From Candidatus Woesearchaeota archaeon (GTDB lineage: Archaea > Nanobdellota > Nanobdellia > Parvarchaeales > Parvarchaeaceae): a stretch of DNA of 53,708 bases. The notes beneath the pieces were generated by a model. That model saw nothing but the letters and a program-made list of their open reading frames with translations, searched no databases and was not told the origin of the DNA. Positions 1 to 53,708 of this stretch are shown piece after piece. Both the position numbers and the translations under genes were made by a program. The DNA is taken from the NCBI GenBank assembly GCA_964641875.1, contig CAZXLU010000002.1, positions 1 through 53,708 of the forward strand, in the 5' to 3' direction. How positions within the stretch are numbered: the stretch's first letter is position 1; each line of letters opens with the position of its first letter.

Positions 1-2
1 GA

Positions 3-407
3 GTTATCAACAATAATCCAAATTTGGCAACACTTGATAGTAACTTCGTAGGATCTACAAACACTGTTCCAGTGATCGTAATGGGTGGTCCTGCAGTCAA
101 CACGTTAGCAGAAACTTTGCTTAATCTAACAGCACCAGTTTACGGATCGCAATTTACTAACTTAACAGGCGTTGGATCTAATGAAGCAGTAATTGAATTG
201 TTCAACAAAGTTTCAGCATTCAATAATGAACCAGCACTTTGGGTAGCAGGTTACAATGCATCCGGCACAGTAGAAGCTTCCGAAGTATTAGCAGCTTCAT
301 TAGTTGGACAGCCAGTAGTTAACTTGACAGGTAATAAAGTAATACTTAGTACCTCATCATCCAATTATACGGGCGTAACTATTGTGCCTACTAATAGCAG
401 CAGCTAA
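3..407 (+). CDS. 3' fragment of a secreted surface (S-layer-like) glycoprotein; 5' end lies upstream of the window
   Basis: Frame 3 is open from nt 3, and the ORF track only starts at an internal TTG. Several N-x-S/T sequons. The motif VIVMGGPAVNTL...ALWVAGYNASGT recurs in the 37376..38296 product. A hairpin and T-tract follow the stop. Confidence 0.5.
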   Translation, partial: VINNNPNLATLDSNFVGSTNTVPVIVMGGPAVNTLAETLLNLTAPVYGSQFTNLTGVGSNEAVIELFNKVSAFNNEPALWVAGYNASGTVEASEVLAASLVGQPVVNLTGNKVILSTSSSNYTGVTIVPTNSSS

Positions 408-432
408 AACTTAACTCACATTAAGAAAACTT

Positions 433-465
433 GAAGGGATTTTCCCTTCTATTTTTTATTTTTAA
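433..465 (+). terminator. Hairpin plus T-rich tract downstream of the surface-protein fragment
   Basis: GAAGGGA (433-439) pairs with TCCCTTC (443-449) around a 3-nt loop, followed by tattttttattttt. Archaeal termination uses oligo-T tracts. Confidence 0.4.
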
Positions 466-514
466 TTTATAAGTTTATAAATTCTAGTTTCTTTTAATTA
501 AATAACATTAATCT

Positions 515-931
515 ATGAAAATTATATTTAAGGCTAAAAACGTTGAAAAGAAAAGAATTAACAAACAGTTAATAGCGGTTATAGCCTCGTTTGTTGTTAT
601 AGTTGCATTAGTATATTTTATAGCGGTTTCATTGAATCACGTTTCACAGAATCATGAAATATCAAAATTAAATGCGGAAGCAGCAGCTTATGCAAGACAG
701 TTAACAAGCGAAGTATCAGTAAATTCAAGCGCATGCACACAAAATTATTCTTCAATATTAAATAAAAGCAATCCAAAATTGGGTTGTGGAGTAGTATTTT
801 ACTGCTATTACTCTTCATCTTGTCAATACTCTGGGCCACAATCAAATAATTATGTTAGTTTCTTGTGTGATGCTTTTAAGCCAAATCAAGTTATAGCTAC
901 AGGAATGTGCTTTAAAGTAGCTTTGAGTTAA
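515..931 (+). CDS. Hypothetical N-terminally membrane-anchored, Cys-rich extracytoplasmic protein
   Basis: Basic N-terminus followed by one TM helix (LIAVIASFVVIVALVYFIAV), then 7 Cys in the ectodomain. No recognisable family motif. Confidence 0.45.
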   Translation: MKIIFKAKNVEKKRINKQLIAVIASFVVIVALVYFIAVSLNHVSQNHEISKLNAEAAAYARQLTSEVSVNSSACTQNYSSILNKSNPKLGCGVVFYCYYSSSCQYSGPQSNNYVSFLCDAFKPNQVIATGMCFKVALS

Positions 932-934
932 TAA

Positions 935-2143
935 ATGGATAATTTAAAACAGATAGGAATAGAAAACTTTGAAACATATAACTTAAAGGGAAAGCTTTTT
1001 GAAAGAGAAGAGGATTTCATAGTACAGGAAATAGAAGAAGATGGAGAAATCCTAACAGTAGAAAGAGAGGATCAAAAACCATCAAATAACTCTTTAGACA
1101 ACAGGGAGAATTATCTAATTTTTACGTTAGTTAAGAAAGGCATGTCAACTCCAGAGGCATTAAAGTTTATTTCAAGGAATTTACATATAAATATAAAAAG
1201 GATTGCTTATAACGGAAATAAAGATAAAAGGGCTTTGACTTCTCAAAGAATAAGTATATTTAAATTCGATGCACAAAGATTGAAAATAAACAGTGAAAGA
1301 TTATTTGTAAGGGATTTAGGTTATAGCAGTCAACCTTGTAAGATAGGAAAGTTATACGGCAACCACTTCACAGTTTATGTTAGTGATTTTTATAATGATG
1401 GTGTTAATATAAATCAAATAAAAGAGGACTTGAAAAAAGGGATACCAAATTTCTATGGTCCACAAAGGTTTGGTTCAGCGTCATTAAATATAAAAGTGTC
1501 AAAAAGTATACTGGAGAGCGATTTCAAGTCAGCTTTTCATTCTTTGGTCTTGGAGGAAAGAAATGAATCTGAATTAAATAAGGACAAGAGAAATGAATTA
1601 AAATCCTTATTTGAAGCCTATTTTTTAGACGGGAAAATAAACAGAGAAAAAGCAGTCGAAACCTTGAAGTCCTTACCAAATTTTATGTATTTTGAAAGAG
1701 AATCTTTGTATTATTTATTAGAGCACAAAAATGATTATGCCGGTGCAATAAGACTTATGCCTAAGTATATCCGTTTGATGATTCTACAATCTTTTCAGTA
1801 CTATTTTTTTAATAAAACAATAAGTGAATTGTTGAAAAGAAATAAATTAAATGAATTTGAGAGCATTCCAACAATAGGATATGACATAAAATTAGATGAT
1901 AGCGAGATCAGCAACATTATAAAAGATTTAATGGAAAGGGAAGGAATAGAGAACGTAGAAGAACTCAAATTAAATAGTATGCCAGAAGCAAGTTTAAAAT
2001 CTTTCCTACATCCAGCTTTTTTCATACCAGAGAAATTTGACATTGTTACGGAAGGAAAAAATGCGGTTATAACATTTGATCTAAAAAAGGGTTCTTATGC
2101 AACTGTGCTTTTATTGAAGCTTTTTGGAGTAGAGGGATTTTAG
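935..2143 (+). CDS. truD: tRNA pseudouridine synthase D (TruD/Pus7 family)
   Basis: Catalytic-Asp motif NGNKDKRALTSQRIS (GxKDxxAxTxQ) and FYGPQRFG motif. The 402-aa length is typical of archaeal TruD. Confidence 0.88.
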   Translation: MDNLKQIGIENFETYNLKGKLFEREEDFIVQEIEEDGEILTVEREDQKPSNNSLDNRENYLIFTLVKKGMSTPEALKFISRNLHINIKRIAYNGNKDKRALTSQRISIFKFDAQRLKINSERLFVRDLGYSSQPCKIGKLYGNHFTVYVSDFYNDGVNINQIKEDLKKGIPNFYGPQRFGSASLNIKVSKSILESDFKSAFHSLVLEERNESELNKDKRNELKSLFEAYFLDGKINREKAVETLKSLPNFMYFERESLYYLLEHKNDYAGAIRLMPKYIRLMILQSFQYYFFNKTISELLKRNKLNEFESIPTIGYDIKLDDSEISNIIKDLMEREGIENVEELKLNSMPEASLKSFLHPAFFIPEKFDIVTEGKNAVITFDLKKGSYATVLLLKLFGVEGF

Positions 2144-2182
2144 CCTTTGATTGTATTTTTTATTAGGAATCCCTAAAAATTA

Positions 2183-2875
2183 TCAACTACATATATTTAT
2201 GTAAGGAGCATACCTGCATATTGTTGCCGTAAGCTGTTGAGTATTTTCATAACCAACGTAAGTTTCATTTTCGTTTATTATTAATGTGGGGTAGGAAGTT
2301 ACATTGTATGTTTTGTCTATAGCTTTTACCGGCGTTATGTTTGTGTTTGCGTTTAGTACTGTAGCTATTATGGTATAATTTGATTTCTGTTCTAAATAAG
2401 AAAGCTCACTTCCCTCCGTTCCGCAATTAGAACACCCATTTTGAGGATAAAGCATCAGTACATTAACAACTTTATGTCCACATTGGTTTTCTACTCTCTG
2501 CGCCAAAAGCCAATAACTTATTCTTGTATACGTGAATCTATCTAAAAGATTTGAATAGTAAGAAGCGTAAAGGGAGTTTGAATCAGCTGAGGTAATCTCT
2601 TCATTCAAATTTTGAAGTTGCTGGTCAAGAGAAGAAAGGCCGCCATTAAGTATAGCACACGAAACACTTGAATTATAGCTCCCTATGGATGCTGTCAATG
2701 AAAGTGACTGTAGCTCTTGCTCATAGTTGTTTAATTGTGATTCTAGTAAGGGGATCTTTAAATTCGCTATTGCGTACCCTAATACAAAAGCAGTAGATAT
2801 CGCAAATATTACTGCGAGTGATGCCAATATTAGCTTAGTTTTGTTTTTTTTCAATTGCGACTTTTTATTTTCCAT
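2183..2875 (-). CDS. Membrane-anchored extracytoplasmic thioredoxin-fold protein (CxxC thiol:disulfide oxidoreductase-like)
   Basis: N-terminal TM helix and coiled-coil-like linker. C-terminal beta-strand VVNVLMLY, then CSNC, then a cis-Pro-type loop SYPTLII. It overlaps the upstream GT2 gene by 25 nt. Confidence 0.55.
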   Translation of the reverse strand: MENKKSQLKKNKTKLILASLAVIFAISTAFVLGYAIANLKIPLLESQLNNYEQELQSLSLTASIGSYNSSVSCAILNGGLSSLDQQLQNLNEEITSADSNSLYASYYSNLLDRFTYTRISYWLLAQRVENQCGHKVVNVLMLYPQNGCSNCGTEGSELSYLEQKSNYTIIATVLNANTNITPVKAIDKTYNVTSYPTLIINENETYVGYENTQQLTATICRYAPYINICS

Positions 2876-4119
2876 TCTATCCTCTTATTAAGAAGAGTTG
2901 CATTTATAAATCCGTATAGCCATGTTAGACCAAGAAAATATGAGAACAATGTTACATATAAAGCTATGTAAATTGTGTCTTTCACAGTTTCTATTTTTTT
3001 TGTTACAGCTTTTAATGCGTAGAATAGTGAATATATTCCAAAAACCAATAAGAATATCCCTATAAAAGACAAGGTGTCTATGCTATAAAATGAATCAATT
3101 AAAAGTTGATGCAGTTCTTGTAATGAGAAATTTATTCCGACTGTAGAAATGCTTATTAAAATAGTCGAAATGTAATAATATATATAGTATCCTACTAAAG
3201 GTAGTGCCACTATTGAAAAGAAAACCGAAGCAAATATCATTATCATTATATTCTTGTCTATTCTCCCGTTATTTTTATCATTCATTATCCTTTTTCTATA
3301 TTTAAGCATATTATAGAAGAATCCGGAATACCATCTGCCCCTTTGTTTGAATAGAGAATAGAATGTTGATGGTACTATAGTGTATGAGAATGCGTCGATA
3401 ACGTTTTCAACCTTATAACCTTCTACCAGAAGATGTATAGCTATCTCCATGTCTTCTGTTATGTTCTTTTCATCAAAGTAACCTATCTTTTCAATTGCCG
3501 TTTTTCTGAATATAGAACCTGGGCCAGGAGCAACCATTAAATTTCCAACAAAACTGAAAGCTTTTCTTAATACAATTGAAAATATATAGTCATATTTTTG
3601 TATTGATTGGACAAATTTTTTAGGGTTGTAAACGGCAACAGAAGGCGTTACTGCACCTACTTCTCTGTCTTTGAAGGGAACTATCAATTTTCTTAACATG
3701 TCTTTATCAGCGATAGAATCAGCGTCTAAGCTGGCTATAAATTCCTCCTTAACTTTATTTTTAATTATGTAGTTCATAACGGCTGCTTTCCCATTAATCT
3801 TCGTGTCTACAACTTCTACGTCTTTTTTTAAGAAAGAATATGCTACTTTCCTCGTTTTCTCATCAGTTGCCTTGTTAAGCCCTATGTAAATTTTTATTTT
3901 ATTTTTTGGGTAATTACTGTTAAGAATACTGTTAACCGATAATCGCAAATCTTCTCCTTCAAATAGTGTAGGTATTATCACCGCTATTTTAGGAGATGTT
4001 TTTATGCTTTTCTTTCTTTCTTTCTTTTCTATTATTTCGAAGTATATGAAAAGCCAGAAAAATATTAGAAGTAAAACTACGGCAGACATTACCTCTAAAA
4101 GCAATTTTGAATAAATCAT
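2851..4119 (-). CDS. Processive family-2 glycosyltransferase (membrane-integrated polysaccharide synthase type)
   Basis: VIIPTLFEG N-terminal GT-A strand, DADS (DxD), ITEDME (TED) and QRGRW (QxxRW) motifs, plus N- and C-terminal TM helices. Confidence 0.8.
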   Translation of the reverse strand: MIYSKLLLEVMSAVVLLLIFFWLFIYFEIIEKKERKKSIKTSPKIAVIIPTLFEGEDLRLSVNSILNSNYPKNKIKIYIGLNKATDEKTRKVAYSFLKKDVEVVDTKINGKAAVMNYIIKNKVKEEFIASLDADSIADKDMLRKLIVPFKDREVGAVTPSVAVYNPKKFVQSIQKYDYIFSIVLRKAFSFVGNLMVAPGPGSIFRKTAIEKIGYFDEKNITEDMEIAIHLLVEGYKVENVIDAFSYTIVPSTFYSLFKQRGRWYSGFFYNMLKYRKRIMNDKNNGRIDKNIMIMIFASVFFSIVALPLVGYYIYYYISTILISISTVGINFSLQELHQLLIDSFYSIDTLSFIGIFLLVFGIYSLFYALKAVTKKIETVKDTIYIALYVTLFSYFLGLTWLYGFINATLLNKRIEWKIKSRN

Positions 4120-4152
4120 AGAAATTTCTTATTATTTTATGGTTAAATATCT

Positions 4153-5643
4153 TTAATTAAATATTTTTACTAAGGATATACAGGAAGATAAAACGAGTCT
4201 GCTATGTAATTTACCATATAATTCATAGCAACCTATGCTGTTGTTCTCTCTTGATAGATTTATATTATACTTTACTCCATACTTTAAATCTATAACGGGA
4301 GTATAAATGCATTTGCTTTTTGAAAGTCCATAAGTATAAAGATAAACTCCATTAATTTCATCTTCAAGTGTATAGTTTTCGTTTATATTTCCTATGCTTA
4401 TTACCGGATACTGTGAATAGTTTTGTCCTCTTATATAAGTGGCACTTATACCATAATAATTAAGATAAACCCAATTGTTTGATTGAACTGTACAGTTTGT
4501 AGTTCCGTATTTCTGTATGAGCAACTGTTTTGCAGCAGCCATTTCTTTGTTAAGCGTGTTGATATTGAAGTTCTGTGAGAAAAGGAAGTGATAAGCTATA
4601 ATCATAGAAACTATGAAGAACAAAACTGTAAAAAGGAGCATTTCTTTTTTAGTTAAAAGTGAGAGCAGTAAAGTTAAAGAGAGTGTAACTAAAAGGAAAA
4701 ATCTATAATAACCTAATCCGTTAACATAGAGCCCGCTTGCAAAGAAGTATAGAAACAAAGATAAGGCAGATAAAACCGATATAATTGCAATTTCTCTTTT
4801 TTTTCTTTGTATATCTTTTATTATACCTCTTTTAAAGACTAATATCAAAACAACAAGCGGAATAAGAGAAATAAGTTCATAAAATCCTTGATAAGTGTAC
4901 TTTGCATTTGAAATTCCCGTAGAGGTTAAACTAGGAGAATTTTCATGCAATGACATAAAGAATGTGAATAAGAAATCATGGTAAAGTATAATATTGTATA
5001 AAAAGAACGGCAGAAGTGCAAGCAATGCTATGCCTGCAAAAATTAGTATTCTTTTTACTGATGGAATTAACTTTTTGTCTATTAAAAATAATGCTATTGG
5101 CAAAAATAATATGCTGTCATATTTAGATACAAAAGCCAGTGCCATGAAAACACCTGCAATAGGTTTTTTGAGCTTTATGAAGGATATGAGAAGTATAAGG
5201 AAAGAATACATTGGTAATTCTGAACCATTTTTTATTGAATAAAATAAGAAGAAAGGATTAAGTAATATCCCCAAAAGTATAACATATTCTAATTTGAAAG
5301 CCTTGGAAAATATGTAAACGGAGATGAAAAATATTACAGTAAAGAACGCTATAAACGCATAGACAGAATACTTTCCAAACACAAAGGAAAATATACCTAT
5401 AATAAAGCTCTCAAGCAGTGCCCTTTGATTTTCAAAGTAATCACCGTTATGAAAAAGATAATTTGAATTTAGAATCCTTACTAGCATGTCCCAGTTTTTA
5501 AGCAAGTCGAACTGTATGAAAAAGAATAACACTGAAAGAACGAGATACGAAGCAATAATATAGTATCTATACTTGTAGAGGAAATTGTTCGCTTCTTTTA
5601 TCCATTTGTAAATAGTTTTTTTATACATAACTGGACCACGCAA
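4153..5643 (-). CDS. Polytopic GT-C-like (ArnT/PMT-like) membrane glycosyltransferase candidate with a C-terminal extracytoplasmic domain
   Basis: About 12 predicted TM helices followed by a ~130-aa soluble tail. It sits between two GT2 genes with overlapping ends. No WWDYG (AglB) motif seen. The real start may be Met6 (5628). Confidence 0.45.
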   Translation of the reverse strand: MRGPVMYKKTIYKWIKEANNFLYKYRYYIIASYLVLSVLFFFIQFDLLKNWDMLVRILNSNYLFHNGDYFENQRALLESFIIGIFSFVFGKYSVYAFIAFFTVIFFISVYIFSKAFKLEYVILLGILLNPFFLFYSIKNGSELPMYSFLILLISFIKLKKPIAGVFMALAFVSKYDSILFLPIALFLIDKKLIPSVKRILIFAGIALLALLPFFLYNIILYHDFLFTFFMSLHENSPSLTSTGISNAKYTYQGFYELISLIPLVVLILVFKRGIIKDIQRKKREIAIISVLSALSLFLYFFASGLYVNGLGYYRFFLLVTLSLTLLLSLLTKKEMLLFTVLFFIVSMIIAYHFLFSQNFNINTLNKEMAAAKQLLIQKYGTTNCTVQSNNWVYLNYYGISATYIRGQNYSQYPVISIGNINENYTLEDEINGVYLYTYGLSKSKCIYTPVIDLKYGVKYNINLSRENNSIGCYELYGKLHSRLVLSSCISLVKIFN

Positions 5644-6637
5644 ACTTTTCAGATAATGTGTAATTGAATATGAAAGCTATTATTATACCTATAAAGTTAG
5701 CTATTAAATATTCTATTGACAAAGATAGATAAGTAGCAATTACAACATTTATTAGTAATCCAAGAAGGGCAACAGCATTATATCTTGGCAGGGCTATAAG
5801 AAAAGAGACTCTTTTTTTGAATGTAAATTCATGGTTAAGTATAAAATTGCTTATTATTGCAGATTCAGCGGATAATGTAAATACAATGTATAACGGTAAA
5901 AAATGATGAAGGAGAAAAGCAATAAATTCATTTACGAATACACCAATAAAACCAACCAGAGCAAACTTCAATATTCTATAATTATTTAATTTCAAAATCT
6001 GTGAAATGAATTCTATTATCGTTGTTCCCCCAAGTTTGGATTTTCCGGCTTTTCTTTCGCCAAAATTATATTCAACAGCAGCTATTTTATCCTTGTATTT
6101 AAGATTTGCAAAGATATCTAGCATTATCTTATACCCTTTTGGTTGTATTTTTCTTAAATCCACATAAGCAAGCCTGAATCCAAAGTATCCTGACATTGGG
6201 TCGTTTATGTTTTTAATGCCATTTACAAGGATTTTTGCAATTAAAGAAGCGGATTTTGAGATCAGTTTTCTTGCTACGCTCATATTTGAATTTTTCCTAA
6301 TGCCATAAACAAAGTAGTTTTTATCCAATTTTTTAAAGAATTCTGGCAATTTCTTAGGATCATGCTGAAAATCTGCATCCATCACAACTATTTTCGCATC
6401 TTTATCCTTTATTGACTTTATACCATCTAAAACTGCAGAAGCAAGGCCTCTCTCATTTTTTCTTGTTATGAGCTTTACATTCTTAAAGTGGCCGCATATA
6501 TTGACAGTTCCATCCTCGGAATTGTCATCTACTACTATTACCTTGTAAGTTCTGAGCAAAGGCAGTAAATCCTTAAGGTTTTCTGCCTCTTTATAAGTAG
6601 GCAGAATTACGTAGTTTTTCATGCTTAGAATAGTCAT
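5621..6637 (-). CDS. Dolichyl/polyprenyl-phosphate hexosyltransferase (Dpm1-like GT2) fused to a GtrA-like TM domain
   Basis: ILPTYKEAENL, VVDDNSEDGT and DADFQHDP motifs. The C-terminal 4-TM region FALVGFIGVFVNEFIAFLL is typical of GtrA. Confidence 0.8.
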   Translation of the reverse strand: MTILSMKNYVILPTYKEAENLKDLLPLLRTYKVIVVDDNSEDGTVNICGHFKNVKLITRKNERGLASAVLDGIKSIKDKDAKIVVMDADFQHDPKKLPEFFKKLDKNYFVYGIRKNSNMSVARKLISKSASLIAKILVNGIKNINDPMSGYFGFRLAYVDLRKIQPKGYKIMLDIFANLKYKDKIAAVEYNFGERKAGKSKLGGTTIIEFISQILKLNNYRILKFALVGFIGVFVNEFIAFLLHHFLPLYIVFTLSAESAIISNFILNHEFTFKKRVSFLIALPRYNAVALLGLLINVVIATYLSLSIEYLIANFIGIIIAFIFNYTLSEKFAWSSYV

Positions 6638-6654
6638 TTGTATAATTAAATGAA

Positions 6655-6963
6655 TTACCTAAGCCCGTATGCAGAATCATGCCTGTCTATTTTGTCTATG
6701 TACAGGCCGTCCTTTATTGGTTTGAATATTATCACGTATTTACCAGCATGCTTACTCATATACCCACTCATGAGATTGCTTAAATGCTCTCCTTGCTGTG
6801 GATTTGAATATATCTGTGAGATCGCTTTGCTTACTCTCTCAAATCCATTTTTATTCTTTCTGTACATTTTTTCAATTTCTCTCTCTGCGGGTTTTGAAAG
6901 CTCAATTTGTTCTGCATTTAAACCAAGCGTTTTTTCAAGTTTTTTCCTGCTGTCATTTTCCAT
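6655..6963 (-). CDS. RelE/ParE-superfamily toxin-like protein
   Basis: The C-terminal pattern SKHAGKYVIIFKPIKDGLYIDKIDRHDSAYG fits the RelE/ParE core (g.yRiiY.i.d..v.i..v.hR..aY). The opposite-strand ORF 6650..6985 is low-complexity and hydrophobic. Confidence 0.55.
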   Translation of the reverse strand: MENDSRKKLEKTLGLNAEQIELSKPAEREIEKMYRKNKNGFERVSKAISQIYSNPQQGEHLSNLMSGYMSKHAGKYVIIFKPIKDGLYIDKIDRHDSAYGLR

Positions 6964-6998
6964 TATTTTTACTGATATAAAGTAGTATAAATACTTAA

Positions 6999-7466
6999 CT
7001 ATAGTGCATCTATCTGTATTCTATGCTCTTCAGCTATCTTAATTAATTGATTTACAGTCTTTTTTATCTCTTCTTCCGAAAGATTATTGGTAGAATTCTC
7101 TTTTTTCTGAAAAGAATCCAGGAATTCTCTTTTAGAAAGCATTAATGCATCATTTCTTTTTCTTGGTATTATATGAAAGTGCAGGTGTTTTATACTCTGT
7201 CCTGCATTTTCACCATTTTGCATTAAAAAGTCATATTCGTTTGTTGAGCTGTATTTTAGGGATATAAATAAAACCTTATTTGAAAATGATATGAAATCCT
7301 TTCTTTCATTTTCGTTCATTTGGTATAACTGTTCTATATGCCTTTTCGGTATTATCAAGCAGTGGCCTTTTACAACCGGCCTTAAGTTGTATAATGCAAA
7401 AAAGTTTTCATCCTCGTAGAATTTTTGTTTTTTTATTATAATTTCATTGCAAAATGCACAGTCCAT
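6999..7466 (-). CDS. HIT-family nucleotide hydrolase/transferase
   Basis: Histidine triad HLHFHIIPR and N-terminal CAFC zinc-type motif. Confidence 0.88.
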   Translation of the reverse strand: MDCAFCNEIIIKKQKFYEDENFFALYNLRPVVKGHCLIIPKRHIEQLYQMNENERKDFISFSNKVLFISLKYSSTNEYDFLMQNGENAGQSIKHLHFHIIPRKRNDALMLSKREFLDSFQKKENSTNNLSEEEIKKTVNQLIKIAEEHRIQIDAL

Positions 7467-7515
7467 AATAACTATAAAGTTTGGCTATATATTATAATTT
7501 TTAGAAACAATTAAC

Positions 7516-7524
7516 TATTTAATA
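7516..7524 (+). promoter_or_regulatory. TATA-box candidate for the 7546 gene
   Basis: TATTTAATA ends 21 nt before the ATG. The same spacing recurs at other + strand genes, implying a leaderless mRNA. Confidence 0.35.
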
Positions 7525-7545
7525 CTACGGGTTTTTTAAAATAGT

Positions 7546-9024
7546 ATGAATAAAGCTTTGCCAATAGCTGCCTTGATTGTTTTAGTTATCGTAGTTTTAG
7601 CATTTGTGCTGTTTTATCATCCAATTTCAGTTAGTGTTACAAAGCCATCAACAACTTCTGCTACGCCGATAGCTATGACCGATCCTGCAGAACTACCAGC
7701 CAATACCACCAGTTTGTATATCTCGTATTCATCTTTCAAAATACTGTACTTTAATTCAAATCATTCAGCAGGTACTTTAACAGTCAATTCCTCGGGCAGC
7801 ATAAATCTACTTTCATTGTTGAACGTGTCTAAGGTTTTGGCTGTAGCAAATTTACCATTAAATTCATCTGTAAAAGAAATACAGTTTACCGTAGTTTCTG
7901 CAAACGCTACAATAAATGGTACAACACAAAGCGTAAAAGTAGCGAGTCCAATAGTAACGGCAACGGTTCCTGCAAACTTCAATAAAATAAACAGTTCTTC
8001 TTCCCTTATTTTAGATTTCACACCGGCTTTGATAAGTGTTTATACTGCAAATTCAACAGAATATATATTAGTTCCCTCACTTCTTGCTTTATCATCTACA
8101 GGAATAAAAAATCATGCAATAGGCACAATATCAAGAATACCGGCAAATATCAATAAAACGTTATTCTCTGCAAGACCAAATATAACTATAACGTCTGCAA
8201 CGCTGCAACAAGTAGGCAATTTAACAAAGATAAGTGTAACTGTAAAGGACAATTCAAATCAATCTGTAGTTTTACAACATTTAAGGTTAAAGATGATAAA
8301 TGGCTTTAAATTGTTAACTTTCGGCTTCAATGGAAGTTTATTTAATAATACAAAGTTTAGCTTAAAGAAATATATGTTCAATGTAAGCAATATCATTTCA
8401 AAAGTTAAAGCACATTTGCCTTCATTTATAAGCACTCTAAATAGTTCAATATATTCAAATTTAAGTAGTATTAATTCAAGTATTGGAGGCAGTATCGGTA
8501 GGATAATTAAATCTAAATTTAACGGGTCTTTCGGTAAATTTGGAGCAATAGGAAATAGAATGGAGCAGCAATTCCAAAATGTACAGAGCCAGATGCAGCG
8601 TAATCTTGTAGCTAATGAGAATAGGTTGAATATCATGAAAAGAATCTTAGCAGGTGTCTCAGTAAACTTCTTTATATCCTCAAATGGAACGATGTTTCTG
8701 CCTTTCTCAGGTCATAGGCTTTTTAATTTACCTTTTAACGTCAGTTCTGTAAAGGTAAATAGAATAAACAGCACGGATATGAACATATCCTATAATCAAT
8801 CTGGTTTATCTGCAGAGATAGCAAACAATAGCAGTTTCTCTTTGCCATTTAACTTTGGATATTCCTTATCGCCTGGACAGACTGTGACTCTTACATTTTC
8901 AGGAGAAATGAACTTAGGTGACGGTTTAGTTTCGCTGCAGTTAATCCCAGGAACACAGTATAATCTGTACTTACAGGGAACAGAGGGCGCAAGAGCATTT
9001 TATACTGTGAATGCAACAAGCTGA
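7546..9024 (+). CDS. N-terminally anchored, heavily sequon-decorated extracellular protein (DUF4382-like N-terminal domain)
   Basis: TM anchor ALPIAALIVLVIVVLAFVLFY. I count about 28 N-x-S/T sequons by eye. The pattern INLLSL...LILDFTPALISV resembles DUF4382. Confidence 0.6.
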   Translation: MNKALPIAALIVLVIVVLAFVLFYHPISVSVTKPSTTSATPIAMTDPAELPANTTSLYISYSSFKILYFNSNHSAGTLTVNSSGSINLLSLLNVSKVLAVANLPLNSSVKEIQFTVVSANATINGTTQSVKVASPIVTATVPANFNKINSSSSLILDFTPALISVYTANSTEYILVPSLLALSSTGIKNHAIGTISRIPANINKTLFSARPNITITSATLQQVGNLTKISVTVKDNSNQSVVLQHLRLKMINGFKLLTFGFNGSLFNNTKFSLKKYMFNVSNIISKVKAHLPSFISTLNSSIYSNLSSINSSIGGSIGRIIKSKFNGSFGKFGAIGNRMEQQFQNVQSQMQRNLVANENRLNIMKRILAGVSVNFFISSNGTMFLPFSGHRLFNLPFNVSSVKVNRINSTDMNISYNQSGLSAEIANNSSFSLPFNFGYSLSPGQTVTLTFSGEMNLGDGLVSLQLIPGTQYNLYLQGTEGARAFYTVNATS

Positions 9025-9177
9025 TTTTTAGAAAATAAAGGTTTTTTATGCATCTGTAATAAAAAATAAAGTAAATTTTTATGACTTAAATAGCTCTTGT
9101 AAAGACAATAAATCTTTACTTTCATTTGTTATATAGGAATTTTTCTTATCTAGCGCTCTTTTATTTTGTATCTTAAG

Positions 9178-9186
9178 ATATAAATA
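9178..9186 (+). promoter_or_regulatory. TATA-box candidate for the MNT/HEPN operon
   Basis: ATATAAATA ends 21 nt before the ATG at 9208. Confidence 0.4.
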
Positions 9187-9207
9187 CCTTTAGATACAGT
9201 AATTTTT

Positions 9208-9711
9208 ATGAAAGGAATAAAAGTCTATATTGACGATGATATAGATCAGAGGATAAGAAAGGTTGCAATGGCTCGATTTGGCTATGGAAAAGGTTCTCTG
9301 AGCAAAGCTGTAGAATCAGCAATCATACAGTGGATTAATTCTATTGATTATACAGAAAAAATATTAAAAGAGGTAAAGGAAAAAGCGGAAAAAGATGAAA
9401 ATATTATAGCGGTCTATCTGTTTGGAAGTTACGTAAGTGGAGAAAAATACTTTAATGATATTGATATAGCTTTTCTAGTTAAAGATAAGGCAAAATTTGA
9501 TAAAAATATATACAAATTAGCTGATAATCTCGATTTAGCAGTAATGCAAGATCTGCCATTAAATATACAAATGAGAATATTTGAGAAGGGGAAATTACTT
9601 GTAGTAAATCAAAATTCTAAATTATTAGATTACTATTTTGAATGCTTTGAAAAATGGGAAGATTTCAAAGACACTTTTTATGATATAATTGGGGTAGTTA
9701 AAAATGGATAA
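9208..9711 (+). CDS. MNT-type nucleotidyltransferase antitoxin with an N-terminal ribbon-helix-helix domain
   Basis: N-terminal RHH-like KVYIDDDIDQRIRKVAMARFG...SLSKAVESAIIQWI, then the minimal NTase motif LFGSYVSGE...DIDIAF. It overlaps the HEPN gene by 8 nt. Confidence 0.8.
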   Translation: MKGIKVYIDDDIDQRIRKVAMARFGYGKGSLSKAVESAIIQWINSIDYTEKILKEVKEKAEKDENIIAVYLFGSYVSGEKYFNDIDIAFLVKDKAKFDKNIYKLADNLDLAVMQDLPLNIQMRIFEKGKLLVVNQNSKLLDYYFECFEKWEDFKDTFYDIIGVVKNG

Positions 9712-10111
9712 GGAGAGAATATTATACAGACTTAAAGAATTAGAATATTATGTTAACTTACTTGAAAAGATTATACCTACAAAGAGCAGCGAATACGTAA
9801 AATCTGATGAAGTAAAAAAAGCGGCAATAGAAAGATACTGTCAGCTAATAAGTGAGGCTCAGTTAGATATTTGTAAGGAAATTTACAAAAGTATGAATTT
9901 GCCCCCGCCTAATTTAAATGAGTCCATATTCCAAAAACTTGAAGACAAAATTGACTCTAAAACCCTGTCGAAAATAATAAAATTAAGAGAAGTAAGAAAT
10001 GAGCTTGTACATGCATATTCAAGTTTTGACGACTTAAAATTGTTCAATGCCTTAATGCCAAATGATTACATGCACGATTTTATAAAGGAAATAAAGAGTT
10101 TAATCTTATAA
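9704..10111 (+). CDS. HEPN (DUF86) toxin
   Basis: R-x4-H motif RNELVH (nt 9995-10012) in a 135-aa all-helical protein immediately downstream of an MNT gene. Confidence 0.8.
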   Translation: MDKERILYRLKELEYYVNLLEKIIPTKSSEYVKSDEVKKAAIERYCQLISEAQLDICKEIYKSMNLPPPNLNESIFQKLEDKIDSKTLSKIIKLREVRNELVHAYSSFDDLKLFNALMPNDYMHDFIKEIKSLIL

Positions 10112-10166
10112 TTCTGTTTTTAACATGGCACCTACACAGTGTGTAAGCTCATGTAAATTCATAATA

Positions 10167-12359
10167 TCACTCTAAAGGAGGCAAACCCTTCCTTTCCCTT
10201 ATCTGTTTAACTACAGTTGGGTAAATATCCCTTGGCAACCTTCTAAACGTTTCCCCTGCTAATGACCAAGAACCTCTACCTTCTGTTCCAGATCTAAGTT
10301 CATTGGTGAAGTTAAAGGTGGATGAAACTGGCATCTCTGCAGTTATAACCGCCTTGTTTCCATCGTCTTTTACATTGTCTATTATCCCTCTTTTTGATTG
10401 TATAAGGGCGCTTATATTACTTAGATTCGCCATTGGCAGGTCTACTCTTATTACCTGTATAGGTTCTAAAAGTATTGGATTAGCTTGCAACACAGCATCT
10501 TTTATAGCATCTCTTACTGCGGGTATAACCTGAGCGGGACCGCGGTGTATTGCGTCTTCATGTAAAACCATATCAGTCAATGTTATCTTAACTCCGCGTA
10601 CTTCTTCTTTTGCTTGAGGCCCCTCTTTCATAACTTCATTGAAAGATTCTATGCACATCTCTATAACTTCACCTATGTGTATTATACCTCTTGTTCCATC
10701 AACAAGCATGTTTTCTCCATAGATCGCTGCTATCCTTTTGACTTCGTCTCTGTCCATTCCTGCTTTCATAAGTAAATCCATATTTTCTGGTGTAAAAGCT
10801 TTTATTTTTCCAGTAGGCATACTCTCATCTGCCAAAGCCTCAATAACTTCTTGAGATAATGGCTCAGCATATAAATAGAAACGGTTATGTTTGTTGGGAG
10901 ATTTGCCCTCTACTATAGGGCTCTTTGCAGATATGCTTTCTTTGTAAACTACTATTGGTTGTGAGCTGACTATGTCTATCCCATATGTCCTCCTTAGCTT
11001 GTCTTCAACTATCTCCAAGTGTAGTGTCCCTAATCCTGCTATAAGATTTTCTCCAGTTTCGTGATTTATTGAGACTTTTAAAGCAATATCGTATATCTCC
11101 TGTTCTCTTAAAGCCTGTATAAGTTTGGGTAAATCTTTAGGATTTTTAGGTTCTATAGCCTTCACAACTACCGGCTGAAGGGAATGTTTTATGGGTTCGA
11201 AAGGCGTTATATCTTGTTTTTCAACTCCACTGAGTGTTTCACCAGATATTATGTTCTTTAATCCGGCCATTCCTATCTGGTTACCTGCAAGTGCACTTTC
11301 TACCTGAAAACGCTGAGGGCCTTTCCATATGTATATTTGTTGTACTTTGTTTACTTGTTTATTGTTAACAAGAAATACATCCTGTCCACGTGCTATCTTT
11401 CCAGAAAATATTCTTCCTATTGCGATTTCCCCGGCTTGCGGGTCAATTTCTATATTTGTAACGGAAATCATCAATGGGCCGTTTGGATCACAGGCTATCA
11501 ATGATTTACCAACATCGCTGTCCAATTCACCATGCCATACTATCGGTATTCTATACTTTTGGGCTTCTACTGGATTTGGTAAATGTTCTATAACCATGTC
11601 TAAAAGCACTTTATGTACTGGAGTCTTCTTTGAAAGCTCTTTTATTTTTTCTTTGTCATTAGAAGTATAAGTTTCATAAACATCTTTGAATGACAAACCA
11701 GTTTCCTTCATTCTTTTGAACGATAAGGCCCAATTGTCTCTTGAAGCACCGAAAGCCACAGTATTGTCCTGAACAGAAACTTGCCATTTTCCCTTTACAT
11801 CTTCAGGTGCCAAGTCGTTTATGAAGGAATTTATTTGAGTTATCAACTTAACAAGATGTTTCTGCATATCTTCTGGGGAAAAACGCATCTCTGTTATAAG
11901 CCTGTCTATTTTATTAATATATAGTATAGGTTTTACTTTATCTCTAAGCGCTTGTTTAAGGACCATCTCAGTTTGTGGCATTACTCCCTCAACAGAATCC
12001 ATTACTACTATGGCACCGTCTATTGCCCTTATAGCTCTTGTTACATGCCCTCCAAAGTCAACGTGTCCAGGAGTGTCTATTAAATTTATTAAATATTCAT
12101 CGTTTTCATTTCTCTCATAAACCATGTTTACATTGGATGACTTAACTGTCATCTGCCTTTCCTGCTCTACTTTTTCAGAGTCTAAGTAAAGCTGTTTTCC
12201 GGCTTTTTCTTCAGAAAGCATACCACATCCTGCTAACAGGGTATCGCAGGTTGTTGTTTTACCGTGATCAACGTGCGCTATTACACCGATGTTTCTTATT
12301 CTTTCTTGCTGATTCATCAGCCTCATCACTTTCTCTGTCAAAGATTCTTTTTCAGGCAT
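10167..12359 (-). CDS. fusA: Translation elongation factor 2 (aEF-2)
   Basis: G-domain motifs AHVDHGKTT, DTPGHVDF and NKIDR. Diphthamide-site motif HEDAIHRG (His codon at 10545-10547). GAGG lies 10 nt upstream of the ATG. Confidence 0.97.
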   Translation of the reverse strand: MPEKESLTEKVMRLMNQQERIRNIGVIAHVDHGKTTTCDTLLAGCGMLSEEKAGKQLYLDSEKVEQERQMTVKSSNVNMVYERNENDEYLINLIDTPGHVDFGGHVTRAIRAIDGAIVVMDSVEGVMPQTEMVLKQALRDKVKPILYINKIDRLITEMRFSPEDMQKHLVKLITQINSFINDLAPEDVKGKWQVSVQDNTVAFGASRDNWALSFKRMKETGLSFKDVYETYTSNDKEKIKELSKKTPVHKVLLDMVIEHLPNPVEAQKYRIPIVWHGELDSDVGKSLIACDPNGPLMISVTNIEIDPQAGEIAIGRIFSGKIARGQDVFLVNNKQVNKVQQIYIWKGPQRFQVESALAGNQIGMAGLKNIISGETLSGVEKQDITPFEPIKHSLQPVVVKAIEPKNPKDLPKLIQALREQEIYDIALKVSINHETGENLIAGLGTLHLEIVEDKLRRTYGIDIVSSQPIVVYKESISAKSPIVEGKSPNKHNRFYLYAEPLSQEVIEALADESMPTGKIKAFTPENMDLLMKAGMDRDEVKRIAAIYGENMLVDGTRGIIHIGEVIEMCIESFNEVMKEGPQAKEEVRGVKITLTDMVLHEDAIHRGPAQVIPAVRDAIKDAVLQANPILLEPIQVIRVDLPMANLSNISALIQSKRGIIDNVKDDGNKAVITAEMPVSSTFNFTNELRSGTEGRGSWSLAGETFRRLPRDIYPTVVKQIRERKGLPPLE

Positions 12360-12442
12360 TTTAAATTATCCTCTTTACCGTTATTTTTACATTTTACATT
12401 TAATACTATTTATAGTTGCTGTTTAAGCAATCTAAACAAAAT

Positions 12443-12988
12443 TCATAACCAATTGAAATATTTATTCTTTATGTTTTTTCCTATGTTTATGTATCTTCTT
12501 GGAAGAAAAGATATAAGATAAGCAGAGCCTTCATATATCATCTTTTTGTAGATTTCTCTTTTATCTTCTGGTGTTTTATGGAAGTATAAATTAATTTCAT
12601 TATTAAAGACTTTTTTGAAGTATTTTCTTGCTCTTGGAATATGTAATGTATCTGTAACGACATAGACGTTTTTTATATTGTTAAAATATCTTTGCTTGTC
12701 GTCATAGAAAGGGTTATAGGCTGCGTTCAAAGATTTTATCATGTAATACACGTTCTCAGCGTTGTCAAAAGTATTTATTGAATTGTTTTCATAGACGTAG
12801 TCTTTACCTTCGAGAAGTTTGATTATATCATCATTGGATTTTATATCTTGTCCGGTTATTATAAGCAAAGAACTTTTCTTTTTAGAATATACATTGTTTA
12901 TAGCATCTTCTAATCTTTTCTTGAATCTCTTATCCGTTCCACCAAGAACAACAATAGCATTTTCATATCTATCTTGGTAATAATCCAT
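12443..12988 (-). CDS. DUF218 (YdcF/SanA-like) domain protein
   Basis: AIVVLGGTDKRFKKRLEDA...LLIITG pattern and later VVTDTLHIPRA, typical of DUF218. Confidence 0.65.
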   Translation of the reverse strand: MDYYQDRYENAIVVLGGTDKRFKKRLEDAINNVYSKKKSSLLIITGQDIKSNDDIIKLLEGKDYVYENNSINTFDNAENVYYMIKSLNAAYNPFYDDKQRYFNNIKNVYVVTDTLHIPRARKYFKKVFNNEINLYFHKTPEDKREIYKKMIYEGSAYLISFLPRRYINIGKNIKNKYFNWL

Positions 12989-13346
12989 AGATAATCTACA
13001 AGAGTAGAAATTATATATAAGCTTTAAAAAATTTAAAATTTAAAAAATAAAATCTGTTTTAAAAAAGGGATCGGAAGAATGAACCGTTTTAACGGTTGAA
13101 ATTAGCAGTGTTAATTTGAGACAATGCTCAACTTACTTCTTCTTCTTTCCTTTTTTAGCTGCTTTTTTCTTTGTTGCCATATGTAAAAAATTCACTCATC
13201 ATATAAATAATTTTTTAATTTTTTTTGGAAACAATTAGCAAAGGAATTTTATGTGTTTTGGCCGACAAAAAAGATATTTTCCCAATTTATAATACAATTA
13301 TTAGTTTTTAAATCTTTTATATTATTTAACAGATTTAAAGAAACAG

Positions 13347-13431
13347 GCAGAGATAGCGAAGCCTGGTCAAACGTGCTGGCTTCAGGGGCCAGTGGCTTAG
13401 GCCTTCGGGGGTTCAAATCCCCCTCTCTGCA
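13347..13431 (+). tRNA. tRNA-Leu (anticodon CAG), type II with long variable arm, no encoded CCA
   Basis: Manual fold: acceptor GCAGAGA/TCTCTGC, anticodon stem CTGGC/GCCAG with loop TTCAGGG, variable stem GGC/GCC, T-arm GGGGG-TTCAAAT-CCCCC, discriminator A. Confidence 0.9.
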
Positions 13432-13630
13432 TCTAAAATTAATGCATTCTTGCCAGATAATATTTTATATCTTTATATTTAAATTGTATTAGTTTAATAT
13501 TGCTTTTTAAATTTCATTAATCAAATATTTCTATTCTCCCGCAACTTTTTCAAAATCATTTAAACTAAGTGATACTTCATAACCAACTAACATTATTGTA
13601 TGTTTATTTTTGTATAGTTATATTCAAAGC

Positions 13631-14224
13631 CTACATCTTGTATTTTTTAATCAAAATGCTTTCTTTTTGAATTTCTTCTGAATTGTATACTTTTATTCCT
13701 AAAAAGAAACTAGAAATAGAAACTATAATGAATGCTATGGGAAGTAAAAACGTTATTGCTCCAAGAAATATTGTGGATATTAAAACTAGAATAACAGCGC
13801 TTATTGTTATATAATGAGAATAAGCAAATCTGTTTGATAGCCTTTTAACATTTACAAGCTCTATAAAGGAGTAAACACTCCAGAGAATGGCAATGGTTAT
13901 GAGATATGGGTTGAACCCATAATTATTCAAAGGATAGGTTGTTATGTTGCGAGATCCAAAGTATATAAACAAGAGAACATTAATTACCCCGAGAATTGGT
14001 ATAACTACCCATGACATCCTTAAAAAACCGATAGATCTTTCTAGGTGGCGATACATTCTGCTTCTGAGATAAATAGACAAGAAATAAATTATTACTATAA
14101 AAGAAAATGGGAAGAGAGAAATTAGATAATTTCTAATATAATCAATTACAAGCAACGCTAAAGCTAATGCAGTTATGGAAGACACAAAGAAGCCAGCTGC
14201 ATTTATAAAGCGATTAGTTTCCAT
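13631..14224 (-). CDS. Hypothetical polytopic membrane protein
   Basis: About 6 predicted TM helices. It overlaps the upstream PH-domain gene by 11 nt, suggesting an operon. Confidence 0.5.
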   Translation of the reverse strand: METNRFINAAGFFVSSITALALALLVIDYIRNYLISLFPFSFIVIIYFLSIYLRSRMYRHLERSIGFLRMSWVVIPILGVINVLLFIYFGSRNITTYPLNNYGFNPYLITIAILWSVYSFIELVNVKRLSNRFAYSHYITISAVILVLISTIFLGAITFLLPIAFIIVSISSFFLGIKVYNSEEIQKESILIKKYKM

Positions 14225-14771
14225 TTGAATTTCTGTATGTTACATCACCTATAAGTTTTAGAACTGCACCTTGGAAAGAATAAGGGTCGTGTATACCCCG
14301 TAAAATAATGTTCGGACGGCCTTGTTCCTCCGGCCTTATAACAATTTTTCCAAGTTTTAATAGTCTGTCAAGTATGCTTATATCCACAGATACATCGCTT
14401 ATCTTTGAAGGTAATATGATATTAGTGTCTTTTGCTATAACCCCTCTTTGAATTATTACCCTTGAGTTTGTTATTAGGTATTCAATAAAATATACTTGTA
14501 ATTCTGAAACTACAATATATATTATACCTATAACTTCTAGTATGAAAGGTACAACTGGAATATTGCCTATAAATATTATTTTTTCGATTCCAATGCCGGA
14601 GAATACATAGTTTATTGATATATTATACGATGGTGCAAATAGGAAAAGAAGGAAAAATACTACAATGGACAATATTATTAAACTTACTCCTCTCCAAAAT
14701 TCTTTCTGTCCTAAAATAGAGGGTTTCTCTGACATTACAACTTTTTCATTCGATAAAAGAAAATTTCTCAT
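14214..14771 (-). CDS. Membrane protein with a bacterial-type PH (bPH_2/YdbS-YdbT-like) domain
   Basis: Two TM helices followed by RVIIQRGVIAKDTNIILPSKISDVSVDISILDRLLKLGKIVI, the typical bPH_2 pattern. Confidence 0.6.
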   Translation of the reverse strand: MRNFLLSNEKVVMSEKPSILGQKEFWRGVSLIILSIVVFFLLFLFAPSYNISINYVFSGIGIEKIIFIGNIPVVPFILEVIGIIYIVVSELQVYFIEYLITNSRVIIQRGVIAKDTNIILPSKISDVSVDISILDRLLKLGKIVIRPEEQGRPNIILRGIHDPYSFQGAVLKLIGDVTYRNSNGN

Positions 14772-14812
14772 AATATAATAATTAAATAATAGGAATATAT
14801 AATATTCTGTTT

Positions 14813-15493
14813 ATGAAAGTCGGGGCTTTGTTTACTGGGGGTAAGGATTCAACATATTCTGCGTTTCTAGCGTCTAAAGAGAATGAGTTAGCATGTTTAA
14901 TGAACATGTATTCAGAAAATAAGGATTCTTACATGTTTCATACCGTCGGAAATGAACTTTTAAATCTTCAAGCTAAGGCCATGTCAATTCCTCTAGAGAG
15001 ATATGCGACAAAGGGTTTAAAGGAGGAAGAATTAGGTGATTTGAAAGATTTTATAAAGAAAATGAAGGAAAAATACGACATAGGTGGGATTGTTAGCGGA
15101 GCTCTAGCAAGCGAATATCAATACAAGAGAATAAATTCCATTTTGGAAGAGCTTTCACTTAAATCAATAACACCATTATGGCACATTGATGTTAAAAAAT
15201 ACATAAGTGATTTTATAAATGCAGGTTTTAAGGCTGTGATAGTTTCTGTTTCTGCCGATGGACTGGATGAAACTTGGTTAGGAAAAGAGATAAACAATGA
15301 GAATCTGCAAAAACTTATTGAACTAAGCGAAAAATATCGCTTTCATCTTGGTTTTGAAGGAGGAGAAGCGGAAACAGCTGTTCTTGATGGGCCAAACTTT
15401 AAATACTCTATAAACATAACCGGAAGCAAGATAATAAACGAGGGCGGAAAGTATTATTTGGAGATTAAATCCATTGAAACTTCAAATAAATAG
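14813..15493 (+). CDS. Diphthine-ammonia ligase-like ATP-pyrophosphatase (Dph6 N-terminal domain / MJ0570 family)
   Basis: PP-loop KVGALFTGGKDS and C-terminal GFEGGEAETAVLDGPNF. Confidence 0.78.
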   Translation: MKVGALFTGGKDSTYSAFLASKENELACLMNMYSENKDSYMFHTVGNELLNLQAKAMSIPLERYATKGLKEEELGDLKDFIKKMKEKYDIGGIVSGALASEYQYKRINSILEELSLKSITPLWHIDVKKYISDFINAGFKAVIVSVSADGLDETWLGKEINNENLQKLIELSEKYRFHLGFEGGEAETAVLDGPNFKYSINITGSKIINEGGKYYLEIKSIETSNK

Positions 15494-15496
15494 TCT

Positions 15497-16063
15497 TCAT
15501 ATAATCTTCTTCATTAGGATCTCAATTTTTTTATATAATTCCCTTGAATTGTTTTCACCATTTTTAAGCTTAAAATCAGACAATTTTTCTGTAATATCTA
15601 AGTGGAATATCTCTTTCTCTCTTTTATCGTCTTTAATGAAATCCTTATAAGACGGGGGAACATCTGCCCGTTTTCTGTCCAATGTTCTTTGAAATCTTAC
15701 TTTAATCGGGGCATAAATAAAAATATTGAAGAATTTTATTCCTTTCTGTTTTTTGAAGAATTTTATATCATTAGGGAATCTTATACCAGATATAACCGCC
15801 TTGTCAGCTTTTTCTTTTTTTATTCTCTTAAGGCATAATTCCATTACATAATTTTCGCCGTATTTTTTTCTTAGTATGGATTGAAGTTTTTGCTGCTGTT
15901 CTCTGTTTATTTTACCGCTTCTCATCTTCGCAAGCTTTTCTCTGATTATATCCCCGGGAGATATTTTAAAGAAATGATATTCTTTGCTTATGAAATCTCC
16001 TATGTAATCCTTTCCACCGCCAGGAAGAGCAGTCAATCCTATTATTATAATATCATTTTTCAC
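15497..16063 (-). CDS. P-loop nucleotide kinase with an unusual GKD Walker A (dNMP-kinase-like)
   Basis: IIGLTALPGGGKDYIGDFI, i.e. GK followed by D rather than S/T, as in T4-type dNMP kinases and animal phosphomevalonate kinase. Size is 188 aa. Confidence 0.5.
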   Translation of the reverse strand: MKNDIIIIGLTALPGGGKDYIGDFISKEYHFFKISPGDIIREKLAKMRSGKINREQQQKLQSILRKKYGENYVMELCLKRIKKEKADKAVISGIRFPNDIKFFKKQKGIKFFNIFIYAPIKVRFQRTLDRKRADVPPSYKDFIKDDKREKEIFHLDITEKLSDFKLKNGENNSRELYKKIEILMKKII

Positions 16064-16134
16064 TTAAAATATTGTTTTTCATAATAAAAATGTTTTTAAA
16101 AGTACTTATTGCAGTTCTTTTCATAAAATAATAG

Positions 16135-16650
16135 ATGAAAAGCAATTTAGATAGCAAATATCTGGATGAAATACTTTTAAACAGCGAATTTAAAGAACAG
16201 GTAGATTTACTTGGAAAAGACCTGTTTTTATTGCTCCTTGATTTTTATAATGAATCAAAAATAGACCCAAGGATTATGGAATTGTTTCCACATGAAAAGA
16301 AGAGAGATTTTGAATTGGTTTCACATGAGTTGTCAAAAATAGATCACAGAGAGAGAAAGGTTTTTCATGATTATTTGAATAACTCTAATGATAAAGCAGT
16401 CAGAAACCTTTTAGGGGAATGTTATAGAAGCATAATGTACAAAAAAGAAAAGCTTTTAGAAAGTTCTGGTTATGACTCATTGTATAAATTTTTTATAAAT
16501 GCGCAGGCAAATGATTCAATTATTGAAAGTGAAGGAGATTCTTTCTTCTATATAGGAAACAAGAGATATACTGGAAAAGGAAAAAACAGCGAACTTATAT
16601 GGGTATTTGCAAAAAGCGTGGAGTTCCTCTATGAAACAACCTTTAGATGA
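16135..16650 (+). CDS. Hypothetical protein, paralog A of a tandem pair
   Basis: Long ORF with a codon-biased charged/aromatic composition. The N-terminal LDEILLNSEFKEQV resembles LEEILSDSQIKAKF in the next ORF. Confidence 0.5.
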   Translation: MKSNLDSKYLDEILLNSEFKEQVDLLGKDLFLLLLDFYNESKIDPRIMELFPHEKKRDFELVSHELSKIDHRERKVFHDYLNNSNDKAVRNLLGECYRSIMYKKEKLLESSGYDSLYKFFINAQANDSIIESEGDSFFYIGNKRYTGKGKNSELIWVFAKSVEFLYETTFR

Positions 16651-17158
16651 TTTTTTTGATAATCCAATGACTATGGATAAACTTGAAGAAATACTTTCAG
16701 ATTCTCAGATAAAAGCAAAATTCTTTGAATTTGGATATGGAATATTCACTGTTTACAGATATGCATATAAAAAATTCGGTAAGTTTGAAGATCCTTATGA
16801 CAACGATTTTAAAAGATATGGAGCTTTTGCCGAAGCGGAAGACGACATAAAGTATATAGAGAGCAAAAATGGGGGGAAATCTTTGCTTAAAAAATGGTTT
16901 GATGACAATAGAGAATATATAGATAGGAGAATATTTGGAAGACATTATTATAGCATAAGAAATATAGAAAAGATGCTAATAGATAATAAAATTATAAGCG
17001 ATTTTGTTTACAATGAGCTAACCGCTAATTTTCTCAACTTTCTTTTTGTTTCAAGTGAATCTAATGGAAGAAAAGACTATAAAGAAAATATAGTCATGGC
17101 ATACAAAAAAGCATTAGAATCTGTCTATAGGCTTTACATACAAAAAGCTTTGGTATAA
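16607..17158 (+). CDS. Hypothetical protein, paralog B; the real start is possibly Met21 at 16667
   Basis: The frame shifts relative to the upstream ORF. Starting at MTMDKLEEIL would remove the 44-nt overlap. Confidence 0.5.
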   Translation: MQKAWSSSMKQPLDDFFDNPMTMDKLEEILSDSQIKAKFFEFGYGIFTVYRYAYKKFGKFEDPYDNDFKRYGAFAEAEDDIKYIESKNGGKSLLKKWFDDNREYIDRRIFGRHYYSIRNIEKMLIDNKIISDFVYNELTANFLNFLFVSSESNGRKDYKENIVMAYKKALESVYRLYIQKALV

Positions 17159-19048
17159 TCACTTAAGGCGAAGCGCATCAAGTATATGGGGGACATTAGT
17201 TTCCACCCTGAAACGCCTTCTAAGATATCTTGAAAGATCCAAAGTTTTACTTTCTTCTCCATGCCCTATTATTATTTTTCTAGGCCTTGGTCTTATGTCG
17301 TTTACAAATCTTTCCAGTTGCTTTCTGTCAGAATGACCGGAAAAGCCCTCTATAGAATAAACCAGAGCATTTACGGTGAAGTGTCTCAATTTTCCATTCA
17401 ATTCTATATCCACTTCTCTACCGCCATTTTGTATCGTTCTCCCGAGGGTTCCTACACCTTGGTAAGAGACCAAAACAATAGCATTTCTTTCATCTTCGCA
17501 AAGATTTGCAAAATAACTTACAGATGGGCCACCATTTAGCATACCTGATGTTGCAAGAATTATTGCCGGGCCGCTGGAAAGAACCTGTTGTCTTTCTTCT
17601 TCACTTACAGTATGCTTGAATATTGGGGAAAGAAATGGGTTGTTGTTATGCCCTATTATTCTCTTTCTGGTTTCACTGTTCATAAATTCTGGATATACTG
17701 TATATATTGCCGTTACATCCCACAGCATACCGTCCACTATTACCGGCGCTTCAGGGAGAAGACCATACCTTTGCCACTCCTCGATTAAAAGCATCAATTC
17801 TTGGGCCCTACCAACGCCAAGAACAGGGACCAAAACTTTTCCGTTATTTGAGATGGTTTTACTTATTATGTCCAGGAAAAATTGTTCTGTTTCATCTCTT
17901 TGTGGCTGTACATCTGATTCACCACCATATGTACTTTCCATTATAAGCGTTTCAACGCGTTCAAATTGCGTTTCCGCTTTGTTCAGAGTTTTAGAGTTAT
18001 CATACTTGAAATCTCCAGTGTAAAGGACATTGTAAAAACCGTTTCCTATATTCAAATGCACCATGGCAGAGCCAAGTATATGGCCGGCGTTATGCAGTGT
18101 TATCCTTATATCTGGGGTTATGTCTGTTACTTCGTGAAATGGAAGTATTATGGAATGCTTAAGCATTTCCTTAACGTCATCCAAGTCAAATAACAGTTTA
18201 CCGTTTGTTTTGCTTGCAAGATTTATGTAATCTAAATGTAGTAAAGTCATAACATCTCTCGTAGGAGCAGTTGAGTAAACAGGGCCCTTATACCCATATT
18301 TATAAAGCGCTGGGAGAAAACCACAGTGATCTAGATGGCTATGCGTTATAACTACTGCATTAAGCTTTGATATGTCAAATTCCGGAGCATCAACTCTTGG
18401 AACAGGTTCTTTTGGGTTGCTAACATCAACTCCAACGTCTAATAAAATCGAACTTATCGGCGTTTGTACTAGAACAGCTGATCTACCAACGTGTCTGAAC
18501 GCTCCTAGAGCGCTTATTCTGACCCAGTATTTATCGTCAACCTCAAATTTAGAATTGTATATATTTTCCCCTATCTCATTGAGCATTTTTCTTCTAAATT
18601 TAGAGTTATCATATAACATCTCTCTTATAGCCTTTACTATATCTGATTTTATCAATGGGGATCTAGCAAGCACTACTGACCAACCAGTTTCTTCCCTTAT
18701 CCTGTTTATTCCTGCTTTCCTTTCTCCACTTATTATCTCAGGCCTTTCCGCTTCGATGGTCACAAGGCTTCTTGACTCATCAAACCAAAAATCAGTTATC
18801 TGCGCTTCTTCAAAGCCCATATTCCTTATTTTCTTCTCAGCTTCTTTTGGATTCATTAGTAGCGAAGGGTCTAATCTAACTTCTATTCTTTTCTTTTCTT
18901 TGTTAACTAGGTTTCTTATTATTTCTGAGCTGTTAAGTAAAAAATTTCTGTTTTTTGTATATATAACGACATTAGAAACCTCAAAATCTATATCCTCTAT
19001 TACAGAGTTATCACCTATAAAATCCTTTATATCTTTTTTTATATCCAT
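17159..19048 (-). CDS. aCPSF1 beta-CASP ribonuclease (KH domains plus metallo-beta-lactamase)
   Basis: N-terminal KH-like region, HSHLDHCG motif and beta-CASP C-terminal region GHSD...IIIGHGE. Length is 629 aa. Confidence 0.9.
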   Translation of the reverse strand: MDIKKDIKDFIGDNSVIEDIDFEVSNVVIYTKNRNFLLNSSEIIRNLVNKEKKRIEVRLDPSLLMNPKEAEKKIRNMGFEEAQITDFWFDESRSLVTIEAERPEIISGERKAGINRIREETGWSVVLARSPLIKSDIVKAIREMLYDNSKFRRKMLNEIGENIYNSKFEVDDKYWVRISALGAFRHVGRSAVLVQTPISSILLDVGVDVSNPKEPVPRVDAPEFDISKLNAVVITHSHLDHCGFLPALYKYGYKGPVYSTAPTRDVMTLLHLDYINLASKTNGKLLFDLDDVKEMLKHSIILPFHEVTDITPDIRITLHNAGHILGSAMVHLNIGNGFYNVLYTGDFKYDNSKTLNKAETQFERVETLIMESTYGGESDVQPQRDETEQFFLDIISKTISNNGKVLVPVLGVGRAQELMLLIEEWQRYGLLPEAPVIVDGMLWDVTAIYTVYPEFMNSETRKRIIGHNNNPFLSPIFKHTVSEEERQQVLSSGPAIILATSGMLNGGPSVSYFANLCEDERNAIVLVSYQGVGTLGRTIQNGGREVDIELNGKLRHFTVNALVYSIEGFSGHSDRKQLERFVNDIRPRPRKIIIGHGEESKTLDLSRYLRRRFRVETNVPHILDALRLK

Positions 19049-19114
19049 ATATATTTTAATTATTCCTAAATAACAGTAACTTATTCTTCATAACAAGACA
19101 CATAAAATTTTTAT

Positions 19115-19747
19115 TTATTTTTTAACTATTTTTTGTATCTCTTCATCCGTCAATTTCTTGTACCCTTTTTTGTTTATAACCGCGATATCTATTCCTTCAC
19201 CAGTATATACATCTCTTTTTATTGATGATGATATTGCTTTATATGCGAGTTTTATGGCTTCTTCTTCATTCATTTCTTCTTTGTAATCTCCTTCTAAAAC
19301 ACCAAGTGCAAATATTCCTCCACTTCCTGTAACAGTGAATTTATCTTTTCCTTGTCCACCTGCTTCATCTATTGAGAAAAGTTTAGGTTCATCGTCATAT
19401 CCTCCTATTATGAACTCTCCATATATCAAATTTAGCGATAGCCTTTTATTGAAAAGAATTGCGCTTAGAAGGCTTACTGCTCCGTCAGTGTTAAGTTTTG
19501 ATCCAGATCTAATTTCATATAGTGTAAGTTCAGATCTCATTAACCTCACCATTGCCTGTAAATCGGCAACCATACCTGCTGTTGTTATTCCTATCTTGTC
19601 GCTTATTGCCATAACTTTTTCGGCGTTCTTATTTGCAACAATGTGGTCTGCAGTAGCTCTTCTATCAGCAGCGAGTATAACTCCTTCTTTGTATACCAAT
19701 CCTAATGTTGTAGTACCTGTTTTTACTATGCTCATATAGAATACCAA
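19115..19747 (-). CDS. psmB: Proteasome subunit beta
   Basis: Propeptide ending KTG followed by TTTLGLVYKEGVILAADRRAT. The start may be Met5 (19735). Confidence 0.92.
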   Translation of the reverse strand: MVFYMSIVKTGTTTLGLVYKEGVILAADRRATADHIVANKNAEKVMAISDKIGITTAGMVADLQAMVRLMRSELTLYEIRSGSKLNTDGAVSLLSAILFNKRLSLNLIYGEFIIGGYDDEPKLFSIDEAGGQGKDKFTVTGSGGIFALGVLEGDYKEEMNEEEAIKLAYKAISSSIKRDVYTGEGIDIAVINKKGYKKLTDEEIQKIVKK

Positions 19748-19846
19748 TATTTATTTACATTTCCTAATGAATTTTTTAGTATTTAAATCTTTCTTAACCT
19801 GTAAATCTTTAGATAGTTTTATATATAACTATTTAGCTTAGTAATG

Positions 19847-19860
19847 ACTAGTAACTAGTA
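19847..19860 (+). promoter_or_regulatory. Tandem ACTAGTA ACTAGTA (two ACTAGT palindromes) abutting the ATG of an RHH-domain gene; candidate operator
   Basis: Read directly: gACTAGTAACTAGTAtg. A TATA-like TTTATATA lies at 19818-19825. Confidence 0.3.
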
Positions 19861-20693
19861 TGAAAGCGAGGACCTCATTTACGATTGATGCAGACGTTGT
19901 TGCAAAATTAGACTCACTTGTGGATAATATCTATTATAGATCCAAGAGTGAAGCGGTTGAAGACATACTTAGAAAATACTTTGAAAAACAGAATACTGCA
20001 ATTGTTTTATGCGGCGGCGAATTTACAGTTAGTGGAACTTCTTATTATAGGCCTTTGGTTAAAATAGGAGATTCTACTGTTATAGAAAGGATAGTTTCAA
20101 ACCTAAGGATAAACAATTTTAGAAATATACTCATTTCAGGAAAGACAGAACTTCTTAAACAGATATTCTCTATTCTAAAGAATGGGGAAGGCTATGGTGT
20201 AGATATAAAATACATAGATGACAATAATCTGAAAGGTAGTGCGAAGGCCTTAGAAAGAGTAAAACAATACGTAGGTTCAACTACACTTTTTGTAACAGGA
20301 GATTCAATATTTGATATAGATTTAAAAGACATGCTTAAGTTTCATATGGCTCACAATAGCCCAGCATCTATGGCAATATACGTTCCATCAGATTCTTATT
20401 TCCCAACAAAGGACAAAGTAGTTCTTAAAGGAAGCAAAATACTTACGTATGAAAAATTACCTGAGTCAGTTAATTCAAAACTTGTTCCAACGTCTATATT
20501 CCTTTTAGACCAGGAGGTTTTCAAGTATATACCACCTGGAGATTTAGAATGGGGCATAAAGACGGATTTACTGCCGCTTCTTGCTAAGGATGGATTGCTC
20601 TTTGGTTATATGTATAATGGAAACTGGTTTTCTGTAAAAACTAAGGAAGATTTGGAAAGAGTGAAAAAGGTTTTAGAAGATAGAAATGCTTAA
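19860..20693 (+). CDS. Ribbon-helix-helix domain fused to a sugar-phosphate nucleotidyltransferase domain
   Basis: N-terminal TSFTIDADVVAKLDSLV...SKSEAVEDILRKY (CopG/NikR-like RHH). Then AIVLCGGEF...PLVKIG...GSAKAL...VTGDSIFDIDLKDMLKFH (NTP_transferase pattern, with an atypical G-x-G-x-R-L loop). Confidence 0.72.
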   Translation: MKARTSFTIDADVVAKLDSLVDNIYYRSKSEAVEDILRKYFEKQNTAIVLCGGEFTVSGTSYYRPLVKIGDSTVIERIVSNLRINNFRNILISGKTELLKQIFSILKNGEGYGVDIKYIDDNNLKGSAKALERVKQYVGSTTLFVTGDSIFDIDLKDMLKFHMAHNSPASMAIYVPSDSYFPTKDKVVLKGSKILTYEKLPESVNSKLVPTSIFLLDQEVFKYIPPGDLEWGIKTDLLPLLAKDGLLFGYMYNGNWFSVKTKEDLERVKKVLEDRNA

Positions 20694-20717
20694 ATTCAAT
20701 AGTTTATTGCTATTATA

Positions 20718-20984
20718 ATGGAATTTAAGGATGTTGCGGAACCAGTCGAAAAAATAACTAGAGAAGGATCAAGAAATTTTATAAAGATAGGTTTAACCAA
20801 AGGTATAGAGGGTGAAAAAGAGATTACTTTCGTCAGCATAAAAAAAGGTTACACAGTCGATAATAATGGCGCAATTCAAGAAAGGATAAAAACGAGTTTA
20901 TCGATAAATTTTGATGAGCTTCCTCTGCTTATAGAAGCATTGCAGAACTTCAAGAGCAAATTGGAATCAGGAAGTTTCTCCTGA
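20718..20984 (+). CDS. Hypothetical 88-aa protein
   Basis: Compact ORF 24 nt after the preceding gene. Its alternating beta pattern is faintly PC4/YdbC-like, which I cannot verify. Confidence 0.45.
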   Translation: MEFKDVAEPVEKITREGSRNFIKIGLTKGIEGEKEITFVSIKKGYTVDNNGAIQERIKTSLSINFDELPLLIEALQNFKSKLESGSFS

Positions 20985-21029
20985 ATTGTTTTTGGTAAGT
21001 TTTTTATATTGGGAATTCTTAGATTGTAT

Positions 21030-22925
21030 ATGAAAATTTATACAGTTATTTTGTTGCTGGTTATAGTATTGTTTTTCATAGGAAGTGTAAAGGCACAAGG
21101 CGTTCAAAAATTAATAGGATCTACCAGTCTTTACATATTTGGAGTAACAAACTCATCAAACGGTACGTTAGTTGGAGTACCTGCTCTTCTTAATCTTACA
21201 ATAACAAATGGAACTGGGAAAGTATTCTTAGGTTCTGTCCCGCTTACACAAACGGACACGCAAGCTCAAGCGGTTCTATCCACAGATATTGCATGTCAAT
21301 TACTGAATATTAACTGCAATGATTACAATTTCTACTATTATATAACTTCCTCATCAGTTGAAGTTGGGGGCCCAAGTGCAGGTTCCGCATTTACAATGGC
21401 TGCAATGTCTATACTTTCTGGTAAACCATTAAATCCAAAGGTTGCAATGACAGGAACTGCAAATCCAGACGGTAGTGTAGGCATAGTCGGGGACGTTTCT
21501 CAAAAATCCATGGCAGCTGCAAATCAAGGGATAAAGACATTTCTTTATCCTTCTACTGATAATATCTCCTCTGCCGCATTGTCCTATGATGAAGCCCATG
21601 GGGAAACACCTATCGCAGTAAACTCAGAATATCAAGCATTTCAATACTTCACCGGATACAATTTTACTCCTGCTATAAACAAAAATATTCAAACTCCTCT
21701 TTACTTAAGCCTTATGAAGCAAACTTATCTCCAGTTTAATTCATATCAAAACGGAATACTGATAAAAGTAAAGAATAGTACAAACTCAACAATACAACAA
21801 CTAATAGACCAAGCATATTCTGACATTGCTTCACAAAAAATAGAAGCATCTAATGGGAGTTACTATGTAGCAGCTAGTAGCATGATAACTTCTTCGTCTG
21901 ATCTTTTACAAGCTGAAATTTTGGAGAAATTACCTCCAAATAATTCTACCGTTTTTATTAAAAACCTAATAAGTAAAGAAAATTCAACAATAAAAGCAAT
22001 AGAAAATAATATATCTAGCAATTACGTTTCTAATTCATCAACCTTAATACTAAAGTTTATAGCTTTAGATAGATTAATGCAAGCGCAAGATTACTTGAAT
22101 GATTCTATTAATAGTCTCTCTCATGGTAGTTTAGGAAATGCAGTTTACTACTACTCTCTTGCAACTGTAAAAGCACAGACAGCTTATTTCTGGGTATCGA
22201 TACTTCCAAAAGGTAATTCTAACTTTTCACAAGCCGACTACGAATCTTTGAGTAATTATTATCTTTATAAAGCTTCTTCTTACAGTTATTATGCAAGTCT
22301 ACTTGGTGCAGACTTGCCAGGAGAATCTTCTCAAATTCAGTCATATCTTTCAACTGCAGAGTCAAGGTACTACAGTGGAAATTATGTATCTTCTATATTT
22401 GCTTCGATAGAATCAATAAGTTTTGCACAAATGCTTATAGAAGAGAACAGCTTAATTAGTAATTCAGCATTAATAGCAATCAGTAATCAAAGCTCTATAG
22501 CAACATTGAATTCTATAAATGCTGCAGAATCGGCAGGCGTGACACCATTCCTTGGAATAAGCTATTACTACTTTGGAAATCAATTTTATAATGCTTCAAA
22601 TATATCAAATTCCAACTTTGTAGAATACTTAATTTTCCAGACTGAAGCAAGGGCCTTTACTCAATTGGGTTTGCAGCTTTCTAATGTAAGTCTAATACCT
22701 TATACACCTTCACTTCAACCTATACAGGTATCAAAGCCTATAGAGCCGGTAATATACGAGATAAGCCTTATAATCTTAGGGATAGCAATAGGAGTAGTTG
22801 TATCTGGCATACTATTTGAATATAGGTTACATAAAAAAATGATGGTTATAAAAAACGCAGTAAAAACTGGAAATTCAAAGAAAGCCTTAAAAACAAATAC
22901 TAAAAGAAAGAGTAAAAGAAAGTAA
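21030..22925 (+). CDS. Secreted, C-terminally anchored Lon-type (S16) serine protease domain protein without an AAA+ module
   Basis: Signal peptide MKIYTVILLLVIVLFFIGSVKAQG. GGPSAGSA (catalytic Ser) and GDVSQKSMAAANQG (catalytic Lys). Long sequon-rich region, then TM ISLIILGIAIGVVVSGILF and a basic tail. ATG 21030 is preferred over TTG 21009, which lies inside the TATA-like tttttatatt. Confidence 0.72.
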   Translation: MKIYTVILLLVIVLFFIGSVKAQGVQKLIGSTSLYIFGVTNSSNGTLVGVPALLNLTITNGTGKVFLGSVPLTQTDTQAQAVLSTDIACQLLNINCNDYNFYYYITSSSVEVGGPSAGSAFTMAAMSILSGKPLNPKVAMTGTANPDGSVGIVGDVSQKSMAAANQGIKTFLYPSTDNISSAALSYDEAHGETPIAVNSEYQAFQYFTGYNFTPAINKNIQTPLYLSLMKQTYLQFNSYQNGILIKVKNSTNSTIQQLIDQAYSDIASQKIEASNGSYYVAASSMITSSSDLLQAEILEKLPPNNSTVFIKNLISKENSTIKAIENNISSNYVSNSSTLILKFIALDRLMQAQDYLNDSINSLSHGSLGNAVYYYSLATVKAQTAYFWVSILPKGNSNFSQADYESLSNYYLYKASSYSYYASLLGADLPGESSQIQSYLSTAESRYYSGNYVSSIFASIESISFAQMLIEENSLISNSALIAISNQSSIATLNSINAAESAGVTPFLGISYYYFGNQFYNASNISNSNFVEYLIFQTEARAFTQLGLQLSNVSLIPYTPSLQPIQVSKPIEPVIYEISLIILGIAIGVVVSGILFEYRLHKKMMVIKNAVKTGNSKKALKTNTKRKSKRK

Positions 22926-22945
22926 TTAAAACTTATTAGTATAAT

Positions 22946-22953
22946 TTTATATA
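22946..22953 (+). promoter_or_regulatory. TATA-box candidate for glyS
   Basis: TTTATATA ends 22 nt before the ATG at 22976. Confidence 0.4.
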
Positions 22954-22975
22954 CAACAAATAAATTAGTTTATAA

Positions 22976-24442
22976 ATGGCTAAAAAAGAGGAATTAGATG
23001 ATGAAATTGTTAATCTAGCACTATCCAGAGGGATATTTTTTCATACTGCAGAGATATTCAACGATAATATCTCTGGTTTTTGGGAATATGGGCCATTCGG
23101 TCTGAAAATATTTAATAACCTGATAAATGAGTGGAGGAAGTTAGTGCATTCAATGAATGGATTTGAAATTTCCGGAAGCATAGCTTTACCAAAGAGAGTT
23201 TTACAAGCATCGGGTCATGAGCAAAATTTCTTTGACATGGAAATAAGTTGCAGTAAATGCGGCGCAGTATACAGGGTCGATAAATTGTTAGAAGAAAAAG
23301 ACAGTGATAAAAATTTTGAAGGCATCTCAGAGCAAGAATACCTGGATTATATAAAAGAATATGACATAAAATGCAGTAAATGCGGGGGAGAATTAAAAGA
23401 CATAAAAAAATTTGGTACAATGTTTGCATTAAAAGTGAGTGAGGATATCCCTGCTTATTTAAGACCAGAAGCTTGCCAGTCAATATTCCTCGATTTTGAA
23501 AGAATCTTTGATACTAATGGTAGAAAATTACCATTGGTCATTTCTCAAGTTGGAAAAGCATTTAGAAACGAAATCTCCCCAAGAAATAATCTCTTGAGAC
23601 AGAGAGAGTTTTACCAAAATGACATAGAGATATTCTTCTTAGATGATGATTTTCCTGTAGATGAAGAAAGTGAAATTAAAGTGTACGATAAGGAATTAGG
23701 AAAAACAATAAATTTAAAAATAGCAGAAGCATTTTCAAAGAAGATAATAAAAAATAAAGTTACAGCATATTCTCTATTAAAAATACAAGATTTTCTGTTT
23801 TCTATAGGTTTTTCTGAAGAAAGTATACGTTTTAGAAAATTATACGAAGATAAGGCATTTTATGCAGAAGAATCTTTTGATTTAGAGGTTAAAAAGGGAG
23901 ATACTTGGATAGAGCTTGTTGCCTGTAATCATAGGGGCACACATGACTTATCCGCATACGAGGAATATGGGGCGAAGGGCTTAAAAGTAAATGGGAAAAT
24001 ACCTAATATATTCGAGCTTTCTATGGGTACAGACCGTTTATTTTATCTCGTATTAGCTAATTCTTTTAGAAAAGACAGCCAGAGAAGGTGGCTTTCTCTT
24101 AATAACAAAATAGCTCCGTTTAAAGCCGCTGTTTTCCCACTGGTTTCAAAAGATCCATTAGTTTCAAAGGCGAAGGAAGTATTAAGTAATTCAATTTATT
24201 CTTATGACATGCTCTACAGTGAAAATGGGAGCATAGGGAAAAGATACAGAAAAGCCGAAGAGATAGGTGTTAAGCTTGCATTTACAATAGATTACGAAAG
24301 TATGGAAAATAATACTGTTACGGTTAGAGATAGTGATTCAATGAAGCAGTTTAGAATCTCTTTGAATTATATAGATATTATTATAAGAGACTCAACTTCA
24401 AATAATTTCAATGAATTAAGAAATAAGTATGAATATCATTGA
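22976..24442 (+). CDS. glyS: Glycine--tRNA ligase (archaeal/eukaryotic class II type)
   Basis: FWEYGPFGLKIFNNLINEWRK, RPEACQSIFLDF, the CSKCG...CSKCGGEL insertion, and a C-terminal anticodon-binding pattern GKRYRKAEEIGV. Confidence 0.9.
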   Translation: MAKKEELDDEIVNLALSRGIFFHTAEIFNDNISGFWEYGPFGLKIFNNLINEWRKLVHSMNGFEISGSIALPKRVLQASGHEQNFFDMEISCSKCGAVYRVDKLLEEKDSDKNFEGISEQEYLDYIKEYDIKCSKCGGELKDIKKFGTMFALKVSEDIPAYLRPEACQSIFLDFERIFDTNGRKLPLVISQVGKAFRNEISPRNNLLRQREFYQNDIEIFFLDDDFPVDEESEIKVYDKELGKTINLKIAEAFSKKIIKNKVTAYSLLKIQDFLFSIGFSEESIRFRKLYEDKAFYAEESFDLEVKKGDTWIELVACNHRGTHDLSAYEEYGAKGLKVNGKIPNIFELSMGTDRLFYLVLANSFRKDSQRRWLSLNNKIAPFKAAVFPLVSKDPLVSKAKEVLSNSIYSYDMLYSENGSIGKRYRKAEEIGVKLAFTIDYESMENNTVTVRDSDSMKQFRISLNYIDIIIRDSTSNNFNELRNKYEYH

Positions 24443-25287
24443 TATCTCCATTTAGTTATCGTTTTTCCTATATTTTCAATTAGGTGCATCACAGATAATG
24501 ATTCTCTTTCATCTTTTGCAACAGTTCTACCAGAATACCCATTTATGAATGCTGCAGCTGCAGCTGAATGTAATATATCATTTTTTTGTGCAATTAGTGA
24601 TCCACATATACCTGCAAGAGAATCACCAGTGCCGCCTTTTGTCATGTAAACTGAGTTTATCTTGTTTATAAAAGTATGCTCTCCGTTAGATATAATATCA
24701 GCATGTCCTTTTAACAAGATATTTGTATGAAAATCTACTGCCTTTTTGCAAACTTGTTTTATCCTCTTGTCTAAGTCCTCTGAAGGTTTTTCTTTGAATA
24801 AAATCTCAAATTCATTAGAATTTGGGGTAATTAGCATCCTTTTATCAAGCAGATTTGTATCCAAAATTTTTAGAGCATCAGCGTCTATAACGATTTTTTT
24901 GTTTATATCTTTTAAAATGCTGTTAACAAGCTCTTTTTGTCCTTCATTAGAACCGATGCCATTACCTATAACTAGAACATCATTCTTCTCCGCTTCTTTT
25001 TTTATGTAATCCAAGTCTTTTAAACTTAAAAAGTCTCCTTCAATTGGGATAGTTATCAGTTCGGGAGAAAAAGATGCGCATATGTCTGCGGCCCTTTTCA
25101 CTGTAATTATCTCGGTTAAATCGCAGCCACTTCTTATTGCAGACAACGCAACTATTGCTGGGGACCCAGTATAGATTTTAGATCCACCAATTATTAGTAC
25201 TCTTCCAAAATTTCCTTTATGAGACCAATTATCCCTTCTTTTGTAGATTGATTTTATTATTTTTTCATTTACATTCGTGTAAATCAT
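24436..25287 (-). CDS. nnrD: NAD(P)H-hydrate dehydratase (YjeF C-terminal / carbohydrate-kinase fold)
   Basis: GRVLIIGGSKIYTGSPAIVALSAIRSGCDL and GGTGDSLAGICGSL motifs. Confidence 0.8.
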   Translation of the reverse strand: MIYTNVNEKIIKSIYKRRDNWSHKGNFGRVLIIGGSKIYTGSPAIVALSAIRSGCDLTEIITVKRAADICASFSPELITIPIEGDFLSLKDLDYIKKEAEKNDVLVIGNGIGSNEGQKELVNSILKDINKKIVIDADALKILDTNLLDKRMLITPNSNEFEILFKEKPSEDLDKRIKQVCKKAVDFHTNILLKGHADIISNGEHTFINKINSVYMTKGGTGDSLAGICGSLIAQKNDILHSAAAAAFINGYSGRTVAKDERESLSVMHLIENIGKTITKWRYQ

Positions 25288-26279
25288 AGTTTAAGTGATG
25301 AGCTATGTCCTCCAAATAAAGAAGCGTTCGGAGAAAGATATTTCTTTATATTATTTATAGCGACGTAGGCTTCTGCGCCACCAACTGCTATAAGCGCAAA
25401 TTTAGGTTCATCACTTACATTTGCCATATCCCCTGCAGCATATACTCCATCTACACTCGTTTTATAATTGTGGTCTACTTTTATGTATCTTCTATCAGTT
25501 TCAACTTTTAAGCTCTTAAATATAGAAGGATTCACTTTATAGCCTATAGCAATTACTACAGCATCGACATCTATGCTTTTGGTTTGTTTAGAACCATTAT
25601 CTAAAACTTCTATGTTTTTTACAGTATTCCCATCGCCGTTTATCTTTTTTACGTCTGTATTCATTATTATCTCGGCTTTGCTATCTCTCTTTACTGCATC
25701 TACACTTGATTCTGCCGCTTTAAATGTGTTATTATGTTGTATGATATAAGTTTTTTTGCAAACTGGAGATATTTGCATTTGATAATCAAATGCAGAATCA
25801 CCGCCCCCTATTATAGCTACGGTTTTGTCTTTATAATAATCAATATTTTTTACGGAATAAGCTACTCCTTTTCCATTATACTCGTCTTCTCCTTCAACAC
25901 CAAGCTTATTTGGATGGAAATCTCCAACCCCTCCACATATTAAAACAGATCTCGTAATATACTTTTTTTCGTTGTTTACTTCTATTACAAAACGTTTATC
26001 GTCTTGCTGTATTATATCCGTTACTTTAGAATTGAATTCAAATCTCTTTTTAAAAGTTTGAGTTTGTTCATACATCTTTTTAGCAAGGTCTTTTGACAGC
26101 ATTTTTGGAACAGCTTGAACGTCATAAACCATTTTTTCCGGATAAAGTTCAATCATCTGTCCGCCGTATGTATCCAAGCTTTCTAAAGTTATACTGTTTA
26201 TTTCTCTGAGACCAGCACAGAATGTTGCAAACATGCCTGTTGGCCCGGATCCTATTATTATTAAATCTGTTTCTTCCAT
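25284..26279 (-). CDS. Thioredoxin-reductase-like flavoprotein lacking the redox CxxC (ferredoxin-NADP reductase type 2-like)
   Basis: FAD motif IIGSGPTGMFA, NAD(P) motif IIGGGDSAFD and C-terminal GVYAAGD. No CxxC between the two dinucleotide motifs. Confidence 0.72.
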   Translation of the reverse strand: MEETDLIIIGSGPTGMFATFCAGLREINSITLESLDTYGGQMIELYPEKMVYDVQAVPKMLSKDLAKKMYEQTQTFKKRFEFNSKVTDIIQQDDKRFVIEVNNEKKYITRSVLICGGVGDFHPNKLGVEGEDEYNGKGVAYSVKNIDYYKDKTVAIIGGGDSAFDYQMQISPVCKKTYIIQHNNTFKAAESSVDAVKRDSKAEIIMNTDVKKINGDGNTVKNIEVLDNGSKQTKSIDVDAVVIAIGYKVNPSIFKSLKVETDRRYIKVDHNYKTSVDGVYAAGDMANVSDEPKFALIAVGGAEAYVAINNIKKYLSPNASLFGGHSSSLKL

Positions 26280-26282
26280 AAC

Positions 26283-26525
26283 TTAACTGTATTCCCTCCA
26301 AGTATAATTGCAATTAACACATTTGTAGAACCTTGTCGGCGGTTCATCCGAAGCTCTTGTCTGCTCAGTCCACGAAATTATCTTTTCTTCTTTACATTTT
26401 GGACATTGAACTCCTTTTTCAAACTCCATTTCTGACATGCTTTCTTCTTCAGAAGGAGCTTCCTCAACAAGTTTTTTCTTTAGTTTTTTAGCCTGACTTT
26501 TTAATTCAACATCTTCCTCTTTCAT
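26283..26525 (-). CDS. TFIIS/TFS-type C-terminal zinc-ribbon protein lacking the N-terminal ribbon
   Basis: CPKCKEEKIISWTEQTRASDEPPTRFYKCVNCNYTW, the canonical C-ribbon with an acidic DE hairpin. The N-terminal 40 aa are K/E-rich with no Cys. Confidence 0.75.
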   Translation of the reverse strand: MKEEDVELKSQAKKLKKKLVEEAPSEEESMSEMEFEKGVQCPKCKEEKIISWTEQTRASDEPPTRFYKCVNCNYTWREYS

Positions 26526-26588
26526 TTTCTTTATTAGTACTTCATTATTTTTAAAGATTGTTTAAGGCTTTTTGACAGAAAAACTAAG

Positions 26589-26596
26589 TTTATAAA
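26589..26596 (+). promoter_or_regulatory. TATA-box candidate for the 26618 gene
   Basis: TTTATAAA ends 21 nt before the ATG. Confidence 0.4.
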
Positions 26597-26617
26597 TTTA
26601 TAAGCTCTATTAAATTT

Positions 26618-28975
26618 ATGAACAAATTGCTTTTAACCGTTGTATCTATAGTTTTTATAGTTTTTTTATTTTCTAGTGTAAATGCACAGGCTCCCCCACC
26701 TACAACTTCAGTTTCTTCAAATGGGTTTTCTTTAGGGCCTTTATCAAATGTAAATTCTTCAATTTACGCAGCTTTCTTTGCGATAGTCCTTTTCATTGTA
26801 TTTGCTATAGCTTTAGACAGAACACAGCTTTCCAGCGGTAGAATAGCAATTTCACTAATTTTGGGGCTAATAACTTTTTTTGTGCTGTATACTAATAGTA
26901 CATTACTGCATTTCTTCTTGAATACTTTCATAGTGTTAGCATTTATAGCATTGATACTTGGAATGCTTGCGGCAGTTAAATCCCCCAGGTCTATAAAACT
27001 TATCGGTTTGGTGGTTGCTTTATTTTTAATATACATCCTCTTTGCAAACGATTCTGGGCTTACTAATTTTATAGATTCATTTTTACATATTGATATACTT
27101 CAGATACTGCCACTAATATTAGGGGCAGTAGCTATTCTCACCATAATTATTCTTATTTTAAGGGCTATGAGAAATCATAAAAGTATAGGATTACGCGCGG
27201 TTCTTGCATTTATAATTTTAATGATGATAGTTTTGCTTATACCAGGTTTTGCAAGTTTCTTGTTTAATCCAGTAATATTGATAATCTTGACTATTCTGAT
27301 AATTCTTGTTATAATAGCGATTTTCTACTTTGGTAGGCGTCATCCAAGAGGTCCTAGAGATATAAATGGATATAAAAAACCTTCAAAAGAGGCAAAATTG
27401 CAAAATAAAGTTTTATCATCAATAAATGATAGGAAGGCGGCAAATGCTGATGTATTAAAGGAATATAAAGAATTAATTAATAAAGGAAATTTAACGCCGA
27501 ATGAGCAGCTAAGAGTAGCACAGCTTAAAAATAAACTGGCAAATGAAGCGTGGAAGAATGTAGCTGACAGAACAAAGCTTACACAAGTTCAGTACTCTAA
27601 AAGCCAGCTTTCCAATAATAGGGACTTACAAAAACTAACAGGTTTCTTCTCAAGAAATCAGGCTTTGAGAGATTTGAAATCAGAAGCAAAGAAAAACTAT
27701 AAATTATCATGGTCAGAGAGGAGGGCGCTAAAAAACAGGGAAAGGTTTATAAAGAACTCTGAGAATCCTCAAGCAGGCGATATATTTGATCTAGCAAATT
27801 CAGTTAGAAATGGTAGTTTAGGCAATATCCCTTCAGAGAAGGCTGCGAGGAAGATATTTGAAAGGAGGCTATCCAAAGAAGCAAGGAATAAAGACGTATC
27901 AAGTTTGCTGAATGAAAGAAATAAAATTTTAGATCCATCGCTTAATTTATCAGATTCTACGAGACGTAAACTTTTAGCAAAGCTTGATAAAGACCTACGT
28001 AAAGTTTCTCCCAATATATCTCCTGATAAAATAAATCAGAAAAGGCTTATAAAGGAACAAAAAGAACAGTTAAGACAGGAGATGCTTGAAGATAAAAGAC
28101 TGCAAGAAGCGCAATTGGAAGCTGCTAGGAAAAATGCTGAAAAAGAGAGGCAAAGAATGTCAGAAGAACAATCTAAATCAGAAGGTGGAGCTCCTAATTC
28201 AAGCAGTGGGCCTGGTAACAAAGATAATGAGCATTTCATAATACCAGCAACAGGATTAAAGAGCGGCAGAAGCTTTTTCAGGAAAGGGATTAAAGGAGTC
28301 AAAGGCGGACCATTCGCTAAAAAAGCAGACATAGAACAATTCAAAAATGATAACCCTCCACCATCTCTGTTTCTAGAGGTTGGGGGTATAAATAATGGAA
28401 TGGAAAGAAATGGAATGTCAGAAGAACAATCTAAATTAGCAGAAGCAGGTAAGCAGCAAGAAGAATTAGTGGAAAATAAGTCAGAAAATTTAATAGGATT
28501 TGAAACTGAAAGAGGCTCTAAATACACATATTCAGATAATAAAGTATTAAGAAATAAGTATGATGGTACAAAAGATGAATGGACGTTAAATGTTTTTGTA
28601 CCACCATACGAAAAATTAGATGAAAAAACAAAGGATAAACTTAGGAGGGTGTATAACGTAGATAATAAGGCCTTATACGAGAATCTTCTAGCGGATTTTG
28701 TGTATGATTATTCGCCTCGTATTGGCTATTTTGAAAACGGGGAATTTCATCCAATTAAAAGTGATGAAGATGCAAAAGGAAAAGATATTTACTTTGTAGC
28801 TTTATTTAAAGATGGCGATAAGAAAGGTAAATCAGCATTTACTGTTAAAGTAGATAAACAGCCTGAGGTCGGTTATTTCCCTTATCAAGAAAATCATCTA
28901 GAAGCAGAGAAAACCCACAAGTACTTAAAGCATTTAGGAGATAAAGTATTAAAACTCATAAAGAAGAACAAATAA
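26618..28975 (+). CDS. Orphan 785-aa protein: signal peptide, polytopic membrane domain, long basic coiled-coil, Gly/Pro-rich linker, C-terminal globular domain
   Basis: Signal peptide ending VNAQA-PPPTT, about 7 TM helices to aa 240, and a K/R/E/Q-rich heptad-like region at aa 260-510. C-terminal domain FETERGSKYTYSDNK...VGYFPYQENH. No family motif recognised. Confidence 0.7.
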   Translation: MNKLLLTVVSIVFIVFLFSSVNAQAPPPTTSVSSNGFSLGPLSNVNSSIYAAFFAIVLFIVFAIALDRTQLSSGRIAISLILGLITFFVLYTNSTLLHFFLNTFIVLAFIALILGMLAAVKSPRSIKLIGLVVALFLIYILFANDSGLTNFIDSFLHIDILQILPLILGAVAILTIIILILRAMRNHKSIGLRAVLAFIILMMIVLLIPGFASFLFNPVILIILTILIILVIIAIFYFGRRHPRGPRDINGYKKPSKEAKLQNKVLSSINDRKAANADVLKEYKELINKGNLTPNEQLRVAQLKNKLANEAWKNVADRTKLTQVQYSKSQLSNNRDLQKLTGFFSRNQALRDLKSEAKKNYKLSWSERRALKNRERFIKNSENPQAGDIFDLANSVRNGSLGNIPSEKAARKIFERRLSKEARNKDVSSLLNERNKILDPSLNLSDSTRRKLLAKLDKDLRKVSPNISPDKINQKRLIKEQKEQLRQEMLEDKRLQEAQLEAARKNAEKERQRMSEEQSKSEGGAPNSSSGPGNKDNEHFIIPATGLKSGRSFFRKGIKGVKGGPFAKKADIEQFKNDNPPPSLFLEVGGINNGMERNGMSEEQSKLAEAGKQQEELVENKSENLIGFETERGSKYTYSDNKVLRNKYDGTKDEWTLNVFVPPYEKLDEKTKDKLRRVYNVDNKALYENLLADFVYDYSPRIGYFENGEFHPIKSDEDAKGKDIYFVALFKDGDKKGKSAFTVKVDKQPEVGYFPYQENHLEAEKTHKYLKHLGDKVLKLIKKNK
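28155..28178 (+). repeat. 24-nt perfect direct repeat, copy 1 (gaatgtcagaagaacaatctaaat)
   Basis: Identical to 28413-28436. In-frame, encodes MSEEQSK. Confidence 0.9.
28413..28436 (+). repeat. 24-nt perfect direct repeat, copy 2
   Basis: Identical to 28155-28178, offset 258 nt (86 codons). Confidence 0.9.
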
Positions 28976-29312
28976 ATAATCAAAAGAGATAATCCCAACT
29001 AAATTGTAGATCTCGCTGTTCCAAAAATTTTCCTGGTAAGTAAGGCAAAATAACCCTAGAAACCGGCAGACATAACAGGAAATTGTGATCGAGGGCTTAA
29101 AAAAGCACAATAGAAAGCGCAAGAAAGCTAGATTACCTTGAATCTGACAGTGCATTTGATAAAAAGATAGCTTAATGTCTCACAAAAGAATTAAAAAGAT
29201 CGATTAGTGTTTGTAAAAAATTACCACAAAGAAATACCAAATAATAGACAAGAAGCAAAAGGAATATTTATTTATTCCACCATTTTATTCTTAGGTTATT
29301 ATACTTTACTTA

Positions 29313-29385
29313 GGGCTCGTGGCGCAATTGGCAACGCGCTCCCATGGCATGGGAGAGACTACGGGTTCAAATCCCGTCGAGTCCA
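29313..29385 (+). tRNA. tRNA-Ala (anticodon GGC), no encoded CCA
   Basis: Manual fold: acceptor GGGCTCG/CGAGTCC with the G3:U70 Ala identity pair, anticodon stem CTCCC/GGGAG with loop ATGGCAT, T-arm ACGGG-TTCAAAT-CCCGT, discriminator A. Confidence 0.9.
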
Positions 29386-29445
29386 TTAATTTTATTGTTT
29401 AGTTATTACTATGGTAGAAAAGCAATGTTTTAGATTATTTTTAAA

Positions 29446-29982
29446 TTAATTGCTTATTTTTTCTATCATTCTTATTTCAGTAGCTCTTGTTGGGTAAATT
29501 TTGCTTAGTTTTTTGTGCAATTGGTTTTGCACCTTCCCGGCAAGAACATCTAATACTAATTCCTTTAGATTTCTTTTATCTGCAATAGAATCTAGGAATT
29601 CATTTGCTTCTTCTCTTACGAATTTTTTATAGCGATTTTCAGCCTTGTTTATCATTATAACGGCTTTTATAGCAAATGTTTTTTCATTAATCTTTAATTT
29701 TCTTACAACTTCTATTTTAGATGAATTGTGCCTCACCATCCTACCAACTTGGTCTCTTGAAAGAACTAATGATTCTAGTTGGGCATTCGCTGAGTTTTCA
29801 GCAGATGATATTACCCTGAAACCTAGTTTAAATCCAGGTTTTGTTTTTATTTCTTTTATTTCATTGGCGTTTATAAGGATTTTTCTGTTAGTTATATTGG
29901 TTTCATTTCCATATATGGAACCTATCTCCGTATTGTCAAAATCAATAGCTCTAACCTTGTACCATGAATTTGGTTGATTCAT
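29446..29982 (-). CDS. rps3ae: 30S ribosomal protein S3Ae (eS1)
   Basis: WYKVRAIDFDN start and overall eS1 pattern. There is a 4-nt overlap with S15 upstream. Confidence 0.82.
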   Translation of the reverse strand: MNQPNSWYKVRAIDFDNTEIGSIYGNETNITNRKILINANEIKEIKTKPGFKLGFRVISSAENSANAQLESLVLSRDQVGRMVRHNSSKIEVVRKLKINEKTFAIKAVIMINKAENRYKKFVREEANEFLDSIADKRNLKELVLDVLAGKVQNQLHKKLSKIYPTRATEIRMIEKISN

Positions 29983-30404
29983 AACTTAACCACCAATCTT
30001 GCAGATTCTAAAGAATATTTATAATCTACTGGTAAAACTTTGTTTTCTTTGTAATAATTTATCAATCTCTTTATTCTATTTTCAAGAACAACCAAACTTC
30101 TTATAGAGTGTTTGTCTTTTTTCTGTTTGTCTACATGCATGTGTAATTTTACCGCCTTTTTGTATAATGCTATCAAATCCTCAGGCAATTCTTCATTTAT
30201 CTCTCTTTCCTTTAATATCTTGCTGATATTCTTTTTTGTTATCTCTTTTACCGAAGGGATACCATACTGGTCTCTTAATATTATGCCTATTTGTGATTTG
30301 GTCATGCCTTTTTTGTATTTGTTAATTATAAGCTGTTCCACCTCTTCAGGCTTATAATTCAGCCAGTGCGGCACGAACCTATTTTTAACGTTAATAACTT
30401 TCAT
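29979..30404 (-). CDS. rps15: 30S ribosomal protein S15 (uS15, S13e type)
   Basis: PHWLNYKPEEVEQLI...GMTKSQIGIILRDQYGIPSVK and C-terminal HSIRSLVVLENRIKRLINYY. Confidence 0.9.
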   Translation of the reverse strand: MKVINVKNRFVPHWLNYKPEEVEQLIINKYKKGMTKSQIGIILRDQYGIPSVKEITKKNISKILKEREINEELPEDLIALYKKAVKLHMHVDKQKKDKHSIRSLVVLENRIKRLINYYKENKVLPVDYKYSLESARLVVKL

Positions 30405-30987
30405 TGTACCTTCTCCTCCTTTCTATATCTTTAAGATGAGTATCTATTCCTTTAAATTCTTTTCTAATATATATTTTGTATTCATCTAAGAATTTGGAGT
30501 ACGCTTCTTTGTATAAGTCATTATGCTTTGATTTTAATGCGTTTTTAAACAAAAACAAATCACTTGCAATATCCTCGTCTTTTCCAGAATAGTAGCTTAA
30601 TCCAAAATCTATTAAGAATATCCCTTCCTTATTTTTAACCATATTTGCAGTGGTTAAATCACCGTGTATTACTCCCACATTGTGCATTTCTGCTACAACT
30701 CTACCGATTTCACTTGAATCATTTATTTCAAATTGTTCAGATAATCTTTTACCGATTATCTTTTCCATGTTTATTTCTTTTTTGTTTTCTTCTATGCTAA
30801 TCGGTTTCGGAACTTTAACCCCATTTTCATACAGTTTTTTCATTATGTTGAACTCTGCTTTTGTTCTTCTTTTTCTCAATTTTTCATCTAAGTCTTTTAT
30901 TCTGTATCCTTTTCTTTTTCTTATCTTTACTATCGTGTTTCCTTTGTCCATTATAACTGCTTCAGATCCAATTGCAAGAACTTTCAT
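30391..30987 (-). CDS. bud32: KEOPS kinase/ATPase Bud32
   Basis: GSEAVI...KIRKRKGYRIKDLDEKLRKRRTKAEFNIMKKL, HGDLTTANM and IDFGLS motifs. Confidence 0.85.
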   Translation of the reverse strand: MKVLAIGSEAVIMDKGNTIVKIRKRKGYRIKDLDEKLRKRRTKAEFNIMKKLYENGVKVPKPISIEENKKEINMEKIIGKRLSEQFEINDSSEIGRVVAEMHNVGVIHGDLTTANMVKNKEGIFLIDFGLSYYSGKDEDIASDLFLFKNALKSKHNDLYKEAYSKFLDEYKIYIRKEFKGIDTHLKDIERRRRYNESY

Positions 30988-31679
30988 GATTTAATGAACA
31001 CCCTATCCCCATCATCCAATTTATGTGATAGTGCGACTCTTTGGCCCTGGAATTTTGCGCTGCTGCCGAATATCACAGCATAGGAGTTTTTTTTAACATT
31101 AAGATGCAATTTTTTTATTAAATCATTTATGGTATCTCCTCTTTTCATTGCCACGGCATCTGTTGAGTTTTCAGTGTATACTCCTATTACACCGAAATCC
31201 TTTAAAGCATCCTCCAAATTAATTTTTTCTGTAACCCTTTGAAAATTACAGAATTTTTCAATATTGTTTTTGGATAGTATTATCTCACTCTGAAGCAACA
31301 GATCTTTGTTTTTTTCAGGGTCGTGAATAACTATCATTTGTATTTGTATGTTGTTTATTTTTACTATTCCATATAATATATTTTCTATTCGCGTAAGTTT
31401 GAACATCTTTAGTATAGTATCAAAATTATAGCCTACTAATGAAACTCTAGGCCATCTTTTTCTTATTGCGGCTGTTTTATGTACAACTGGTTTGTGGCTC
31501 GCTTCTTTTCTTAAAAGCGAAAGCCGTCTTTTTAATGATCCAAATTCTCTATCAGTGCCTTTATGTTTTGGTAATATGACCATCATTCTTTTTAGAATTC
31601 TCTCTTTCTCCTCTAAATCCCTTTCCTTGCTGTATCTCTCCTCCAGCTCATAATATTCCTGCGGTGCATTCATTGGCAT
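30984..31679 (-). CDS. Truncated DRG/Rbg-like protein: DRG N-terminal helix, degenerate G domain, C-terminal TGS domain
   Basis: N-terminus ...LPKHKGTDREFGSLKRRLSLLRKE resembles the DRG NKATE.H.G.LKAKLA.LR segment. RVSLVGYNFDTILKMF replaces RVALVGFPSVGKSTLL, so there is no GKS. C-terminal GDTINDLIKKLH...AVIFGSSAKFQGQRVALSHKLDDGDRVFI is a DRG-type TGS. Confidence 0.65.
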   Translation of the reverse strand: MPMNAPQEYYELEERYSKERDLEEKERILKRMMVILPKHKGTDREFGSLKRRLSLLRKEASHKPVVHKTAAIRKRWPRVSLVGYNFDTILKMFKLTRIENILYGIVKINNIQIQMIVIHDPEKNKDLLLQSEIILSKNNIEKFCNFQRVTEKINLEDALKDFGVIGVYTENSTDAVAMKRGDTINDLIKKLHLNVKKNSYAVIFGSSAKFQGQRVALSHKLDDGDRVFIKS

Positions 31680-31680
31680 A

Positions 31681-32643
31681 TTATCTGTACATTATCTCCA
31701 TAGTGTCAGTTCTGAACCTAGGTTTTATATCTAAGCTAATCTGTTTGTAATCTTTCATCAAGTAACCGGTATAGGCTATCATAGCGCCGTTATCCCCGGC
31801 AAATTCCATAGGTATCGGGGAAAATTTAGCTTTTCTCTCATTGCACATTTTTTTACCCATCTCGTTTATCCTCTTATTAGCCGCAACTCCTCCGGTTATT
31901 ACTAAACTGTCTTTTTTACAGTAAGCCATTGCTCTTTCACTAGCCTCTATTAGCATTGAAAATACTGTTTCTTGCATAGAAAAAGCAATGTCCTCGTTTT
32001 TTTCTTTTCCAATGATCTTTGATATAAATGTCTCTATACCGGAAAAGCTTACATCCATTCCTTTTATACTGTATGGGATTTCAATGTATTTTTTACCATT
32101 CAATGCAAGTCTCTCAATTTCAGGGCCTGCGGGGAAAGGGATATTCATCCTTCTGCCTATTTTATCTATTAAGTTCCCTACACCTATATCCTGCGTTTCT
32201 CCGAATATTATATATCTACCATTATAATATGTTATTATCTGCGTGTTACCTCCGCTAACATATAACATAACTGGGTCATCCATCTTTGTATACAACCTAG
32301 CTATCTCTATATGGGCTATGCAGTGATTTACACCGATAAGCTTTTTATCGTATTTTTTTGAAAGAAATATAGATAATTGATAGCCTACTTTCAATGCTGG
32401 AGCTATCCCGGGGCCCTGTGAGAATGCAAAGAGGTCAATGTCCTTTAATTTTAAATTCGTCTTCTGTAATGCTTTTTTAATTAACATTGGGGCAACTTTA
32501 TAATGGTGTAGAGCTGCTTCATTTGGTATTATACCTCCGGATGAAGGTTTAAGTGTATCTTTTTCATTTGCAATAACTTTGTTATCTTCTGTTATACCAA
32601 CACCAAAAGTATGTGCAGTGCTTTCTATTCCAAGAGTATACAT
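31681..32643 (-). CDS. kae1: tRNA N6-adenosine threonylcarbamoyltransferase Kae1
   Basis: MYTLGIESTAHTFGVG start, HCIAHIE metal motif and GGVAANKR. The ATG at 32643 is chosen because the longer ORF to 32715 would overlap S27ae by 50 nt. Confidence 0.9.
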   Translation of the reverse strand: MYTLGIESTAHTFGVGITEDNKVIANEKDTLKPSSGGIIPNEAALHHYKVAPMLIKKALQKTNLKLKDIDLFAFSQGPGIAPALKVGYQLSIFLSKKYDKKLIGVNHCIAHIEIARLYTKMDDPVMLYVSGGNTQIITYYNGRYIIFGETQDIGVGNLIDKIGRRMNIPFPAGPEIERLALNGKKYIEIPYSIKGMDVSFSGIETFISKIIGKEKNEDIAFSMQETVFSMLIEASERAMAYCKKDSLVITGGVAANKRINEMGKKMCNERKAKFSPIPMEFAGDNGAMIAYTGYLMKDYKQISLDIKPRFRTDTMEIMYR

Positions 32644-32665
32644 TTTAGAATAAAGCAATGTAGCT

Positions 32666-32854
32666 TTATTTATTTTTTTCTTTCTTAATAAACTCTGTGT
32701 AACCGCAATGGCCACATGTCATTCTATCTTGATGCTGTGCAAGAAAAGTGCCTTCTCCACATTTTGGACAGGATCTATTCTTTCTTTCTAGAGTACTCCC
32801 ATTCACATTGTAAAGTTTCCAGATTTCACTCTTTTTTTGGCTCTTCTTTTCCAT
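32666..32854 (-). CDS. rps27ae: 30S ribosomal protein S27ae (eS31)
   Basis: Zinc ribbon [27 protein letters not shown]. Confidence 0.85.
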
Positions 32855-33128
32855 TTTTTATCCCATTCTTTTCAAGTATATACCTTGGAAGCACTTTTAG
32901 TGCAGTATTCTTGTCTTTATAAATGTGCGCAATTCCCTTTGCTTCGCTTTTTCCGTATATGTTCTTTATTGTATATATCAATATATTTTCATCATTAACT
33001 TCTTTTTCCAGTTCTTTTTTAACGTCATCCAATTTTGCATTCTCCCCACTTTTAAGTTTTACAGTAAAGTTTATGACTTTTCTATCTAAATAAACATTTT
33101 CATTTTCTGAGTCTATCTTTATTTCCAT
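32826..33128 (-). CDS. rps24e: 30S ribosomal protein S24e (eS24)
   Basis: Pattern [14 protein letters not shown]...[33 protein letters not shown]. Confidence 0.85.
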
Positions 33129-33314
33129 TTATCCCACCACAATAGCATATCTTCCGTTTCTGCTTATTTTCATTTCTTTTCCTATTAACGATTTTCCGCT
33201 ATCTGAAATTATTACAACTCCTTTCCATTTTGATGATAAATCATCACTTCCACATGCCGGGCATTTCTTTTCATCCGTTAAATAATTACATACTCTGCAT
33301 GCCTTAACTACCAT
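33129..33314 (-). CDS. spt4: Transcription elongation factor Spt4 (RpoE'')
   Basis: KACRVCNYLTDEKKCPACGS...KWKGVVIISD...GRYAIVV. Confidence 0.87.
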   Translation of the reverse strand: MVVKACRVCNYLTDEKKCPACGSDDLSSKWKGVVIISDSGKSLIGKEMKISRNGRYAIVVG

Positions 33315-33315
33315 A

Positions 33316-33849
33316 TCACTTTTTATTTGTCACCTTCTTTTTAGCACCTAACTTGCCTAATCCTATAGAACGCATAGTAAGTCCAACTTTCATGATCCCT
33401 TTTGTACTAACAGCAATTACACTTGCTAAAACAGTATCTCCTGTTTTTATACTCAATTTTGTTCTTCTTCCTGTTAAGGAATTTTTTGAGAAGTCAACAA
33501 AGTCATCCATAGTTTGTGATATATGTACAAGTCCATCAATCGGGCCTATATTAACAATAGCCCCCATCTCACTCACATTTGTAACTTGGCCTTTTATAGT
33601 TTCATGTAGTATAGGCGTGTAAGCTATTACCCTAAATACAGTATCATAGTATATTGAAGCATCATTTGGAATAATTATCCCCTCTTCTATTTTATCAATG
33701 CTTATTAACCCAATTATTAGGGCTTTTTCATCTATTATCCTACCTATATAGTCGTGTCTTATTATCTCTCTAACTGCTTCATTTCTATCTCCTCCTAATT
33801 TAGTAGGCTCTACTCTAACCTTATCCCTCAGCGTTACAATTTCGTACAT
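33316..33849 (-). CDS. rpoE: DNA-directed RNA polymerase subunit E' (Rpo7) with S1 domain
   Basis: MYEIVTLRDKVRVEPTKLG start and an S1-like GQVTNVSEMGAIVNIGPIDGLVHISQ. Confidence 0.9.
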   Translation of the reverse strand: MYEIVTLRDKVRVEPTKLGGDRNEAVREIIRHDYIGRIIDEKALIIGLISIDKIEEGIIIPNDASIYYDTVFRVIAYTPILHETIKGQVTNVSEMGAIVNIGPIDGLVHISQTMDDFVDFSKNSLTGRRTKLSIKTGDTVLASVIAVSTKGIMKVGLTMRSIGLGKLGAKKKVTNKK

Positions 33850-33931
33850 ATTGAATAATAGATTTGTGTATAGTATAAATATATTTATTTATCAGATTTA
33901 GAGAGAATATGTATTTAAATAGGTTACACTT

Positions 33932-34843
33932 ATGCCAAAAAAGATGAAAAAAGCGTTGATAATAGGAGCAGGCGCACTTGGCTCAGCATTCCTTTCAAGT
34001 ACTAAGGATGAATTCGATGAAATTACAATATTTGACGGAGATGTAATTTCAAAGGAGAACCTTAAAAATCAGCCTTTTTATAGAGATGCAGATTTTAATA
34101 AGATAATCTCAAAGGCCAATTTTGCTGCAGAAAAGATGAATTCTATTAATCCAAAGATAAAATATTATTCATACAATAAATATTTTACAAAAGAAAATAT
34201 TGAGTTTGTAAAAGACTATGATATAGTGCTTGATTTTACGGATAATATAAAAAGCAGATTGATAATTAATAAGGCAGTTGTAGAATTTGGCAAACCGACA
34301 GTTTTTGCATCAATAAATGAAAAAGAGCTTTTTCTTTTTTTCTATAAAGATACAAAGGCCTGCTTTAATTGTTTGATAAGAAACGCCAATGGGAGAATAA
34401 GAGAAGGTTGTGAATCACTTGTGTTACCCCCAAGTGAAAAGACAATTGATTTTATGCATGATAAAATAACAGATTTTATAATTGGCAAGATAAACGGCGG
34501 CGAACTTCAAGTTTTTAGTTTATATAATAAAAAGAATATTAATATAAAAATTAAAAAAGATGAGAACTGTGAGGAATGTTCTCTTCACTCTTTCAAAATA
34601 GCTAGCAATAGCGTTGTACAACTGTGTGCTTCAGGGTTAAAATTTTCTTTAGGAAGAGAAATTGATTTTAGACTACTAAAAGAGGAATTTAAAGATGGAA
34701 GAATTATAGATGAATACTTCATTTATAGAAATCGCGAAAAATCGGTAATAATATCAAGCAAAGGGGATTTTTTATTTACTGGTTATCAAATTCAGGAAGC
34801 AAAGCACCTAATTTCCATTCTTTTTGATAAGTATTCTAAATAA
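33932..34843 (+). CDS. ThiF/MoeB/HesA-family E1-like adenylyltransferase with two CxxC pairs and a ~90-aa C-terminal extension
   Basis: ALIIGAGALGSAF dinucleotide loop, DGDVISKENLKNQ (D.D.v..sNL.RQ-like), CFNC...CEEC. Confidence 0.72.
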   Translation: MPKKMKKALIIGAGALGSAFLSSTKDEFDEITIFDGDVISKENLKNQPFYRDADFNKIISKANFAAEKMNSINPKIKYYSYNKYFTKENIEFVKDYDIVLDFTDNIKSRLIINKAVVEFGKPTVFASINEKELFLFFYKDTKACFNCLIRNANGRIREGCESLVLPPSEKTIDFMHDKITDFIIGKINGGELQVFSLYNKKNINIKIKKDENCEECSLHSFKIASNSVVQLCASGLKFSLGREIDFRLLKEEFKDGRIIDEYFIYRNREKSVIISSKGDFLFTGYQIQEAKHLISILFDKYSK

Positions 34844-35089
34844 GAGAAACAGGCTAGAGCCGGTAAGAAAAGCAGCAGTCATTATTATTAATTCATCGTA
34901 GAGTTTTTGATGATAAATCAAGCTGCCGCCGAGTTTAATTCCATTGTATGTGAAACCATTTGAAGAAAGTTCAATGTAACTAAGTGCCACAGTTATCATT
35001 ATCATTAGTCCAATAATTGCTCCAACAATGGATAGTGCAAGAAGTGTTCTCTTTCCAATCTTGTATTCTGGTTTATTTTTCCGTTTCAT
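34808..35089 (-). CDS. Hypothetical small two-TM membrane protein
   Basis: Start set at MKRKNKPEYK (ATG 35089). This frees a 36-nt divergent promoter region, whereas the track start 35146 would overlap the next gene. Confidence 0.4.
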   Translation of the reverse strand: MKRKNKPEYKIGKRTLLALSIVGAIIGLMIMITVALSYIELSSNGFTYNGIKLGGSLIYHQKLYDELIIMTAAFLTGSSLFLLFRILIKKNGN

Positions 35090-35125
35090 ATAATTATTTA
35101 AATACTTTACAGTCATAATATTAAT

Positions 35126-35686
35126 ATGCTCGAAAATGTATTGCAATTTGCTGTGAATAATACTTCTAAGACAAATGTCACGTCTACGCTTACAACCCCT
35201 GCTCCAGGAGTTTCTCTACTATTTTCAGGCGTAGAATCATTTCTTTTTCCATTTTTACTGGTTTTTGCTATTGTTTACGGGGTATTGCAAAGAAGCGAGA
35301 TTTTCAAGGGAAAAAGCGACTTAGACGCCATAATAGCATTTGTACTCGGAATAATATTTGCTACTACTAATTACGCTTTAAAGCTTACTTACTTAATACT
35401 GCCTATAGTTGGCATAATAGCAGTTATAATTTTCATGGTATTAGTTATAGGCTCGATGCTTTATGGTAGTTCCTCTGAGCTATTAAAAGCCAGATCTGCT
35501 AGGAAGATAATAGTAGTCATTGCGGTTCTTATCTCTGTTGGTTTGATAATATGGGTATTAATTACCGCTAACCTTGGATTCGCCGGAATTTCATCAAAAT
35601 CTGTTTCTCAAGATTTGTATTCTTATGCACCGTATATAATAGTATTTATAGCCTTGATTATAGGTGCTTATTTCTTATTTAAGTAA
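35126..35686 (+). CDS. Uncharacterised polytopic membrane protein, tandem paralog 1 of 3
   Basis: Sequon-bearing N-terminal tail, then FLLVFAIVYGVLQRSEIF and 3-4 further TM helices. Confidence 0.6.
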   Translation: MLENVLQFAVNNTSKTNVTSTLTTPAPGVSLLFSGVESFLFPFLLVFAIVYGVLQRSEIFKGKSDLDAIIAFVLGIIFATTNYALKLTYLILPIVGIIAVIIFMVLVIGSMLYGSSSELLKARSARKIIVVIAVLISVGLIIWVLITANLGFAGISSKSVSQDLYSYAPYIIVFIALIIGAYFLFK

Positions 35687-35721
35687 TTGAATACTTATAA
35701 GTGAGAATATTTAAAGAAAAG

Positions 35722-35729
35722 TTTATATA
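35722..35729 (+). promoter_or_regulatory. TATA-box candidate for paralog 2
   Basis: TTTATATA ends 23 nt before the ATG at 35753. Confidence 0.4.
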
Positions 35730-35752
35730 CTAATATCTTTCAATAATACTTC

Positions 35753-36313
35753 ATGGTAGTTGCCGCAGCAGGCTCATTATATTCACAGATTGATAAGGCA
35801 TTGAGGCTTATAACTCCACCGAATGTTACTAATCCAATAGAATTTTGGTTAGCATTCCTTCTTATTCTTGCAATTATAAGTACCGTTCTAAAGAATGTAA
35901 GTTATTTTGCTGATAATAAAAACAAAGGTGCGAGAGGGATAATTGCCCTTATAATTTCATATTTTGCTGTTACTGTTGCATGGGTAAGCCCAGTTCTTAT
36001 ATATATGTCATCAACGCTTGCAGTCACAGCTTTAATTTTAGTTGCAATGCTAATAGTTGCAAGTCTCCTCAAATTTGATATAACCGGAGACAAAGCAAAA
36101 TGGCTGTTCGTTGTTGCTATTGGAATATTGTTTTTGGGAGGAGGGATATTTTCAAATGCACTAGTTCCGGCAAGCTCTGGCGTAGGTAGCCAACTTTCAA
36201 ATGTCGCTTCATCGCTTATAGGTCCGGATTTGGTTTATCTTATCCTGGGTATAATAATTATCTTTGTAATCGCCTTTACTTTTGGCGGTGGCGGTTCCAG
36301 TAAGAACCCATGA
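35753..36313 (+). CDS. Uncharacterised polytopic membrane protein, tandem paralog 2 of 3
   Basis: Same length (186 aa) and same layout as paralog 1: N-terminal tail with NVTN, then WLAFLLILAIISTVLKNVSYF. Confidence 0.6.
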   Translation: MVVAAAGSLYSQIDKALRLITPPNVTNPIEFWLAFLLILAIISTVLKNVSYFADNKNKGARGIIALIISYFAVTVAWVSPVLIYMSSTLAVTALILVAMLIVASLLKFDITGDKAKWLFVVAIGILFLGGGIFSNALVPASSGVGSQLSNVASSLIGPDLVYLILGIIIIFVIAFTFGGGGSSKNP

Positions 36314-36320
36314 TGTTTAT

Positions 36321-36899
36321 ATGGTAAATTTGCCAATATTTGGTTTGTATGATTTAATTGTATTTGTGCTGATATTTGCAGTAGTTTATGGGCTCCTTGC
36401 AAGGTCAAAGTTTTTTAACAGCTCGGATATACCTGCATTAATCGCTGTAGCGATAGGACTACTTTCTTTAACTTCATCGTTTTTTGTTAGCTTCATCGTG
36501 ACTTTTTTACCCTATGTTTTAGTAACATTGCTTTTCATATTTCTGGTTATATTCCTGTTGTCCGCTTCGATGGTTTCTACTGGCTCAATAACAGATTATT
36601 TAAAGAAAAGCTCCTTAGTACCTGCAATGATAATATTAATCATGTTTATATTTGGATTAATAGCATTTGGTGCAGTGTCAGCCAACTATGTGGGCATATT
36701 TGGGCCTACAAATTCTACAAATTCAAGTTCTACGACTTCAGTTGCACCAATTTCAACCTCTTCGTTCCCAGGAGATCTAAATTCAACTTACATCTTAACA
36801 ATACTTACAAGTCCTTCGTTTCTAACGACTTTACTTACATTAATGGCAATGACAATAGTTGTATTCGCTATAACTAGACAAAAACCTGGTAGCAAATAA
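36321..36899 (+). CDS. Uncharacterised polytopic membrane protein, tandem paralog 3 of 3
   Basis: FVLIFAVVYGLLARSKFF closely matches paralog 1. The ATG at 36321 is preferred over the track's TTG at 36282. An S/T-rich loop precedes the last TM. Confidence 0.6.
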   Translation: MVNLPIFGLYDLIVFVLIFAVVYGLLARSKFFNSSDIPALIAVAIGLLSLTSSFFVSFIVTFLPYVLVTLLFIFLVIFLLSASMVSTGSITDYLKKSSLVPAMIILIMFIFGLIAFGAVSANYVGIFGPTNSTNSSSTTSVAPISTSSFPGDLNSTYILTILTSPSFLTTLLTLMAMTIVVFAITRQKPGSK

Positions 36900-37379
36900 C
36901 TATATAATTTTATAGTAATTTTTGAAATTGCTTTCGAATAAGCTTATACTGCTTGCAATAAATGAGAATTCCTTTTCTTCTGCCATTTTATTAAATTGTT
37001 TTTTTATTTTTTTTACTCTACATAAAGTAACATGTGGTTTAAAATCTTCATCGAATTTAATCCTTAAAAAATCAGCTATGTCTTTTGCAATGGTTTTTAA
37101 ATTATTATGAATTTCACCATATACGATACGTGGTTTAATAATATTTGGGAACCCATTAATTCCGCTTATTCTTATATCATCTAAGAATTTAATATCTCTT
37201 ATAAACTCTTTAAATTCCTCACTTATCTTAAAATTTCCTAAAAAAAGGAGGGTTATATGCAATTTCTCCTCTTCTGTAAATTTTCCATCAAAATATTCTT
37301 CTAATAAGGGATAGTAGTATGAAATGATATCTTTTTTTATTTGTGAAGGGATATCAATAGCAACAAAATATCTTTTCAT
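36900..37379 (-). CDS. 2H phosphoesterase (LigT/ThpR, 2'-5' RNA ligase family)
   Basis: Two HxTx motifs, LHITLLF and PHVTLCR. The start MKRYFVAIDIP at 37379 forms an ATGA overlap with the upstream stop. Confidence 0.8.
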   Translation of the reverse strand: MKRYFVAIDIPSQIKKDIISYYYPLLEEYFDGKFTEEEKLHITLLFLGNFKISEEFKEFIRDIKFLDDIRISGINGFPNIIKPRIVYGEIHNNLKTIAKDIADFLRIKFDEDFKPHVTLCRVKKIKKQFNKMAEEKEFSFIASSISLFESNFKNYYKII

Positions 37380-38296
37380 TTTACAGTTTCTATTGAATCT
37401 ATCTGTCCATCTCCGTCTATATCGTATCCACGGACCATCATACTCCAAGGCGCTTCGTTAGAGTATCCCTTAAATGTAAGATTTGAAAATCTGGTTGCAG
37501 CAAGAATCGCTGACAGCGTCCCTATGTTTCTTACTCCAGCAATTAGTATTATATCCTTTTCCTTGTCAAAGGGATTTTTTATCTTCTCTATGGTTCCTTC
37601 GTAATCCCTGATGTGTATGCCATTTCTGTCTTTAAGGGCCCAGCCTTCCTCCTTTATAAATTTTATCGGGAGAAAATTATTTATGTCTCTTGTAACTAGA
37701 TTTGTCACTGGCCCTCCTATAACTATTAAATTGTTTTTGAACATATTCTTTGATATAACATCAGTATCTAAAACAATTGGAAGTGAACTCGGCAAATCAA
37801 TAAATTGTCCAAGAAACATACCTAGATATGCTGTATAATGCGAGTCCTTTGCGACAGACTTGTATTCTCCGTGAGGGTCTGAAGCTCCAACACATATATA
37901 ACCATTAAATTTTCCATTGTTTATGAATTTAGAGAAGAAATTTAAGGCGTACTGGTTTTCTTTGTTTCTGCTTCTTGGGTCAAACTTTACGTTATTTTGA
38001 TTTATTTCATATGAAAATGAATTGTAAACTGCTTTAACCAACTGGGTATCTTTTTGTTGGGTAATCTCTACTAAACCGGCTTTTTCCATCTTGGATAGAT
38101 ATAAATTTAAGGCCTTTTTATCGATTTTAAGTTCCTTTGAAAGCGCGTCTGCTTTATACTGTTTTTTAGATATCTTCTTTAGTATTGTGATTGCTTTCTC
38201 ATCAGCAATGTTTTTTACATCCTTTATATCCTCTAATAGCTTTGTATCATTCACAAAATAATTCTCTCCGTCGTTCTTAAGAATATAATTTTTCAT
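37376..38296 (-). CDS. Winged-helix (ArsR/MarR-like) N-terminal domain fused to a domain resembling the C-terminus of the surface protein at 3..407
   Basis: wHTH-like ALSKELKIDKKALNLYLSKMEKAGLVEI. Later LIVIGGPVTNLV...DIILIAGVRNIGTLSAILAAT parallels VIVMGGPAVNTL...ALWVAGYNASGTVEASEVLAAS. No signal peptide or TM. Confidence 0.6.
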   Translation of the reverse strand: MKNYILKNDGENYFVNDTKLLEDIKDVKNIADEKAITILKKISKKQYKADALSKELKIDKKALNLYLSKMEKAGLVEITQQKDTQLVKAVYNSFSYEINQNNVKFDPRSRNKENQYALNFFSKFINNGKFNGYICVGASDPHGEYKSVAKDSHYTAYLGMFLGQFIDLPSSLPIVLDTDVISKNMFKNNLIVIGGPVTNLVTRDINNFLPIKFIKEEGWALKDRNGIHIRDYEGTIEKIKNPFDKEKDIILIAGVRNIGTLSAILAATRFSNLTFKGYSNEAPWSMMVRGYDIDGDGQIDSIETVK

Positions 38297-38409
38297 AAAT
38301 AATTAATATAATAGCTTGATGCAAGTATTTAAACATTATCCTAATTTATTATTGACTTATAAAAGCTTTAAATATAAGTTGCTTTCTTACAAAAGTTTAG
38401 ACTAATTTT

Positions 38410-40161
38410 ATGTGCGGGATTATAGGTTATACTGGTGAAGAGAATTCAATACCTTTTGTATTAGAAGGCATAAGAAACTTAGAATATAGAGGGTACGATA
38501 GTTTTGGGTGTGCCATAAAGAAAAACAAAAATATAACAGTTTTAAAGGACATTGGTAGGATTAATAAGATTATATCTGATTACGGCTTAGAGGAAGTTTC
38601 TGCAGATGCAAGCATAGCCCATACTAGATGGGCAACGAACGGAGGAGTTACAAAAGAAAACGCTCATCCACTAGTAGACTGCAGTGGTAAAATAGCAGTT
38701 GTGCATAACGGGATAATAGAGAACTTTAAAGAATTAAAAGATGAAGTTCTTTCTCATTCATTTGTTTCTGAAACTGATACGGAGGTACTGCCGCACCTAA
38801 TAGAAGAGGAGATGAAAAAAGGGCGGTCTTTTGAGGATTCTGTTGTAGAGGTATCCTCGAAGATAAAAGGGTTCTCTTCATTCGTAGCAATGGATTCTGA
38901 AAATGACGATATTGTAGCAGTTAAAAGTGGCTCACCATTGGTTTTGGGGATATCAGAAAAAGGAGTATTCGTTTCCAGCGATGTACCTTCTTTCCTTAGG
39001 CACACAAATAAGGTCGTATACCTTTTCGATGGAGATGTCATATCTATAAACAAGAAAGGGTTTAAGGTATTAAAGACACAGAATCACGGAATGCATAAAA
39101 TAAGGGAAGTAAACTTCTCGTTAAAAGATATAGAAAAAGGAAAATATAAGCACTTTATGCTTAAGGAGATAATGGAACAACAAGGCCTTATTTCTAAGCT
39201 TGCTGCCTCAGATCTTTCATATCTAAAGACTCCTGCATCAATTCTTTCTTTGGCTAGAAATGTTTATATTGTAGGATCAGGAAGCTCTTTTCATATCGCT
39301 TTAATGACCGCTAATATAATGAGAGATTTTGGGAGAAACGCCATAGCGATACAGCCACAAGACATATATAATTATTCAAAAATTATAAACAACGAAGATG
39401 TTTTTATAATAATATCGCAAAGCGGGGAAACTATGGATATAATAGAGTCCCTTCCATTAATTAAAGATAATAAAAAAATAGGTATAATAAATACGGAAGG
39501 ATCCACCCTCTCTAATTCTGTAGATTACTTTCTAAATGTTAATGCTGGGCATGAAAAGGGTGTAGCCGCCACCAAAACTTTTGTTCTTTCCGCGTTAATG
39601 TCTATATTGTTAGTAATGTTCTCTTTGGGCCAGGAAACTGAAGCTATTAATGATCTTAAGCTTTTGGACATTAGTTTATACAATGTTTTCGTCCCATCTG
39701 TTTATACTGCAATAAAAGAAGTATCCTCAAAAATAAAAAAAGAAAATAGCATATTTTTCTTAGGTAGAGGGATAGATTACATATCTGCGATGGAAGCTGC
39801 GCTTAAGATGAAAGAGATAACTTATATACATGCTGAGGCCATAGACTCTGCTACATTTAAACACGGGCCTTTAGCATTGATATCAAGGAATGCATACTCT
39901 GTTGCTTTAGTATCTGATAGATTTAAGGATTTAGAGATGAATAACCTTAAAGAGATAAAAGCAAGAAATGGGAAGATAATCGGGATTTCCAATCAAAAGC
40001 TTGATGTTTTCGATATGTTTATAAGATCGCAGCCTGCCGGCATATTTAGCTTCGTTCCCCATATAATAATATCACAGCTTCTCGCATATTACGTATCAGT
40101 TGCAAAGCGAATAGATCCAGACCACCCAAGGAACCTTGCAAAAGCTGTTACGACGAAATAG
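38410..40161 (+). CDS. glmS: Glutamine--fructose-6-phosphate aminotransferase
   Basis: MCGIIGY N-terminal nucleophile, HTRWATNG, two SIS domains (GSGSSFH, SQSGET). Confidence 0.95.
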   Translation: MCGIIGYTGEENSIPFVLEGIRNLEYRGYDSFGCAIKKNKNITVLKDIGRINKIISDYGLEEVSADASIAHTRWATNGGVTKENAHPLVDCSGKIAVVHNGIIENFKELKDEVLSHSFVSETDTEVLPHLIEEEMKKGRSFEDSVVEVSSKIKGFSSFVAMDSENDDIVAVKSGSPLVLGISEKGVFVSSDVPSFLRHTNKVVYLFDGDVISINKKGFKVLKTQNHGMHKIREVNFSLKDIEKGKYKHFMLKEIMEQQGLISKLAASDLSYLKTPASILSLARNVYIVGSGSSFHIALMTANIMRDFGRNAIAIQPQDIYNYSKIINNEDVFIIISQSGETMDIIESLPLIKDNKKIGIINTEGSTLSNSVDYFLNVNAGHEKGVAATKTFVLSALMSILLVMFSLGQETEAINDLKLLDISLYNVFVPSVYTAIKEVSSKIKKENSIFFLGRGIDYISAMEAALKMKEITYIHAEAIDSATFKHGPLALISRNAYSVALVSDRFKDLEMNNLKEIKARNGKIIGISNQKLDVFDMFIRSQPAGIFSFVPHIIISQLLAYYVSVAKRIDPDHPRNLAKAVTTK

Positions 40162-40196
40162 TGAAGCTTTTTTTGCTTAGGGATCCATAATTTAAA

Positions 40197-42515
40197 ATGG
40201 GAGAGGAGTATTTTCTTGTAGATGTTGATTATATAGTCATAGATAACTTTCCTGTTATAAGGTTGTTCTGCGTTAACACCAATTTAGAACGTAGAATATT
40301 CTACGATAAAAATTTTAAACCTTACTGTTATGTAGACTCCGATTTAGCTAGTTTTAGAAAAAACACATCTAATTTATCATTTATAGATTCTACAGAAATA
40401 ATCGAAAGGTATAATCTTGGAAGAAAGTCAAGTCTAATAAAGGTTTATACCAAGTTGCCGGAGGACGTTCCAAAGATAAAACAACTTGGTTTAAAAACTT
40501 ACGAAGCAGACATCCCTTTCTATAAAAGATATCTATTAGATAAAGCAATCGGCAGCCAGACTATTTTAAATATAGAAAGTGATGGGGATTATGTTAAGGA
40601 GATAAAAAATGCTGGAAATGGAAATATGCCTATTAAAATTGCTGCAATAGACATAGAAACATACTCGAAAAAATCATTTCCAAATCCAAAAATTGATCCA
40701 ATAATAGCGGTTTCAATTGTGAGCTCTTATGAGAGAAAATGCATAACCTGGTTGAATACAGACGGCGAAGAAATAATAAATGCAAAGGATGAAAAAGACA
40801 TGCTAAGTATACTTGCGGATTACATATCAAGTAATAATTTTAATGTATTGGTGGGATATAACTCAGATTCATTTGATATGCCGTATATATCGGAAAGATC
40901 AAAGTTGCTTGGTTTAGAATTTAAGATAAATGGTTTTGAGCTTAAAATAAAAGGAGAGAAGAAAAAAATAGCAGAGATAAATGGAACAGCAAATGTAGAC
41001 ATATTTAACTTTATACGGAATATCTATTCAATATACAATTTAAAGACTGAGATCTTAACATTAAGAGAAGTCGCAGCGGAAATAGTTGGCGAGGAAAAAG
41101 GAGAGTTTGATTGGGACAGGATAAATGAGGTATTTGAAAACAAAGAACTTGCAAGATACCTGTGTAATTACTGCATACAAGATTCAAATATTACTTTAAA
41201 AATATTTTATGCGCTTTTACCTTTGATTACAGAATTAAATAAACTAATCGGGCAAACATTTTCAGATGTGTCTAGGATGACAACAGGTTCTGTTGTAGAA
41301 CACCTTATAATGAAAAAGGCCTTAGAACTAGGGGAATTAATACCAAACAGGCCATCGGATTTTCAAGTTAATGAGCGTATTAAGCATGTAAATGTTGGCG
41401 CTTTTGTATTTCAGCCGACCCCAGGGCTTTATGAAAACATAGCTGTAGTGGATTTTAGAAGTCTTTACCCCAGTATAATAGTTTCGCATAATATCTGCCC
41501 ATCGACAATAAAATTCGTTGATGGGAAAGCAGAGTTTATGAGTAGAAGTGAAAAAGTTGGTTTAATCCCAACAGTTCTAGGGGAGGTCATAGACTTAAGA
41601 TTTGAAGCAAAAGACAAACTAAAAATAGAAAAAGACAACAAAAATCTTAAGGCAAGGGTTCTAGTTTTAAAATTGATAGCAAATGGTTTCTATGGCTATC
41701 TAGGGTATTACAATTCAAGGTGGTATTGCTTTGATTGTGCTGGGGCAACCACAGCTTTGGGTAGAAAGTATGTTCAAGATGTTATATCAAAGGCCAAATC
41801 AGCCGGATTTTCTGTTCTTTATGCGGATACGGATTCCGCATTTCTACAATTTGGAGAACAAAGGGAAAAAGTAAAGGAATTTATTTTTAATATAAACAAG
41901 GAACTTCCAAAACCGATGGAATTAGAACTGCAGGACTTCTATCGTAGAGGAATATTTGTAAGTTCTAAAGGCGGTATAGGCGCAAAGAAGAAATATGCAA
42001 TGGTAGATTTACATGGAAACATGCTAATAAAGGGTTTTCAATCCGTAAGGAGGGACTGGGCGGTTATAGCAAAAAATCTGCAGAAACAAGTTTTAAATAA
42101 AATATTAATTGACGGTGATATAATTGGGGCATTGGATCTAGTCAGAGATACTATTAAAAAACTAAAGGATGGCGAAGTAGATCTAGAAGAATTAGTTATA
42201 CTTACAAGGTTGAGAAAAGATCCTTCTTCTTATGCTCAGACAAATAGACATATTTCAGCGGTTGAAAAGAGTGGGTTAAAATTTTCGAGTGGAGATACTG
42301 TAAAATATATAATATCAAAAGGAAATGAAAAAGAGAAAGTTTCGGACAAAGCAGTTTTATACGAAATTGCAAAGAAAAACCAAATAAAATACGATCCTGA
42401 TTATTACATAAACAAACAGGTAGTATCTTCAGTTTTACAGATATTCGAGGTTTTCGGTTATTCAGAAGAGGATATTAAAGGCAGGAAAGATAATTCTTTA
42501 GAGGGATTTTTATAA
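40197..42515 (+). CDS. polB: Family B DNA polymerase, intein-free
   Basis: Exo I AIDIET, Exo II YNSDSFDMPY, motif A DFRSLYPSII, motif B KLIANGFYGYLGY, motif C YADTDS. Confidence 0.95.
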   Translation: MGEEYFLVDVDYIVIDNFPVIRLFCVNTNLERRIFYDKNFKPYCYVDSDLASFRKNTSNLSFIDSTEIIERYNLGRKSSLIKVYTKLPEDVPKIKQLGLKTYEADIPFYKRYLLDKAIGSQTILNIESDGDYVKEIKNAGNGNMPIKIAAIDIETYSKKSFPNPKIDPIIAVSIVSSYERKCITWLNTDGEEIINAKDEKDMLSILADYISSNNFNVLVGYNSDSFDMPYISERSKLLGLEFKINGFELKIKGEKKKIAEINGTANVDIFNFIRNIYSIYNLKTEILTLREVAAEIVGEEKGEFDWDRINEVFENKELARYLCNYCIQDSNITLKIFYALLPLITELNKLIGQTFSDVSRMTTGSVVEHLIMKKALELGELIPNRPSDFQVNERIKHVNVGAFVFQPTPGLYENIAVVDFRSLYPSIIVSHNICPSTIKFVDGKAEFMSRSEKVGLIPTVLGEVIDLRFEAKDKLKIEKDNKNLKARVLVLKLIANGFYGYLGYYNSRWYCFDCAGATTALGRKYVQDVISKAKSAGFSVLYADTDSAFLQFGEQREKVKEFIFNINKELPKPMELELQDFYRRGIFVSSKGGIGAKKKYAMVDLHGNMLIKGFQSVRRDWAVIAKNLQKQVLNKILIDGDIIGALDLVRDTIKKLKDGEVDLEELVILTRLRKDPSSYAQTNRHISAVEKSGLKFSSGDTVKYIISKGNEKEKVSDKAVLYEIAKKNQIKYDPDYYINKQVVSSVLQIFEVFGYSEEDIKGRKDNSLEGFL

Positions 42516-42549
42516 GCTTTTTTATATATAAGTAAAATCATACAATAAT

Positions 42550-43104
42550 ATGGAAAATCAGGTAAAAAATGATTTTATAGACAGGTTTACCGATAATAGT
42601 ATCGGTATGCTTTTTATAAAGGAGAGATATAAACTTGATGATGTAGCGCTGCAATTATTTAACAGAATAAAAAACAAAAAATTTAAATTGGTATACGTAA
42701 CCGCAAGCTTGCCATCGAAAGTTATACAGGAGAAAATAGAAAGCATAAAGCTGGACGATTATTTTATAATAGACTCTGTTAGCAGCAGCATATCAAGTGA
42801 TTTGTCGCCTACGGAAAAAAGTATATTCCTAAAATCTCCTGCAGATCTTACTGAGATAGGTATTAGTCTAGAAGGGATACTTAGAAAGTATCAAAATACT
42901 CTATTTATAGTTATAGATTCGCTAACTTCTTTGCTGATATATAACTCTGAAAATGAGATACTTAGGTTTGTGCATTTTACGTCTTCACTTGCAAGAGAGA
43001 AAAAAAGCAAGCTAGTTTTTATAGTTCTAGAAAATAACGGTGTAAGTAAAGGATTTCTTGATAAGATAAGAAGCTTTATAGATGAAGAAGCATTTATAGA
43101 ATGA
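42550..43104 (+). CDS. RecA/KaiC-superfamily-like protein lacking a Walker A loop
   Basis: LFIVIDSLTSLLIY (Walker B-like hhhhDSlt.l) and KLVFIVLEN strands. The expected GxxGxGKT position reads IKERYKLDD. Confidence 0.45.
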   Translation: MENQVKNDFIDRFTDNSIGMLFIKERYKLDDVALQLFNRIKNKKFKLVYVTASLPSKVIQEKIESIKLDDYFIIDSVSSSISSDLSPTEKSIFLKSPADLTEIGISLEGILRKYQNTLFIVIDSLTSLLIYNSENEILRFVHFTSSLAREKKSKLVFIVLENNGVSKGFLDKIRSFIDEEAFIE

Positions 43105-43995
43105 ATGGAAAAAGATGAAAAGGAAAAATGGCTTTTAGCAGGTAAAATAGGAAAAGAGGCCAGAGAGCTTGGAATTTCAATGTGCCAACCAGGAGCGAAA
43201 ATTCTTGACATTGCAATGGCCATAGAAAAAAAGATAGAAAGCAACGGAGCAAAACCTTCTTTTCCACCCAATATATCTATAAACCAAATTGCTGCGCACT
43301 ATACCCCAAAATTTGCTGATACTACGGAATTAAAAGTGGGAGACATTGTAAAAATAGATGTAGGCGCAAGTATCGATGGTTATTTGTCAGATACTGCTGC
43401 GACTGCCGTTGTTGGTAGTTCCGATAATCCATTAGTTAATACTGCAAAAGAAGCATTGGAAAACGTAATCAAAATTATAAGGCCAGGTATCCCAATTATA
43501 GAAATTAGTTCAGTTATAGAAGATACTATAAGAAATAAGGGGTTCTCTCCAATTGTAAATTTGGGGGGACATGGTATAAGCAGGTATGATTTGCATGAAG
43601 GAGAATTCATAGCAAATTCTAGAAATTATTCCGGTTCTTTTTTAAGAAAACATGGAATTGTTGCAGTAGAGCCTTTTGCTACGACTGGTGGGGGATATGT
43701 AGTAGATAGCTCAGAAGTTCAGATTTTATCGTTTATAAAATATAAAAATGTTAGGAGTTCATTAGGCAGAGATATATTGGCTTTCATAGAAGAGGAATAC
43801 AAACAATTACCATTCGCGAAAAGATGGATAATAGATAAATTTGGAAAGTTAGCAGATATGGAAATGAAAGCATTGGTTGCAGCAGGAGCATTAAACGAGT
43901 TTAATGTTTTGAAAGAAAGAGATAATGGTATTGTAGCACAATTTGAGCATACCTTCCTTTTTGATGACGACAAGGTAATCATAACAACTATTTAA
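43105..43995 (+). CDS. map: Methionine aminopeptidase, type 2
   Basis: AAHYTP, DVGASIDGYLSDTA, GGHGI and a C-terminal QFEHT pattern. Confidence 0.9.
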   Translation: MEKDEKEKWLLAGKIGKEARELGISMCQPGAKILDIAMAIEKKIESNGAKPSFPPNISINQIAAHYTPKFADTTELKVGDIVKIDVGASIDGYLSDTAATAVVGSSDNPLVNTAKEALENVIKIIRPGIPIIEISSVIEDTIRNKGFSPIVNLGGHGISRYDLHEGEFIANSRNYSGSFLRKHGIVAVEPFATTGGGYVVDSSEVQILSFIKYKNVRSSLGRDILAFIEEEYKQLPFAKRWIIDKFGKLADMEMKALVAAGALNEFNVLKERDNGIVAQFEHTFLFDDDKVIITTI

Positions 43996-44025
43996 GAAAC
44001 CATTTACCATCTAATTTATGATAGT

Positions 44026-45024
44026 ATGGGAGTAAAACTCAATGGTATTTTTGAGGGAAAGAGCATAAAAATGCAGGAGCTTGCAGGTAAAGTAATAGCC
44101 ATAGATGCATTTAACTGGATATTTCAGTTTTTAACTACTATAAGACTGGCTGATGGATCATATCTTACAGATTCTAAAGGTAGAATAACAACCCATTTAA
44201 ATGGAATATTCTATAGATGTGTTTCTTTGCTTGAAAACAACATAACTCCAGTTTTCGTTTTTGATGGAAGTGCGCCGAGATTTAAGAAGGAGACTTTGAA
44301 AGAAAGGGAAAAAGCTAAGGAAGAAGCTGAAGTTATGCTGGAGAAAGCTTCTACATTGGAGGAAAAAGCAATGTACATGCGAAGGCTAGCGAGAATAGAC
44401 AGTTATATAATTGATTCAGCAAAAGAACTTTTATCCTATATGGGAATAAAATATATCCAAGCTCCGGCAGAAGGGGAGGCCCAGGCAGCACAAATGAGCA
44501 ATGAAGGAAAAGTTTTTGCTGCAGCTTCACAAGATTATGATACTTTCTTATTTGGAGCAAAAAGAGTAGTTAGAAATCTAAATATCACAAATAAGAGAAA
44601 AATAAGTAGAAAAAGGATATCCACACAGGTTGCTCCGGAAATAATAGAGGCGGATTATAATCTTAAAAAATTAGGCATAAATAGAGAAAAATTGATCGTT
44701 TTATCGCTTTTTACAGGCACCGATTATAATAAAGGTGTAGAAGGCATAGGGCCAAAAAAGGCCTTGAAACTCGTTAAAGAATTTGATTATAATGAGCTTC
44801 TAGAAAAATATAATTTTAGGTCTAATTATGATATAAAAGAAATATTCAATTATTTTTTGAATCCAGACACTGTAAATGTAAGCGATGACTTAAATATCGA
44901 AAAGGTAGATAAAGAGAAATTAATTGCCTTTTTATGCGATGAGCATGGCTTTTCAAAAGATCGGGTGCAGCAATTTCTTGATAAATTAAATAGGCGCGAA
45001 AATTCACTTACTTTTTATGGCTGA
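44026..45024 (+). CDS. fen: Flap endonuclease 1
   Basis: MGVKL...GKVIAIDAFNWIFQFL...TTHLNGIFYR...PVFVFDG, APAEGEAQAA, SQDYDTFLFG. Confidence 0.95.
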   Translation: MGVKLNGIFEGKSIKMQELAGKVIAIDAFNWIFQFLTTIRLADGSYLTDSKGRITTHLNGIFYRCVSLLENNITPVFVFDGSAPRFKKETLKEREKAKEEAEVMLEKASTLEEKAMYMRRLARIDSYIIDSAKELLSYMGIKYIQAPAEGEAQAAQMSNEGKVFAAASQDYDTFLFGAKRVVRNLNITNKRKISRKRISTQVAPEIIEADYNLKKLGINREKLIVLSLFTGTDYNKGVEGIGPKKALKLVKEFDYNELLEKYNFRSNYDIKEIFNYFLNPDTVNVSDDLNIEKVDKEKLIAFLCDEHGFSKDRVQQFLDKLNRRENSLTFYG

Positions 45025-45298
45025 AGAATTAAAGGAGAGAGCAGAAAAAGAGATAAAAATGATGCGGAAGGTTTTCTCGAAGATAGAATTGATTAATGAA
45101 AACGATAAATTAGCAGACGAATTCTTTAATATGGCTTCAAACTACTTTAAAGACAGCAATTTTTTCTTTCAAAATAAGGATTATATAAGGGCATTTGAAG
45201 CGATAGTTATAAGCTGGAGTTATGTAGATGCTGGGATAAAGGCGGGAATGTTCTCTGTTAGTAAAGAACTTAAAAATTATTTTACATCTTCTGATTAA
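45017..45298 (+). CDS. DUF357-family protein
   Basis: DYIRAFEAIVISWSYVDAGIKAGMF matches the DUF357 signature (DY..A.....YA.GWLDAG). It overlaps fen by 8 nt. Confidence 0.65.
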   Translation: MAEELKERAEKEIKMMRKVFSKIELINENDKLADEFFNMASNYFKDSNFFFQNKDYIRAFEAIVISWSYVDAGIKAGMFSVSKELKNYFTSSD

Positions 45299-45362
45299 AG
45301 TGAAATTTTTAACAAAACTATAAAATATACTAGTTTTTAGTGCTAATTTTAAAATGAAAATA

Positions 45363-45370
45363 TTTATATA
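45363..45370 (+). promoter_or_regulatory. TATA-box candidate for the 45392 gene
   Basis: TTTATATA ends 21 nt before the ATG. Confidence 0.4.
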
Positions 45371-45391
45371 TTATAATGTAGTAAAGATTTT

Positions 45392-46588
45392 ATGGTTGTA
45401 GAAAGAGAGAGAATCCCTGCAGTTGTAATACTACTGCTTATGTTGATTGGTTCTGTAGTCATATATCTTTTATTAGTCCCGCCACCTGTAGCTTATAAAC
45501 TTCTTGGTATAAACAATACCAGCACTTCCGTTCCGACCATACCAAAAGGAGAGTTCTACAAAAGCCTAAACATTTATATAGGTGGTAATAGCAAGCCAAT
45601 CAACACTAGTTATTCAATAGGCACTTTTGGAGTAGATTTCCCGATATCAAATTCGACAATTTTCAATAAAAGTGATATTTCAATAGGCTCAAGCATATTT
45701 GGCTCGTCATCATACAATTTAGATTTTAATTCATCACAGAATTCTACCTACTTTTTAATTGTGAAAGTCGAATCCGTTTCAGGAAGTCCAAAGATGACAT
45801 TCTCACTGAATGGTAAAAGTTTCTTCTCAACATTACCAGCAAAAAATGAGACAATAACCGAGAAAATTCCAGTTAATTCAAATTCTAAAAACTTGCTATC
45901 TATAACCGACAGTTTAAACGGTTTTGCATTTACACAATCATTTAAACTATCAAACGTACAGGTTGTAGAAGAAAAGGGGAAGAACAATGCTTATTCTATT
46001 CCAATAAAAATATTAACTTTCAGTGGAGTAGGGGATTATTCTCTAGATTACACCCCTATAGGATATGGCTTATTGAATGTCTACATAAATAATCAAATTG
46101 TATCAAGCATAAACAGCGGAAATGATACACAGCAAGAAGTAAATATCCCTCCTAATGTTATATCAAGGGCAATAAGGAATTCAAATGCCTCTTCTGTTGT
46201 TTTTCCAGTAGAATTTAATGTGGCTTTTCAACCTGCGGAAAACGTCTCTTATGAAATTGCAAATGCCGCGCTTAATTACGAGATACCTTTTATAGCGGAA
46301 AATTCTCCATCAATATACTATTCTGTGAACGCTACAAAAAGCAATTACATACTTACTTTTGATGTTTCCAGTATAATAGATAAGGGCAATGTCTACTTTT
46401 ATTTCACTCCCAGCGGCAGTAATGTTACAATGGCTGCAAGTCAATTATCAAGTGGAGAAAATGTTCTTTTAATCCCTTCTACTTATCTTGGCAATCCTTC
46501 AAATGGAAATTATAGTGGCACTATAAAAATATCTTCAAATGGTTTAGTTATACCATCGTTCATCTCATTAAAATCTCTTTCCAGTTGA
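45392..46588 (+). CDS. N-terminally anchored, sequon-rich extracellular protein (first gene of the surface locus)
   Basis: ERERIPAVVILLLMLIGSVVIYLLLV anchor, loosely like the haloarchaeal pilin-N pattern. Many N-x-S/T sequons. Confidence 0.6.
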   Translation: MVVERERIPAVVILLLMLIGSVVIYLLLVPPPVAYKLLGINNTSTSVPTIPKGEFYKSLNIYIGGNSKPINTSYSIGTFGVDFPISNSTIFNKSDISIGSSIFGSSSYNLDFNSSQNSTYFLIVKVESVSGSPKMTFSLNGKSFFSTLPAKNETITEKIPVNSNSKNLLSITDSLNGFAFTQSFKLSNVQVVEEKGKNNAYSIPIKILTFSGVGDYSLDYTPIGYGLLNVYINNQIVSSINSGNDTQQEVNIPPNVISRAIRNSNASSVVFPVEFNVAFQPAENVSYEIANAALNYEIPFIAENSPSIYYSVNATKSNYILTFDVSSIIDKGNVYFYFTPSGSNVTMAASQLSSGENVLLIPSTYLGNPSNGNYSGTIKISSNGLVIPSFISLKSLSS

Positions 46589-46590
46589 AA

Positions 46591-46598
46591 TTTAAATA
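46591..46598 (+). promoter_or_regulatory. TATA-box candidate for the zinc-finger gene
   Basis: TTTAAATA ends 21 nt before the ATG at 46620. Confidence 0.4.
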
Positions 46599-46619
46599 TG
46601 AAGAAGTAGTATCCTTATT

Positions 46620-48068
46620 ATGTTGATAAAGCTTAATAAGAAGGGGCAGGCAGCCGGCGGGGCATCACAACCACCCAATAATCCGCCTCCAAAAGATAAT
46701 AATCCAACGCTCAAAGGTAAGAGGAAATTTACATGTGAGGTATGTGGTCAGAGATTTCCTACAAAGGGATCGTTATGGGCCCATTTACAAAACGTTCATG
46801 GTTATTCTCCACAGCTATTAGAATTAGAAGAAGAAAAGAAAAAAAATAGAAAATTGCTAAACACAGATAGTATTATAAGATCTGCGAAAAAACATTCTAT
46901 TTTGCTTGCACCATTTATTATTATAATAATCCTTGTAGTTGTTTACTTCGCATTTTATGCATCCACTAATGTCGGGATAGTTTACACTGAAGTAACATAC
47001 GGAAGTATCTTTTCAAAGGTAAGCGGGCTTATTTCTTCCGGGTTTTCAGCTATCTCAACCTTTATAGCCGAGATACAGAATCCAAATCTACTGATATCAC
47101 AACCACATGTTACTAGTACAAATTCCACACCAACATTTTCTTCCTTTTTAACATTTAATTACCCACCAGATCAAGAGGTTGTTTTAACTAGCAATCCGCA
47201 GCAAGGGTCAATATTCTATTCTGTTACGAATAATGCTAATGTTCCATTGGGCCCAGGTACTTCTAATAATCTGCTTGTGAATATCTCCTGTGGGAGTACA
47301 GTATCTACTGGGGCAGCGCAGTATTGCAAAGATATGTTAACTAAGTTTATAAATCCCGTAGAAACAAGTAGCTCTCCACCTTCCGTTAACGATCAATCTT
47401 TAATAAATATCCTAGCTCCAGGAGAAACAAAAGAGAATACAACTTATTTCGATCTATCATGTCCTAGCAAAAAATTGACTTTTCCATTATCAATGTCATT
47501 GCTTGCAACTTTCTTAATAAAAAATTATACTGCTGCAGTTATTCTGCCAGTAGAATTCATGTCCAATTCCTTTCAAAATCAATTGCTATCCTCAGATCAG
47601 GCATTTGTTCCTTCAGAGCCTTCGTTTAATTTTTATTCCTCTGGTCCAGTTCAGATGGAAGTTTATACTGATGCAAGACAACCTATACTGACAAAAATAA
47701 ATTCGCTTCCATTGCAGGTAACAATAAAAAACAATGGAAACTATCCTTACGATATCAATAATTTGTCATTGTATATAAGCAAAGCGTTTTATCCTACAAA
47801 CCCATCAACAAGTTATTGGAAATGCTCTACTGCAACGCCTTTTATTAGACAAGGTTTTCATTTCCCTGGAAATAGTTATTGGAATTGTTACATAGATAAT
47901 AGTAATATACTTTCTTCAGGGAAAAGTTTTTATCTTGGTTTGCCAGCAGTAAATTCATTAAATGGTATGCACTTCAATACAATGACAATAATTGGTTATG
48001 TTAATTATAATTATAACGAAAGCTTAAACATGCCAGTAGTTGTAAGCAATCAAACATGTAAGAGTTGA
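46620..48068 (+). CDS. Membrane protein: prepilin-like leader (NKKGQ), Pro-rich spacer, classical C2H2 zinc finger, TM helix, ectodomain paralogous to the downstream pilin-like proteins
   Basis: FTCEVCGQRFPTKGSLWAHLQNVH (C-x2-C-x12-H-x4-H, nt 46728-46799). TM ILLAPFIIIIILVVVYFAFYA. The ectodomain has LQVTIKNNGNYPYDINNLSLYI and a C-terminal VNYNYN motif. Confidence 0.65.
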   Translation: MLIKLNKKGQAAGGASQPPNNPPPKDNNPTLKGKRKFTCEVCGQRFPTKGSLWAHLQNVHGYSPQLLELEEEKKKNRKLLNTDSIIRSAKKHSILLAPFIIIIILVVVYFAFYASTNVGIVYTEVTYGSIFSKVSGLISSGFSAISTFIAEIQNPNLLISQPHVTSTNSTPTFSSFLTFNYPPDQEVVLTSNPQQGSIFYSVTNNANVPLGPGTSNNLLVNISCGSTVSTGAAQYCKDMLTKFINPVETSSSPPSVNDQSLINILAPGETKENTTYFDLSCPSKKLTFPLSMSLLATFLIKNYTAAVILPVEFMSNSFQNQLLSSDQAFVPSEPSFNFYSSGPVQMEVYTDARQPILTKINSLPLQVTIKNNGNYPYDINNLSLYISKAFYPTNPSTSYWKCSTATPFIRQGFHFPGNSYWNCYIDNSNILSSGKSFYLGLPAVNSLNGMHFNTMTIIGYVNYNYNESLNMPVVVSNQTCKS

Positions 48069-48069
48069 T

Positions 48070-49059
48070 ATGATAAATAAAAAAGGAGCAAGTGGTGTAG
48101 TTGGCGGCGTTTTCGTACTTATAATAATTGTAATATTGTTCCTATATGGACCAATAATACTCAATAAAATAGGTTTCTCCCCAGTTCCATCAGCTAGTTC
48201 TTTGAATAAAACAGTAGCAGTTGGGGTTGTTTCAATAAATTCTCCTTCCAAAGTTTCTCCATCATCTAAATTTGGAGTCACTTTTCTTGTTGCAAATAAT
48301 CTCAATGGAGCGGCAGCTTCAAACATATTTTTCTGCTTGGATAATCTTGGCTTATTCTCAATAGTCTCAAGCCCGCAAGAATCCAATCCAAGTCCAAATG
48401 GAAACGCTATAACAAGTGGTAGGTGTGTCAGTATACCATCACTTGCAACTGGTAGCATACTTTCAGAGGGTTTTACATTGTCAGCACCGCCAGCTAGTTA
48501 TTACGGTAACATACAATATTCACAAAATTTAGGTTATTACTTAAATTTCTCTTATGTTGGAAAGGCAATGCAACAGTTAGAATTCGTCTCACAAAGTGCA
48601 AGCAATAGCGGAAATTATCCTTCACCAACAACCCAAACTTCAGGAGTAACGGCAGGCCCTATAGAGATATCTTCTTCATCTTCACAGCCGGTAGTGTATG
48701 GACAGGACATAGAACTTACTATAAATCTTAATAATATAGGGTTGGGCACTCCTATAGGTAAGGCAAATCTTTCAATATATATAAATAGTTCAATACTTAC
48801 AATTACCGGAGCGAATGCCTTAGGATTAAAAACTAGACAATTTAGCAATGGAACTGAAGTCTTGTATGATCAAGTATCTATAGGCCCTAACGGCGCTTCT
48901 ATAACGCTGCCGGTTGCCTTATCCTCTTCGGAATCAACTAAGTTATCAAATTCAAACGTTCCAGTTTTTACTGATGATATGAATTTTAATGTTCATTATT
49001 CATATGAGCAAGAAGGATATATACCAATAAGTTTGTATATATCTCCATATTCAATCTAA
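48070..49059 (+). CDS. Class III (prepilin-type) signal peptide protein, ~300-aa pilin-like/adhesin subunit
   Basis: MINKKG/ASGVVGGVFVLIIIVILFLYG. The start lies 1 nt after the upstream stop. Ectodomain motif ELTINLNNIGLGTPIGKANLSIYI. Confidence 0.65.
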   Translation: MINKKGASGVVGGVFVLIIIVILFLYGPIILNKIGFSPVPSASSLNKTVAVGVVSINSPSKVSPSSKFGVTFLVANNLNGAAASNIFFCLDNLGLFSIVSSPQESNPSPNGNAITSGRCVSIPSLATGSILSEGFTLSAPPASYYGNIQYSQNLGYYLNFSYVGKAMQQLEFVSQSASNSGNYPSPTTQTSGVTAGPIEISSSSSQPVVYGQDIELTINLNNIGLGTPIGKANLSIYINSSILTITGANALGLKTRQFSNGTEVLYDQVSIGPNGASITLPVALSSSESTKLSNSNVPVFTDDMNFNVHYSYEQEGYIPISLYISPYSI

Positions 49060-49072
49060 TTGAAAATTAAGT

Positions 49073-49081
49073 TTTTATATA
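49073..49081 (+). promoter_or_regulatory. TATA-box candidate for the 49103 gene
   Basis: TTTTATATA ends 21 nt before the ATG. Confidence 0.4.
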
Positions 49082-49102
49082 CTTATTGTACATATAATCT
49101 AT

Positions 49103-50029
49103 ATGTATAATAAGGGTGCAAGCGGTGCAGCTATTGTCGGCGTTTTAATTATCGTTATAATATTGATAGTTGTTATATATGGAATTAACAGCGGAAAATT
49201 GAATTTTGGTAAAACCAAGTCTTCAACTCCAAATTCTTTCTATATATCTGCAAGTTTAAATGCCACATCAATTTATTCCGGACATTCTGCACCATTATAT
49301 CTCACTTTTTTTAATCCTTTTAACCAGCCGGTTAACCTCCAATTACAGGCAGAGATCGGTTCACCTAATTATGTTGCGATTTCACCAAGTTCAAAAACAA
49401 TAAGCATGCCTGCTTCTATGTCTACACCAACTTCTGTTCTATTTAATGTTTCCTGCCTTGGTTCCAGTTCTAGCGTTTCTTCAACTTACCTTTTTTCATC
49501 GAAAGTTACAGACTTTTGGCAAAATTTTACAACATCTGTGATAACTTATCCATATGGCATAGCTTCATCATTGATACCACAAACGATTTATAATAATACT
49601 AATCAGGGATTCATGTCAGTTACTGCAAACCCAATTTCTATAGAAACTCAGATACCTTCTGGCTCTTTATCACAAAATATGAATCTAGCTATATCACCAA
49701 CCTATGATAGTGGCGAACCATATACGGAAATCTCTTCCGGAACCCCAAATAAGGTTTTGAGCAATATAATAATTACAATAAAAAATTCGTCAGGAATAGC
49801 GTCGGCATCCGCATATTACAATGGTCAAACTTATCCATTTTCTGTTTCAGGTAAAACTCTAAAGCTTTCCCTTTCAAACGTAAATTTGGCATTGATAAAG
49901 CCTTATTTGACATTTGATATAAGAGCAACTAATCTAAATTCTACTTCGCAGAATATAGTAAACATAGATATAAATTACAATTATTACTTCTCATTCCCAG
50001 GTTCTCCAGCTCAAATATCTTGTGATTAA
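49103..50029 (+). CDS. Class III signal peptide protein, pilin-like paralog
   Basis: MYNKG/ASGAAIVGVLIIVIILIVVIYG. Motifs LYLTFFNPFNQPVNLQL and C-terminal INYNYY. Confidence 0.65.
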   Translation: MYNKGASGAAIVGVLIIVIILIVVIYGINSGKLNFGKTKSSTPNSFYISASLNATSIYSGHSAPLYLTFFNPFNQPVNLQLQAEIGSPNYVAISPSSKTISMPASMSTPTSVLFNVSCLGSSSSVSSTYLFSSKVTDFWQNFTTSVITYPYGIASSLIPQTIYNNTNQGFMSVTANPISIETQIPSGSLSQNMNLAISPTYDSGEPYTEISSGTPNKVLSNIIITIKNSSGIASASAYYNGQTYPFSVSGKTLKLSLSNVNLALIKPYLTFDIRATNLNSTSQNIVNIDINYNYYFSFPGSPAQISCD

Positions 50030-50915
50030 TATGGATAAAAAAGGACAAAGTGGGGTTATAATAATTGTTATAGTAATAATAGTAATTGGTATTCTCTTCT
50101 TATACCATGAAGGTTATTTTAGTGCAAAAACATCAATAACCACTACTAAGCAGAATGTAAATCCTTACCTTCCAATTTCTTTTAATATTTCTTCTACAAA
50201 TAACCTAGCTCATCTTTATACAAATCAAAATATAAACATAATTTCCAGTTTAGTTAATTCCGGAAACGAGCCTATAAACTTAATTCTTTCTCCTTACGGC
50301 TGCTCTTTCCTTCCAATACAAAATAAAAGCGTTTCAATACCAGCCGGTTCTTCAACGTCTTTACAATGGACTTTTTCCGGATCCAATCCGACTACTTGCA
50401 GTATAACGCTTCTTGCTTGTTTTAATGCAGTTTCTTATACAAATTACCCTTTGACTATAGAGAGCTATAAATTTACTGGAAAAGCCCCAAGTTCCGCTTC
50501 AACGGCATCTTCTGGTTTACCAATAGATTTATTCTTACAGTCATTTAACTCAACAATAGTAGCTGGGCCTTCTCCAGTTAATAATACAGAATACATTTAT
50601 GGATACGCATTAACATCTACAGGTTCTACTTCAAGGCTCAATTGGGTTTCAATCTCGATAAATAATGGAAAAGGTTACTTTACAACATCTACTGGGAAAA
50701 CCCTAGAAATAAATCCAAATATAAACATAACAAATTCACAGTATCCATTAACATTTGAACATGGCAAACTTCTAGCTCCCGTATCATTTTCATTGCTAGT
50801 TCAGCCAGTTTCAAATTCTTTAGGTTATTACACTGGAGCAGCAATAAACGTAAGCGCTGGTTATACTTATTGTTTAACTTCAAACAGCATACCTATAACA
50901 TTACATAGCTCTTGA
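50022..50915 (+). CDS. Class III signal peptide protein, pilin-like paralog
   Basis: MINMDKKG/QSGVIIIVIVIIVIGILFLY. Motif SSLVNSGNEPINLIL. The start may be ATG 50031, just after the upstream stop. Confidence 0.65.
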   Translation: MINMDKKGQSGVIIIVIVIIVIGILFLYHEGYFSAKTSITTTKQNVNPYLPISFNISSTNNLAHLYTNQNINIISSLVNSGNEPINLILSPYGCSFLPIQNKSVSIPAGSSTSLQWTFSGSNPTTCSITLLACFNAVSYTNYPLTIESYKFTGKAPSSASTASSGLPIDLFLQSFNSTIVAGPSPVNNTEYIYGYALTSTGSTSRLNWVSISINNGKGYFTTSTGKTLEINPNINITNSQYPLTFEHGKLLAPVSFSLLVQPVSNSLGYYTGAAINVSAGYTYCLTSNSIPITLHSS

Positions 50916-51656
50916 ATTATCTAATAAAAGATTTATCGCTTCTTCTTCATTTTTGCTTAATTCCCCGGGTATTAATATCACCAAAGGCGGTTTTAATTTT
51001 TCTATTTCTTTACCTATAGCTTTTTCTATCTTTTGAGAAGCACCGCCAAGCCTGGAAACCACAAGGACATTTTCCCAATTAATTATTTTTTTATTTCTCT
51101 TTTGCTCTATGTTTTTTATTATCATGACAGCATCTTTAGCATTTAAAAAAGTATTTTCATCTCTTACTTCTAAAAGTATTAAAGAATGGTAATTCAATGA
51201 AAGGTTTTTTTCTATAACATCGAAAAAGCTTTCTGGTTTAAAATTTTCTGTGTATATGGGTATACTGGTTGTACCACCGAATTTGTACAAAGATAATCCT
51301 GTTTCACCAAGTGCAGAAAATATGCTTGAAGCGTGTACAATTTCAAATTTTATATTTTTTTCTATGCAATCTTGTATGATAGAAAAATGTGTTGTTGCTG
51401 CCAACGGGTCTCCAGGGACTAAAATAACAATATCTTTATCTTTTGCTTTTTCAACGATGAAACTGCTTTCCAGAGTTTCTCTTTTTATTATACTTATTTT
51501 TTTATTAGTTGTTTTTTCAAGCTCATCCAGAAAACTTATGTCATTTAAATTCGTATATCTTTCAAGGAATGCTTCGTCACAATTTTTTATAAGATCTATC
51601 GCTCTAAATGGCAAATCATTTAAATAATATAATCCAGTACCTATTAAGTGTAGCAT
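50901..51656 (-). CDS. dph5: Diphthine synthase (Dph5)
   Basis: MLHLIGTGLYYLNDLPFRAIDLIKNCDEAFLERYT and VPGDPLAATTH, a tetrapyrrole-methylase fold typical of Dph5. Confidence 0.9.
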   Translation of the reverse strand: MLHLIGTGLYYLNDLPFRAIDLIKNCDEAFLERYTNLNDISFLDELEKTTNKKISIIKRETLESSFIVEKAKDKDIVILVPGDPLAATTHFSIIQDCIEKNIKFEIVHASSIFSALGETGLSLYKFGGTTSIPIYTENFKPESFFDVIEKNLSLNYHSLILLEVRDENTFLNAKDAVMIIKNIEQKRNKKIINWENVLVVSRLGGASQKIEKAIGKEIEKLKPPLVILIPGELSKNEEEAINLLLDNSRAM

Positions 51657-52494
51657 GGTATATCAAATGGATTATGTAATATTTATCTTTGTGCTTGCCA
51701 TACTTACAGCAGCATCTATAAGCGACTTTAAAAGTAGAGAGGTTCCGGATTCAATAAGTTATATCCTTATAATAGGTAGTTTTTTACTTGTTTTGGCTTA
51801 TTCAATAGAGTATAAGACAATATCAAATTTATTATATATGCCGCTATCTATACTGTTAATAGCTGGTTTTTCTTATATTATGTATAGGATAGGCCAATGG
51901 GGAGGCGGCGACGTAAAGCTTTTATTTGGTTTAAGCTTGGTTTTTACTTCTTTAAACCTGTTTTCAAATACTTCTTTTGTAGCATTGTTAATAAACATAC
52001 TTCTTTTCGGTGGTGTTTATGGTTTATTAGGCACTATAATATTAGGACTTGTAAAGATTAAGAAACTTAAAAAATATTTTAAAGCATATGATATCCCTTT
52101 TTTTGCAGTAATGGCAATCATTATAGTAATATCAATTTTCCTTATCCCATTACCACTTAATGTTTTTATTTCCATTGCAGCTTTCATGCTTTTTTCATTG
52201 CGTTTTTTATTCCTTGTTGCAAACAATTTAATGTATGTTAATGAAAAAGTAGAAAAGCTTACAGAAGGAGACTGGATCGCTGAAATTCCTAAAGATAAAA
52301 ATGGAAAGAATATAATAGCAGATAGAAGTACGGGGTTGACTCTATCAGACATACAGAAACTCAAAGAAAGCGGAGTTAAAGAAGTTTTAGTAAAAATAGG
52401 TCTGCCATTTGTTCCTGGAATATTGTTTGCAGTTATTATAACGATTGTTTTTGGAAATCCTCTGCTTCAAATCCTCTCTTCTTTGTATCTTTAG
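51655..52494 (+). CDS. A24-family prepilin/preflagellin peptidase (PibD/FlaK/EppA-like) with an archaeal C-terminal domain
   Basis: First Asp motif SISDFKSREVPD and second Asp motif WGGGDVKLL. A soluble insert EKLTEGDWIAE...VKEVLVKIGLPFVPG precedes the last TM. Confidence 0.85.
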   Translation: MVYQMDYVIFIFVLAILTAASISDFKSREVPDSISYILIIGSFLLVLAYSIEYKTISNLLYMPLSILLIAGFSYIMYRIGQWGGGDVKLLFGLSLVFTSLNLFSNTSFVALLINILLFGGVYGLLGTIILGLVKIKKLKKYFKAYDIPFFAVMAIIIVISIFLIPLPLNVFISIAAFMLFSLRFLFLVANNLMYVNEKVEKLTEGDWIAEIPKDKNGKNIIADRSTGLTLSDIQKLKESGVKEVLVKIGLPFVPGILFAVIITIVFGNPLLQILSSLYL

Positions 52495-52791
52495 AAATCC
52501 AGGATATTTTCATCCCTCTCTAACTCATAATCCTCGTCTGGGTCCTCTCCTTCTCTATCAGTAATAGAAAATTCCTTTCTTTTCATAAATACACTACAAT
52601 ATAGTAATATAGTTTGTTCTATTTAAATATTTCTAATTTATAAATACCAACTAAAATAGTGATTTTATTCAAAAATCATGTGTTAATATATTGACTGCAA
52701 ATATGGCCTTTTAAAATTAACCTTTAAATTTTGATTTTTTAAAGTATTTATCTTATTATTTAGAGAGATAATTATAGGGATAAAATATTTT

Positions 52792-53708
52792 ATGAAGGTA
52801 TTTAATAGAAAAGGTCAGCAAGTAGTAGAAGCTTTAATGACTTACGGATGGATGATTCTTATCGTGGCGGTTGTTATAGCTTTGATTTTTGCTCTTGGTA
52901 TCGTTCCATTAAATTTTGTTCCGCCATCTGCAACTATAAGTGGGTTTTCAGGTGTTAAAGTTACTGCTGTTGTTGCAAATTACACATATCTCGAATTTTA
53001 TGTTTCAAATGATCTTTCTATCCCTGTTAATTTAAATAAATTTTTGTTAAGTTATAATAGTACGTATTTCTCAAATATTAAGTGTCAATATCTTACGCTC
53101 TCTCCAGGCCAAAATTCTATATGTTTCTTGAAGATAAACCTAGCGAATACGAGAGATACCGTAAGTTTAGGTATGGGTTTCGCAATAAATAGCAATTTAA
53201 ATGCTTCTTCAAACGGTACAATGTCATTTGTTCCAGTGAAAATTTCCTTGTATTTACCACCAACTATTACAGTATTCAATGAAGAGGGTTTAACAACTGG
53301 AGTTCAATGGTGGGTAGATTATGATGGAAAGAATGTTTCTTCTACCGGTAAATCCATTTCAATATCTACAGTGTTTGGAGATTATTCATTTATAGTTGGA
53401 AATGTAACTTTCAATGGTTGCAAATTTACAGCATTGCCTTCTTCAGGAACGCTTGAATCAGGTTTATCTCAAAACATAATATTCATAAATTCCTGTGCAG
53501 CGACATTTATTGAAAAAGAATTACCAAAGGGAACAAGTTGGCAAGTTACATATGCAGGCAAACAGCAGTCTACCACAAATAATATCTTAGTATTTACAAA
53601 TGAGAAATCTGGTACTCATTCATTTTCAGTTGCTAATTCTGTAGTGGCTGGGTGTACATATTCACCTTCCCCTTCTTCAGGAACATTATCCGTTGGTAGT
53701 TACAAGTA
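52792..53708 (+). CDS. Class III signal peptide adhesin-like protein with ~78-aa tandem repeats; 3' end beyond the window (not in the ORF track)
   Basis: My own translation of frame 1 gives MKVFNRKG/QQVVEALMTYGWMILIVAVVIALIFALG with Glu at +5, no stop to the window end, and two repeats starting near 53269 and 53503. Confidence 0.7.
   Translation, partial: MKVFNRKGQQVVEALMTYGWMILIVAVVIALIFALGIVPLNFVPPSATISGFSGVKVTAVVANYTYLEFYVSNDLSIPVNLNKFLLSYNSTYFSNIKCQYLTLSPGQNSICFLKINLANTRDTVSLGMGFAINSNLNASSNGTMSFVPVKISLYLPPTITVFNEEGLTTGVQWWVDYDGKNVSSTGKSISISTVFGDYSFIVGNVTFNGCKFTALPSSGTLESGLSQNIIFINSCAATFIEKELPKGTSWQVTYAGKQQSTTNNILVFTNEKSGTHSFSVANSVVAGCTYSPSPSSGTLSVGSYK

What the first reader, a model, noticed from the sequence alone, without database searches (positions are those of the whole stretch)
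30984..31679. Truncated DRG-like pseudo-GTPase (TGS domain retained, P-loop lost) inserted between kae1 and bud32
Kae1 and Bud32 are usually adjacent or fused in archaea. Here a 231-aa ORF sits between them, 1 nt after the kae1 stop and with a 4-nt overlap into bud32.

What it retains from DRG/Rbg GTPases:
- N-terminus: HKGTDREFGSLKRRLSLLRKE.
- C-terminus: a DRG-type TGS domain, AVIFGSSAKFQGQRVALSHKLDDGDRVFI.

What it has lost:
- The G1 position reads LVGYNFDTILKMF, with no GKS.
- The G3-like segment reads IQMIVIHDPE, with no DxxG.
- About 130 residues of the G domain are missing.

A nucleotide-independent TGS adaptor translationally coupled to the KEOPS core would be a new accessory component of the t6A or ribosome-associated machinery.
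Basis: partly seen in the sequence, partly recalled or inferred. Interest (0 to 1): 0.62.

Follow-up and report, generated by a model that had tools for sequence, protein, structure and literature searches.

The report
P-loop-less DRG between kae1 and bud32
A small, strongly conserved gene in acid-mine "ARMAN" archaea is a cut-down ribosome-binding GTPase (DRG) that has lost every GTP-binding element but kept its two RNA/partner-binding ends, and it always sits between the two core genes of the tRNA-modifying KEOPS complex, so it is a natural test of what a DRG does without GTP.

Summary
A 231-aa ORF (30984..31679, minus strand) lies 1 nt after kae1 and overlaps bud32 by 4 nt (ATGA).

It descends from archaeal DRG/Rbg: profile-profile probability is 99.9% (E 1e-36), collinear over the whole canonical protein, and Rbg1/Rbg2 are the top fold matches. 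It is not a diverged Cgi121 (probability 0.2%).

- **Retained:** the N-terminal HTH, a small beta-sheet remnant of the G domain, and the C-terminal TGS domain.
- **Lost:** the P-loop, switch I, most of switch II, the whole S5D2L insert, and the G4-G5 half of the G domain.

It is a working gene. dN/dS is about 0.04, the same as kae1 and ribosomal protein S15. It occurs in 33 Parvarchaeales species genomes, including ARMAN-4 and ARMAN-5, and is flanked by kae1 and bud32 in all 38 family loci with enough flank. None of the 51 other DRG-like loci has either gene nearby.

Function is inferred, not shown. The most likely role is a GTP-independent ribosome-binding DRG remnant. A KEOPS accessory role is not excluded, but the operon-wide tight gene packing and the lack of rate covariation with Bud32 weaken it. 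I could not test whether these genomes also carry a canonical DRG or a Cgi121. I rate it a new variant of a known kind, of moderate interest.

The parts
30984..31679 (-). X: 231-aa P-loop-less DRG-derived protein (CDS including the stop codon)
   Evidence: ORF. hhalign against canonical DRG: prob 99.94%, E 1.2e-36, 230 columns. Foldseek top hits are Rbg1 4a9a/7rr5 and Rbg2 7nrc. dN/dS 0.038.
31500..31679 (-). X residues 1-60: DRG-type N-terminal helix-turn-helix (MPxNAPxEYY...LPKHKGT...)
   Evidence: 42% identical to residues 1-43 of full-length DRG P0050. Three helices in the AF2 model. 80% mean column identity within the family, 20 invariant columns, 40% identity to long DRGs.
31428..31499 (-). 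X residues 61-84: basic linker, the family-specific invariant K-x-W-P-R motif, and strand beta1 ending in GY where canonical DRG has G-x-P-N-x-GKS (P-loop deleted)
   Evidence: Alignments A2 and hhalign. K74, W76, P77, R78 and Y84 are invariant in 22 of 22 sequences. Residues 62-69 have pLDDT below 50.
31194..31427 (-). X residues 85-162: remnant of the G domain (alpha1, beta2-beta5, two short helices). It lacks switch I, most of switch II, the S5D2L insert and the alpha4-beta6-G5 segment.
   Evidence: Gaps in A2 and hhalign. Secondary structure of the model. Least conserved part: 53% within the family, 17% against long DRGs. Of NKxD only the Asp persists in the family consensus (D154 in 20 of 22; N in the window protein).
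30987..31193 (-). X residues 163-231: DRG-type TGS (beta-grasp) domain with the KFQGQRV motif
   Evidence: PF02824, E 8.6e-6, above the cut-off. phmmer to Rbg2, Rbg1 and DRG1 TGS. Foldseek to 2eki, rmsd 2.1 A. 41% identity to long DRGs.
31681..32643 (-). kae1 (320 aa from the ATG at 32643; the mechanical ORF extends to a GTG at 32715)
   Evidence: TIGR03722, E 1.3e-127. Orthologues are 319-320 aa.
30391..30987 (-). bud32 (198 aa); its ATG overlaps the X stop codon (ATGA)
   Evidence: TIGR03724, E 5.4e-54. The 4-nt overlap is conserved in 32 of 38 loci.
29446..30404 (-). Ribosomal protein genes S15 (29979..30404) and S3Ae (29446..29982), the downstream end of the same tightly packed operon
   Evidence: Pfam. 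bud32 overlaps S15 by 14 nt in 32 of 37 loci.
32666..33849 (-). Upstream operon genes: rpoE' (33316..33849), spt4 (33129..33314), S24e (32826..33128), S27ae (32666..32854)
   Evidence: Pfam. The same order is seen in most family loci.

Best explanation
**What it is (shown).** X is the Parvarchaeales form of the archaeal DRG/Rbg ribosome-associated GTPase.
- It descends from a canonical DRG by internal deletions. These removed the P-loop, switch I, most of switch II, the S5D2L insert and the G4-G5 half of the G domain.
- What is left is the N-terminal HTH, a five-strand scaffold, and the C-terminal TGS domain.
- It is kept under strong purifying selection.
- It has been fixed between kae1 and bud32 since the common ancestor of the order, inside a transcription/translation operon: rpoE'-spt4-S24e-S27ae-kae1-X-bud32-S15-S3Ae.

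**How it most likely works (inferred).**
- With no Walker A motif it cannot bind or hydrolyse GTP in the canonical way, so it is not a switch.
- It most likely acts as a constitutive, nucleotide-independent ribosome-binding factor that uses the two ends selection preserves best. In yeast Rbg1 the HTH contacts the large subunit, the TGS contacts 18S rRNA helix 5 and docks the protein partner, and both domains are essential.
- The shrunken G fold would serve only as the spacer holding the two ends in register.
- Its place in the operon would tie its dosage to ribosomal proteins and KEOPS.
For: **Ancestry.**
- hhalign of the family against canonical DRGs gives prob 99.94%, E 1.2e-36, with columns 1-230 aligned to 5-390.
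- Foldseek top hits are Rbg1 and Rbg2 at E 8e-9 to 4e-7, followed by weaker matches to other GTPase folds.
- Pfam TGS is above its cut-off.

**Loss of motifs.**

**Functional gene.**
- Median dN/dS is 0.038, against kae1 0.033, S15 0.031 and bud32 0.113.
- Length is fixed at 229-232 aa from 82% down to 49% identity, and 222 and 212 aa in the two more divergent syntenic members P0051 and P0052.

**Where selection acts.** Within-family conservation is HTH 80%, K-x-W-P-R/beta1 86%, TGS 71%, G remnant 53%. The protein is basic, pI 9.7, like canonical DRGs.

**Literature.**
- Deleting the HTH or the TGS inactivates Rbg1, while deleting S5D2L is tolerated at 30 C. The TGS mediates partner binding (PMC3510508).
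- On the ribosome the HTH and G domain bind 60S, S5D2L binds the A-site tRNA, and the TGS binds 18S h5 (bioRxiv 10.1101/2020.07.06.190082).
- Archaea generally carry one DRG (bioRxiv 10.64898/2026.05.13.724932).

**Miniaturisation in DPANN.** The closest relatives are 262-293-aa DRGs of Aenigmarchaeota and Nanoarchaeota that already lack S5D2L but keep the P-loop.

**Exploratory.** X's strongest rate covariation is with ribosomal protein S3Ae (partial r 0.61) and not with Bud32 (0.08).
Against: - GTPase-dead Rbg1 (S79N) does not rescue yeast, and GTPase activity is reported as absolutely required (PMC3510508; bioRxiv 10.64898/2026.05.13.724932). A nucleotide-free DRG therefore cannot run the canonical cycle and must work differently.
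- The S5D2L domain that touches the A-site tRNA is gone.
- There is no direct evidence of ribosome binding.
- The invariant placement between kae1 and bud32 (38 of 38 loci) is not explained by this model beyond co-expression.
- I could not establish that Parvarchaeales lacks a second, canonical DRG, so orthologue versus neofunctionalised paralogue is open.
- The S3Ae covariation may be an artefact of two fast-evolving proteins.
Confidence: 0.55

Rival explanations
1. X has been recruited as a KEOPS accessory subunit. Its TGS (beta-grasp) domain would bind the tRNA acceptor or 3' CCA end, or dock onto Bud32/Kae1. It would thereby recruit tRNA in the way Cgi121 does, or tether KEOPS to the ribosome.
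For: - Perfect and exclusive linkage: kae1-X-bud32 in 38 of 38 family loci, and 0 of 51 other DRG-like loci near kae1 or bud32.
- The kae1-X spacer is 1-8 nt in 35 of 37 loci, and the ATGA overlap with bud32 is present in 32 of 38.
- Loss of the P-loop and the relocation coincide in one monophyletic clade.
- Cgi121's job is to bind the tRNA CCA tail (PMC11621456).
- TGS domains of RelA/SpoT recognise the tRNA CCA end (my own knowledge, not tested here).
- The TGS of Rbg1 is a protein-docking module (PMC3510508).
- A beta-grasp Ubl domain is fused to Cgi121 in Thaumarchaea, and Cgi121 was reported missing from Nanoarchaeum (PMC2948915).
- No Cgi121 or Pcc1 gene lies in the 53.7-kb window.
Against: - The linkage is a single evolutionary event.
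- Tight packing is operon-wide. bud32 overlaps S15 by 14 nt, so it does not mark a KEOPS-specific coupling.
- X shows no rate covariation with Bud32 (0.08) and only weak covariation with Kae1 (0.27), while the Kae1-Bud32 control gives 0.62 (exploratory).
- There is no sequence or fold similarity to Cgi121 or Pcc1.
- In Rbg1 the TGS contacts rRNA, not tRNA (bioRxiv 10.1101/2020.07.06.190082).
- Other P-loop-less DRG derivatives exist away from kae1.
- Absence of Cgi121 from Parvarchaeales was not established (reached Methanococcales only).
Confidence: 0.2
2. X is a neofunctionalised paralogue that coexists with a canonical DRG elsewhere in the genome. It would act as a nucleotide-independent competitor or regulator of that DRG, for example by occupying the same ribosomal site.
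For: - Whether a second DRG exists could not be tested.
- X keeps the DRG surfaces (HTH, TGS) that would allow competition.
Against: - Archaea generally have a single DRG (bioRxiv 10.64898/2026.05.13.724932).
- These are genomes of about 1 Mb under reductive evolution (general knowledge).
- No second Parvarchaeales locus appeared among the 80 best of 541 DRG-like hits in GTDB genomes, although the scan patterns were family-biased.
- There is none in the window.
Confidence: 0.15
3. X still binds a nucleotide through a non-canonical site and is a cryptic GTPase or ATPase.
For: The Asp of G4 (NKxD) is retained in the family consensus, D154 in 20 of 22 sequences.
Against: - No Walker A motif in 51 members.
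- The switch I Thr and the G5 segment are deleted.
- The G3 DxxG motif is absent.
- The window protein itself has N at position 154.
Confidence: 0.03
4. X is a decaying pseudogene or an ORF-calling artefact.
For: The ARMAN-5 copy (L025) has a frame disruption near codon 22.
Against: - dN/dS is 0.038 over 31 pairs, equal to kae1.
- The ORF is intact and of fixed length in about 50 protein clusters and 33 species genomes.
- The AF2 model is confident, pLDDT 84.
Confidence: 0.01

Closest known systems
Canonical archaeal/eukaryotic DRG (Rbg1/Rbg2, DRG1/2; COG1163, K06944)
   Same: - Collinear homology from end to end.
- Same N-terminal HTH with the PKHKGT motif.
- Same DRG-type TGS with the K-F-x-G-Q-R-V motif.
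- Basic pI.
- JGI already labels family members 'ribosome-interacting GTPase 1'.
   Different: - 231 aa against 360-397 aa.
- No G1, G2, G3 or G5, and only the Asp of G4.
- No S5D2L domain.
- Has an invariant K-x-W-P-R motif before beta1.
- Fixed between kae1 and bud32, whereas the canonical and intermediate DRG loci examined are not near KEOPS genes.
Shortened P-loop-bearing DRGs of other DPANN lineages (e.g. P0053 at 276 aa and P0054 at 293 aa from Aenigmarchaeota; P0088 at 262 aa from Nanoarchaeota)
   Same: - They are the nearest relatives by HMM score.
- They already lack the S5D2L insert and often NKxD.
- Same HTH and TGS.
   Different: - They keep GxxxxGKS and switch I.
- P0053 is not near kae1 or bud32.
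Other P-loop-less DRG derivatives (P0063, P0091, P0099, P0101, P0157)
   Same: Similar size (207-245 aa), with HTH and TGS retained and Walker A lost.
   Different: - Each has P-loop-bearing nearest neighbours, for example P0063 next to P0056, so these are independent losses.
- The three examined (P0063, P0101, P0091) are not next to kae1 or bud32.
Pseudo-GTPases of eukaryotes (GTPase folds that no longer bind nucleotide, e.g. CENP-M and the p190RhoGAP pseudo-G domains). Comparison from my own knowledge.
   Same: A GTPase fold kept as a scaffold after loss of the G motifs.
   Different: Different GTPase family and domain of life. Here the erosion includes large deletions, not only substitutions.
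Cgi121 (KEOPS tRNA-recruiting subunit) and the thaumarchaeal Cgi121-Ubl fusion
   Same: - Genomic association with the KEOPS core.
- A beta-grasp domain is associated with KEOPS in Thaumarchaea (PMC2948915).
- A possible CCA-end binder by analogy.
   Different: No sequence or fold similarity: hhalign prob 0.2%, no PF08617 hit, no Cgi121 among the fold matches.

Membership tests
DRG/Rbg GTPase (Obg-like, COG1163) | Whole-length profile homology to DRG | tested here: met
   hhalign prob 99.94%, E 1.2e-36, 230 aligned columns spanning 5-390 of the canonical profile. 1151 HMM hits, all DRG-like by domain layout.
DRG/Rbg GTPase (Obg-like, COG1163) | N-terminal helix-turn-helix | tested here: met
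   Residues 1-43 are 42% identical to P0050. Helices 7-18, 22-35 and 43-60 in the model.
DRG/Rbg GTPase (Obg-like, COG1163) | G1 Walker A, GxxxxGK[ST] | tested here: not met
   Absent in the window protein and in 51 of 51 family members. A 3-residue deletion plus substitutions at the aligned site.
DRG/Rbg GTPase (Obg-like, COG1163) | G2 (switch I Thr) and G3 (DxxG) | tested here: not met
   Switch I (about 9 residues) is deleted. The G3 site reads IVIHDPE and the switch II loop is shortened by about 12 residues.
DRG/Rbg GTPase (Obg-like, COG1163) | G4 NKxD and G5 SA[KL] | tested here: not met
   Only the Asp survives in the family consensus (D154 in 20 of 22; N in the window). The segment carrying G5 is deleted.
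DRG/Rbg GTPase (Obg-like, COG1163) | S5D2L insert (PF16897) within the G domain | tested here: not met
   No PF16897 hit. The whole insert is a gap in A2 and in hhalign.
DRG/Rbg GTPase (Obg-like, COG1163) | C-terminal TGS domain | tested here: met
   PF02824 at 26.1 bits, above the 22.2 cut-off. 2eki rmsd 2.1 A.
DRG/Rbg GTPase (Obg-like, COG1163) | GTP binding/hydrolysis and ribosome association | not testable with these tools
   Needs biochemistry.
KEOPS subunit (Cgi121 or Pcc1) | Sequence or fold similarity to Cgi121 or Pcc1 | tested here: not met
   hhalign against M. jannaschii Cgi121 gives prob 0.2% (the query was validated against PDB). No PF08617 or PF09341 hit. No such fold match.
KEOPS subunit (any new accessory) | Conserved gene linkage with the KEOPS core | tested here: met
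   kae1-X-bud32 in 38 of 38 family loci with flank. It is a single clade.
KEOPS subunit (any new accessory) | Evolutionary rate covariation with Kae1/Bud32 | tested here: inconclusive
   Partial r: X-Bud32 0.08, X-Kae1 0.27, control Kae1-Bud32 0.62, X-S3Ae 0.61. The method is crude and pairwise distances are not independent.
KEOPS subunit (any new accessory) | Physical association with Kae1/Bud32, or an effect on t6A synthesis | not testable with these tools
Needs pull-downs and a t6A assay.
Pseudo-GTPase (nucleotide-free GTPase fold) | GTPase-type fold retained while G motifs are lost | tested here: met
   After the DRGs, the model matches PH1320 GTPase and G-alpha chains weakly. Motifs are lost.
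Pseudo-GTPase (nucleotide-free GTPase fold) | Demonstrated absence of nucleotide binding | not testable with these tools
   Needs binding assays.

The most novel reading that the evidence does not exclude
X is a genuine sixth kind of KEOPS-associated subunit in Parvarchaeales. It would be a DRG-derived, nucleotide-free HTH-TGS adaptor made stoichiometrically with Kae1 and Bud32. It would either replace Cgi121 as the tRNA (CCA-end) recruiter or physically couple t6A synthesis to the ribosome.
Probability: 0.15. Interest if true: 0.85.

Novelty: new variant of a known kind. Interest (0 to 1): 0.5.

Why it matters
- **DRG biology.** DRG/Rbg proteins are universal in archaea and eukaryotes, yet their mechanism is only partly understood, and in yeast their GTPase activity is reported as indispensable. 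A whole archaeal order keeps, under selection as strong as on Kae1, a DRG with no GTP-binding elements but with intact HTH and TGS ends. This natural minimal construct separates GTP-independent DRG functions (binding, tethering, partner docking) from the GTPase cycle.
- **Genome reduction.** The G domain of DRG has eroded repeatedly in small-genome archaea, stepwise: first S5D2L, then the P-loop.
- **KEOPS.** If the invariant kae1-X-bud32 arrangement reflects a physical partnership, it would be the first link between a ribosome factor and the t6A machinery, and a new way for KEOPS to recruit tRNA.
- **Annotation.** Current labels ('ribosome-interacting GTPase 1', 'TGS domain-containing protein') are respectively misleading and uninformative.

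Tried and rejected
- **Diverged Cgi121 or Pcc1:** rejected.
- **Overlooked intact GTP site:** rejected. No Walker A anywhere, and the 'GKS' in some members sits in the TGS domain as in canonical DRGs.
- **Pseudogene:** rejected by dN/dS.
- **Transcript evidence for co-transcription:** three metatranscriptome runs from the same mine-drainage study laid nothing on the operon. This is uninformative.
- **Cgi121 in Parvarchaeales:** a search seeded with M. jannaschii Cgi121 reached Methanococcales only, so presence or absence is undetermined. The window itself has no Cgi121, Pcc1 or second DRG.
- **Second DRG in Parvarchaeales genomes:** not resolvable. The GTDB scan returns only the best 80 of 541 hits and its patterns were family-biased.
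- **RNase HII-DRG adjacency as a clue to the relocation:** seen in L001 and in one Parvarchaeales sub-lineage only, too thin to build on.
- **Literature:** no paper was found that describes a DRG-like gene between kae1 and bud32 or a P-loop-less archaeal DRG.
- **Rate covariation:** kept as exploratory only.
Full report
**1.
- The minus-strand ORF 30984..31679 encodes 231 aa.
- It starts one base after the kae1 stop. Its TGA overlaps the bud32 ATG as ATGA.
- The neighbours are Kae1 (TIGR03722, E 1e-127) and Bud32 (TIGR03724, E 5e-54).
- The mechanical kae1 ORF (344 aa, GTG start) is probably 24 codons too long. Orthologues are 319-320 aa, and the ATG at 32643 gives 320 aa.

**2. Ancestry is settled: X is a cut-down DRG.**
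- Pfam finds only a TGS domain (res 165-229, above the curated cut-off).
- The best sequence matches among solved structures are yeast Rbg2, Rbg1 and the human DRG1 TGS domain. The N-terminal helices also align weakly to the Rbg HTH.
- An AlphaFold2 model built from a 22-sequence family alignment is confident (pLDDT 84). Its top Foldseek hits are Rbg1 (4a9a, 7rr5; E 8e-9 to 3e-8) and Rbg2 (7nrc), followed by weak matches to other GTPase folds. No Cgi121 or Pcc1 appears.
- A profile-profile comparison of the family with 16 canonical 360-397-aa DRGs gives probability 99.94% and E 1.2e-36. 230 of 231 columns align collinearly to positions 5-390.
- The same comparison with M. jannaschii Cgi121 (query validated against PDB) gives probability 0.2%.

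**3. Anatomy.**
- Retained:
  - The HTH (res 1-60, MPxNAPxEYY...LPKHKGT).
  - Strand beta1, then alpha1 and beta2-beta5 with two short helices (res 78-162).
  - The TGS domain (163-231, KFQGQRV).
- Deleted or destroyed:
  - The P-loop (G-x-P-N-x-GKS becomes GY plus a 3-residue gap).
  - Switch I with the G2 Thr (about 9 residues).
  - G3 and much of switch II (about 12 residues).
  - The entire S5D2L insert (about 75-85 residues).
  - The alpha4-beta6-G5 segment (about 35 residues).
- Of NKxD only the Asp persists in the family consensus (D154 in 20 of 22). The window protein has N there.
- No GxxxxGK[ST] occurs in 51 family members.
- A family-specific K-x-W-P-R motif immediately before beta1 is invariant.
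- Total loss is about 160 residues, roughly half of it the S5D2L insert.

**4. It is a working gene confined to one archaeal order.**
- Forty-nine protein clusters of 229-232 aa at 49-82% identity were found, labelled Parvarchaeota where a source gives a name.
- A scan of one genome per GTDB species found the family in 33 species genomes. These include Ca. Parvarchaeum acidiphilum ARMAN-4, ARMAN-5, Ca. Acidifodinimicrobium, and many MAGs labelled Nanoarchaeota or Parvarchaeota.
- The window itself comes from a mine-drainage community.
- Median pairwise dN/dS is 0.038. For comparison: kae1 0.033, S15 0.031, bud32 0.113, S3Ae 0.069.
- Conservation is concentrated in the HTH (80% mean column identity), the K-x-W-P-R/beta1 segment (86%) and the TGS (71%). 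The G remnant (53%) looks like a scaffold. The protein is basic (pI 9.7), like canonical DRGs.

**5. Synteny.**
- Every family locus with sufficient flank has kae1-X-bud32-S15-S3Ae, 38 of 38. This includes the two most divergent members (P0051 at 43% and P0052 at 34-37% identity). Most are preceded by rpoE'-spt4-S24e-S27ae.
- None of the 51 other DRG-like loci has kae1 or bud32 within about 4 kb.
- Junctions are tight and conserved. The kae1-X spacer is 1-8 nt in 35 of 37 loci, and the X/bud32 ATGA overlap is present in 32 of 38.
- The same is true of bud32/S15, a 14-nt overlap in 32 of 37. The packing is a property of the whole operon and does not specifically couple X to KEOPS.

**6. Wider picture: repeated erosion of DRG.**
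- An exhaustive HMM search found 1151 relatives with lengths from 207 to 397 aa.
- Most 262-335-aa forms keep the Walker A motif.
- The nearest relatives of X are short P-loop-bearing DRGs of Aenigmarchaeota (276 and 293 aa) and Nanoarchaeota (262 aa) that already lack S5D2L.
- In a neighbour-joining tree the syntenic P-loop-less proteins form one clade (bootstrap 69%; 85% without P0052).
- Other P-loop-less forms (P0063, P0091, P0099, P0101, P0157) each sit next to P-loop-bearing sequences, so those are independent losses. The three of them examined (P0063, P0101, P0091) are not near kae1.
- In Parvarchaeales, P-loop loss and relocation between kae1 and bud32 go back to one ancestor. This is one event, so the coincidence is not statistical evidence of a functional link.

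**7. What the literature says about the retained parts.**
- In yeast Rbg1, deleting the HTH or the TGS abolishes function. Deleting S5D2L is tolerated at 30 C. The TGS is the docking site for the partner Tma46 (PMC3510508).
- On the ribosome the HTH and G domain bind the 60S subunit at the sarcin-ricin loop, S5D2L touches the A-site tRNA, and the TGS binds 18S helix 5 (bioRxiv 10.1101/2020.07.06.190082).
- GTPase-dead Rbg1 does not rescue yeast, and archaea generally have one DRG (bioRxiv 10.64898/2026.05.13.724932).
- X therefore keeps the two accessory domains that are indispensable in Rbg1, has lost the one that is conditionally dispensable, and has lost the activity that is indispensable in yeast.

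**8. The mechanism I commit to (inferred).** X is a constitutive, GTP-independent ribosome-binding DRG remnant. It uses the HTH and TGS as its working surfaces and the shrunken G fold as a spacer. Its dosage is tied to ribosomal proteins and KEOPS by its place in the operon. My confidence is about 0.97 in the descent from DRG and about 0.5 in the functional reading.

**9. The main rival is that X has become a KEOPS accessory.**
- For:
  - The exclusive linkage.
  - Cgi121 recruits tRNA by its CCA tail (PMC11621456).
  - TGS domains of RelA/SpoT recognise CCA ends (my own knowledge).
  - The TGS is a protein-docking module in Rbg1.
  - A beta-grasp Ubl domain is fused to Cgi121 in Thaumarchaea, and Cgi121 was reported missing from Nanoarchaeum (PMC2948915).
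- Against:
  - The single origin.
  - The operon-wide packing.
  - The exploratory rate-covariation test. The known partners Kae1-Bud32 give partial r 0.62. X-Bud32 gives 0.08, X-Kae1 0.27 and X-S3Ae 0.61. This method is crude and may be biased by fast-evolving proteins.

**10. Limits.**
- I could not determine whether Parvarchaeales genomes also hold a canonical DRG or a Cgi121. The window has neither. The Cgi121-seeded search reached Methanococcales only. The genome scan reports only the best 80 hits.
- No transcript data map to the operon.
- No paper was found describing this protein or arrangement. Databases label it 'TGS domain-containing protein' or, misleadingly, 'ribosome-interacting GTPase 1'.

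**11. Verdict.** This is a real, conserved, strongly selected P-loop-less derivative of DRG, fixed between kae1 and bud32 in Parvarchaeales. It is a new variant of a known kind. Interest is moderate (0.5). It would be high if the KEOPS partnership, which I put at about 0.15-0.2, proves true.

Noticed in passing
P0063 (L009), P0091 (L011), P0099, P0101 (L010), P0157: Other 207-245-aa DRG derivatives without a Walker A motif exist outside the Parvarchaeales clade. Each is nearest to P-loop-bearing DRGs, so G-domain erosion of DRG seems to have happened several times independently. The three looked up (P0063, P0101, P0091) are not near kae1 or bud32.
   Followed up: partly
L046-L089 (genome-contig scan): Many bacterial MAGs carry DRG-like ORFs, mostly about 329 aa. 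Taxa include Dictyoglomaceae, Bryobacteraceae/Terriglobia, WOR-3, Thermotogae, Deltaproteobacteria and Eisenbacteria. Their N-termini are 30-49% identical to the DRG-type HTH and beta1 of X. DRG is usually described as archaeo-eukaryotic.
   Followed up: no
L025:4001-4688 (Ca. Parvarchaeum acidophilus ARMAN-5): The ARMAN-5 copy of X is out of frame after about codon 22, while the rest matches at 77% in another frame. This is either a sequencing or assembly error in the 2010 assembly or a real disruption.
   Followed up: partly
window 31681-32715: The kae1 ORF as mechanically called (GTG start, 344 aa) overlaps the S27ae gene. Orthologues are 319-320 aa, so the real start is probably the ATG at 32643.
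   Followed up: partly
L001:5293-7194; L004:284-3023; L006:1528-4300; L042: RNase HII lies immediately upstream of a full-length DRG in L001. It also lies two genes upstream of X (RNase HII, 4HBT thioesterase, kae1, X) in one Parvarchaeales sub-lineage. This could be a remnant of an older RNase HII-DRG linkage, or chance.
   Followed up: partly
window 9208-10111: Adjacent nucleotidyltransferase (Polbeta/NTP_transf_2, 9208-9711) and HepT-like RNase (9704-10111) genes overlap by 8 nt. This is the layout of an MNT-HepT (HEPN) toxin-antitoxin pair.
   Followed up: no
window 26618-28975: A 785-aa ORF with no Pfam hit. It has a hydrophobic multi-pass N-terminal third, then a long Lys/Glu-rich region containing a repeated MSEEQSK segment. 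It occupies the slot next to the operon's end, where relative L003 has an unrelated 358-aa gene.
   Followed up: no
window 33932-34843: A ThiF/E1-like gene is divergently adjacent to the rpoE' end of the operon. The same neighbour is conserved in L003, L005 and L007. E1/Ubl systems have been linked to tRNA modification in archaea (PMC2948915).
   Followed up: no
window 29313-29385 and 13347-13431: tRNA-Ala(GGC) lies just beyond the S3Ae end of the operon on the opposite strand, and tRNA-Leu(CAG) lies at 13347-13431. The mechanical 60-aa ORF 29207-29389 overlaps the tRNA-Ala gene and is spurious.
   Followed up: no
window 10167-12359, 14813-15493, 17159-19048: Other translation and RNA-processing genes in the window: aEF-2, diphthamide synthase (which modifies aEF-2), and the aCPSF1/FttA termination factor. 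aEF-2 is the only canonical translational GTPase in the window.
   Followed up: no

Follow-up and report, generated by a model that had tools for sequence, protein, structure and literature searches.

Does the end of this stretch of DNA encode a new kind of archaeal filament, or a surface assembly that borrows the signal peptides of filament subunits? The window, meaning the whole stretch analysed (53,708 nucleotides), comes from a Parvarchaeum-like (ARMAN-type acidophilic) DPANN archaeon. The initial annotation described its last genes as a surface-appendage locus, possibly of an undescribed type. Its observations were confirmed, but its interpretation is right only in part: the locus probably encodes a membrane-anchored surface complex, not a new kind of pilus. 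The genes concerned are as follows.

P1, 45392..46588, + strand: 398-aa surface protein with an N-terminal signal anchor (ORF list)
P2, 46620..48068, + strand: 482-aa bitopic membrane protein (ORF list)
P3, 48070..49059, + strand: 329 aa, MINKKG/ASG and hydrophobic helix, linker, two predicted Ig-like β-sandwich domains
P4, 49103..50029, + strand: 308 aa, MYNKG/ASG and hydrophobic helix
P5, 50022..50915, + strand: 297 aa (294 aa with the start at ATG 50031), MDKKG/QSG and hydrophobic helix
Diphthine synthase (dph5-like), 50901..51656, − strand: Pfam TP_methylase, E 3.7e-17
FlaK/PibD-type class III signal (prepilin) peptidase, family A24, 51655..52494, + strand: Pfam Peptidase_A24
Giant class III-signal adhesin-like protein, 5′ 305 codons, 52792..53708, + strand: orthologue comparison

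A conserved gene block beside a class III signal peptidase

The ORF coordinates bear out five co-directional genes on the + strand, with intergenic gaps of 31, 1, 43 and −8 nt. Public gene calls start P5 at ATG 50031, which gives a +1 nt gap, and the peptidase at 51667, as opposed to 51655 in the ORF list. The dph5-like gene, convergent with P5 and divergent from the peptidase, is an intervening housekeeping gene that lies outside the system and inside the conserved block, at the identical position in all Parvarchaeales loci. Synteny of the block is kept in every Parvarchaeales contig recovered (seven Parvarchaeum MAGs from a genome scan plus four near-identical contigs), with 67-69% identity for P1 orthologues in the seven MAGs and 69-77% for the peptidase. 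It is also kept in a Parvarchaeales lineage with only 32-47% identity, and the adjacency of peptidase and class III genes has thus persisted across deep divergence.

Both Asp motifs of the A24 family had been seen in the 51655 product, and the enzyme is genuine by score and alignment: it reaches 49.5 bits against Pfam Peptidase_A24 (cutoff 26.5), gives weak Arc_PepC and Arc_PepC_II matches, and can be aligned with FlaK (structure 3S0X) over its two catalytic motifs, SISDFKSREVPD and GGGDVKLL (D and GxGD). Its match to NCBIfam FlaK_Arch (E 2e-7) is far below the family cutoff. To call the peptidase dedicated goes too far, since the opposite-strand dph5 gene separates it from the five genes. It is probably the general class III peptidase of the genome, and would serve the downstream giant protein too.

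The class III/prepilin N-termini of the 48070, 49103, 50022 and 52792 genes are present exactly as first quoted, on four large surface proteins rich in Ser, Asn and Thr. Every six-frame ORF of 50 aa or more was searched for [KR][GA] among its first 16 residues with a strongly hydrophobic 18-mer after it. Just seven start sites in the window qualified, five of them on these four genes (two being alternative starts of the 50022 gene); the others were g7546 (MNKA/LPIAAL) and one internal start. The signature thus concentrates in the final 5.7 kb, beside the peptidase, and is rare elsewhere in the window. The same scan of the window yielded no small major-pilin candidate. A lipobox-like N-terminus was found in none of 69 window ORFs, which fits a lineage that does not use lipid anchoring.

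Paralogy and predicted fold of P3-P5

BLASTP among the three ~300-aa proteins detects no similarity past the N-terminus. Profile comparison relates P4 to P5 (hhalign probability 95%, E 1e-8, up to 255 columns) and, more weakly, P5 to P3. The ectodomains encoded by the five genes have low charge and many Ser, Asn, Thr and glycosylation sequons. A profile search with P3 recovered 38 relatives among 1.84e9 representatives, the close ones with class III-like N-termini and the distant ones with lipoboxes.

In the AlphaFold2 model of P3 (pLDDT 88.3), a 26-residue helix of transmembrane length (residues 8-33) is followed by a low-confidence 17-residue linker (34-50) and by domains at 52-173 and 198-322. 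Foldseek against the PDB returned generic tandem Ig-like matches only (TM ≤ 0.26) and no solved pilin or archaellin, and no pilin or archaellin family was matched in Pfam or NCBIfam. Homology to solute-binding proteins, a possibility raised initially, is not what the P3 model shows: it has Ig-like sandwiches and no binding-protein fold. The globular domains of archaeal pilins are likewise Ig-like, so the fold is compatible with a pilin role. Size had also been considered far above that of archaellins and pilins. This is overstated: a related Aenigmarchaeota type IV pilus (T4P) locus has pilin-like genes of 428 and 608 aa, and several archaellins and the Iho670 fibre protein are ~300 aa.

An ancestral module and a proposed change of anchor

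Five further Nanoarchaeia contigs (L023-L027) carry a collinear five-gene module, usually flanked by a Hel308-type helicase gene on one side and PAC2/eIF2alpha/S27e on the other. Its 8-10 kb flanks, where contigs reach, hold no A24, T2SSE or T2SSF gene. By hhalign, P1 matches position 1 (97.6%, E 4.7e-12, 282 columns), the P2 ectodomain position 2 (91.7%, E 7.8e-7, 246 columns) and P3 position 3 (98.7%, E 1.5e-16). The P5 match to position 5 is weak (hmmsearch E 1.7e-4 in a small database; hhalign 16%, E 1.6e-3, 120 columns). For P4, hhalign detected no profile match to position 4, and its assignment rests on position, size, topology and paralogy. Positions 3-5 of the other Nanoarchaeia are mutual paralogues (hhalign 89-99%). 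The five genes thus form an apparently uncharacterised surface module ancestral to Nanoarchaeia, whose members there include lipoproteins, and the giant gene was added later; a self-contained new appendage locus does not describe this history.

P1 begins MVVERERIPAVVILLL, a signal anchor without a K-G site, carries 14 N-glycosylation sequons and matches no Pfam family. Position 1 of the other Nanoarchaeia, by contrast, starts in a class III-like manner in most loci read (for example MKKG/QYRVMIIIIG), so some tie of the module to type IV filament biology is possible. P2 starts with a motif conserved in all orthologues, M.LKINRKGQAAAGG. A segment rich in Pro follows, and then a cytoplasmic C2H2 zinc finger at residues 37-60 (sub-cutoff Pfam zf-C2H2 match, E 1e-4), a transmembrane helix at ~95-117 within a single hydrophobic segment (88-123), and an ectodomain of ~360 aa. 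The position 2 protein of L027 has a Zn ribbon.

The counterparts of P3-P5 in other Nanoarchaeia start with canonical lipoboxes (...LVLGC, LILGC, LLAGC), as in archaeal lipoproteins of the AliA/AliB pathway, whereas the Parvarchaeales proteins have no Cys-containing lipobox. We hypothesize that in Parvarchaeales a class III (prepilin-type) signal peptide took over from the lipid anchor. Lipoproteins are common in DPANN, and the distribution of AliA, which lipidates archaeal lipoproteins, shows gaps in DPANN and Thermoplasmata (PMC12462473). As the swap is a single evolutionary transition (n = 1), the association of class III anchors with a neighbouring peptidase is anecdotal.

Filament subunits or an anchored complex

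Every window ORF of at least 186 aa lying outside a longer ORF was compared with Pfam. None matched T2SSE or T2SSF, in agreement with the initial finding that these 53.7 kb encode no assembly ATPase or platform. Nor does such a pair lie directly past the window, where the remainder of the giant gene, a small membrane protein and 23S rRNA are found instead; the ARMAN-4 region reads giant-gene remainder, 23S rRNA, small membrane protein, TBP and IleRS. The missing pair is unremarkable. FlaI-type ATPases (K07332) are listed in 1-3 copies for 14 of 14 Parvarchaeota genomes surveyed, and K07333 for 6 of 14 (Chen et al., 2018, Table S6), which places filament machinery elsewhere in the genome. A related Parvarchaeota family is reported to have VirB11 and TadC (PMC7779479), and archaeal pilin genes are often located apart from the ATPase (PMC4858521).

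The giant protein does resemble a filament component. It is 1380-1763 aa long in relatives and starts MKVFNRKG/QQVVEALMTYGWMILIV, followed by repeated beta domains; full-length orthologues have a C-terminal DUF2341 region (26.3 bits in the ARMAN-4 orthologue, cutoff 23.4). The same type of N-terminus, KGQxxxExLMTYGW, is found on 178-192-aa pilins directly 3′ of T2SSE and two half-size T2SSF genes in Aenigmarchaeota loci. The giant protein is read as a modular pilin-like adhesin with a system-1/Epd-type N-terminus. Its gene is absent from the deeper Parvarchaeales lineage L030, where 23S rRNA lies directly 3′ of the peptidase, and is a later insertion between the two.

These observations bear on the best surviving alternative, in which P3-P5 act as minor pilins, perhaps tipped by the giant protein, and make up a priming or tip complex or else a short pseudopilus belonging to a genuine type IV filament. 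On this view the locus is the pilin/peptidase half of a split T4P system, whose FlaI/PilB-type ATPase and TadC/PilC-type platform are encoded at other sites of the Parvarchaeum genome. The conserved leaders beside an A24 peptidase, the dispersed ATPases, the large Aenigmarchaeota pilin-like genes and the N-terminus of the giant protein all fit, and bacterial systems normally combine four or five minor pilins with a large adhesin. We nevertheless consider it unlikely. In other Nanoarchaeia the homologues of P3-P5 are lipoproteins, set in an identical five-gene arrangement without neighbouring T4P genes, and lipid-anchored proteins cannot serve as filament subunits. Moreover, the P3 model shows a short helix and flexible linker rather than a long α1 packed on a globular domain, and neither a pilin or archaellin match nor a small major pilin emerged from the searches above. 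A homopolymer of ~300-aa subunits, the filament first envisaged, is likewise not the best reading.

Cleaved or permanent N-terminal helices

The K-G motifs of P3-P5 could instead reflect the positive-inside rule, the N-termini being uncleaved signal anchors of type II membrane proteins and the peptidase a chance neighbour whose substrates are restricted to true pilins, the giant protein among them. In favour of this, P1 of the same operon has an anchor with no K-G site, and the peptidase is in a separate transcription unit behind dph5. The −2 residue of P4 orthologues varies (K, Q, H, L, Y) and is often not basic, unlike that of typical PibD/FlaK substrates, which leaves some leaders barely basic.

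The residues flanking the predicted cleavage site argue otherwise. The −1 Gly is invariant in the window copy and all seven MAG orthologues of the 48070 and 49103 genes; for the 50022 gene, the window copy and six orthologues have G and one has A, and for the giant gene, the window copy and seven of eight orthologues have G and one has A. The +1 residue is always A, S or Q, and G at −1 with a small or polar +1 is also kept in nine more distant family members, with identities down to ~36-44%. Such invariance in three proteins points to a constraint beyond the needs of a generic anchor. Together with the rarity of the pattern elsewhere in the window and the peptidase adjacency in highly diverged lineages, it makes permanent anchors a doubtful explanation.

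Least probable is an envelope-structural operon with no adhesive or appendage role, in which the five proteins would build the nanoarchaeal S-layer or cell-wall lattice, P3-P5 supplying its membrane-anchored stalks or lattice subunits: the module is kept in tiny genomes beside housekeeping genes, its tandem Ig-like, sequon-rich ectodomains recall several archaeal S-layer proteins and ARMAN cells possess a cell wall in cryo-ET, but no S-layer family was matched in Pfam or NCBIfam, S-layers usually consist of one or two abundant proteins rather than five single-copy ones, and the zinc finger of P2 suggests transmembrane coupling, not a passive lattice.

A model for the P1-P5 surface complex

Taken together, the evidence favours a model, to which we assign a probability of about 0.5, in which P1-P5 assemble into a hetero-oligomer at the surface, with peptidase-processed prepilin-type helices in place of the former lipid anchors. 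P1 is an N-terminally anchored ectoprotein of ~400 aa, P2 spans the membrane between a cytoplasmic zinc-finger head and its ectodomain, and P3-P5 are three paralogous ectoproteins, of which P3 is modelled with two Ig-like domains. After membrane insertion of the pre-proteins, the neighbouring FlaK/PibD-type A24 peptidase would cut the 5-8-residue leader after the conserved Gly. The retained hydrophobic helix of ~25 residues would tether each subunit through a flexible linker, and the five subunits would assemble at the cell surface with fixed stoichiometry.

Bacterial minor-pilin/tip complexes (GspHIJK, FimU-PilVWX-PilY1) likewise place several distinct pilin-like proteins beside a very large adhesin-like one, and modular pilins such as Streptococcus sanguinis PilB/PilC carry functional modules, here Ig-like domains and DUF2341, on a pilin-type N-terminus. 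However, we found no sequence or structural homology to either, and the lipoprotein homologues speak against obligatory incorporation into a filament. Archaeal T4P/TFF 'system 1' (Epd-like) loci of methanogens and DPANN also combine an A24 peptidase with several pilin-like genes, some large. Unlike them, the present locus lacks the ATPase, platform and small major pilin, and P3-P5 lack the conserved system-1 N-terminal motif.

The bindosome-like assembly that the initial annotation listed among its options is the reading that the evidence favours. In the Sulfolobales bindosome (GlcS, AraS and TreS with BasABC/BasEF, and PibD as shared peptidase), non-pilin ectodomains are likewise carried on a prepilin-type signal and helix, and these binding proteins, too, have a class III anchor where neutrophilic relatives have a lipobox. 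The Sulfolobales proteins depend on a general PibD/FlaK-type peptidase, as P3-P5 probably do; in both systems the genes lie away from the ATPase and platform, and both lineages are acidophiles. For Sulfolobales binding proteins it is established that non-pilin class III proteins share a peptidase, and such proteins are widely predicted (bioRxiv 10.64898/2026.04.22.720090; PMC4858521). In contrast to the Sulfolobales proteins, P3 is modelled with tandem Ig-like domains and not a periplasmic-binding-protein fold, no ABC transporter adjoins the module, and the five-gene set is fixed and includes a zinc-finger membrane protein. The processed helices might dock on a short T4P-like stalk whose ATPase and platform genes lie at other sites in the genome, a scheme put forward for the Sulfolobus bindosome, although the model does not require it. 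More speculatively, the P1-P5 complex could plausibly contribute to the envelope architecture of this ectosymbiont or to contact with its host.

A five-gene module shared across Nanoarchaeia

The locus at the 3' end of the window consists of five co-directional genes, here called P1 to P5, followed by dph5, a prepilin peptidase gene and the 5' part of a giant gene:
45392-46588, +, P1
46620-48068, +, P2
48070-49059, +, P3
49103-50029, +, P4
50022-50915, +, P5
50901-51656, -, dph5
51655-52494, +, A24 prepilin peptidase
52792-53708, +, giant gene, 5' part only

Every open reading frame, gap and N-terminus described for this locus in the initial annotation is present in the window sequence. All Parvarchaeum MAGs share the syntenic block FEN1-DUF357-(P1 to P5)-dph5(-)-A24, and its order is kept in a deeper Parvarchaeales lineage at only 32-47% identity. 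Almost no room is left around dph5 for an intergenic promoter. P5 and dph5 are convergent with a 15-nt overlap (50901-50915), and when the longest ORFs are taken, dph5 (-) and the peptidase (+) start back to back, their start codons sharing 2 nt (51655-51667 region); public gene calls place the peptidase start at 51667.

Searched against 1.84 billion representative proteins, a profile of the P3 family found only 38 relatives, the near ones with class III-like N-termini and the distant ones with lipoboxes. Five distant members, on contigs L023-L027 from other Nanoarchaeia (at least one named 'Candidatus Nanoarchaeia archaeon'), each lie within the same co-directional set of five genes, whose sizes and topologies match. 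The P1-P5 gene order is identical in these contigs, in the deeper Parvarchaeales lineage (L030) and in two further comparison contigs, L020 and L021. The usual neighbors of the module in L023-L027 are a Hel308-type helicase and PAC2/eIF2alpha/S27e, and none of A24, T2SSE or T2SSF is found near it.

Table. The five positions in the distant loci (L023-L027), and hhalign comparison of Parvarchaeales proteins with those of other lineages
Position; form in L023-L027; hhalign result
P1; 390-470 aa, often with a KG/Q class III-like N-terminus; 97.6%, E 4.7e-12
P2; 550-670 aa, cytoplasmic N-terminus (Zn ribbon in L027), TM segment(s), ectodomain; 91.7%, E 7.8e-7
P3; lipoprotein; 98.7%, E 1.5e-16
P4; lipoprotein; no match
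P5; lipoprotein; 16%, E 1.6e-3 (weak)

BLASTP among the five proteins reveals no paralogy, and profile methods are needed to see it. At that level the earlier description of three paralogs is right: within Parvarchaeales, P4 matches P5 at 95% over up to 255 columns and P3 matches P5 at 91% over 75 columns, and in the lineages outside Parvarchaeales the three proteins P3-P5 are clearly paralogous to one another (89-99%, hhalign).

Single loci contain additional genes. A MazE-PIN toxin-antitoxin pair is inserted between P3 and P4 in L024 (11735-12414), a 237-aa KaiC/RadB-like ATPase is encoded immediately upstream of P1 in L025 (86-799), and an extra 242-aa Zn-ribbon protein lies between P1 and P2 in L027 (5356-6084).

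N-termini of the locus proteins and the neighboring peptidase

Putative class III cleavage sites are present in P3 (KKG/A), P4 (NKG/A), P5 (KKG/Q) and the giant protein (RKG/Q), each directly followed by a hydrophobic stretch with a mean hydropathy of 2.6-3.5 over 18 residues (Kyte-Doolittle scan). A six-frame regex scan for [KR][GA] plus a hydrophobic stretch found no more than seven start sites across the 53.7 kb; of these, five are on the four genes named, including two alternative starts of the P5 gene. The locus proteins have one hydrophobic segment each, near the N-terminus (88-123 in P2), and match no pilin or archaellin family in Pfam or NCBIfam. Their sequences hold few charged residues and many Ser, Asn and Thr residues and N-glycosylation sequons, a composition to be expected of ectodomains exposed to acid.

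The product of 51655-52494 is a bona fide A24 peptidase, as had been proposed from its two Asp motifs. It scores 49.5 bits against Pfam Peptidase_A24 (gathering cutoff 26.5), and both catalytic motifs, the D in SISDFK and GGGD (GxGD type), align to FlaK 3S0X. It is not a FlaK equivalog, scoring 30.8 bits against the NCBIfam cutoff of 330, and an exact look-up of its sequence returned no record. Adjacency to this catalytically intact gene makes the P3-P5 leaders candidate substrates of the A24 prepilin peptidase.

The N-terminus of P2 is a puzzle. All Parvarchaeum P2 orthologs start M.LKINRKGQAAAGG, resembling a class III cleavage site (window 46620-46760), but the class III-like KINRKGQAAAGG N-terminus has no hydrophobic helix directly behind it; the TM helix comes only about 90 residues later (at about residue 95), with a Pro-rich segment and a C2H2 zinc finger in between. 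P2 of L023 starts MNKKG (8325-8400), and P2 of L025 has a 27-residue leader ending in KG with the TM helix immediately after it (2228-2330). An insertion may have split an ancestral pilin-like N-terminus of P2, or the P2 N-terminus may interact with the cytoplasm-facing site of the peptidase.

Absence of an ATPase and platform from the window

Of the components of a complete TFF locus, the class III signal peptidase is present and the ATPase and platform are absent from the window. Among window ORFs of at least 186 aa that are not nested in a longer ORF, Pfam scans found no match to T2SSE (secretion ATPase, FlaI/PilB family) or T2SSF (platform, FlaJ/TadC family). The initial annotation had noted this absence, correctly, and had considered it unusual; the latter judgment does not stand, because published Parvarchaeota genomes list K07332 and K07333. 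The FlaI-type ATPase K07332 is listed in 1-3 copies in 14/14 Parvarchaeota genomes, including ARMAN-4 and ARMAN-5, and K07333 in 6/14 (Chen et al., 2018, Table S6); VirB11 and TadC are reported from a related Parvarchaeota family (PMC7779479). The ATPase/platform locus that we infer for the source organism rests on these published KEGG tables. A homolog search with the pilin head of the giant protein, aimed at T4P machinery, returned one fragment only, and a degenerate DNA pattern for ALMTYGWMI gave two chance matches in metagenome contigs, neither encoding pilin-like proteins.

The sole long polytopic ORF of the window without a Pfam match (4153-5643, 496 aa) was considered as a divergent platform protein. 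Its neighbors are GT2/DPM-synthase genes, and this genomic context makes a membrane glycosyltransferase-type protein more likely.

The giant gene and the region beyond the window

The full-length giant protein of relatives has 1380-1763 aa, and the window holds its head. All assemblies end inside the giant gene or shortly past it, and the breaks, including that of the window, are attributable to the adjoining 23S rRNA gene and the internal repeats of the giant gene. The full giant gene of ARMAN-4 is directly followed by 23S rRNA (L008 5236-8119) and then by a small membrane protein, TBP and IleRS; in other MAGs an N-terminally anchored protein of about 300-320 aa comes after it, and then the contig ends. 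Neither T2SSE nor T2SSF was found within 7 kb downstream in ARMAN-4. The canonical ATPase/platform pair just outside the window that would make this an ordinary type IV pilus locus was not found. In the deeper Parvarchaeales lineage the 23S rRNA gene directly follows the peptidase (L030 14831-17320), which indicates that the giant gene is a later insertion.

The N-terminus of the giant protein, KGQxxVExLMTYGWMI, matches small Aenigmarchaeota pilins encoded directly behind T2SSE and two half-size T2SSF genes, and this type corresponds to 'system 1' of a 2026 TFF survey (bioRxiv 10.64898/2026.04.22.720090). Its body consists of repeated beta domains, with a DUF2341 region in full-length orthologs. 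The protein looks like a modular, pilin-headed adhesin, and recalls the LamG-like proteins tied to T4P loci in Mia14, an ARMAN-2 relative. Its repeat of about 80-90 aa (GxxWxVxYxG...Y.F.V) also occurs, at 38-39% identity, in a 1984-aa protein on a Micrarchaeota contig (L009 4886-10840) and a 3014-aa protein on an unclassified archaeal contig (L010 284-9328), which suggests an adhesin repeat common to these lineages. A complete system-1-type T4P locus from Aenigmarchaeota (L013 195-10450) encodes five pilin-like proteins (141, 148, 175, 608 and 428 aa), an HTH protein, T2SSE, two half-size T2SSF and a 178-aa pilin, and shows that very large pilin-like proteins occur within canonical DPANN T4P loci.

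Predicted structure of P3

An AlphaFold2 model of P3 built from a 44-sequence alignment (pLDDT 88.3, pTM 0.75) places a helix at residues 8-33, followed by a linker of low confidence (34-50) and two beta-sandwich domains (52-173 and 198-322). It supersedes a run on a shallow 17-sequence alignment, which gave pLDDT 55 and uninformative Foldseek matches. The helix leads into a linker and is not of the long N-terminal kind that packs against the globular domain. Foldseek against the PDB matched the model only to generic tandem Ig-like assemblies with TM-scores of 0.26 or less (integrin legs, complement MG domains, transglutaminase barrels and the AglB C-terminal domain), and to no archaeal pilin or archaellin.

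The initial annotation had also allowed that the ~300-aa proteins might turn out to be homologs of solute-binding proteins. We reject this for P3: its predicted fold is tandem Ig-like and not that of a solute-binding protein, and no locus protein matches an SBP Pfam family.

A minor-pilin or tip-complex role for P3-P5 would account for the class III leaders, the adjacent peptidase and the ATPases elsewhere in Parvarchaeota genomes. We nevertheless consider it unlikely, given the lipoprotein homologs, the short helix with its linker, and the lack of pilin homology.

Source organism and other genes of the window

The window is AT-rich (about 32% GC) and contains the archaeal housekeeping genes EF-2, FttA, PolB, GlmS, FEN1, Kae1 and a proteasome subunit. 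In a genome-collection scan, the truncated giant gene matched eight Parvarchaeum/ARMAN-4-type MAG contigs at 65-72% identity, and these matches indicate that the source organism is an acidophilic DPANN archaeon of Parvarchaeales. Four other features deserve mention:
7546-9024, +, 492-aa surface protein with 28 glycosylation sequons; DUF4382 sub-threshold (24.9 bits, cutoff 25)
9208-10111, +, two overlapping small genes, nucleotidyltransferase (GS...DIDI motif) and HEPN (RNELVH motif), read by eye
26618-28975, +, 785-aa protein with no Pfam match and a signal-peptide-like N-terminus
37376-38296, -, 306-aa protein with a TFIIE-alpha/HTH_5/TrmB-type winged helix (27-100) and Pfam S_layer_C (172-265)

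The N-terminus of the 492-aa protein, MNKA/LPIAALIVLV, is also compatible with the class III pattern, and a homolog (28% identity over 424 aa) is encoded on the Micrarchaeota contig L009 (35-1162). The gene pair at 9208-10111 resembles an NTase-HEPN toxin-antitoxin system by sequence reading. The 785-aa protein has several hydrophobic segments in residues 1 to about 240 and a long Lys/Glu-rich, probably coiled-coil region. In the 306-aa protein the S_layer_C match (32 bits) is above cutoff, an odd pairing with a winged-helix domain.

Discussion

We propose, with a probability of roughly 0.5, that P1-P5 form an anchored surface complex with prepilin-type anchors. In other Nanoarchaeia the P3 homologs have lipoboxes, as do those of positions 4 and 5. 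Most Nanoarchaeia hold the orthologous ectodomains by lipid anchors, and Parvarchaeales have prepilin-type N-termini in their place. The ancestral role therefore appears to be that of a surface complex tethered to the membrane, made of five distinct proteins each in single copy, and not a homopolymeric filament; the lipoprotein homologs argue against filament polymerization as an ancestral property of P3-P5. In the most parsimonious mechanism for Parvarchaeales, the short P3-P5 leaders would be cut off by the neighboring A24 peptidase, and the retained hydrophobic helix would act as the membrane anchor. Optionally, these helices could dock on a short type IV filament-like stalk made by machinery encoded elsewhere.

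The P3-P5 N-termini could instead be uncleaved signal anchors, with the peptidase adjacent by chance. P4 orthologs do not all have a basic residue at -2 and P1 has a plain anchor, as this would predict, but the Gly at -1 is invariant in orthologs and the peptidase adjacency is conserved, and we regard this explanation as quite improbable. Least probable of all is an S-layer made of P1-P5, which conservation in tiny genomes and the Ig-like glycoproteins might suggest, but which fits poorly with five single-copy proteins and a zinc-finger P2.

For an anchored surface complex, the closest precedent for the P3-P5 anchors is the class III binding proteins (bindosome) of Sulfolobales, where the broad-specificity PibD processes non-pilins whose euryarchaeal counterparts are lipoproteins (bioRxiv 10.64898/2026.04.22.720090; PMC4858521). 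As in the bindosome, P3-P5 carry a class III signal on a non-pilin ectodomain, and relatives use a lipobox anchor. Unlike the bindosome binding proteins, P3 has a predicted tandem Ig-like and not a solute-binding fold, and the module is not flanked by genes for an ABC transporter. DPANN archaea commonly have lipoproteins and the lipidation enzyme AliA, but with gaps (PMC12462473), and none of the 69 window ORFs has a lipobox-like N-terminus. These two observations fit a loss of lipid anchoring in acidophilic Parvarchaeales, although they do not prove it.

The kinds of component are already known: class III signal peptides on non-pilins, an A24 peptidase and a modular adhesin. A limited literature search returned nothing specific on the five-gene module or a lipobox-to-prepilin switch, and within the literature searched both the Nanoarchaeia module and the anchor switch appear undescribed.

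A broader and more tentative view is that the module is a class-wide Nanoarchaeia surface or host-interface machine, rewired in Parvarchaeales onto the type IV filament pathway; we hold this to be possible but doubtful. P2 would link its zinc-finger domain in the cytoplasm to an assembly of P1 and P3-P5 outside the cell, which would be the host-contact or exchange apparatus of ectosymbionts. The rewiring would comprise the prepilin-type anchors, the adjacency of the peptidase and the addition of the pilin-headed giant adhesin next door. If true, the module would illustrate how, in nature, a lipoprotein complex can turn into a pilin-processed one.

DPANN archaea need physical contact with their hosts, yet little is known of the proteins from which the contact structures are built. 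Our analysis recasts an apparent 'orphan pilus locus' as a defined five-protein module. That Nanoarchaeia orders with very small genomes conserve this module suggests an important role in the envelope or at the host interface. The analysis also documents, within one orthologous set, a switch in membrane-anchor chemistry from a lipobox to a prepilin-type helix. The switch parallels that of the Sulfolobales binding proteins, likewise from acidophiles, and the parallel bears on how surface proteins are tethered in archaea that lack lipoprotein machinery or live at low pH, as well as on how class III signal peptidases come to process a wider range of substrates. For work on ARMAN/Parvarchaeum enrichment cultures by proteomics and cryo-ET, the module offers concrete targets in P1-P5, the peptidase and the giant adhesin.

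Follow-up and report, generated by a model that had tools for sequence, protein, structure and literature searches.

A classical C2H2 zinc finger on the predicted cytoplasmic tail of a membrane protein from a conserved pilin-like gene cluster of Parvarchaeota

Gene B of the window, the 53.7-kb stretch of DNA analyzed here as a whole, is supported as a real and conserved fusion of a classical C2H2 zinc finger, one transmembrane (TM) helix and a large extracytoplasmic domain. It is a fixed part of a surface-structure locus specific to the Parvarchaeales, in which the gene order is A-B-C-D-E, followed by dph5 and then by an A24 peptidase (Table 1). We are close to certain of the architecture of gene B and of its evolutionary history as described below. 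The Parvarchaeota, or ARMAN, are tiny archaea of acid mines, ultrasmall symbionts within DPANN. The initial annotation of this DNA was aware of no described pilin/zinc-finger fusion, and we found none in the literature searched; a C2H2 finger on the cytoplasmic tail of a pilin-cluster membrane protein is an undescribed combination in that literature.

Table 1 Features of gene B and of its locus
Feature	Position	Strand	Basis or remark
Gene A, 398-aa surface protein with N-terminal membrane anchor and own conserved promoter	45392..46588	+	Always directly upstream of B
Gene B BRE/TATA-like promoter element, GTTGAAATTTAAATAT	46584..46599	+	Overlaps gene A stop codon
Gene B, 482-aa bitopic membrane protein: predicted cytoplasmic C2H2-finger tail, one TM helix, two-domain ectodomain	46620..48068	+	ORF call; homologue and locus search
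Gene B N-terminal tag, aa 1-11, M-x-L-K-[IL]-N-[KR]-K-G-Q-A	46620..46652	+	Prepilin-like n-region and cleavage motif, without H-domain
Gene B Pro/Asn-rich low-complexity linker, aa 12-31	46653..46712	+	Length and sequence variable
Gene B basic patch KGKRK, aa 32-36	46713..46727	+	Directly N-terminal to finger
Gene B classical C2H2 zinc finger, aa 37-60, F-x-C-x2-C-x3-F-x5-L-x2-H-x4-H	46728..46799	+	Sequence, AF2, Foldseek, phmmer
Gene B two charged helices and family-wide pre-TM motif L-F-[DN]-x-D-x-x-[VI]-R-x-x-K-K-[HYF]-[SAG], aa 61-93	46800..46898	+	AF2, alignment
Gene B single TM helix, aa 94-116 (ILLAPFIIIIILVVVYFAFYAST)	46899..46967	+	Kyte-Doolittle
Gene B juxtamembrane stalk, predicted extracellular, aa 117-176	46968..47147	+	Most conserved segment, predicted disordered
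Gene B two tandem beta-sandwich (Ig-like) ectodomains, aa 177-330 and 331-482	47148..48065	+	AF2 pLDDT 80-93
Gene C, prepilin-like, MINKKG|ASG then H-domain	48070..49059	+	Start 1 nt past B stop
Gene D, prepilin-like, MYNKG|ASG then H-domain, own conserved TATA element	49103..50029	+	Homologous to E
Gene E, prepilin-like, MDKKG|QSG then H-domain	50031..50915	+	Likely start is the ATG at 50031, 1 nt past D stop
A24 (GxGD) prepilin/preflagellin peptidase, D24 and G83-G-G-D86	51655..52494	+	Pfam Peptidase_A24 E=6.5e-13
Giant prepilin-like protein, 5' part, MKVFNRKG|QQVVEALMTYGWMILIV	52792..53708	+	>1100 aa in relatives

Results

Gene B as a conserved fusion

The open reading frame is as the initial annotation gave it, with 482 codons and a product that starts with MLIKLNKKGQAAGG. 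The homologue and locus searches returned 24 homologues and 29 orthologous loci, and the finger-bearing form is the same continuous ORF in about 19 species of Parvarchaeota, ARMAN-4 and ARMAN-5 among them, from independent MAGs and differing sites. A sequencing or assembly frameshift that fused two genes, a small one for a zinc finger and one for a membrane protein, is therefore ruled out and is a negligible prospect, as one unbroken ORF is conserved across these independently assembled species and no internal start codon is conserved anywhere from the finger to the TM helix. The lack of a conserved start codon in this interval also rules out a finger-less pilin-like form made from an internal alternative start.

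The C2H2 zinc finger

Archaea only rarely carry classical C2H2 fingers. The finger that had been read from the sequence of gene B (FTCEVCGQRFPTKGSLWAHLQNVH) is present and follows the spacing [FY]-x-C-x2-5-C-x3-[FY]-x5-hydrophobic-x2-H-x3-5-H as F-T-C-EV-C-GQR-F-PTKGS-L-WA-H-LQNV-H. It is the single match to C-x2-4-C-x12-H-x3-5-H in the six frames of the window, for which shuffled sequences give 0.15 matches per window. Pfam zf-C2H2 (PF00096) recognizes it with E=1e-4 and 23.0 bits, under the gathering cut-off of 25.2 bits; a sub-threshold Pfam score is common for single C2H2 fingers. In case of the two-finger orthologue P0002, the precomputed matches to C2H2 families are faint only. A phmmer search against the PDB gave E=5e-13 to ZBTB24, with 23.7 bits for the best single finger, and in the alignment the KGKRK patch of gene B pairs with the linker of TGEKP type that joins eukaryotic fingers (LKGKRKFTCEVCG vs ZBTB24). 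The output of an exhaustive search with the 92-aa tail was dominated by 13,673 poly-C2H2 proteins, presumably eukaryotic, which confirms that the finger is classical in sequence and is uninformative on its origin.

The AF2 model presents two strands (37-38 and 45-46) and a helix (49-60) in the beta-beta-alpha arrangement, with a pLDDT of ~83 when the tail is modeled in isolation and of about 76-78 in the full-length model. When this model was compared with the PDB by Foldseek, the best 50 matches were all classical C2H2 fingers, with rmsd values of 0.2-2.4 Å (single-finger matches, 19-35 columns) and probabilities of up to 0.96; for so small a domain the E-values do not reach significance. The best matches are DNA-bound fingers, those of ZBTB24, SALL4, CTCF and Tramtrack.

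The core [FYV]-x-C-x2-C-x3-F-x5-L-x2-H is kept in 19 orthologous loci, where the zinc ligands C, C and first H are invariant. The fourth ligand position varies among the same loci: H with x4 spacing, H at x2 together with D/E, E/D, or no ligand at all, the last seen in the ARMAN-4 lineage (HMATQKP). Exchange of the fourth ligand for Glu or water is documented in AFV1p06 and in some eukaryotic fingers, and AFV1p06, an archaeal single C2H2 finger with Glu at this position, still binds zinc and DNA (PMC3541406). The sole archaeal C2H2 finger reported as characterized for DNA binding belongs to a small soluble viral protein (PMC3541406, 2013).

The N-terminal tag and the linker

The tail begins with a short tag that is the best-conserved element of the predicted cytoplasmic part of gene B. 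In 15-16 orthologues, N6, G9 and Q10 vary little or not at all. At the DNA level Gly is written with each of its four codons, Gln with CAG and CAA and Asn with AAT and AAC, which indicates purifying selection on the protein sequence of the tag. The gene B sequence M-L-I-K-L-N-K-K-G|Q has the basic n-region ending in [KR]-[GA] at -2/-1, conserved in 15 loci, and takes the same form as the leaders of C, D, E and the giant prepilin-like protein, the last of which is the nearest to it. The motif KKGQ had been considered common to the neighbors; this holds for E (MDKKGQSG) and for the giant prepilin (FNRKGQQ), and fails for C (KKGA) and D (NKGA).

A functional class III signal at the gene B N-terminus is not supported. 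No hydrophobic H-domain follows the motif, and the tag is therefore by definition not a class III signal: the maximal 15-residue Kyte-Doolittle mean past the tag is -1.21, compared with 2.40-3.98 for the window's four true prepilins, and the sole hydrophobic segment of the protein begins 84 residues past the motif. The tag is missing altogether from the ARMAN-5 and L024 orthologues. Behind it we see the Pro/Asn-rich spacer and the basic patch that the initial annotation had picked out. The mean column identity of the spacer (0.47) is the lowest in the whole protein and its AF2 pLDDT is <50, and K34 of the patch is nearly invariant among the orthologues.

Predicted topology and the ectodomain

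Two predicted helices (AF2, 64-77 and from 82 on) lead from the finger to the membrane, and the pre-TM motif of this segment is also kept in the finger-less relatives. Throughout the family, finger-less members included, the TM helix directly follows a small residue (S/A/G/T), and this residue comes after two basic ones. The helix, expected about 30 residues past the finger, is the one strongly hydrophobic segment and lies 33 residues after it (19-residue Kyte-Doolittle maximum of 3.16, with no second such segment). On the N side of the helix there are 18 K/R vs 7 D/E, and the tail has a pI of about 10 (9.1-10.7 in 29 of 30 orthologues, with or without finger). The ectodomain pI ranges over 4.1-7.5 in the 30 orthologues and is <=6.0 in 29 of them; the sequons and the conserved cysteines are found on the C side of the helix only. 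In agreement with the earlier prediction of a cytoplasmic finger and an outside domain, the positive-inside charge together with the one-sided sequons and cysteines strongly indicates a single-pass, N-in/C-out (type-II-oriented) topology.

The juxtamembrane stalk has a mean column identity of 0.90 and an AF2 pLDDT of 27-47, a combination of conservation and predicted disorder that fits an interaction surface. The ectodomain that follows (column identity 0.86) is acidic and bears 7 N-glycosylation sequons and 6 Cys, of which 5 do not vary within the family. It matches no known family in Pfam or NCBIfam, and Foldseek gave generic beta-sandwich matches only, with TM-scores <=0.16 as normalized by query length.

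Evolution of the tail

In the initial annotation, the finger was taken as an insertion that separates a prepilin-like leader from the TM helix. The gene B tree (29 orthologues) contradicts this, since it puts the finger-less basic tail first and the tag last. Deeper relatives share the TM helix and the ectodomain and carry a basic tail without finger; accordingly, the tree shows an ancestral gene B whose predicted cytoplasmic tail was basic, 50-140 aa long and devoid of finger and KGQ tag. In the Parvarchaeum lineage the order of gain, as read from the N-termini, is finger first and N-x-K-G-Q tag later: the L024 orthologue has the finger and no tag, and ARMAN-5 has a second finger in the place of the tag. 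The core of gene B is older than the finger and consists of the basic tail, the KK[HYF][SAG] pre-TM motif, the TM helix, the conserved stalk and the two predicted beta-sandwiches. The finger-less orthologues occupy the same operon, and therefore the core role of gene B does not need the finger.

The locus and its promoters

Upstream, gene A has a weak PGF-pre-PGF match. Downstream, the ATG of prepilin C stands 1 nt from the gene B stop, an arrangement of translational coupling, and C is therefore co-transcribed with B. By their leaders and H-domains, C, D and E are genuine prepilins. The A24 peptidase gene lies 3.6 kb downstream of gene B and is syntenic in almost all loci whose sequence reaches that far; its product has an intact GxGD motif and a weak FlaK_Arch match. 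A DUF835/KaiC-like gene is confined to the finger-clade loci among those examined. The window encodes a 184-aa KaiC-like protein at 42550-43104. Neither a pilus assembly ATPase nor TadC/FlaJ was found when 20 further ORFs of the window were scanned with Pfam and the regions flanking related loci were inspected, and Rfam and ARAGORN gave only two unrelated tRNAs as RNA elements in the window.

The TATA box of its own that had been ascribed to gene B is borne out by the BRE/TATA-like element, whose 3' end is separated from the ATG by 20 nt. In 15 species-level loci it recurs as GTTGAAATTTA[TA]ATATA at a constant distance from the ATG, and its position 20-35 nt upstream argues for a leaderless or near-leaderless transcript. 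Matching conserved elements are found upstream of genes A and D, and the gene B promoter is separate from those of A and of D-E. In the window the three promoters lie at 45355-45391, 46584-46619 and 49065-49102, and the expected leaderless units are three, A, B-C and D-E. A shared operator was not found in the A, B and D promoters of 14 finger-clade loci, which have only TATA-like k-mers in common; this is a weak negative.

Discussion

Our leading candidate for the mechanism, advanced tentatively, is that gene B encodes a membrane-tethered nucleic-acid-binding regulator. The basic patch and the single finger would act together as a minimal module for nucleic-acid binding, of the kind found in GAGA factor, Ros/MucR and AFV1p06. 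The membrane would keep this module a few nanometres at most from its inner face, and outside the cell the ectodomain and the stalk would engage the pilin-like structure or a host surface. The protein would be a one-component transmembrane link, ToxR-like in logic and not in ancestry, that ties DNA (possibly RNA), and hence surface-gene expression, to the state of the surface structure. The tag may be a short linear motif read by a partner of prepilin leaders, most simply the A24 peptidase. This candidate draws on the conservation of the fusion in independent assemblies and the fixed order of the locus, on a finger that is classical in sequence and in predicted fold and best matched by DNA-bound fingers, on the conserved basic patch that abuts it N-terminally, on the high pI of the tail even in finger-less orthologues, on the positive-inside charge with its one-sided sequons and conserved cysteines, and on a conserved promoter distinct from those of A and D-E. 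The second finger gained in the ARMAN-5 lineage represents the usual route to higher nucleic-acid affinity or specificity, and the Glu ligand of AFV1p06 parallels the H/E/D variation in gene B (PMC3541406).

Several observations count against a nucleic-acid-binding tail. The finger evolves fast (column identity 0.62 vs 0.86-0.90 in the ectodomain), unlike typical sequence-specific DNA-binding domains, and the residues at its helix positions -1, +3 and +6, chiefly small or neutral ones (T/S, A/S/Q/E and A/G/Y/Q), differ among species. The fourth ligand is missing in the ARMAN-4 lineage, the A, B and D promoters share nothing beyond TATA-like k-mers, and orthologues without finger sit in the same operon. 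The ToxR-like function proposed in the initial annotation is plausible, and it is weakened because the predicted cytoplasmic part evolves fastest in the protein, because the fourth zinc ligand is variable and because no operator is common to the three promoters.

Comparison with known systems places gene B beside the membrane-bound regulators without making it one of them. ToxR, TcpP and CadC of bacteria and ArnR/ArnR1 and arCOG00381 of archaea join a cytoplasmic DNA-binding domain to a membrane anchor and regulate surface or pilus genes. The prediction for gene B gives a ToxR-like layout, with one TM helix at aa 94-116, N-in/C-out orientation and an extracytoplasmic domain, and its ectodomain can be likened to the extracytoplasmic sensor domain of ToxR. 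The DNA-binding domains of the ToxR-type and ArnR regulators are, however, winged-helix or HTH domains without homology to gene B, where the C2H2 finger is the putative binder, and gene B is most conserved outside the cell and not in its putative DNA-binding part. We found no HTH or wHTH match in Pfam or NCBIfam, the finger being the sole domain, and without an OmpR-type winged helix gene B is therefore at most an analogue of ToxR and not a member of its family.

Within archaeal type IV pilus loci, ArnR and arCOG00381 are known membrane-bound regulators, and arCOG07264 comprises membrane proteins with an N-terminal Zn ribbon in the Sulfolobus bindosome (type IV pilus-like) loci (Makarova, Koonin and Albers 2016, PMC4858521); both precedents favor a tethered regulator. 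Like gene B, arCOG07264 has a cytoplasmic N-terminal zinc module on a membrane protein encoded among archaeal type IV pilin-like genes. Compared by description only, it differs in having a Zn ribbon and not a beta-beta-alpha C2H2 finger, in its phylum, and in that no large beta-sandwich ectodomain is mentioned for it (PMC4858521). AFV1p06 and related archaeal and viral fingers, GAGA factor and Ros/MucR have, as gene B has, a single classical finger with a basic extension; all of these are small soluble proteins without a membrane tether or a fused ectodomain.

Alternatively, gene B may be an assembly or anchoring subunit of a pilin-like filament, comparable to PilN/PilO/GspL or FlaF/FlaG, a reading that we regard as possible if doubtful. 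The stalk and the beta-sandwiches would hold the filament base or the cell envelope, and the tail would dock on a protein partner (assembly ATPase, platform protein, A24 peptidase or KaiC-like ATPase), with the finger as a protein-binding module and the tag as a docking peptide. In PilN, a conserved N-terminal cytoplasmic peptide docks in this manner on a cytoplasmic partner, PilM, and FlaF presents an N-terminal TM helix with a beta-sandwich outside the cell. These proteins are bitopic and encoded with pilin genes, as is gene B. They show no sequence similarity to it, nor did Pfam or NCBIfam give a match; in contrast to gene B they lack a zinc finger, and FlaF and FlaG lack a long cytoplasmic tail.

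An assembly role would account for the presence of gene B, with or without finger, in the same five-gene cluster and for its translational coupling to prepilin C. The most conserved parts are the stalk and the ectodomain, and a stalk that is predicted disordered when taken alone is typical of an interface. The tag mimics a motif that the pilin machinery already recognizes, the recognition-helix residues are atypical as base readers, and the DUF835/KaiC-like gene keeps to the finger-clade loci. Against this, classical C2H2 fingers with a basic N-flank most often bind nucleic acid, a gene for an assembly ATPase or for TadC/FlaJ was not found in the window or the examined loci, and ARMAN-5 dropped the tag and kept gene B. 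Of these two functions that we infer for the tail, we rank nucleic-acid binding slightly above protein docking as an assembly adaptor.

It is improbable that gene B is a precursor cleaved by the A24 (GxGD) peptidase, for which two sites come into question. If G9|Q10 were the site, the tag would be removed and the new N-terminus could become a pyroglutamate, as it does in Epd-type pilins; processing at KK[HYF][SAG]|hydrophobic would make the 93-aa tail an over-long class III leader and would free a soluble finger protein into the cytoplasm. The first site has the N-x-K-G-Q motif, conserved at the protein level and the same as in E and the giant prepilin; the second has the small residue after two basic residues that is kept family-wide, also where the finger is lacking; and the peptidase is syntenic with its catalytic motifs intact. 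Known A24 peptidases, however, cut at the cytoplasmic end of an H-domain, which the tag does not have, and ARMAN-5 and L024 do without the tag. At the pre-TM site -2 is H/Y/F and not K/R and -1 is seldom G, and a basic pair, a small residue and a TM helix are expected from the positive-inside rule alone.

We see only a slim chance that gene B is a membrane-tethered factor released by A24 proteolysis during filament assembly or host contact, in the way of Notch or SREBP. The peptidase would recognize the prepilin-like tag or the KK[HYF][SAG]|TM site, and cleavage would free or activate a C2H2-finger protein acting on DNA. The A24 peptidase is a GxGD aspartyl protease, the mechanistic class of presenilin and SPP. 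The ZAS anti-sigma factors (RslA, ChrR) and the systems of GxGD-protease substrates (Notch, SPP) offer likenesses in their cytoplasmic zinc N-terminus, single TM helix and extracytoplasmic domain, and in some of them the regulator is freed by proteolysis, an event that is hypothetical for gene B. The ZAS zinc motif (HxxxCxxC) differs from that of gene B, as does the partner, a sigma factor, which is absent from archaea.

Slimmer still is the chance that gene B is a pilin paralog in which the finger split a class III signal peptide and the sensor was copied from the structural subunits. The KKGQ of its N-terminus matches neighbors, and it has, as they do, a TM helix and a beta-rich ectodomain. 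The motifs that the initial annotation saw shared between this ectodomain and the three downstream pilin-like proteins did not hold up: BLASTP gave nothing significant, and when the ectodomain with the TM region was compared with C, D and E by hhalign, the probabilities were <=14%; in the same test the positive control, D vs E, reached 99.5%, and C vs E reached 91%. By these two methods the ectodomain shows no detectable paralogy with A, C, D or E. The AF2 model has a TM helix, a disordered yet highly conserved stalk and two beta-sandwiches, and not the pilin alpha1/globular-domain fold. The tree and the N-termini, with a long tail lacking finger and tag as the ancestral state and the tag as the last gain, also disagree with a split leader, and so the paralogy claimed earlier is not sustained.

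In the conserved pilin cluster of ARMAN/Parvarchaeota, then, a zinc finger is fixed at the inner end of a surface protein, where it could connect a structure on the cell surface with nucleic acid or with the internal assembly machinery. The tag, a prepilin cleavage motif without H-domain and yet apparently under purifying selection, is an oddity for the substrate rules of A24 peptidases. Release of gene B by proteolysis, should it occur, would mean that a DPANN symbiont uses a eukaryote-type zinc finger in regulated proteolytic signaling via a prepilin peptidase. With a docking tail, gene B would fill the place of an inner-membrane part that is missing from an archaeal pilin-like machine. A tail that binds DNA or RNA would make gene B the first transmembrane regulator of ToxR style in archaea to be based on a eukaryote-type finger, and would provide a direct handle on how DPANN archaea couple surface contact to gene expression.

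Domain architecture and predicted topology of B

Translation of gene B confirms the reading frame of the initial annotation, with the N-terminal motif, the spacer, the KGKRK patch and the finger where it had placed them. The window has a GC content of 32.7%, and the names on homologues and related contigs assign it to a Candidatus Parvarchaeota (ARMAN-like DPANN) archaeon.

Features of the B locus and its surroundings
Feature	Nucleotides	Strand	Residues	Remarks
Gene B	46620-48068	+	1-482	N-terminus MLIKLNKKGQAAGG
Pro/Asn-rich spacer of B		+		After N-terminal motif; ORF translation
KGKRK patch of B		+	32-36	ORF translation
C2H2 finger of B, FTCEVCGQRFPTKGSLWAHLQNVH	46728-46799	+	37-60	ORF translation
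Hydrophobic segment of B		+	94-116	Single, strong; Kyte-Doolittle 19-residue maximum 3.16
Antisense ORF	48024-48458	-	144 aa	Across B 3' end and C 5' part; most likely spurious, from AT-rich sequence
Stretch before A	45355-45391			Between TATA box and ATG, TTATAAyGTAGTAAAGATTTT
DUF835/KaiC-like ATPase gene	42550-43104	+	184 aa	Between PolB and M24 peptidase
dph5 (diphthine synthase, TP_methylase)	50901-51656	-		Overlaps E by 15 nt, A24 peptidase gene by 2 nt
Giant prepilin-like gene	52792-53708, past window end	+		Leader MKVFNRKG/QQVVEALMTYGWMILIV
Winged-helix protein	37376-38296	-	306 aa	N-terminal TFIIE-alpha/HTH_5/TrmB matches; no TM segment; C-terminal "S-layer like family, outer domain" (PF05124, E=9e-8)

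The tail preceding the TM helix carries 18 K/R against 7 D/E (pI ~10), while the C-terminal 364 residues hold just 15 K/R, seven N-x-S/T sequons (the tail has none) and six Cys, five of them invariant family-wide. Tail pI is 9.1-10.7 in 29/30 orthologues; that of the ectodomain is 4.1-7.5, and at most 6.0 in 29/30. Charge, sequons, Cys and pI clearly predict an N-in/C-out topology, as first proposed, with the finger cytoplasmic and the large domain outside.

The claim of a classical C2H2 finger is upheld by several approaches. The pattern C-x2-4-C-x12-H-x3-5-H has a single match in the six frames of the window, against 0.15 expected from shuffles. Pfam zf-C2H2 scores 23.0 bits (E=1e-4), slightly under the gathering cut-off of 25.2 bits. 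The 50 residues around the finger match ZBTB24 among PDB sequences (E=5e-13), and the single-finger alignment, LKGKRKFTCEVCGQRFPTKGSLWAHLQNVHGYSP on the B side, scores 23.7 bits. Residues 1-92, run exhaustively by phmmer against 1.84 billion representatives, retrieved 13,673 proteins at E <=1e-3; the best 150 of these are all poly-finger proteins, aligned at B residues ~30-65. The isolated tail is modeled by AlphaFold2 (AF2) with strands 37-38 and 45-46 and helix 49-60 (pLDDT ~83), and the best 50 Foldseek matches to this model in the PDB are all classical fingers (Tramtrack, SALL4, ZBTB24, CTCF, Kaiso and Ikaros among them), with rmsd of 0.2-2.4 A over 19-35 columns for single-finger matches; their E-values are not significant because the domain is small. 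The finger of B is therefore classical in sequence and predicted fold.

Variation of the finger and the possible role of the tail

Searching 5.8 billion proteins gave 24 homologues of B, 17 of them full-length at 61-77% identity and one labeled "C2H2-type zinc finger protein" by the NCBI pipeline. Scanning the GTDB species representatives turned up 25 loci, the original scaffolds of ARMAN-4 and ARMAN-5 among them. The core [FYV]-x-C-x2-C-x3-F-x5-L-x2-H is found in 19 loci, and the fourth ligand takes four forms: the x4-spaced H of the window; an x2-spaced H with D-E after it (HQMHDE); D/E only (HQINDE, HQINDD); and its absence in the ARMAN-4 lineage (HMATQKP). In AFV1p06, a characterised archaeal viral finger, Glu is the fourth ligand and zinc and DNA binding are kept; this ligand is known to be dispensable (PMC3541406). 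Ten deeper orthologues (31-37% identity) occupy the same operon and share the pre-TM motif, TM helix, stalk and ectodomain, while their tails have no finger and are mostly basic and partly coiled-coil.

The ARMAN-5 lineage (scaffold GG745546, 5854-7188; L001, a related locus, 8001-9503) has a two-finger B, with another finger in place of the tag and the Pro-rich linker; the inter-finger linker is a non-canonical 12 residues. The ORF of the 2010 ARMAN-5 scaffold stops at 444 aa; a sequencing error close to its 3' end is the probable cause.

A basic patch with a single classical finger, as in GAGA and Ros, is a known minimal nucleic-acid-binding module. AFV1p06 is also cited for this arrangement (PMC3541406). 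By analogy, the tail of B may be a membrane-tethered nucleic-acid-binding module, ToxR-like in logic. These known modules, the second finger in the ARMAN-5 lineage and the basic tails throughout the family lead us to rank this reading first, though tentatively. Close behind, and itself rather doubtful, is a tail for protein docking or assembly, kept in contention by the fast evolution of the tail, the non-canonical and variable recognition-helix residues, the ligand loss in ARMAN-4 and the finger-less orthologues in the same operon.

The N-terminal tag and the order of domain gain

In a neighbour-joining tree built on the TM helix and ectodomain, the finger clade is monophyletic, L024 (a locus with the finger and without the KGQ tag) is basal in it, and the tag occurs in every crown member except the ARMAN-5 lineage, itself nested inside the crown. 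Judged from this tree and distribution, the long basic tail came first, the finger second and the tag last, the opposite of a prepilin leader gaining a finger by insertion.

Tag residues N6, G9 and Q10 are invariant or almost so (15-16 sequences). Synonymous variation is seen among the codons of the tag (each of the four for Gly, CAG/CAA, AAT/AAC, AGA/AGG/AAA/AAG), so it is the protein that is conserved rather than the promoter-proximal DNA. Mean conservation of the tag, 0.78, is the highest of the cytoplasmic segments (linker 0.47; finger 0.62). The 25 residues after it are hydrophilic (-1.21, vs 2.4-4.0 in the four true prepilins of the window), so by sequence the tag lacks the second hallmark of a class III signal, a hydrophobic stretch after the motif. 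Proteolytic processing of B by the A24 peptidase, which bears D24 and the GGGD motif, is improbable.

The ectodomain

The ectodomain had been read as a pilin paralog; we detect no such kinship. With hhalign profiles of A-E built from 20-30 orthologues each, D and E matched at 99.5% probability over their full length, C and E at 91%, and C and D at 87% in the N-terminal region, while B reached at most 14% with C, D or E and 1.5% with A. BLASTP likewise supported no kinship with the neighbouring proteins. In the full-length AF2 model (pLDDT 71.5) the tail is followed by the TM helix, a stalk and two confidently modeled beta-sandwiches (pLDDT 80-93). The stalk (residues 114-166) has low AF2 confidence, yet its conservation, 0.90, is the highest of all B segments. 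Foldseek returned only generic Ig-like matches for the ectodomain (integrin calf/thigh domains, CfaB, RbmA). That B is a split pilin is very unlikely.

Locus context

Gene order is constant in essentially all loci long enough to judge: GlmS, PolB, M24 peptidase, FEN1 and DUF357; then A (~400 aa), B, C (~330 aa), D (~310 aa) and E (~295 aa); then dph5 on the minus strand and the A24 peptidase. Conservation and synteny across loci rule out a frameshift or assembly artefact as the source of the fusion, an explanation with virtually no chance of being correct.

The class III signal peptides of C, D and E are canonical in every locus ([KR]-G/[AQS]-S-G, then an H-domain). The surroundings of the cluster contain no gene for an assembly ATPase or platform protein. 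The giant prepilin-like gene adjoins the A24 peptidase downstream. Its product, over 1100-1380 aa in relatives (L001, 14148-17503; L007, 14118-17467), has no Pfam match except a weak one to DUF2341. It probably acts in the same system, as adhesin or tip protein. The dph5 arrangement is kept in the 7 loci with gene calls, with compatible ORF spacing in the remainder. Loci of the finger clade (window, L001, L007) have the DUF835/KaiC-like gene and the finger-less L003, L005 and L006 lack it, a co-occurrence that may be mere phylogeny. In a finger-less species (L005/L029, JAKASS010000003.1), two IS elements, DDE_Tnp_IS240 and DDE_Tnp_1, split the cluster between C and D; no genes are lost.

The promoters initially placed before A, B and D hold: a BRE/TATA-like element, 20-35 nt ahead of the ATG, is conserved at each of the three genes. 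Stop and ATG are only 1 nt apart between B and C and between D and E. Together with the promoters, this points to three leaderless transcription units, A, B-C and D-E. The three promoters share no k-mers but TATA-like ones. The stretch before A hardly varies across 13 species loci, the distant finger-less clade included; this exceeds promoter needs, and the stretch could be an operator or 5'-leader element.

Relation to known systems

The architecture of B, its conservation, the order of domain accretion and the locus context are established. In the literature searched, we found no paper describing a C2H2 finger on such a membrane protein, the prepilin-like tag or this Parvarchaeota locus. Membrane proteins of bindosome loci (arCOG07264) carry an N-terminal Zn ribbon, where B has a C2H2 finger (Makarova et al. 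2016, PMC4858521). Since these are already on record, together with arCOG00381, a membrane-bound regulator in archaeal type IV pilus loci, and the related case of ArnR (PMC4858521), the general kind of protein to which B belongs is known from archaeal type IV pilus loci.
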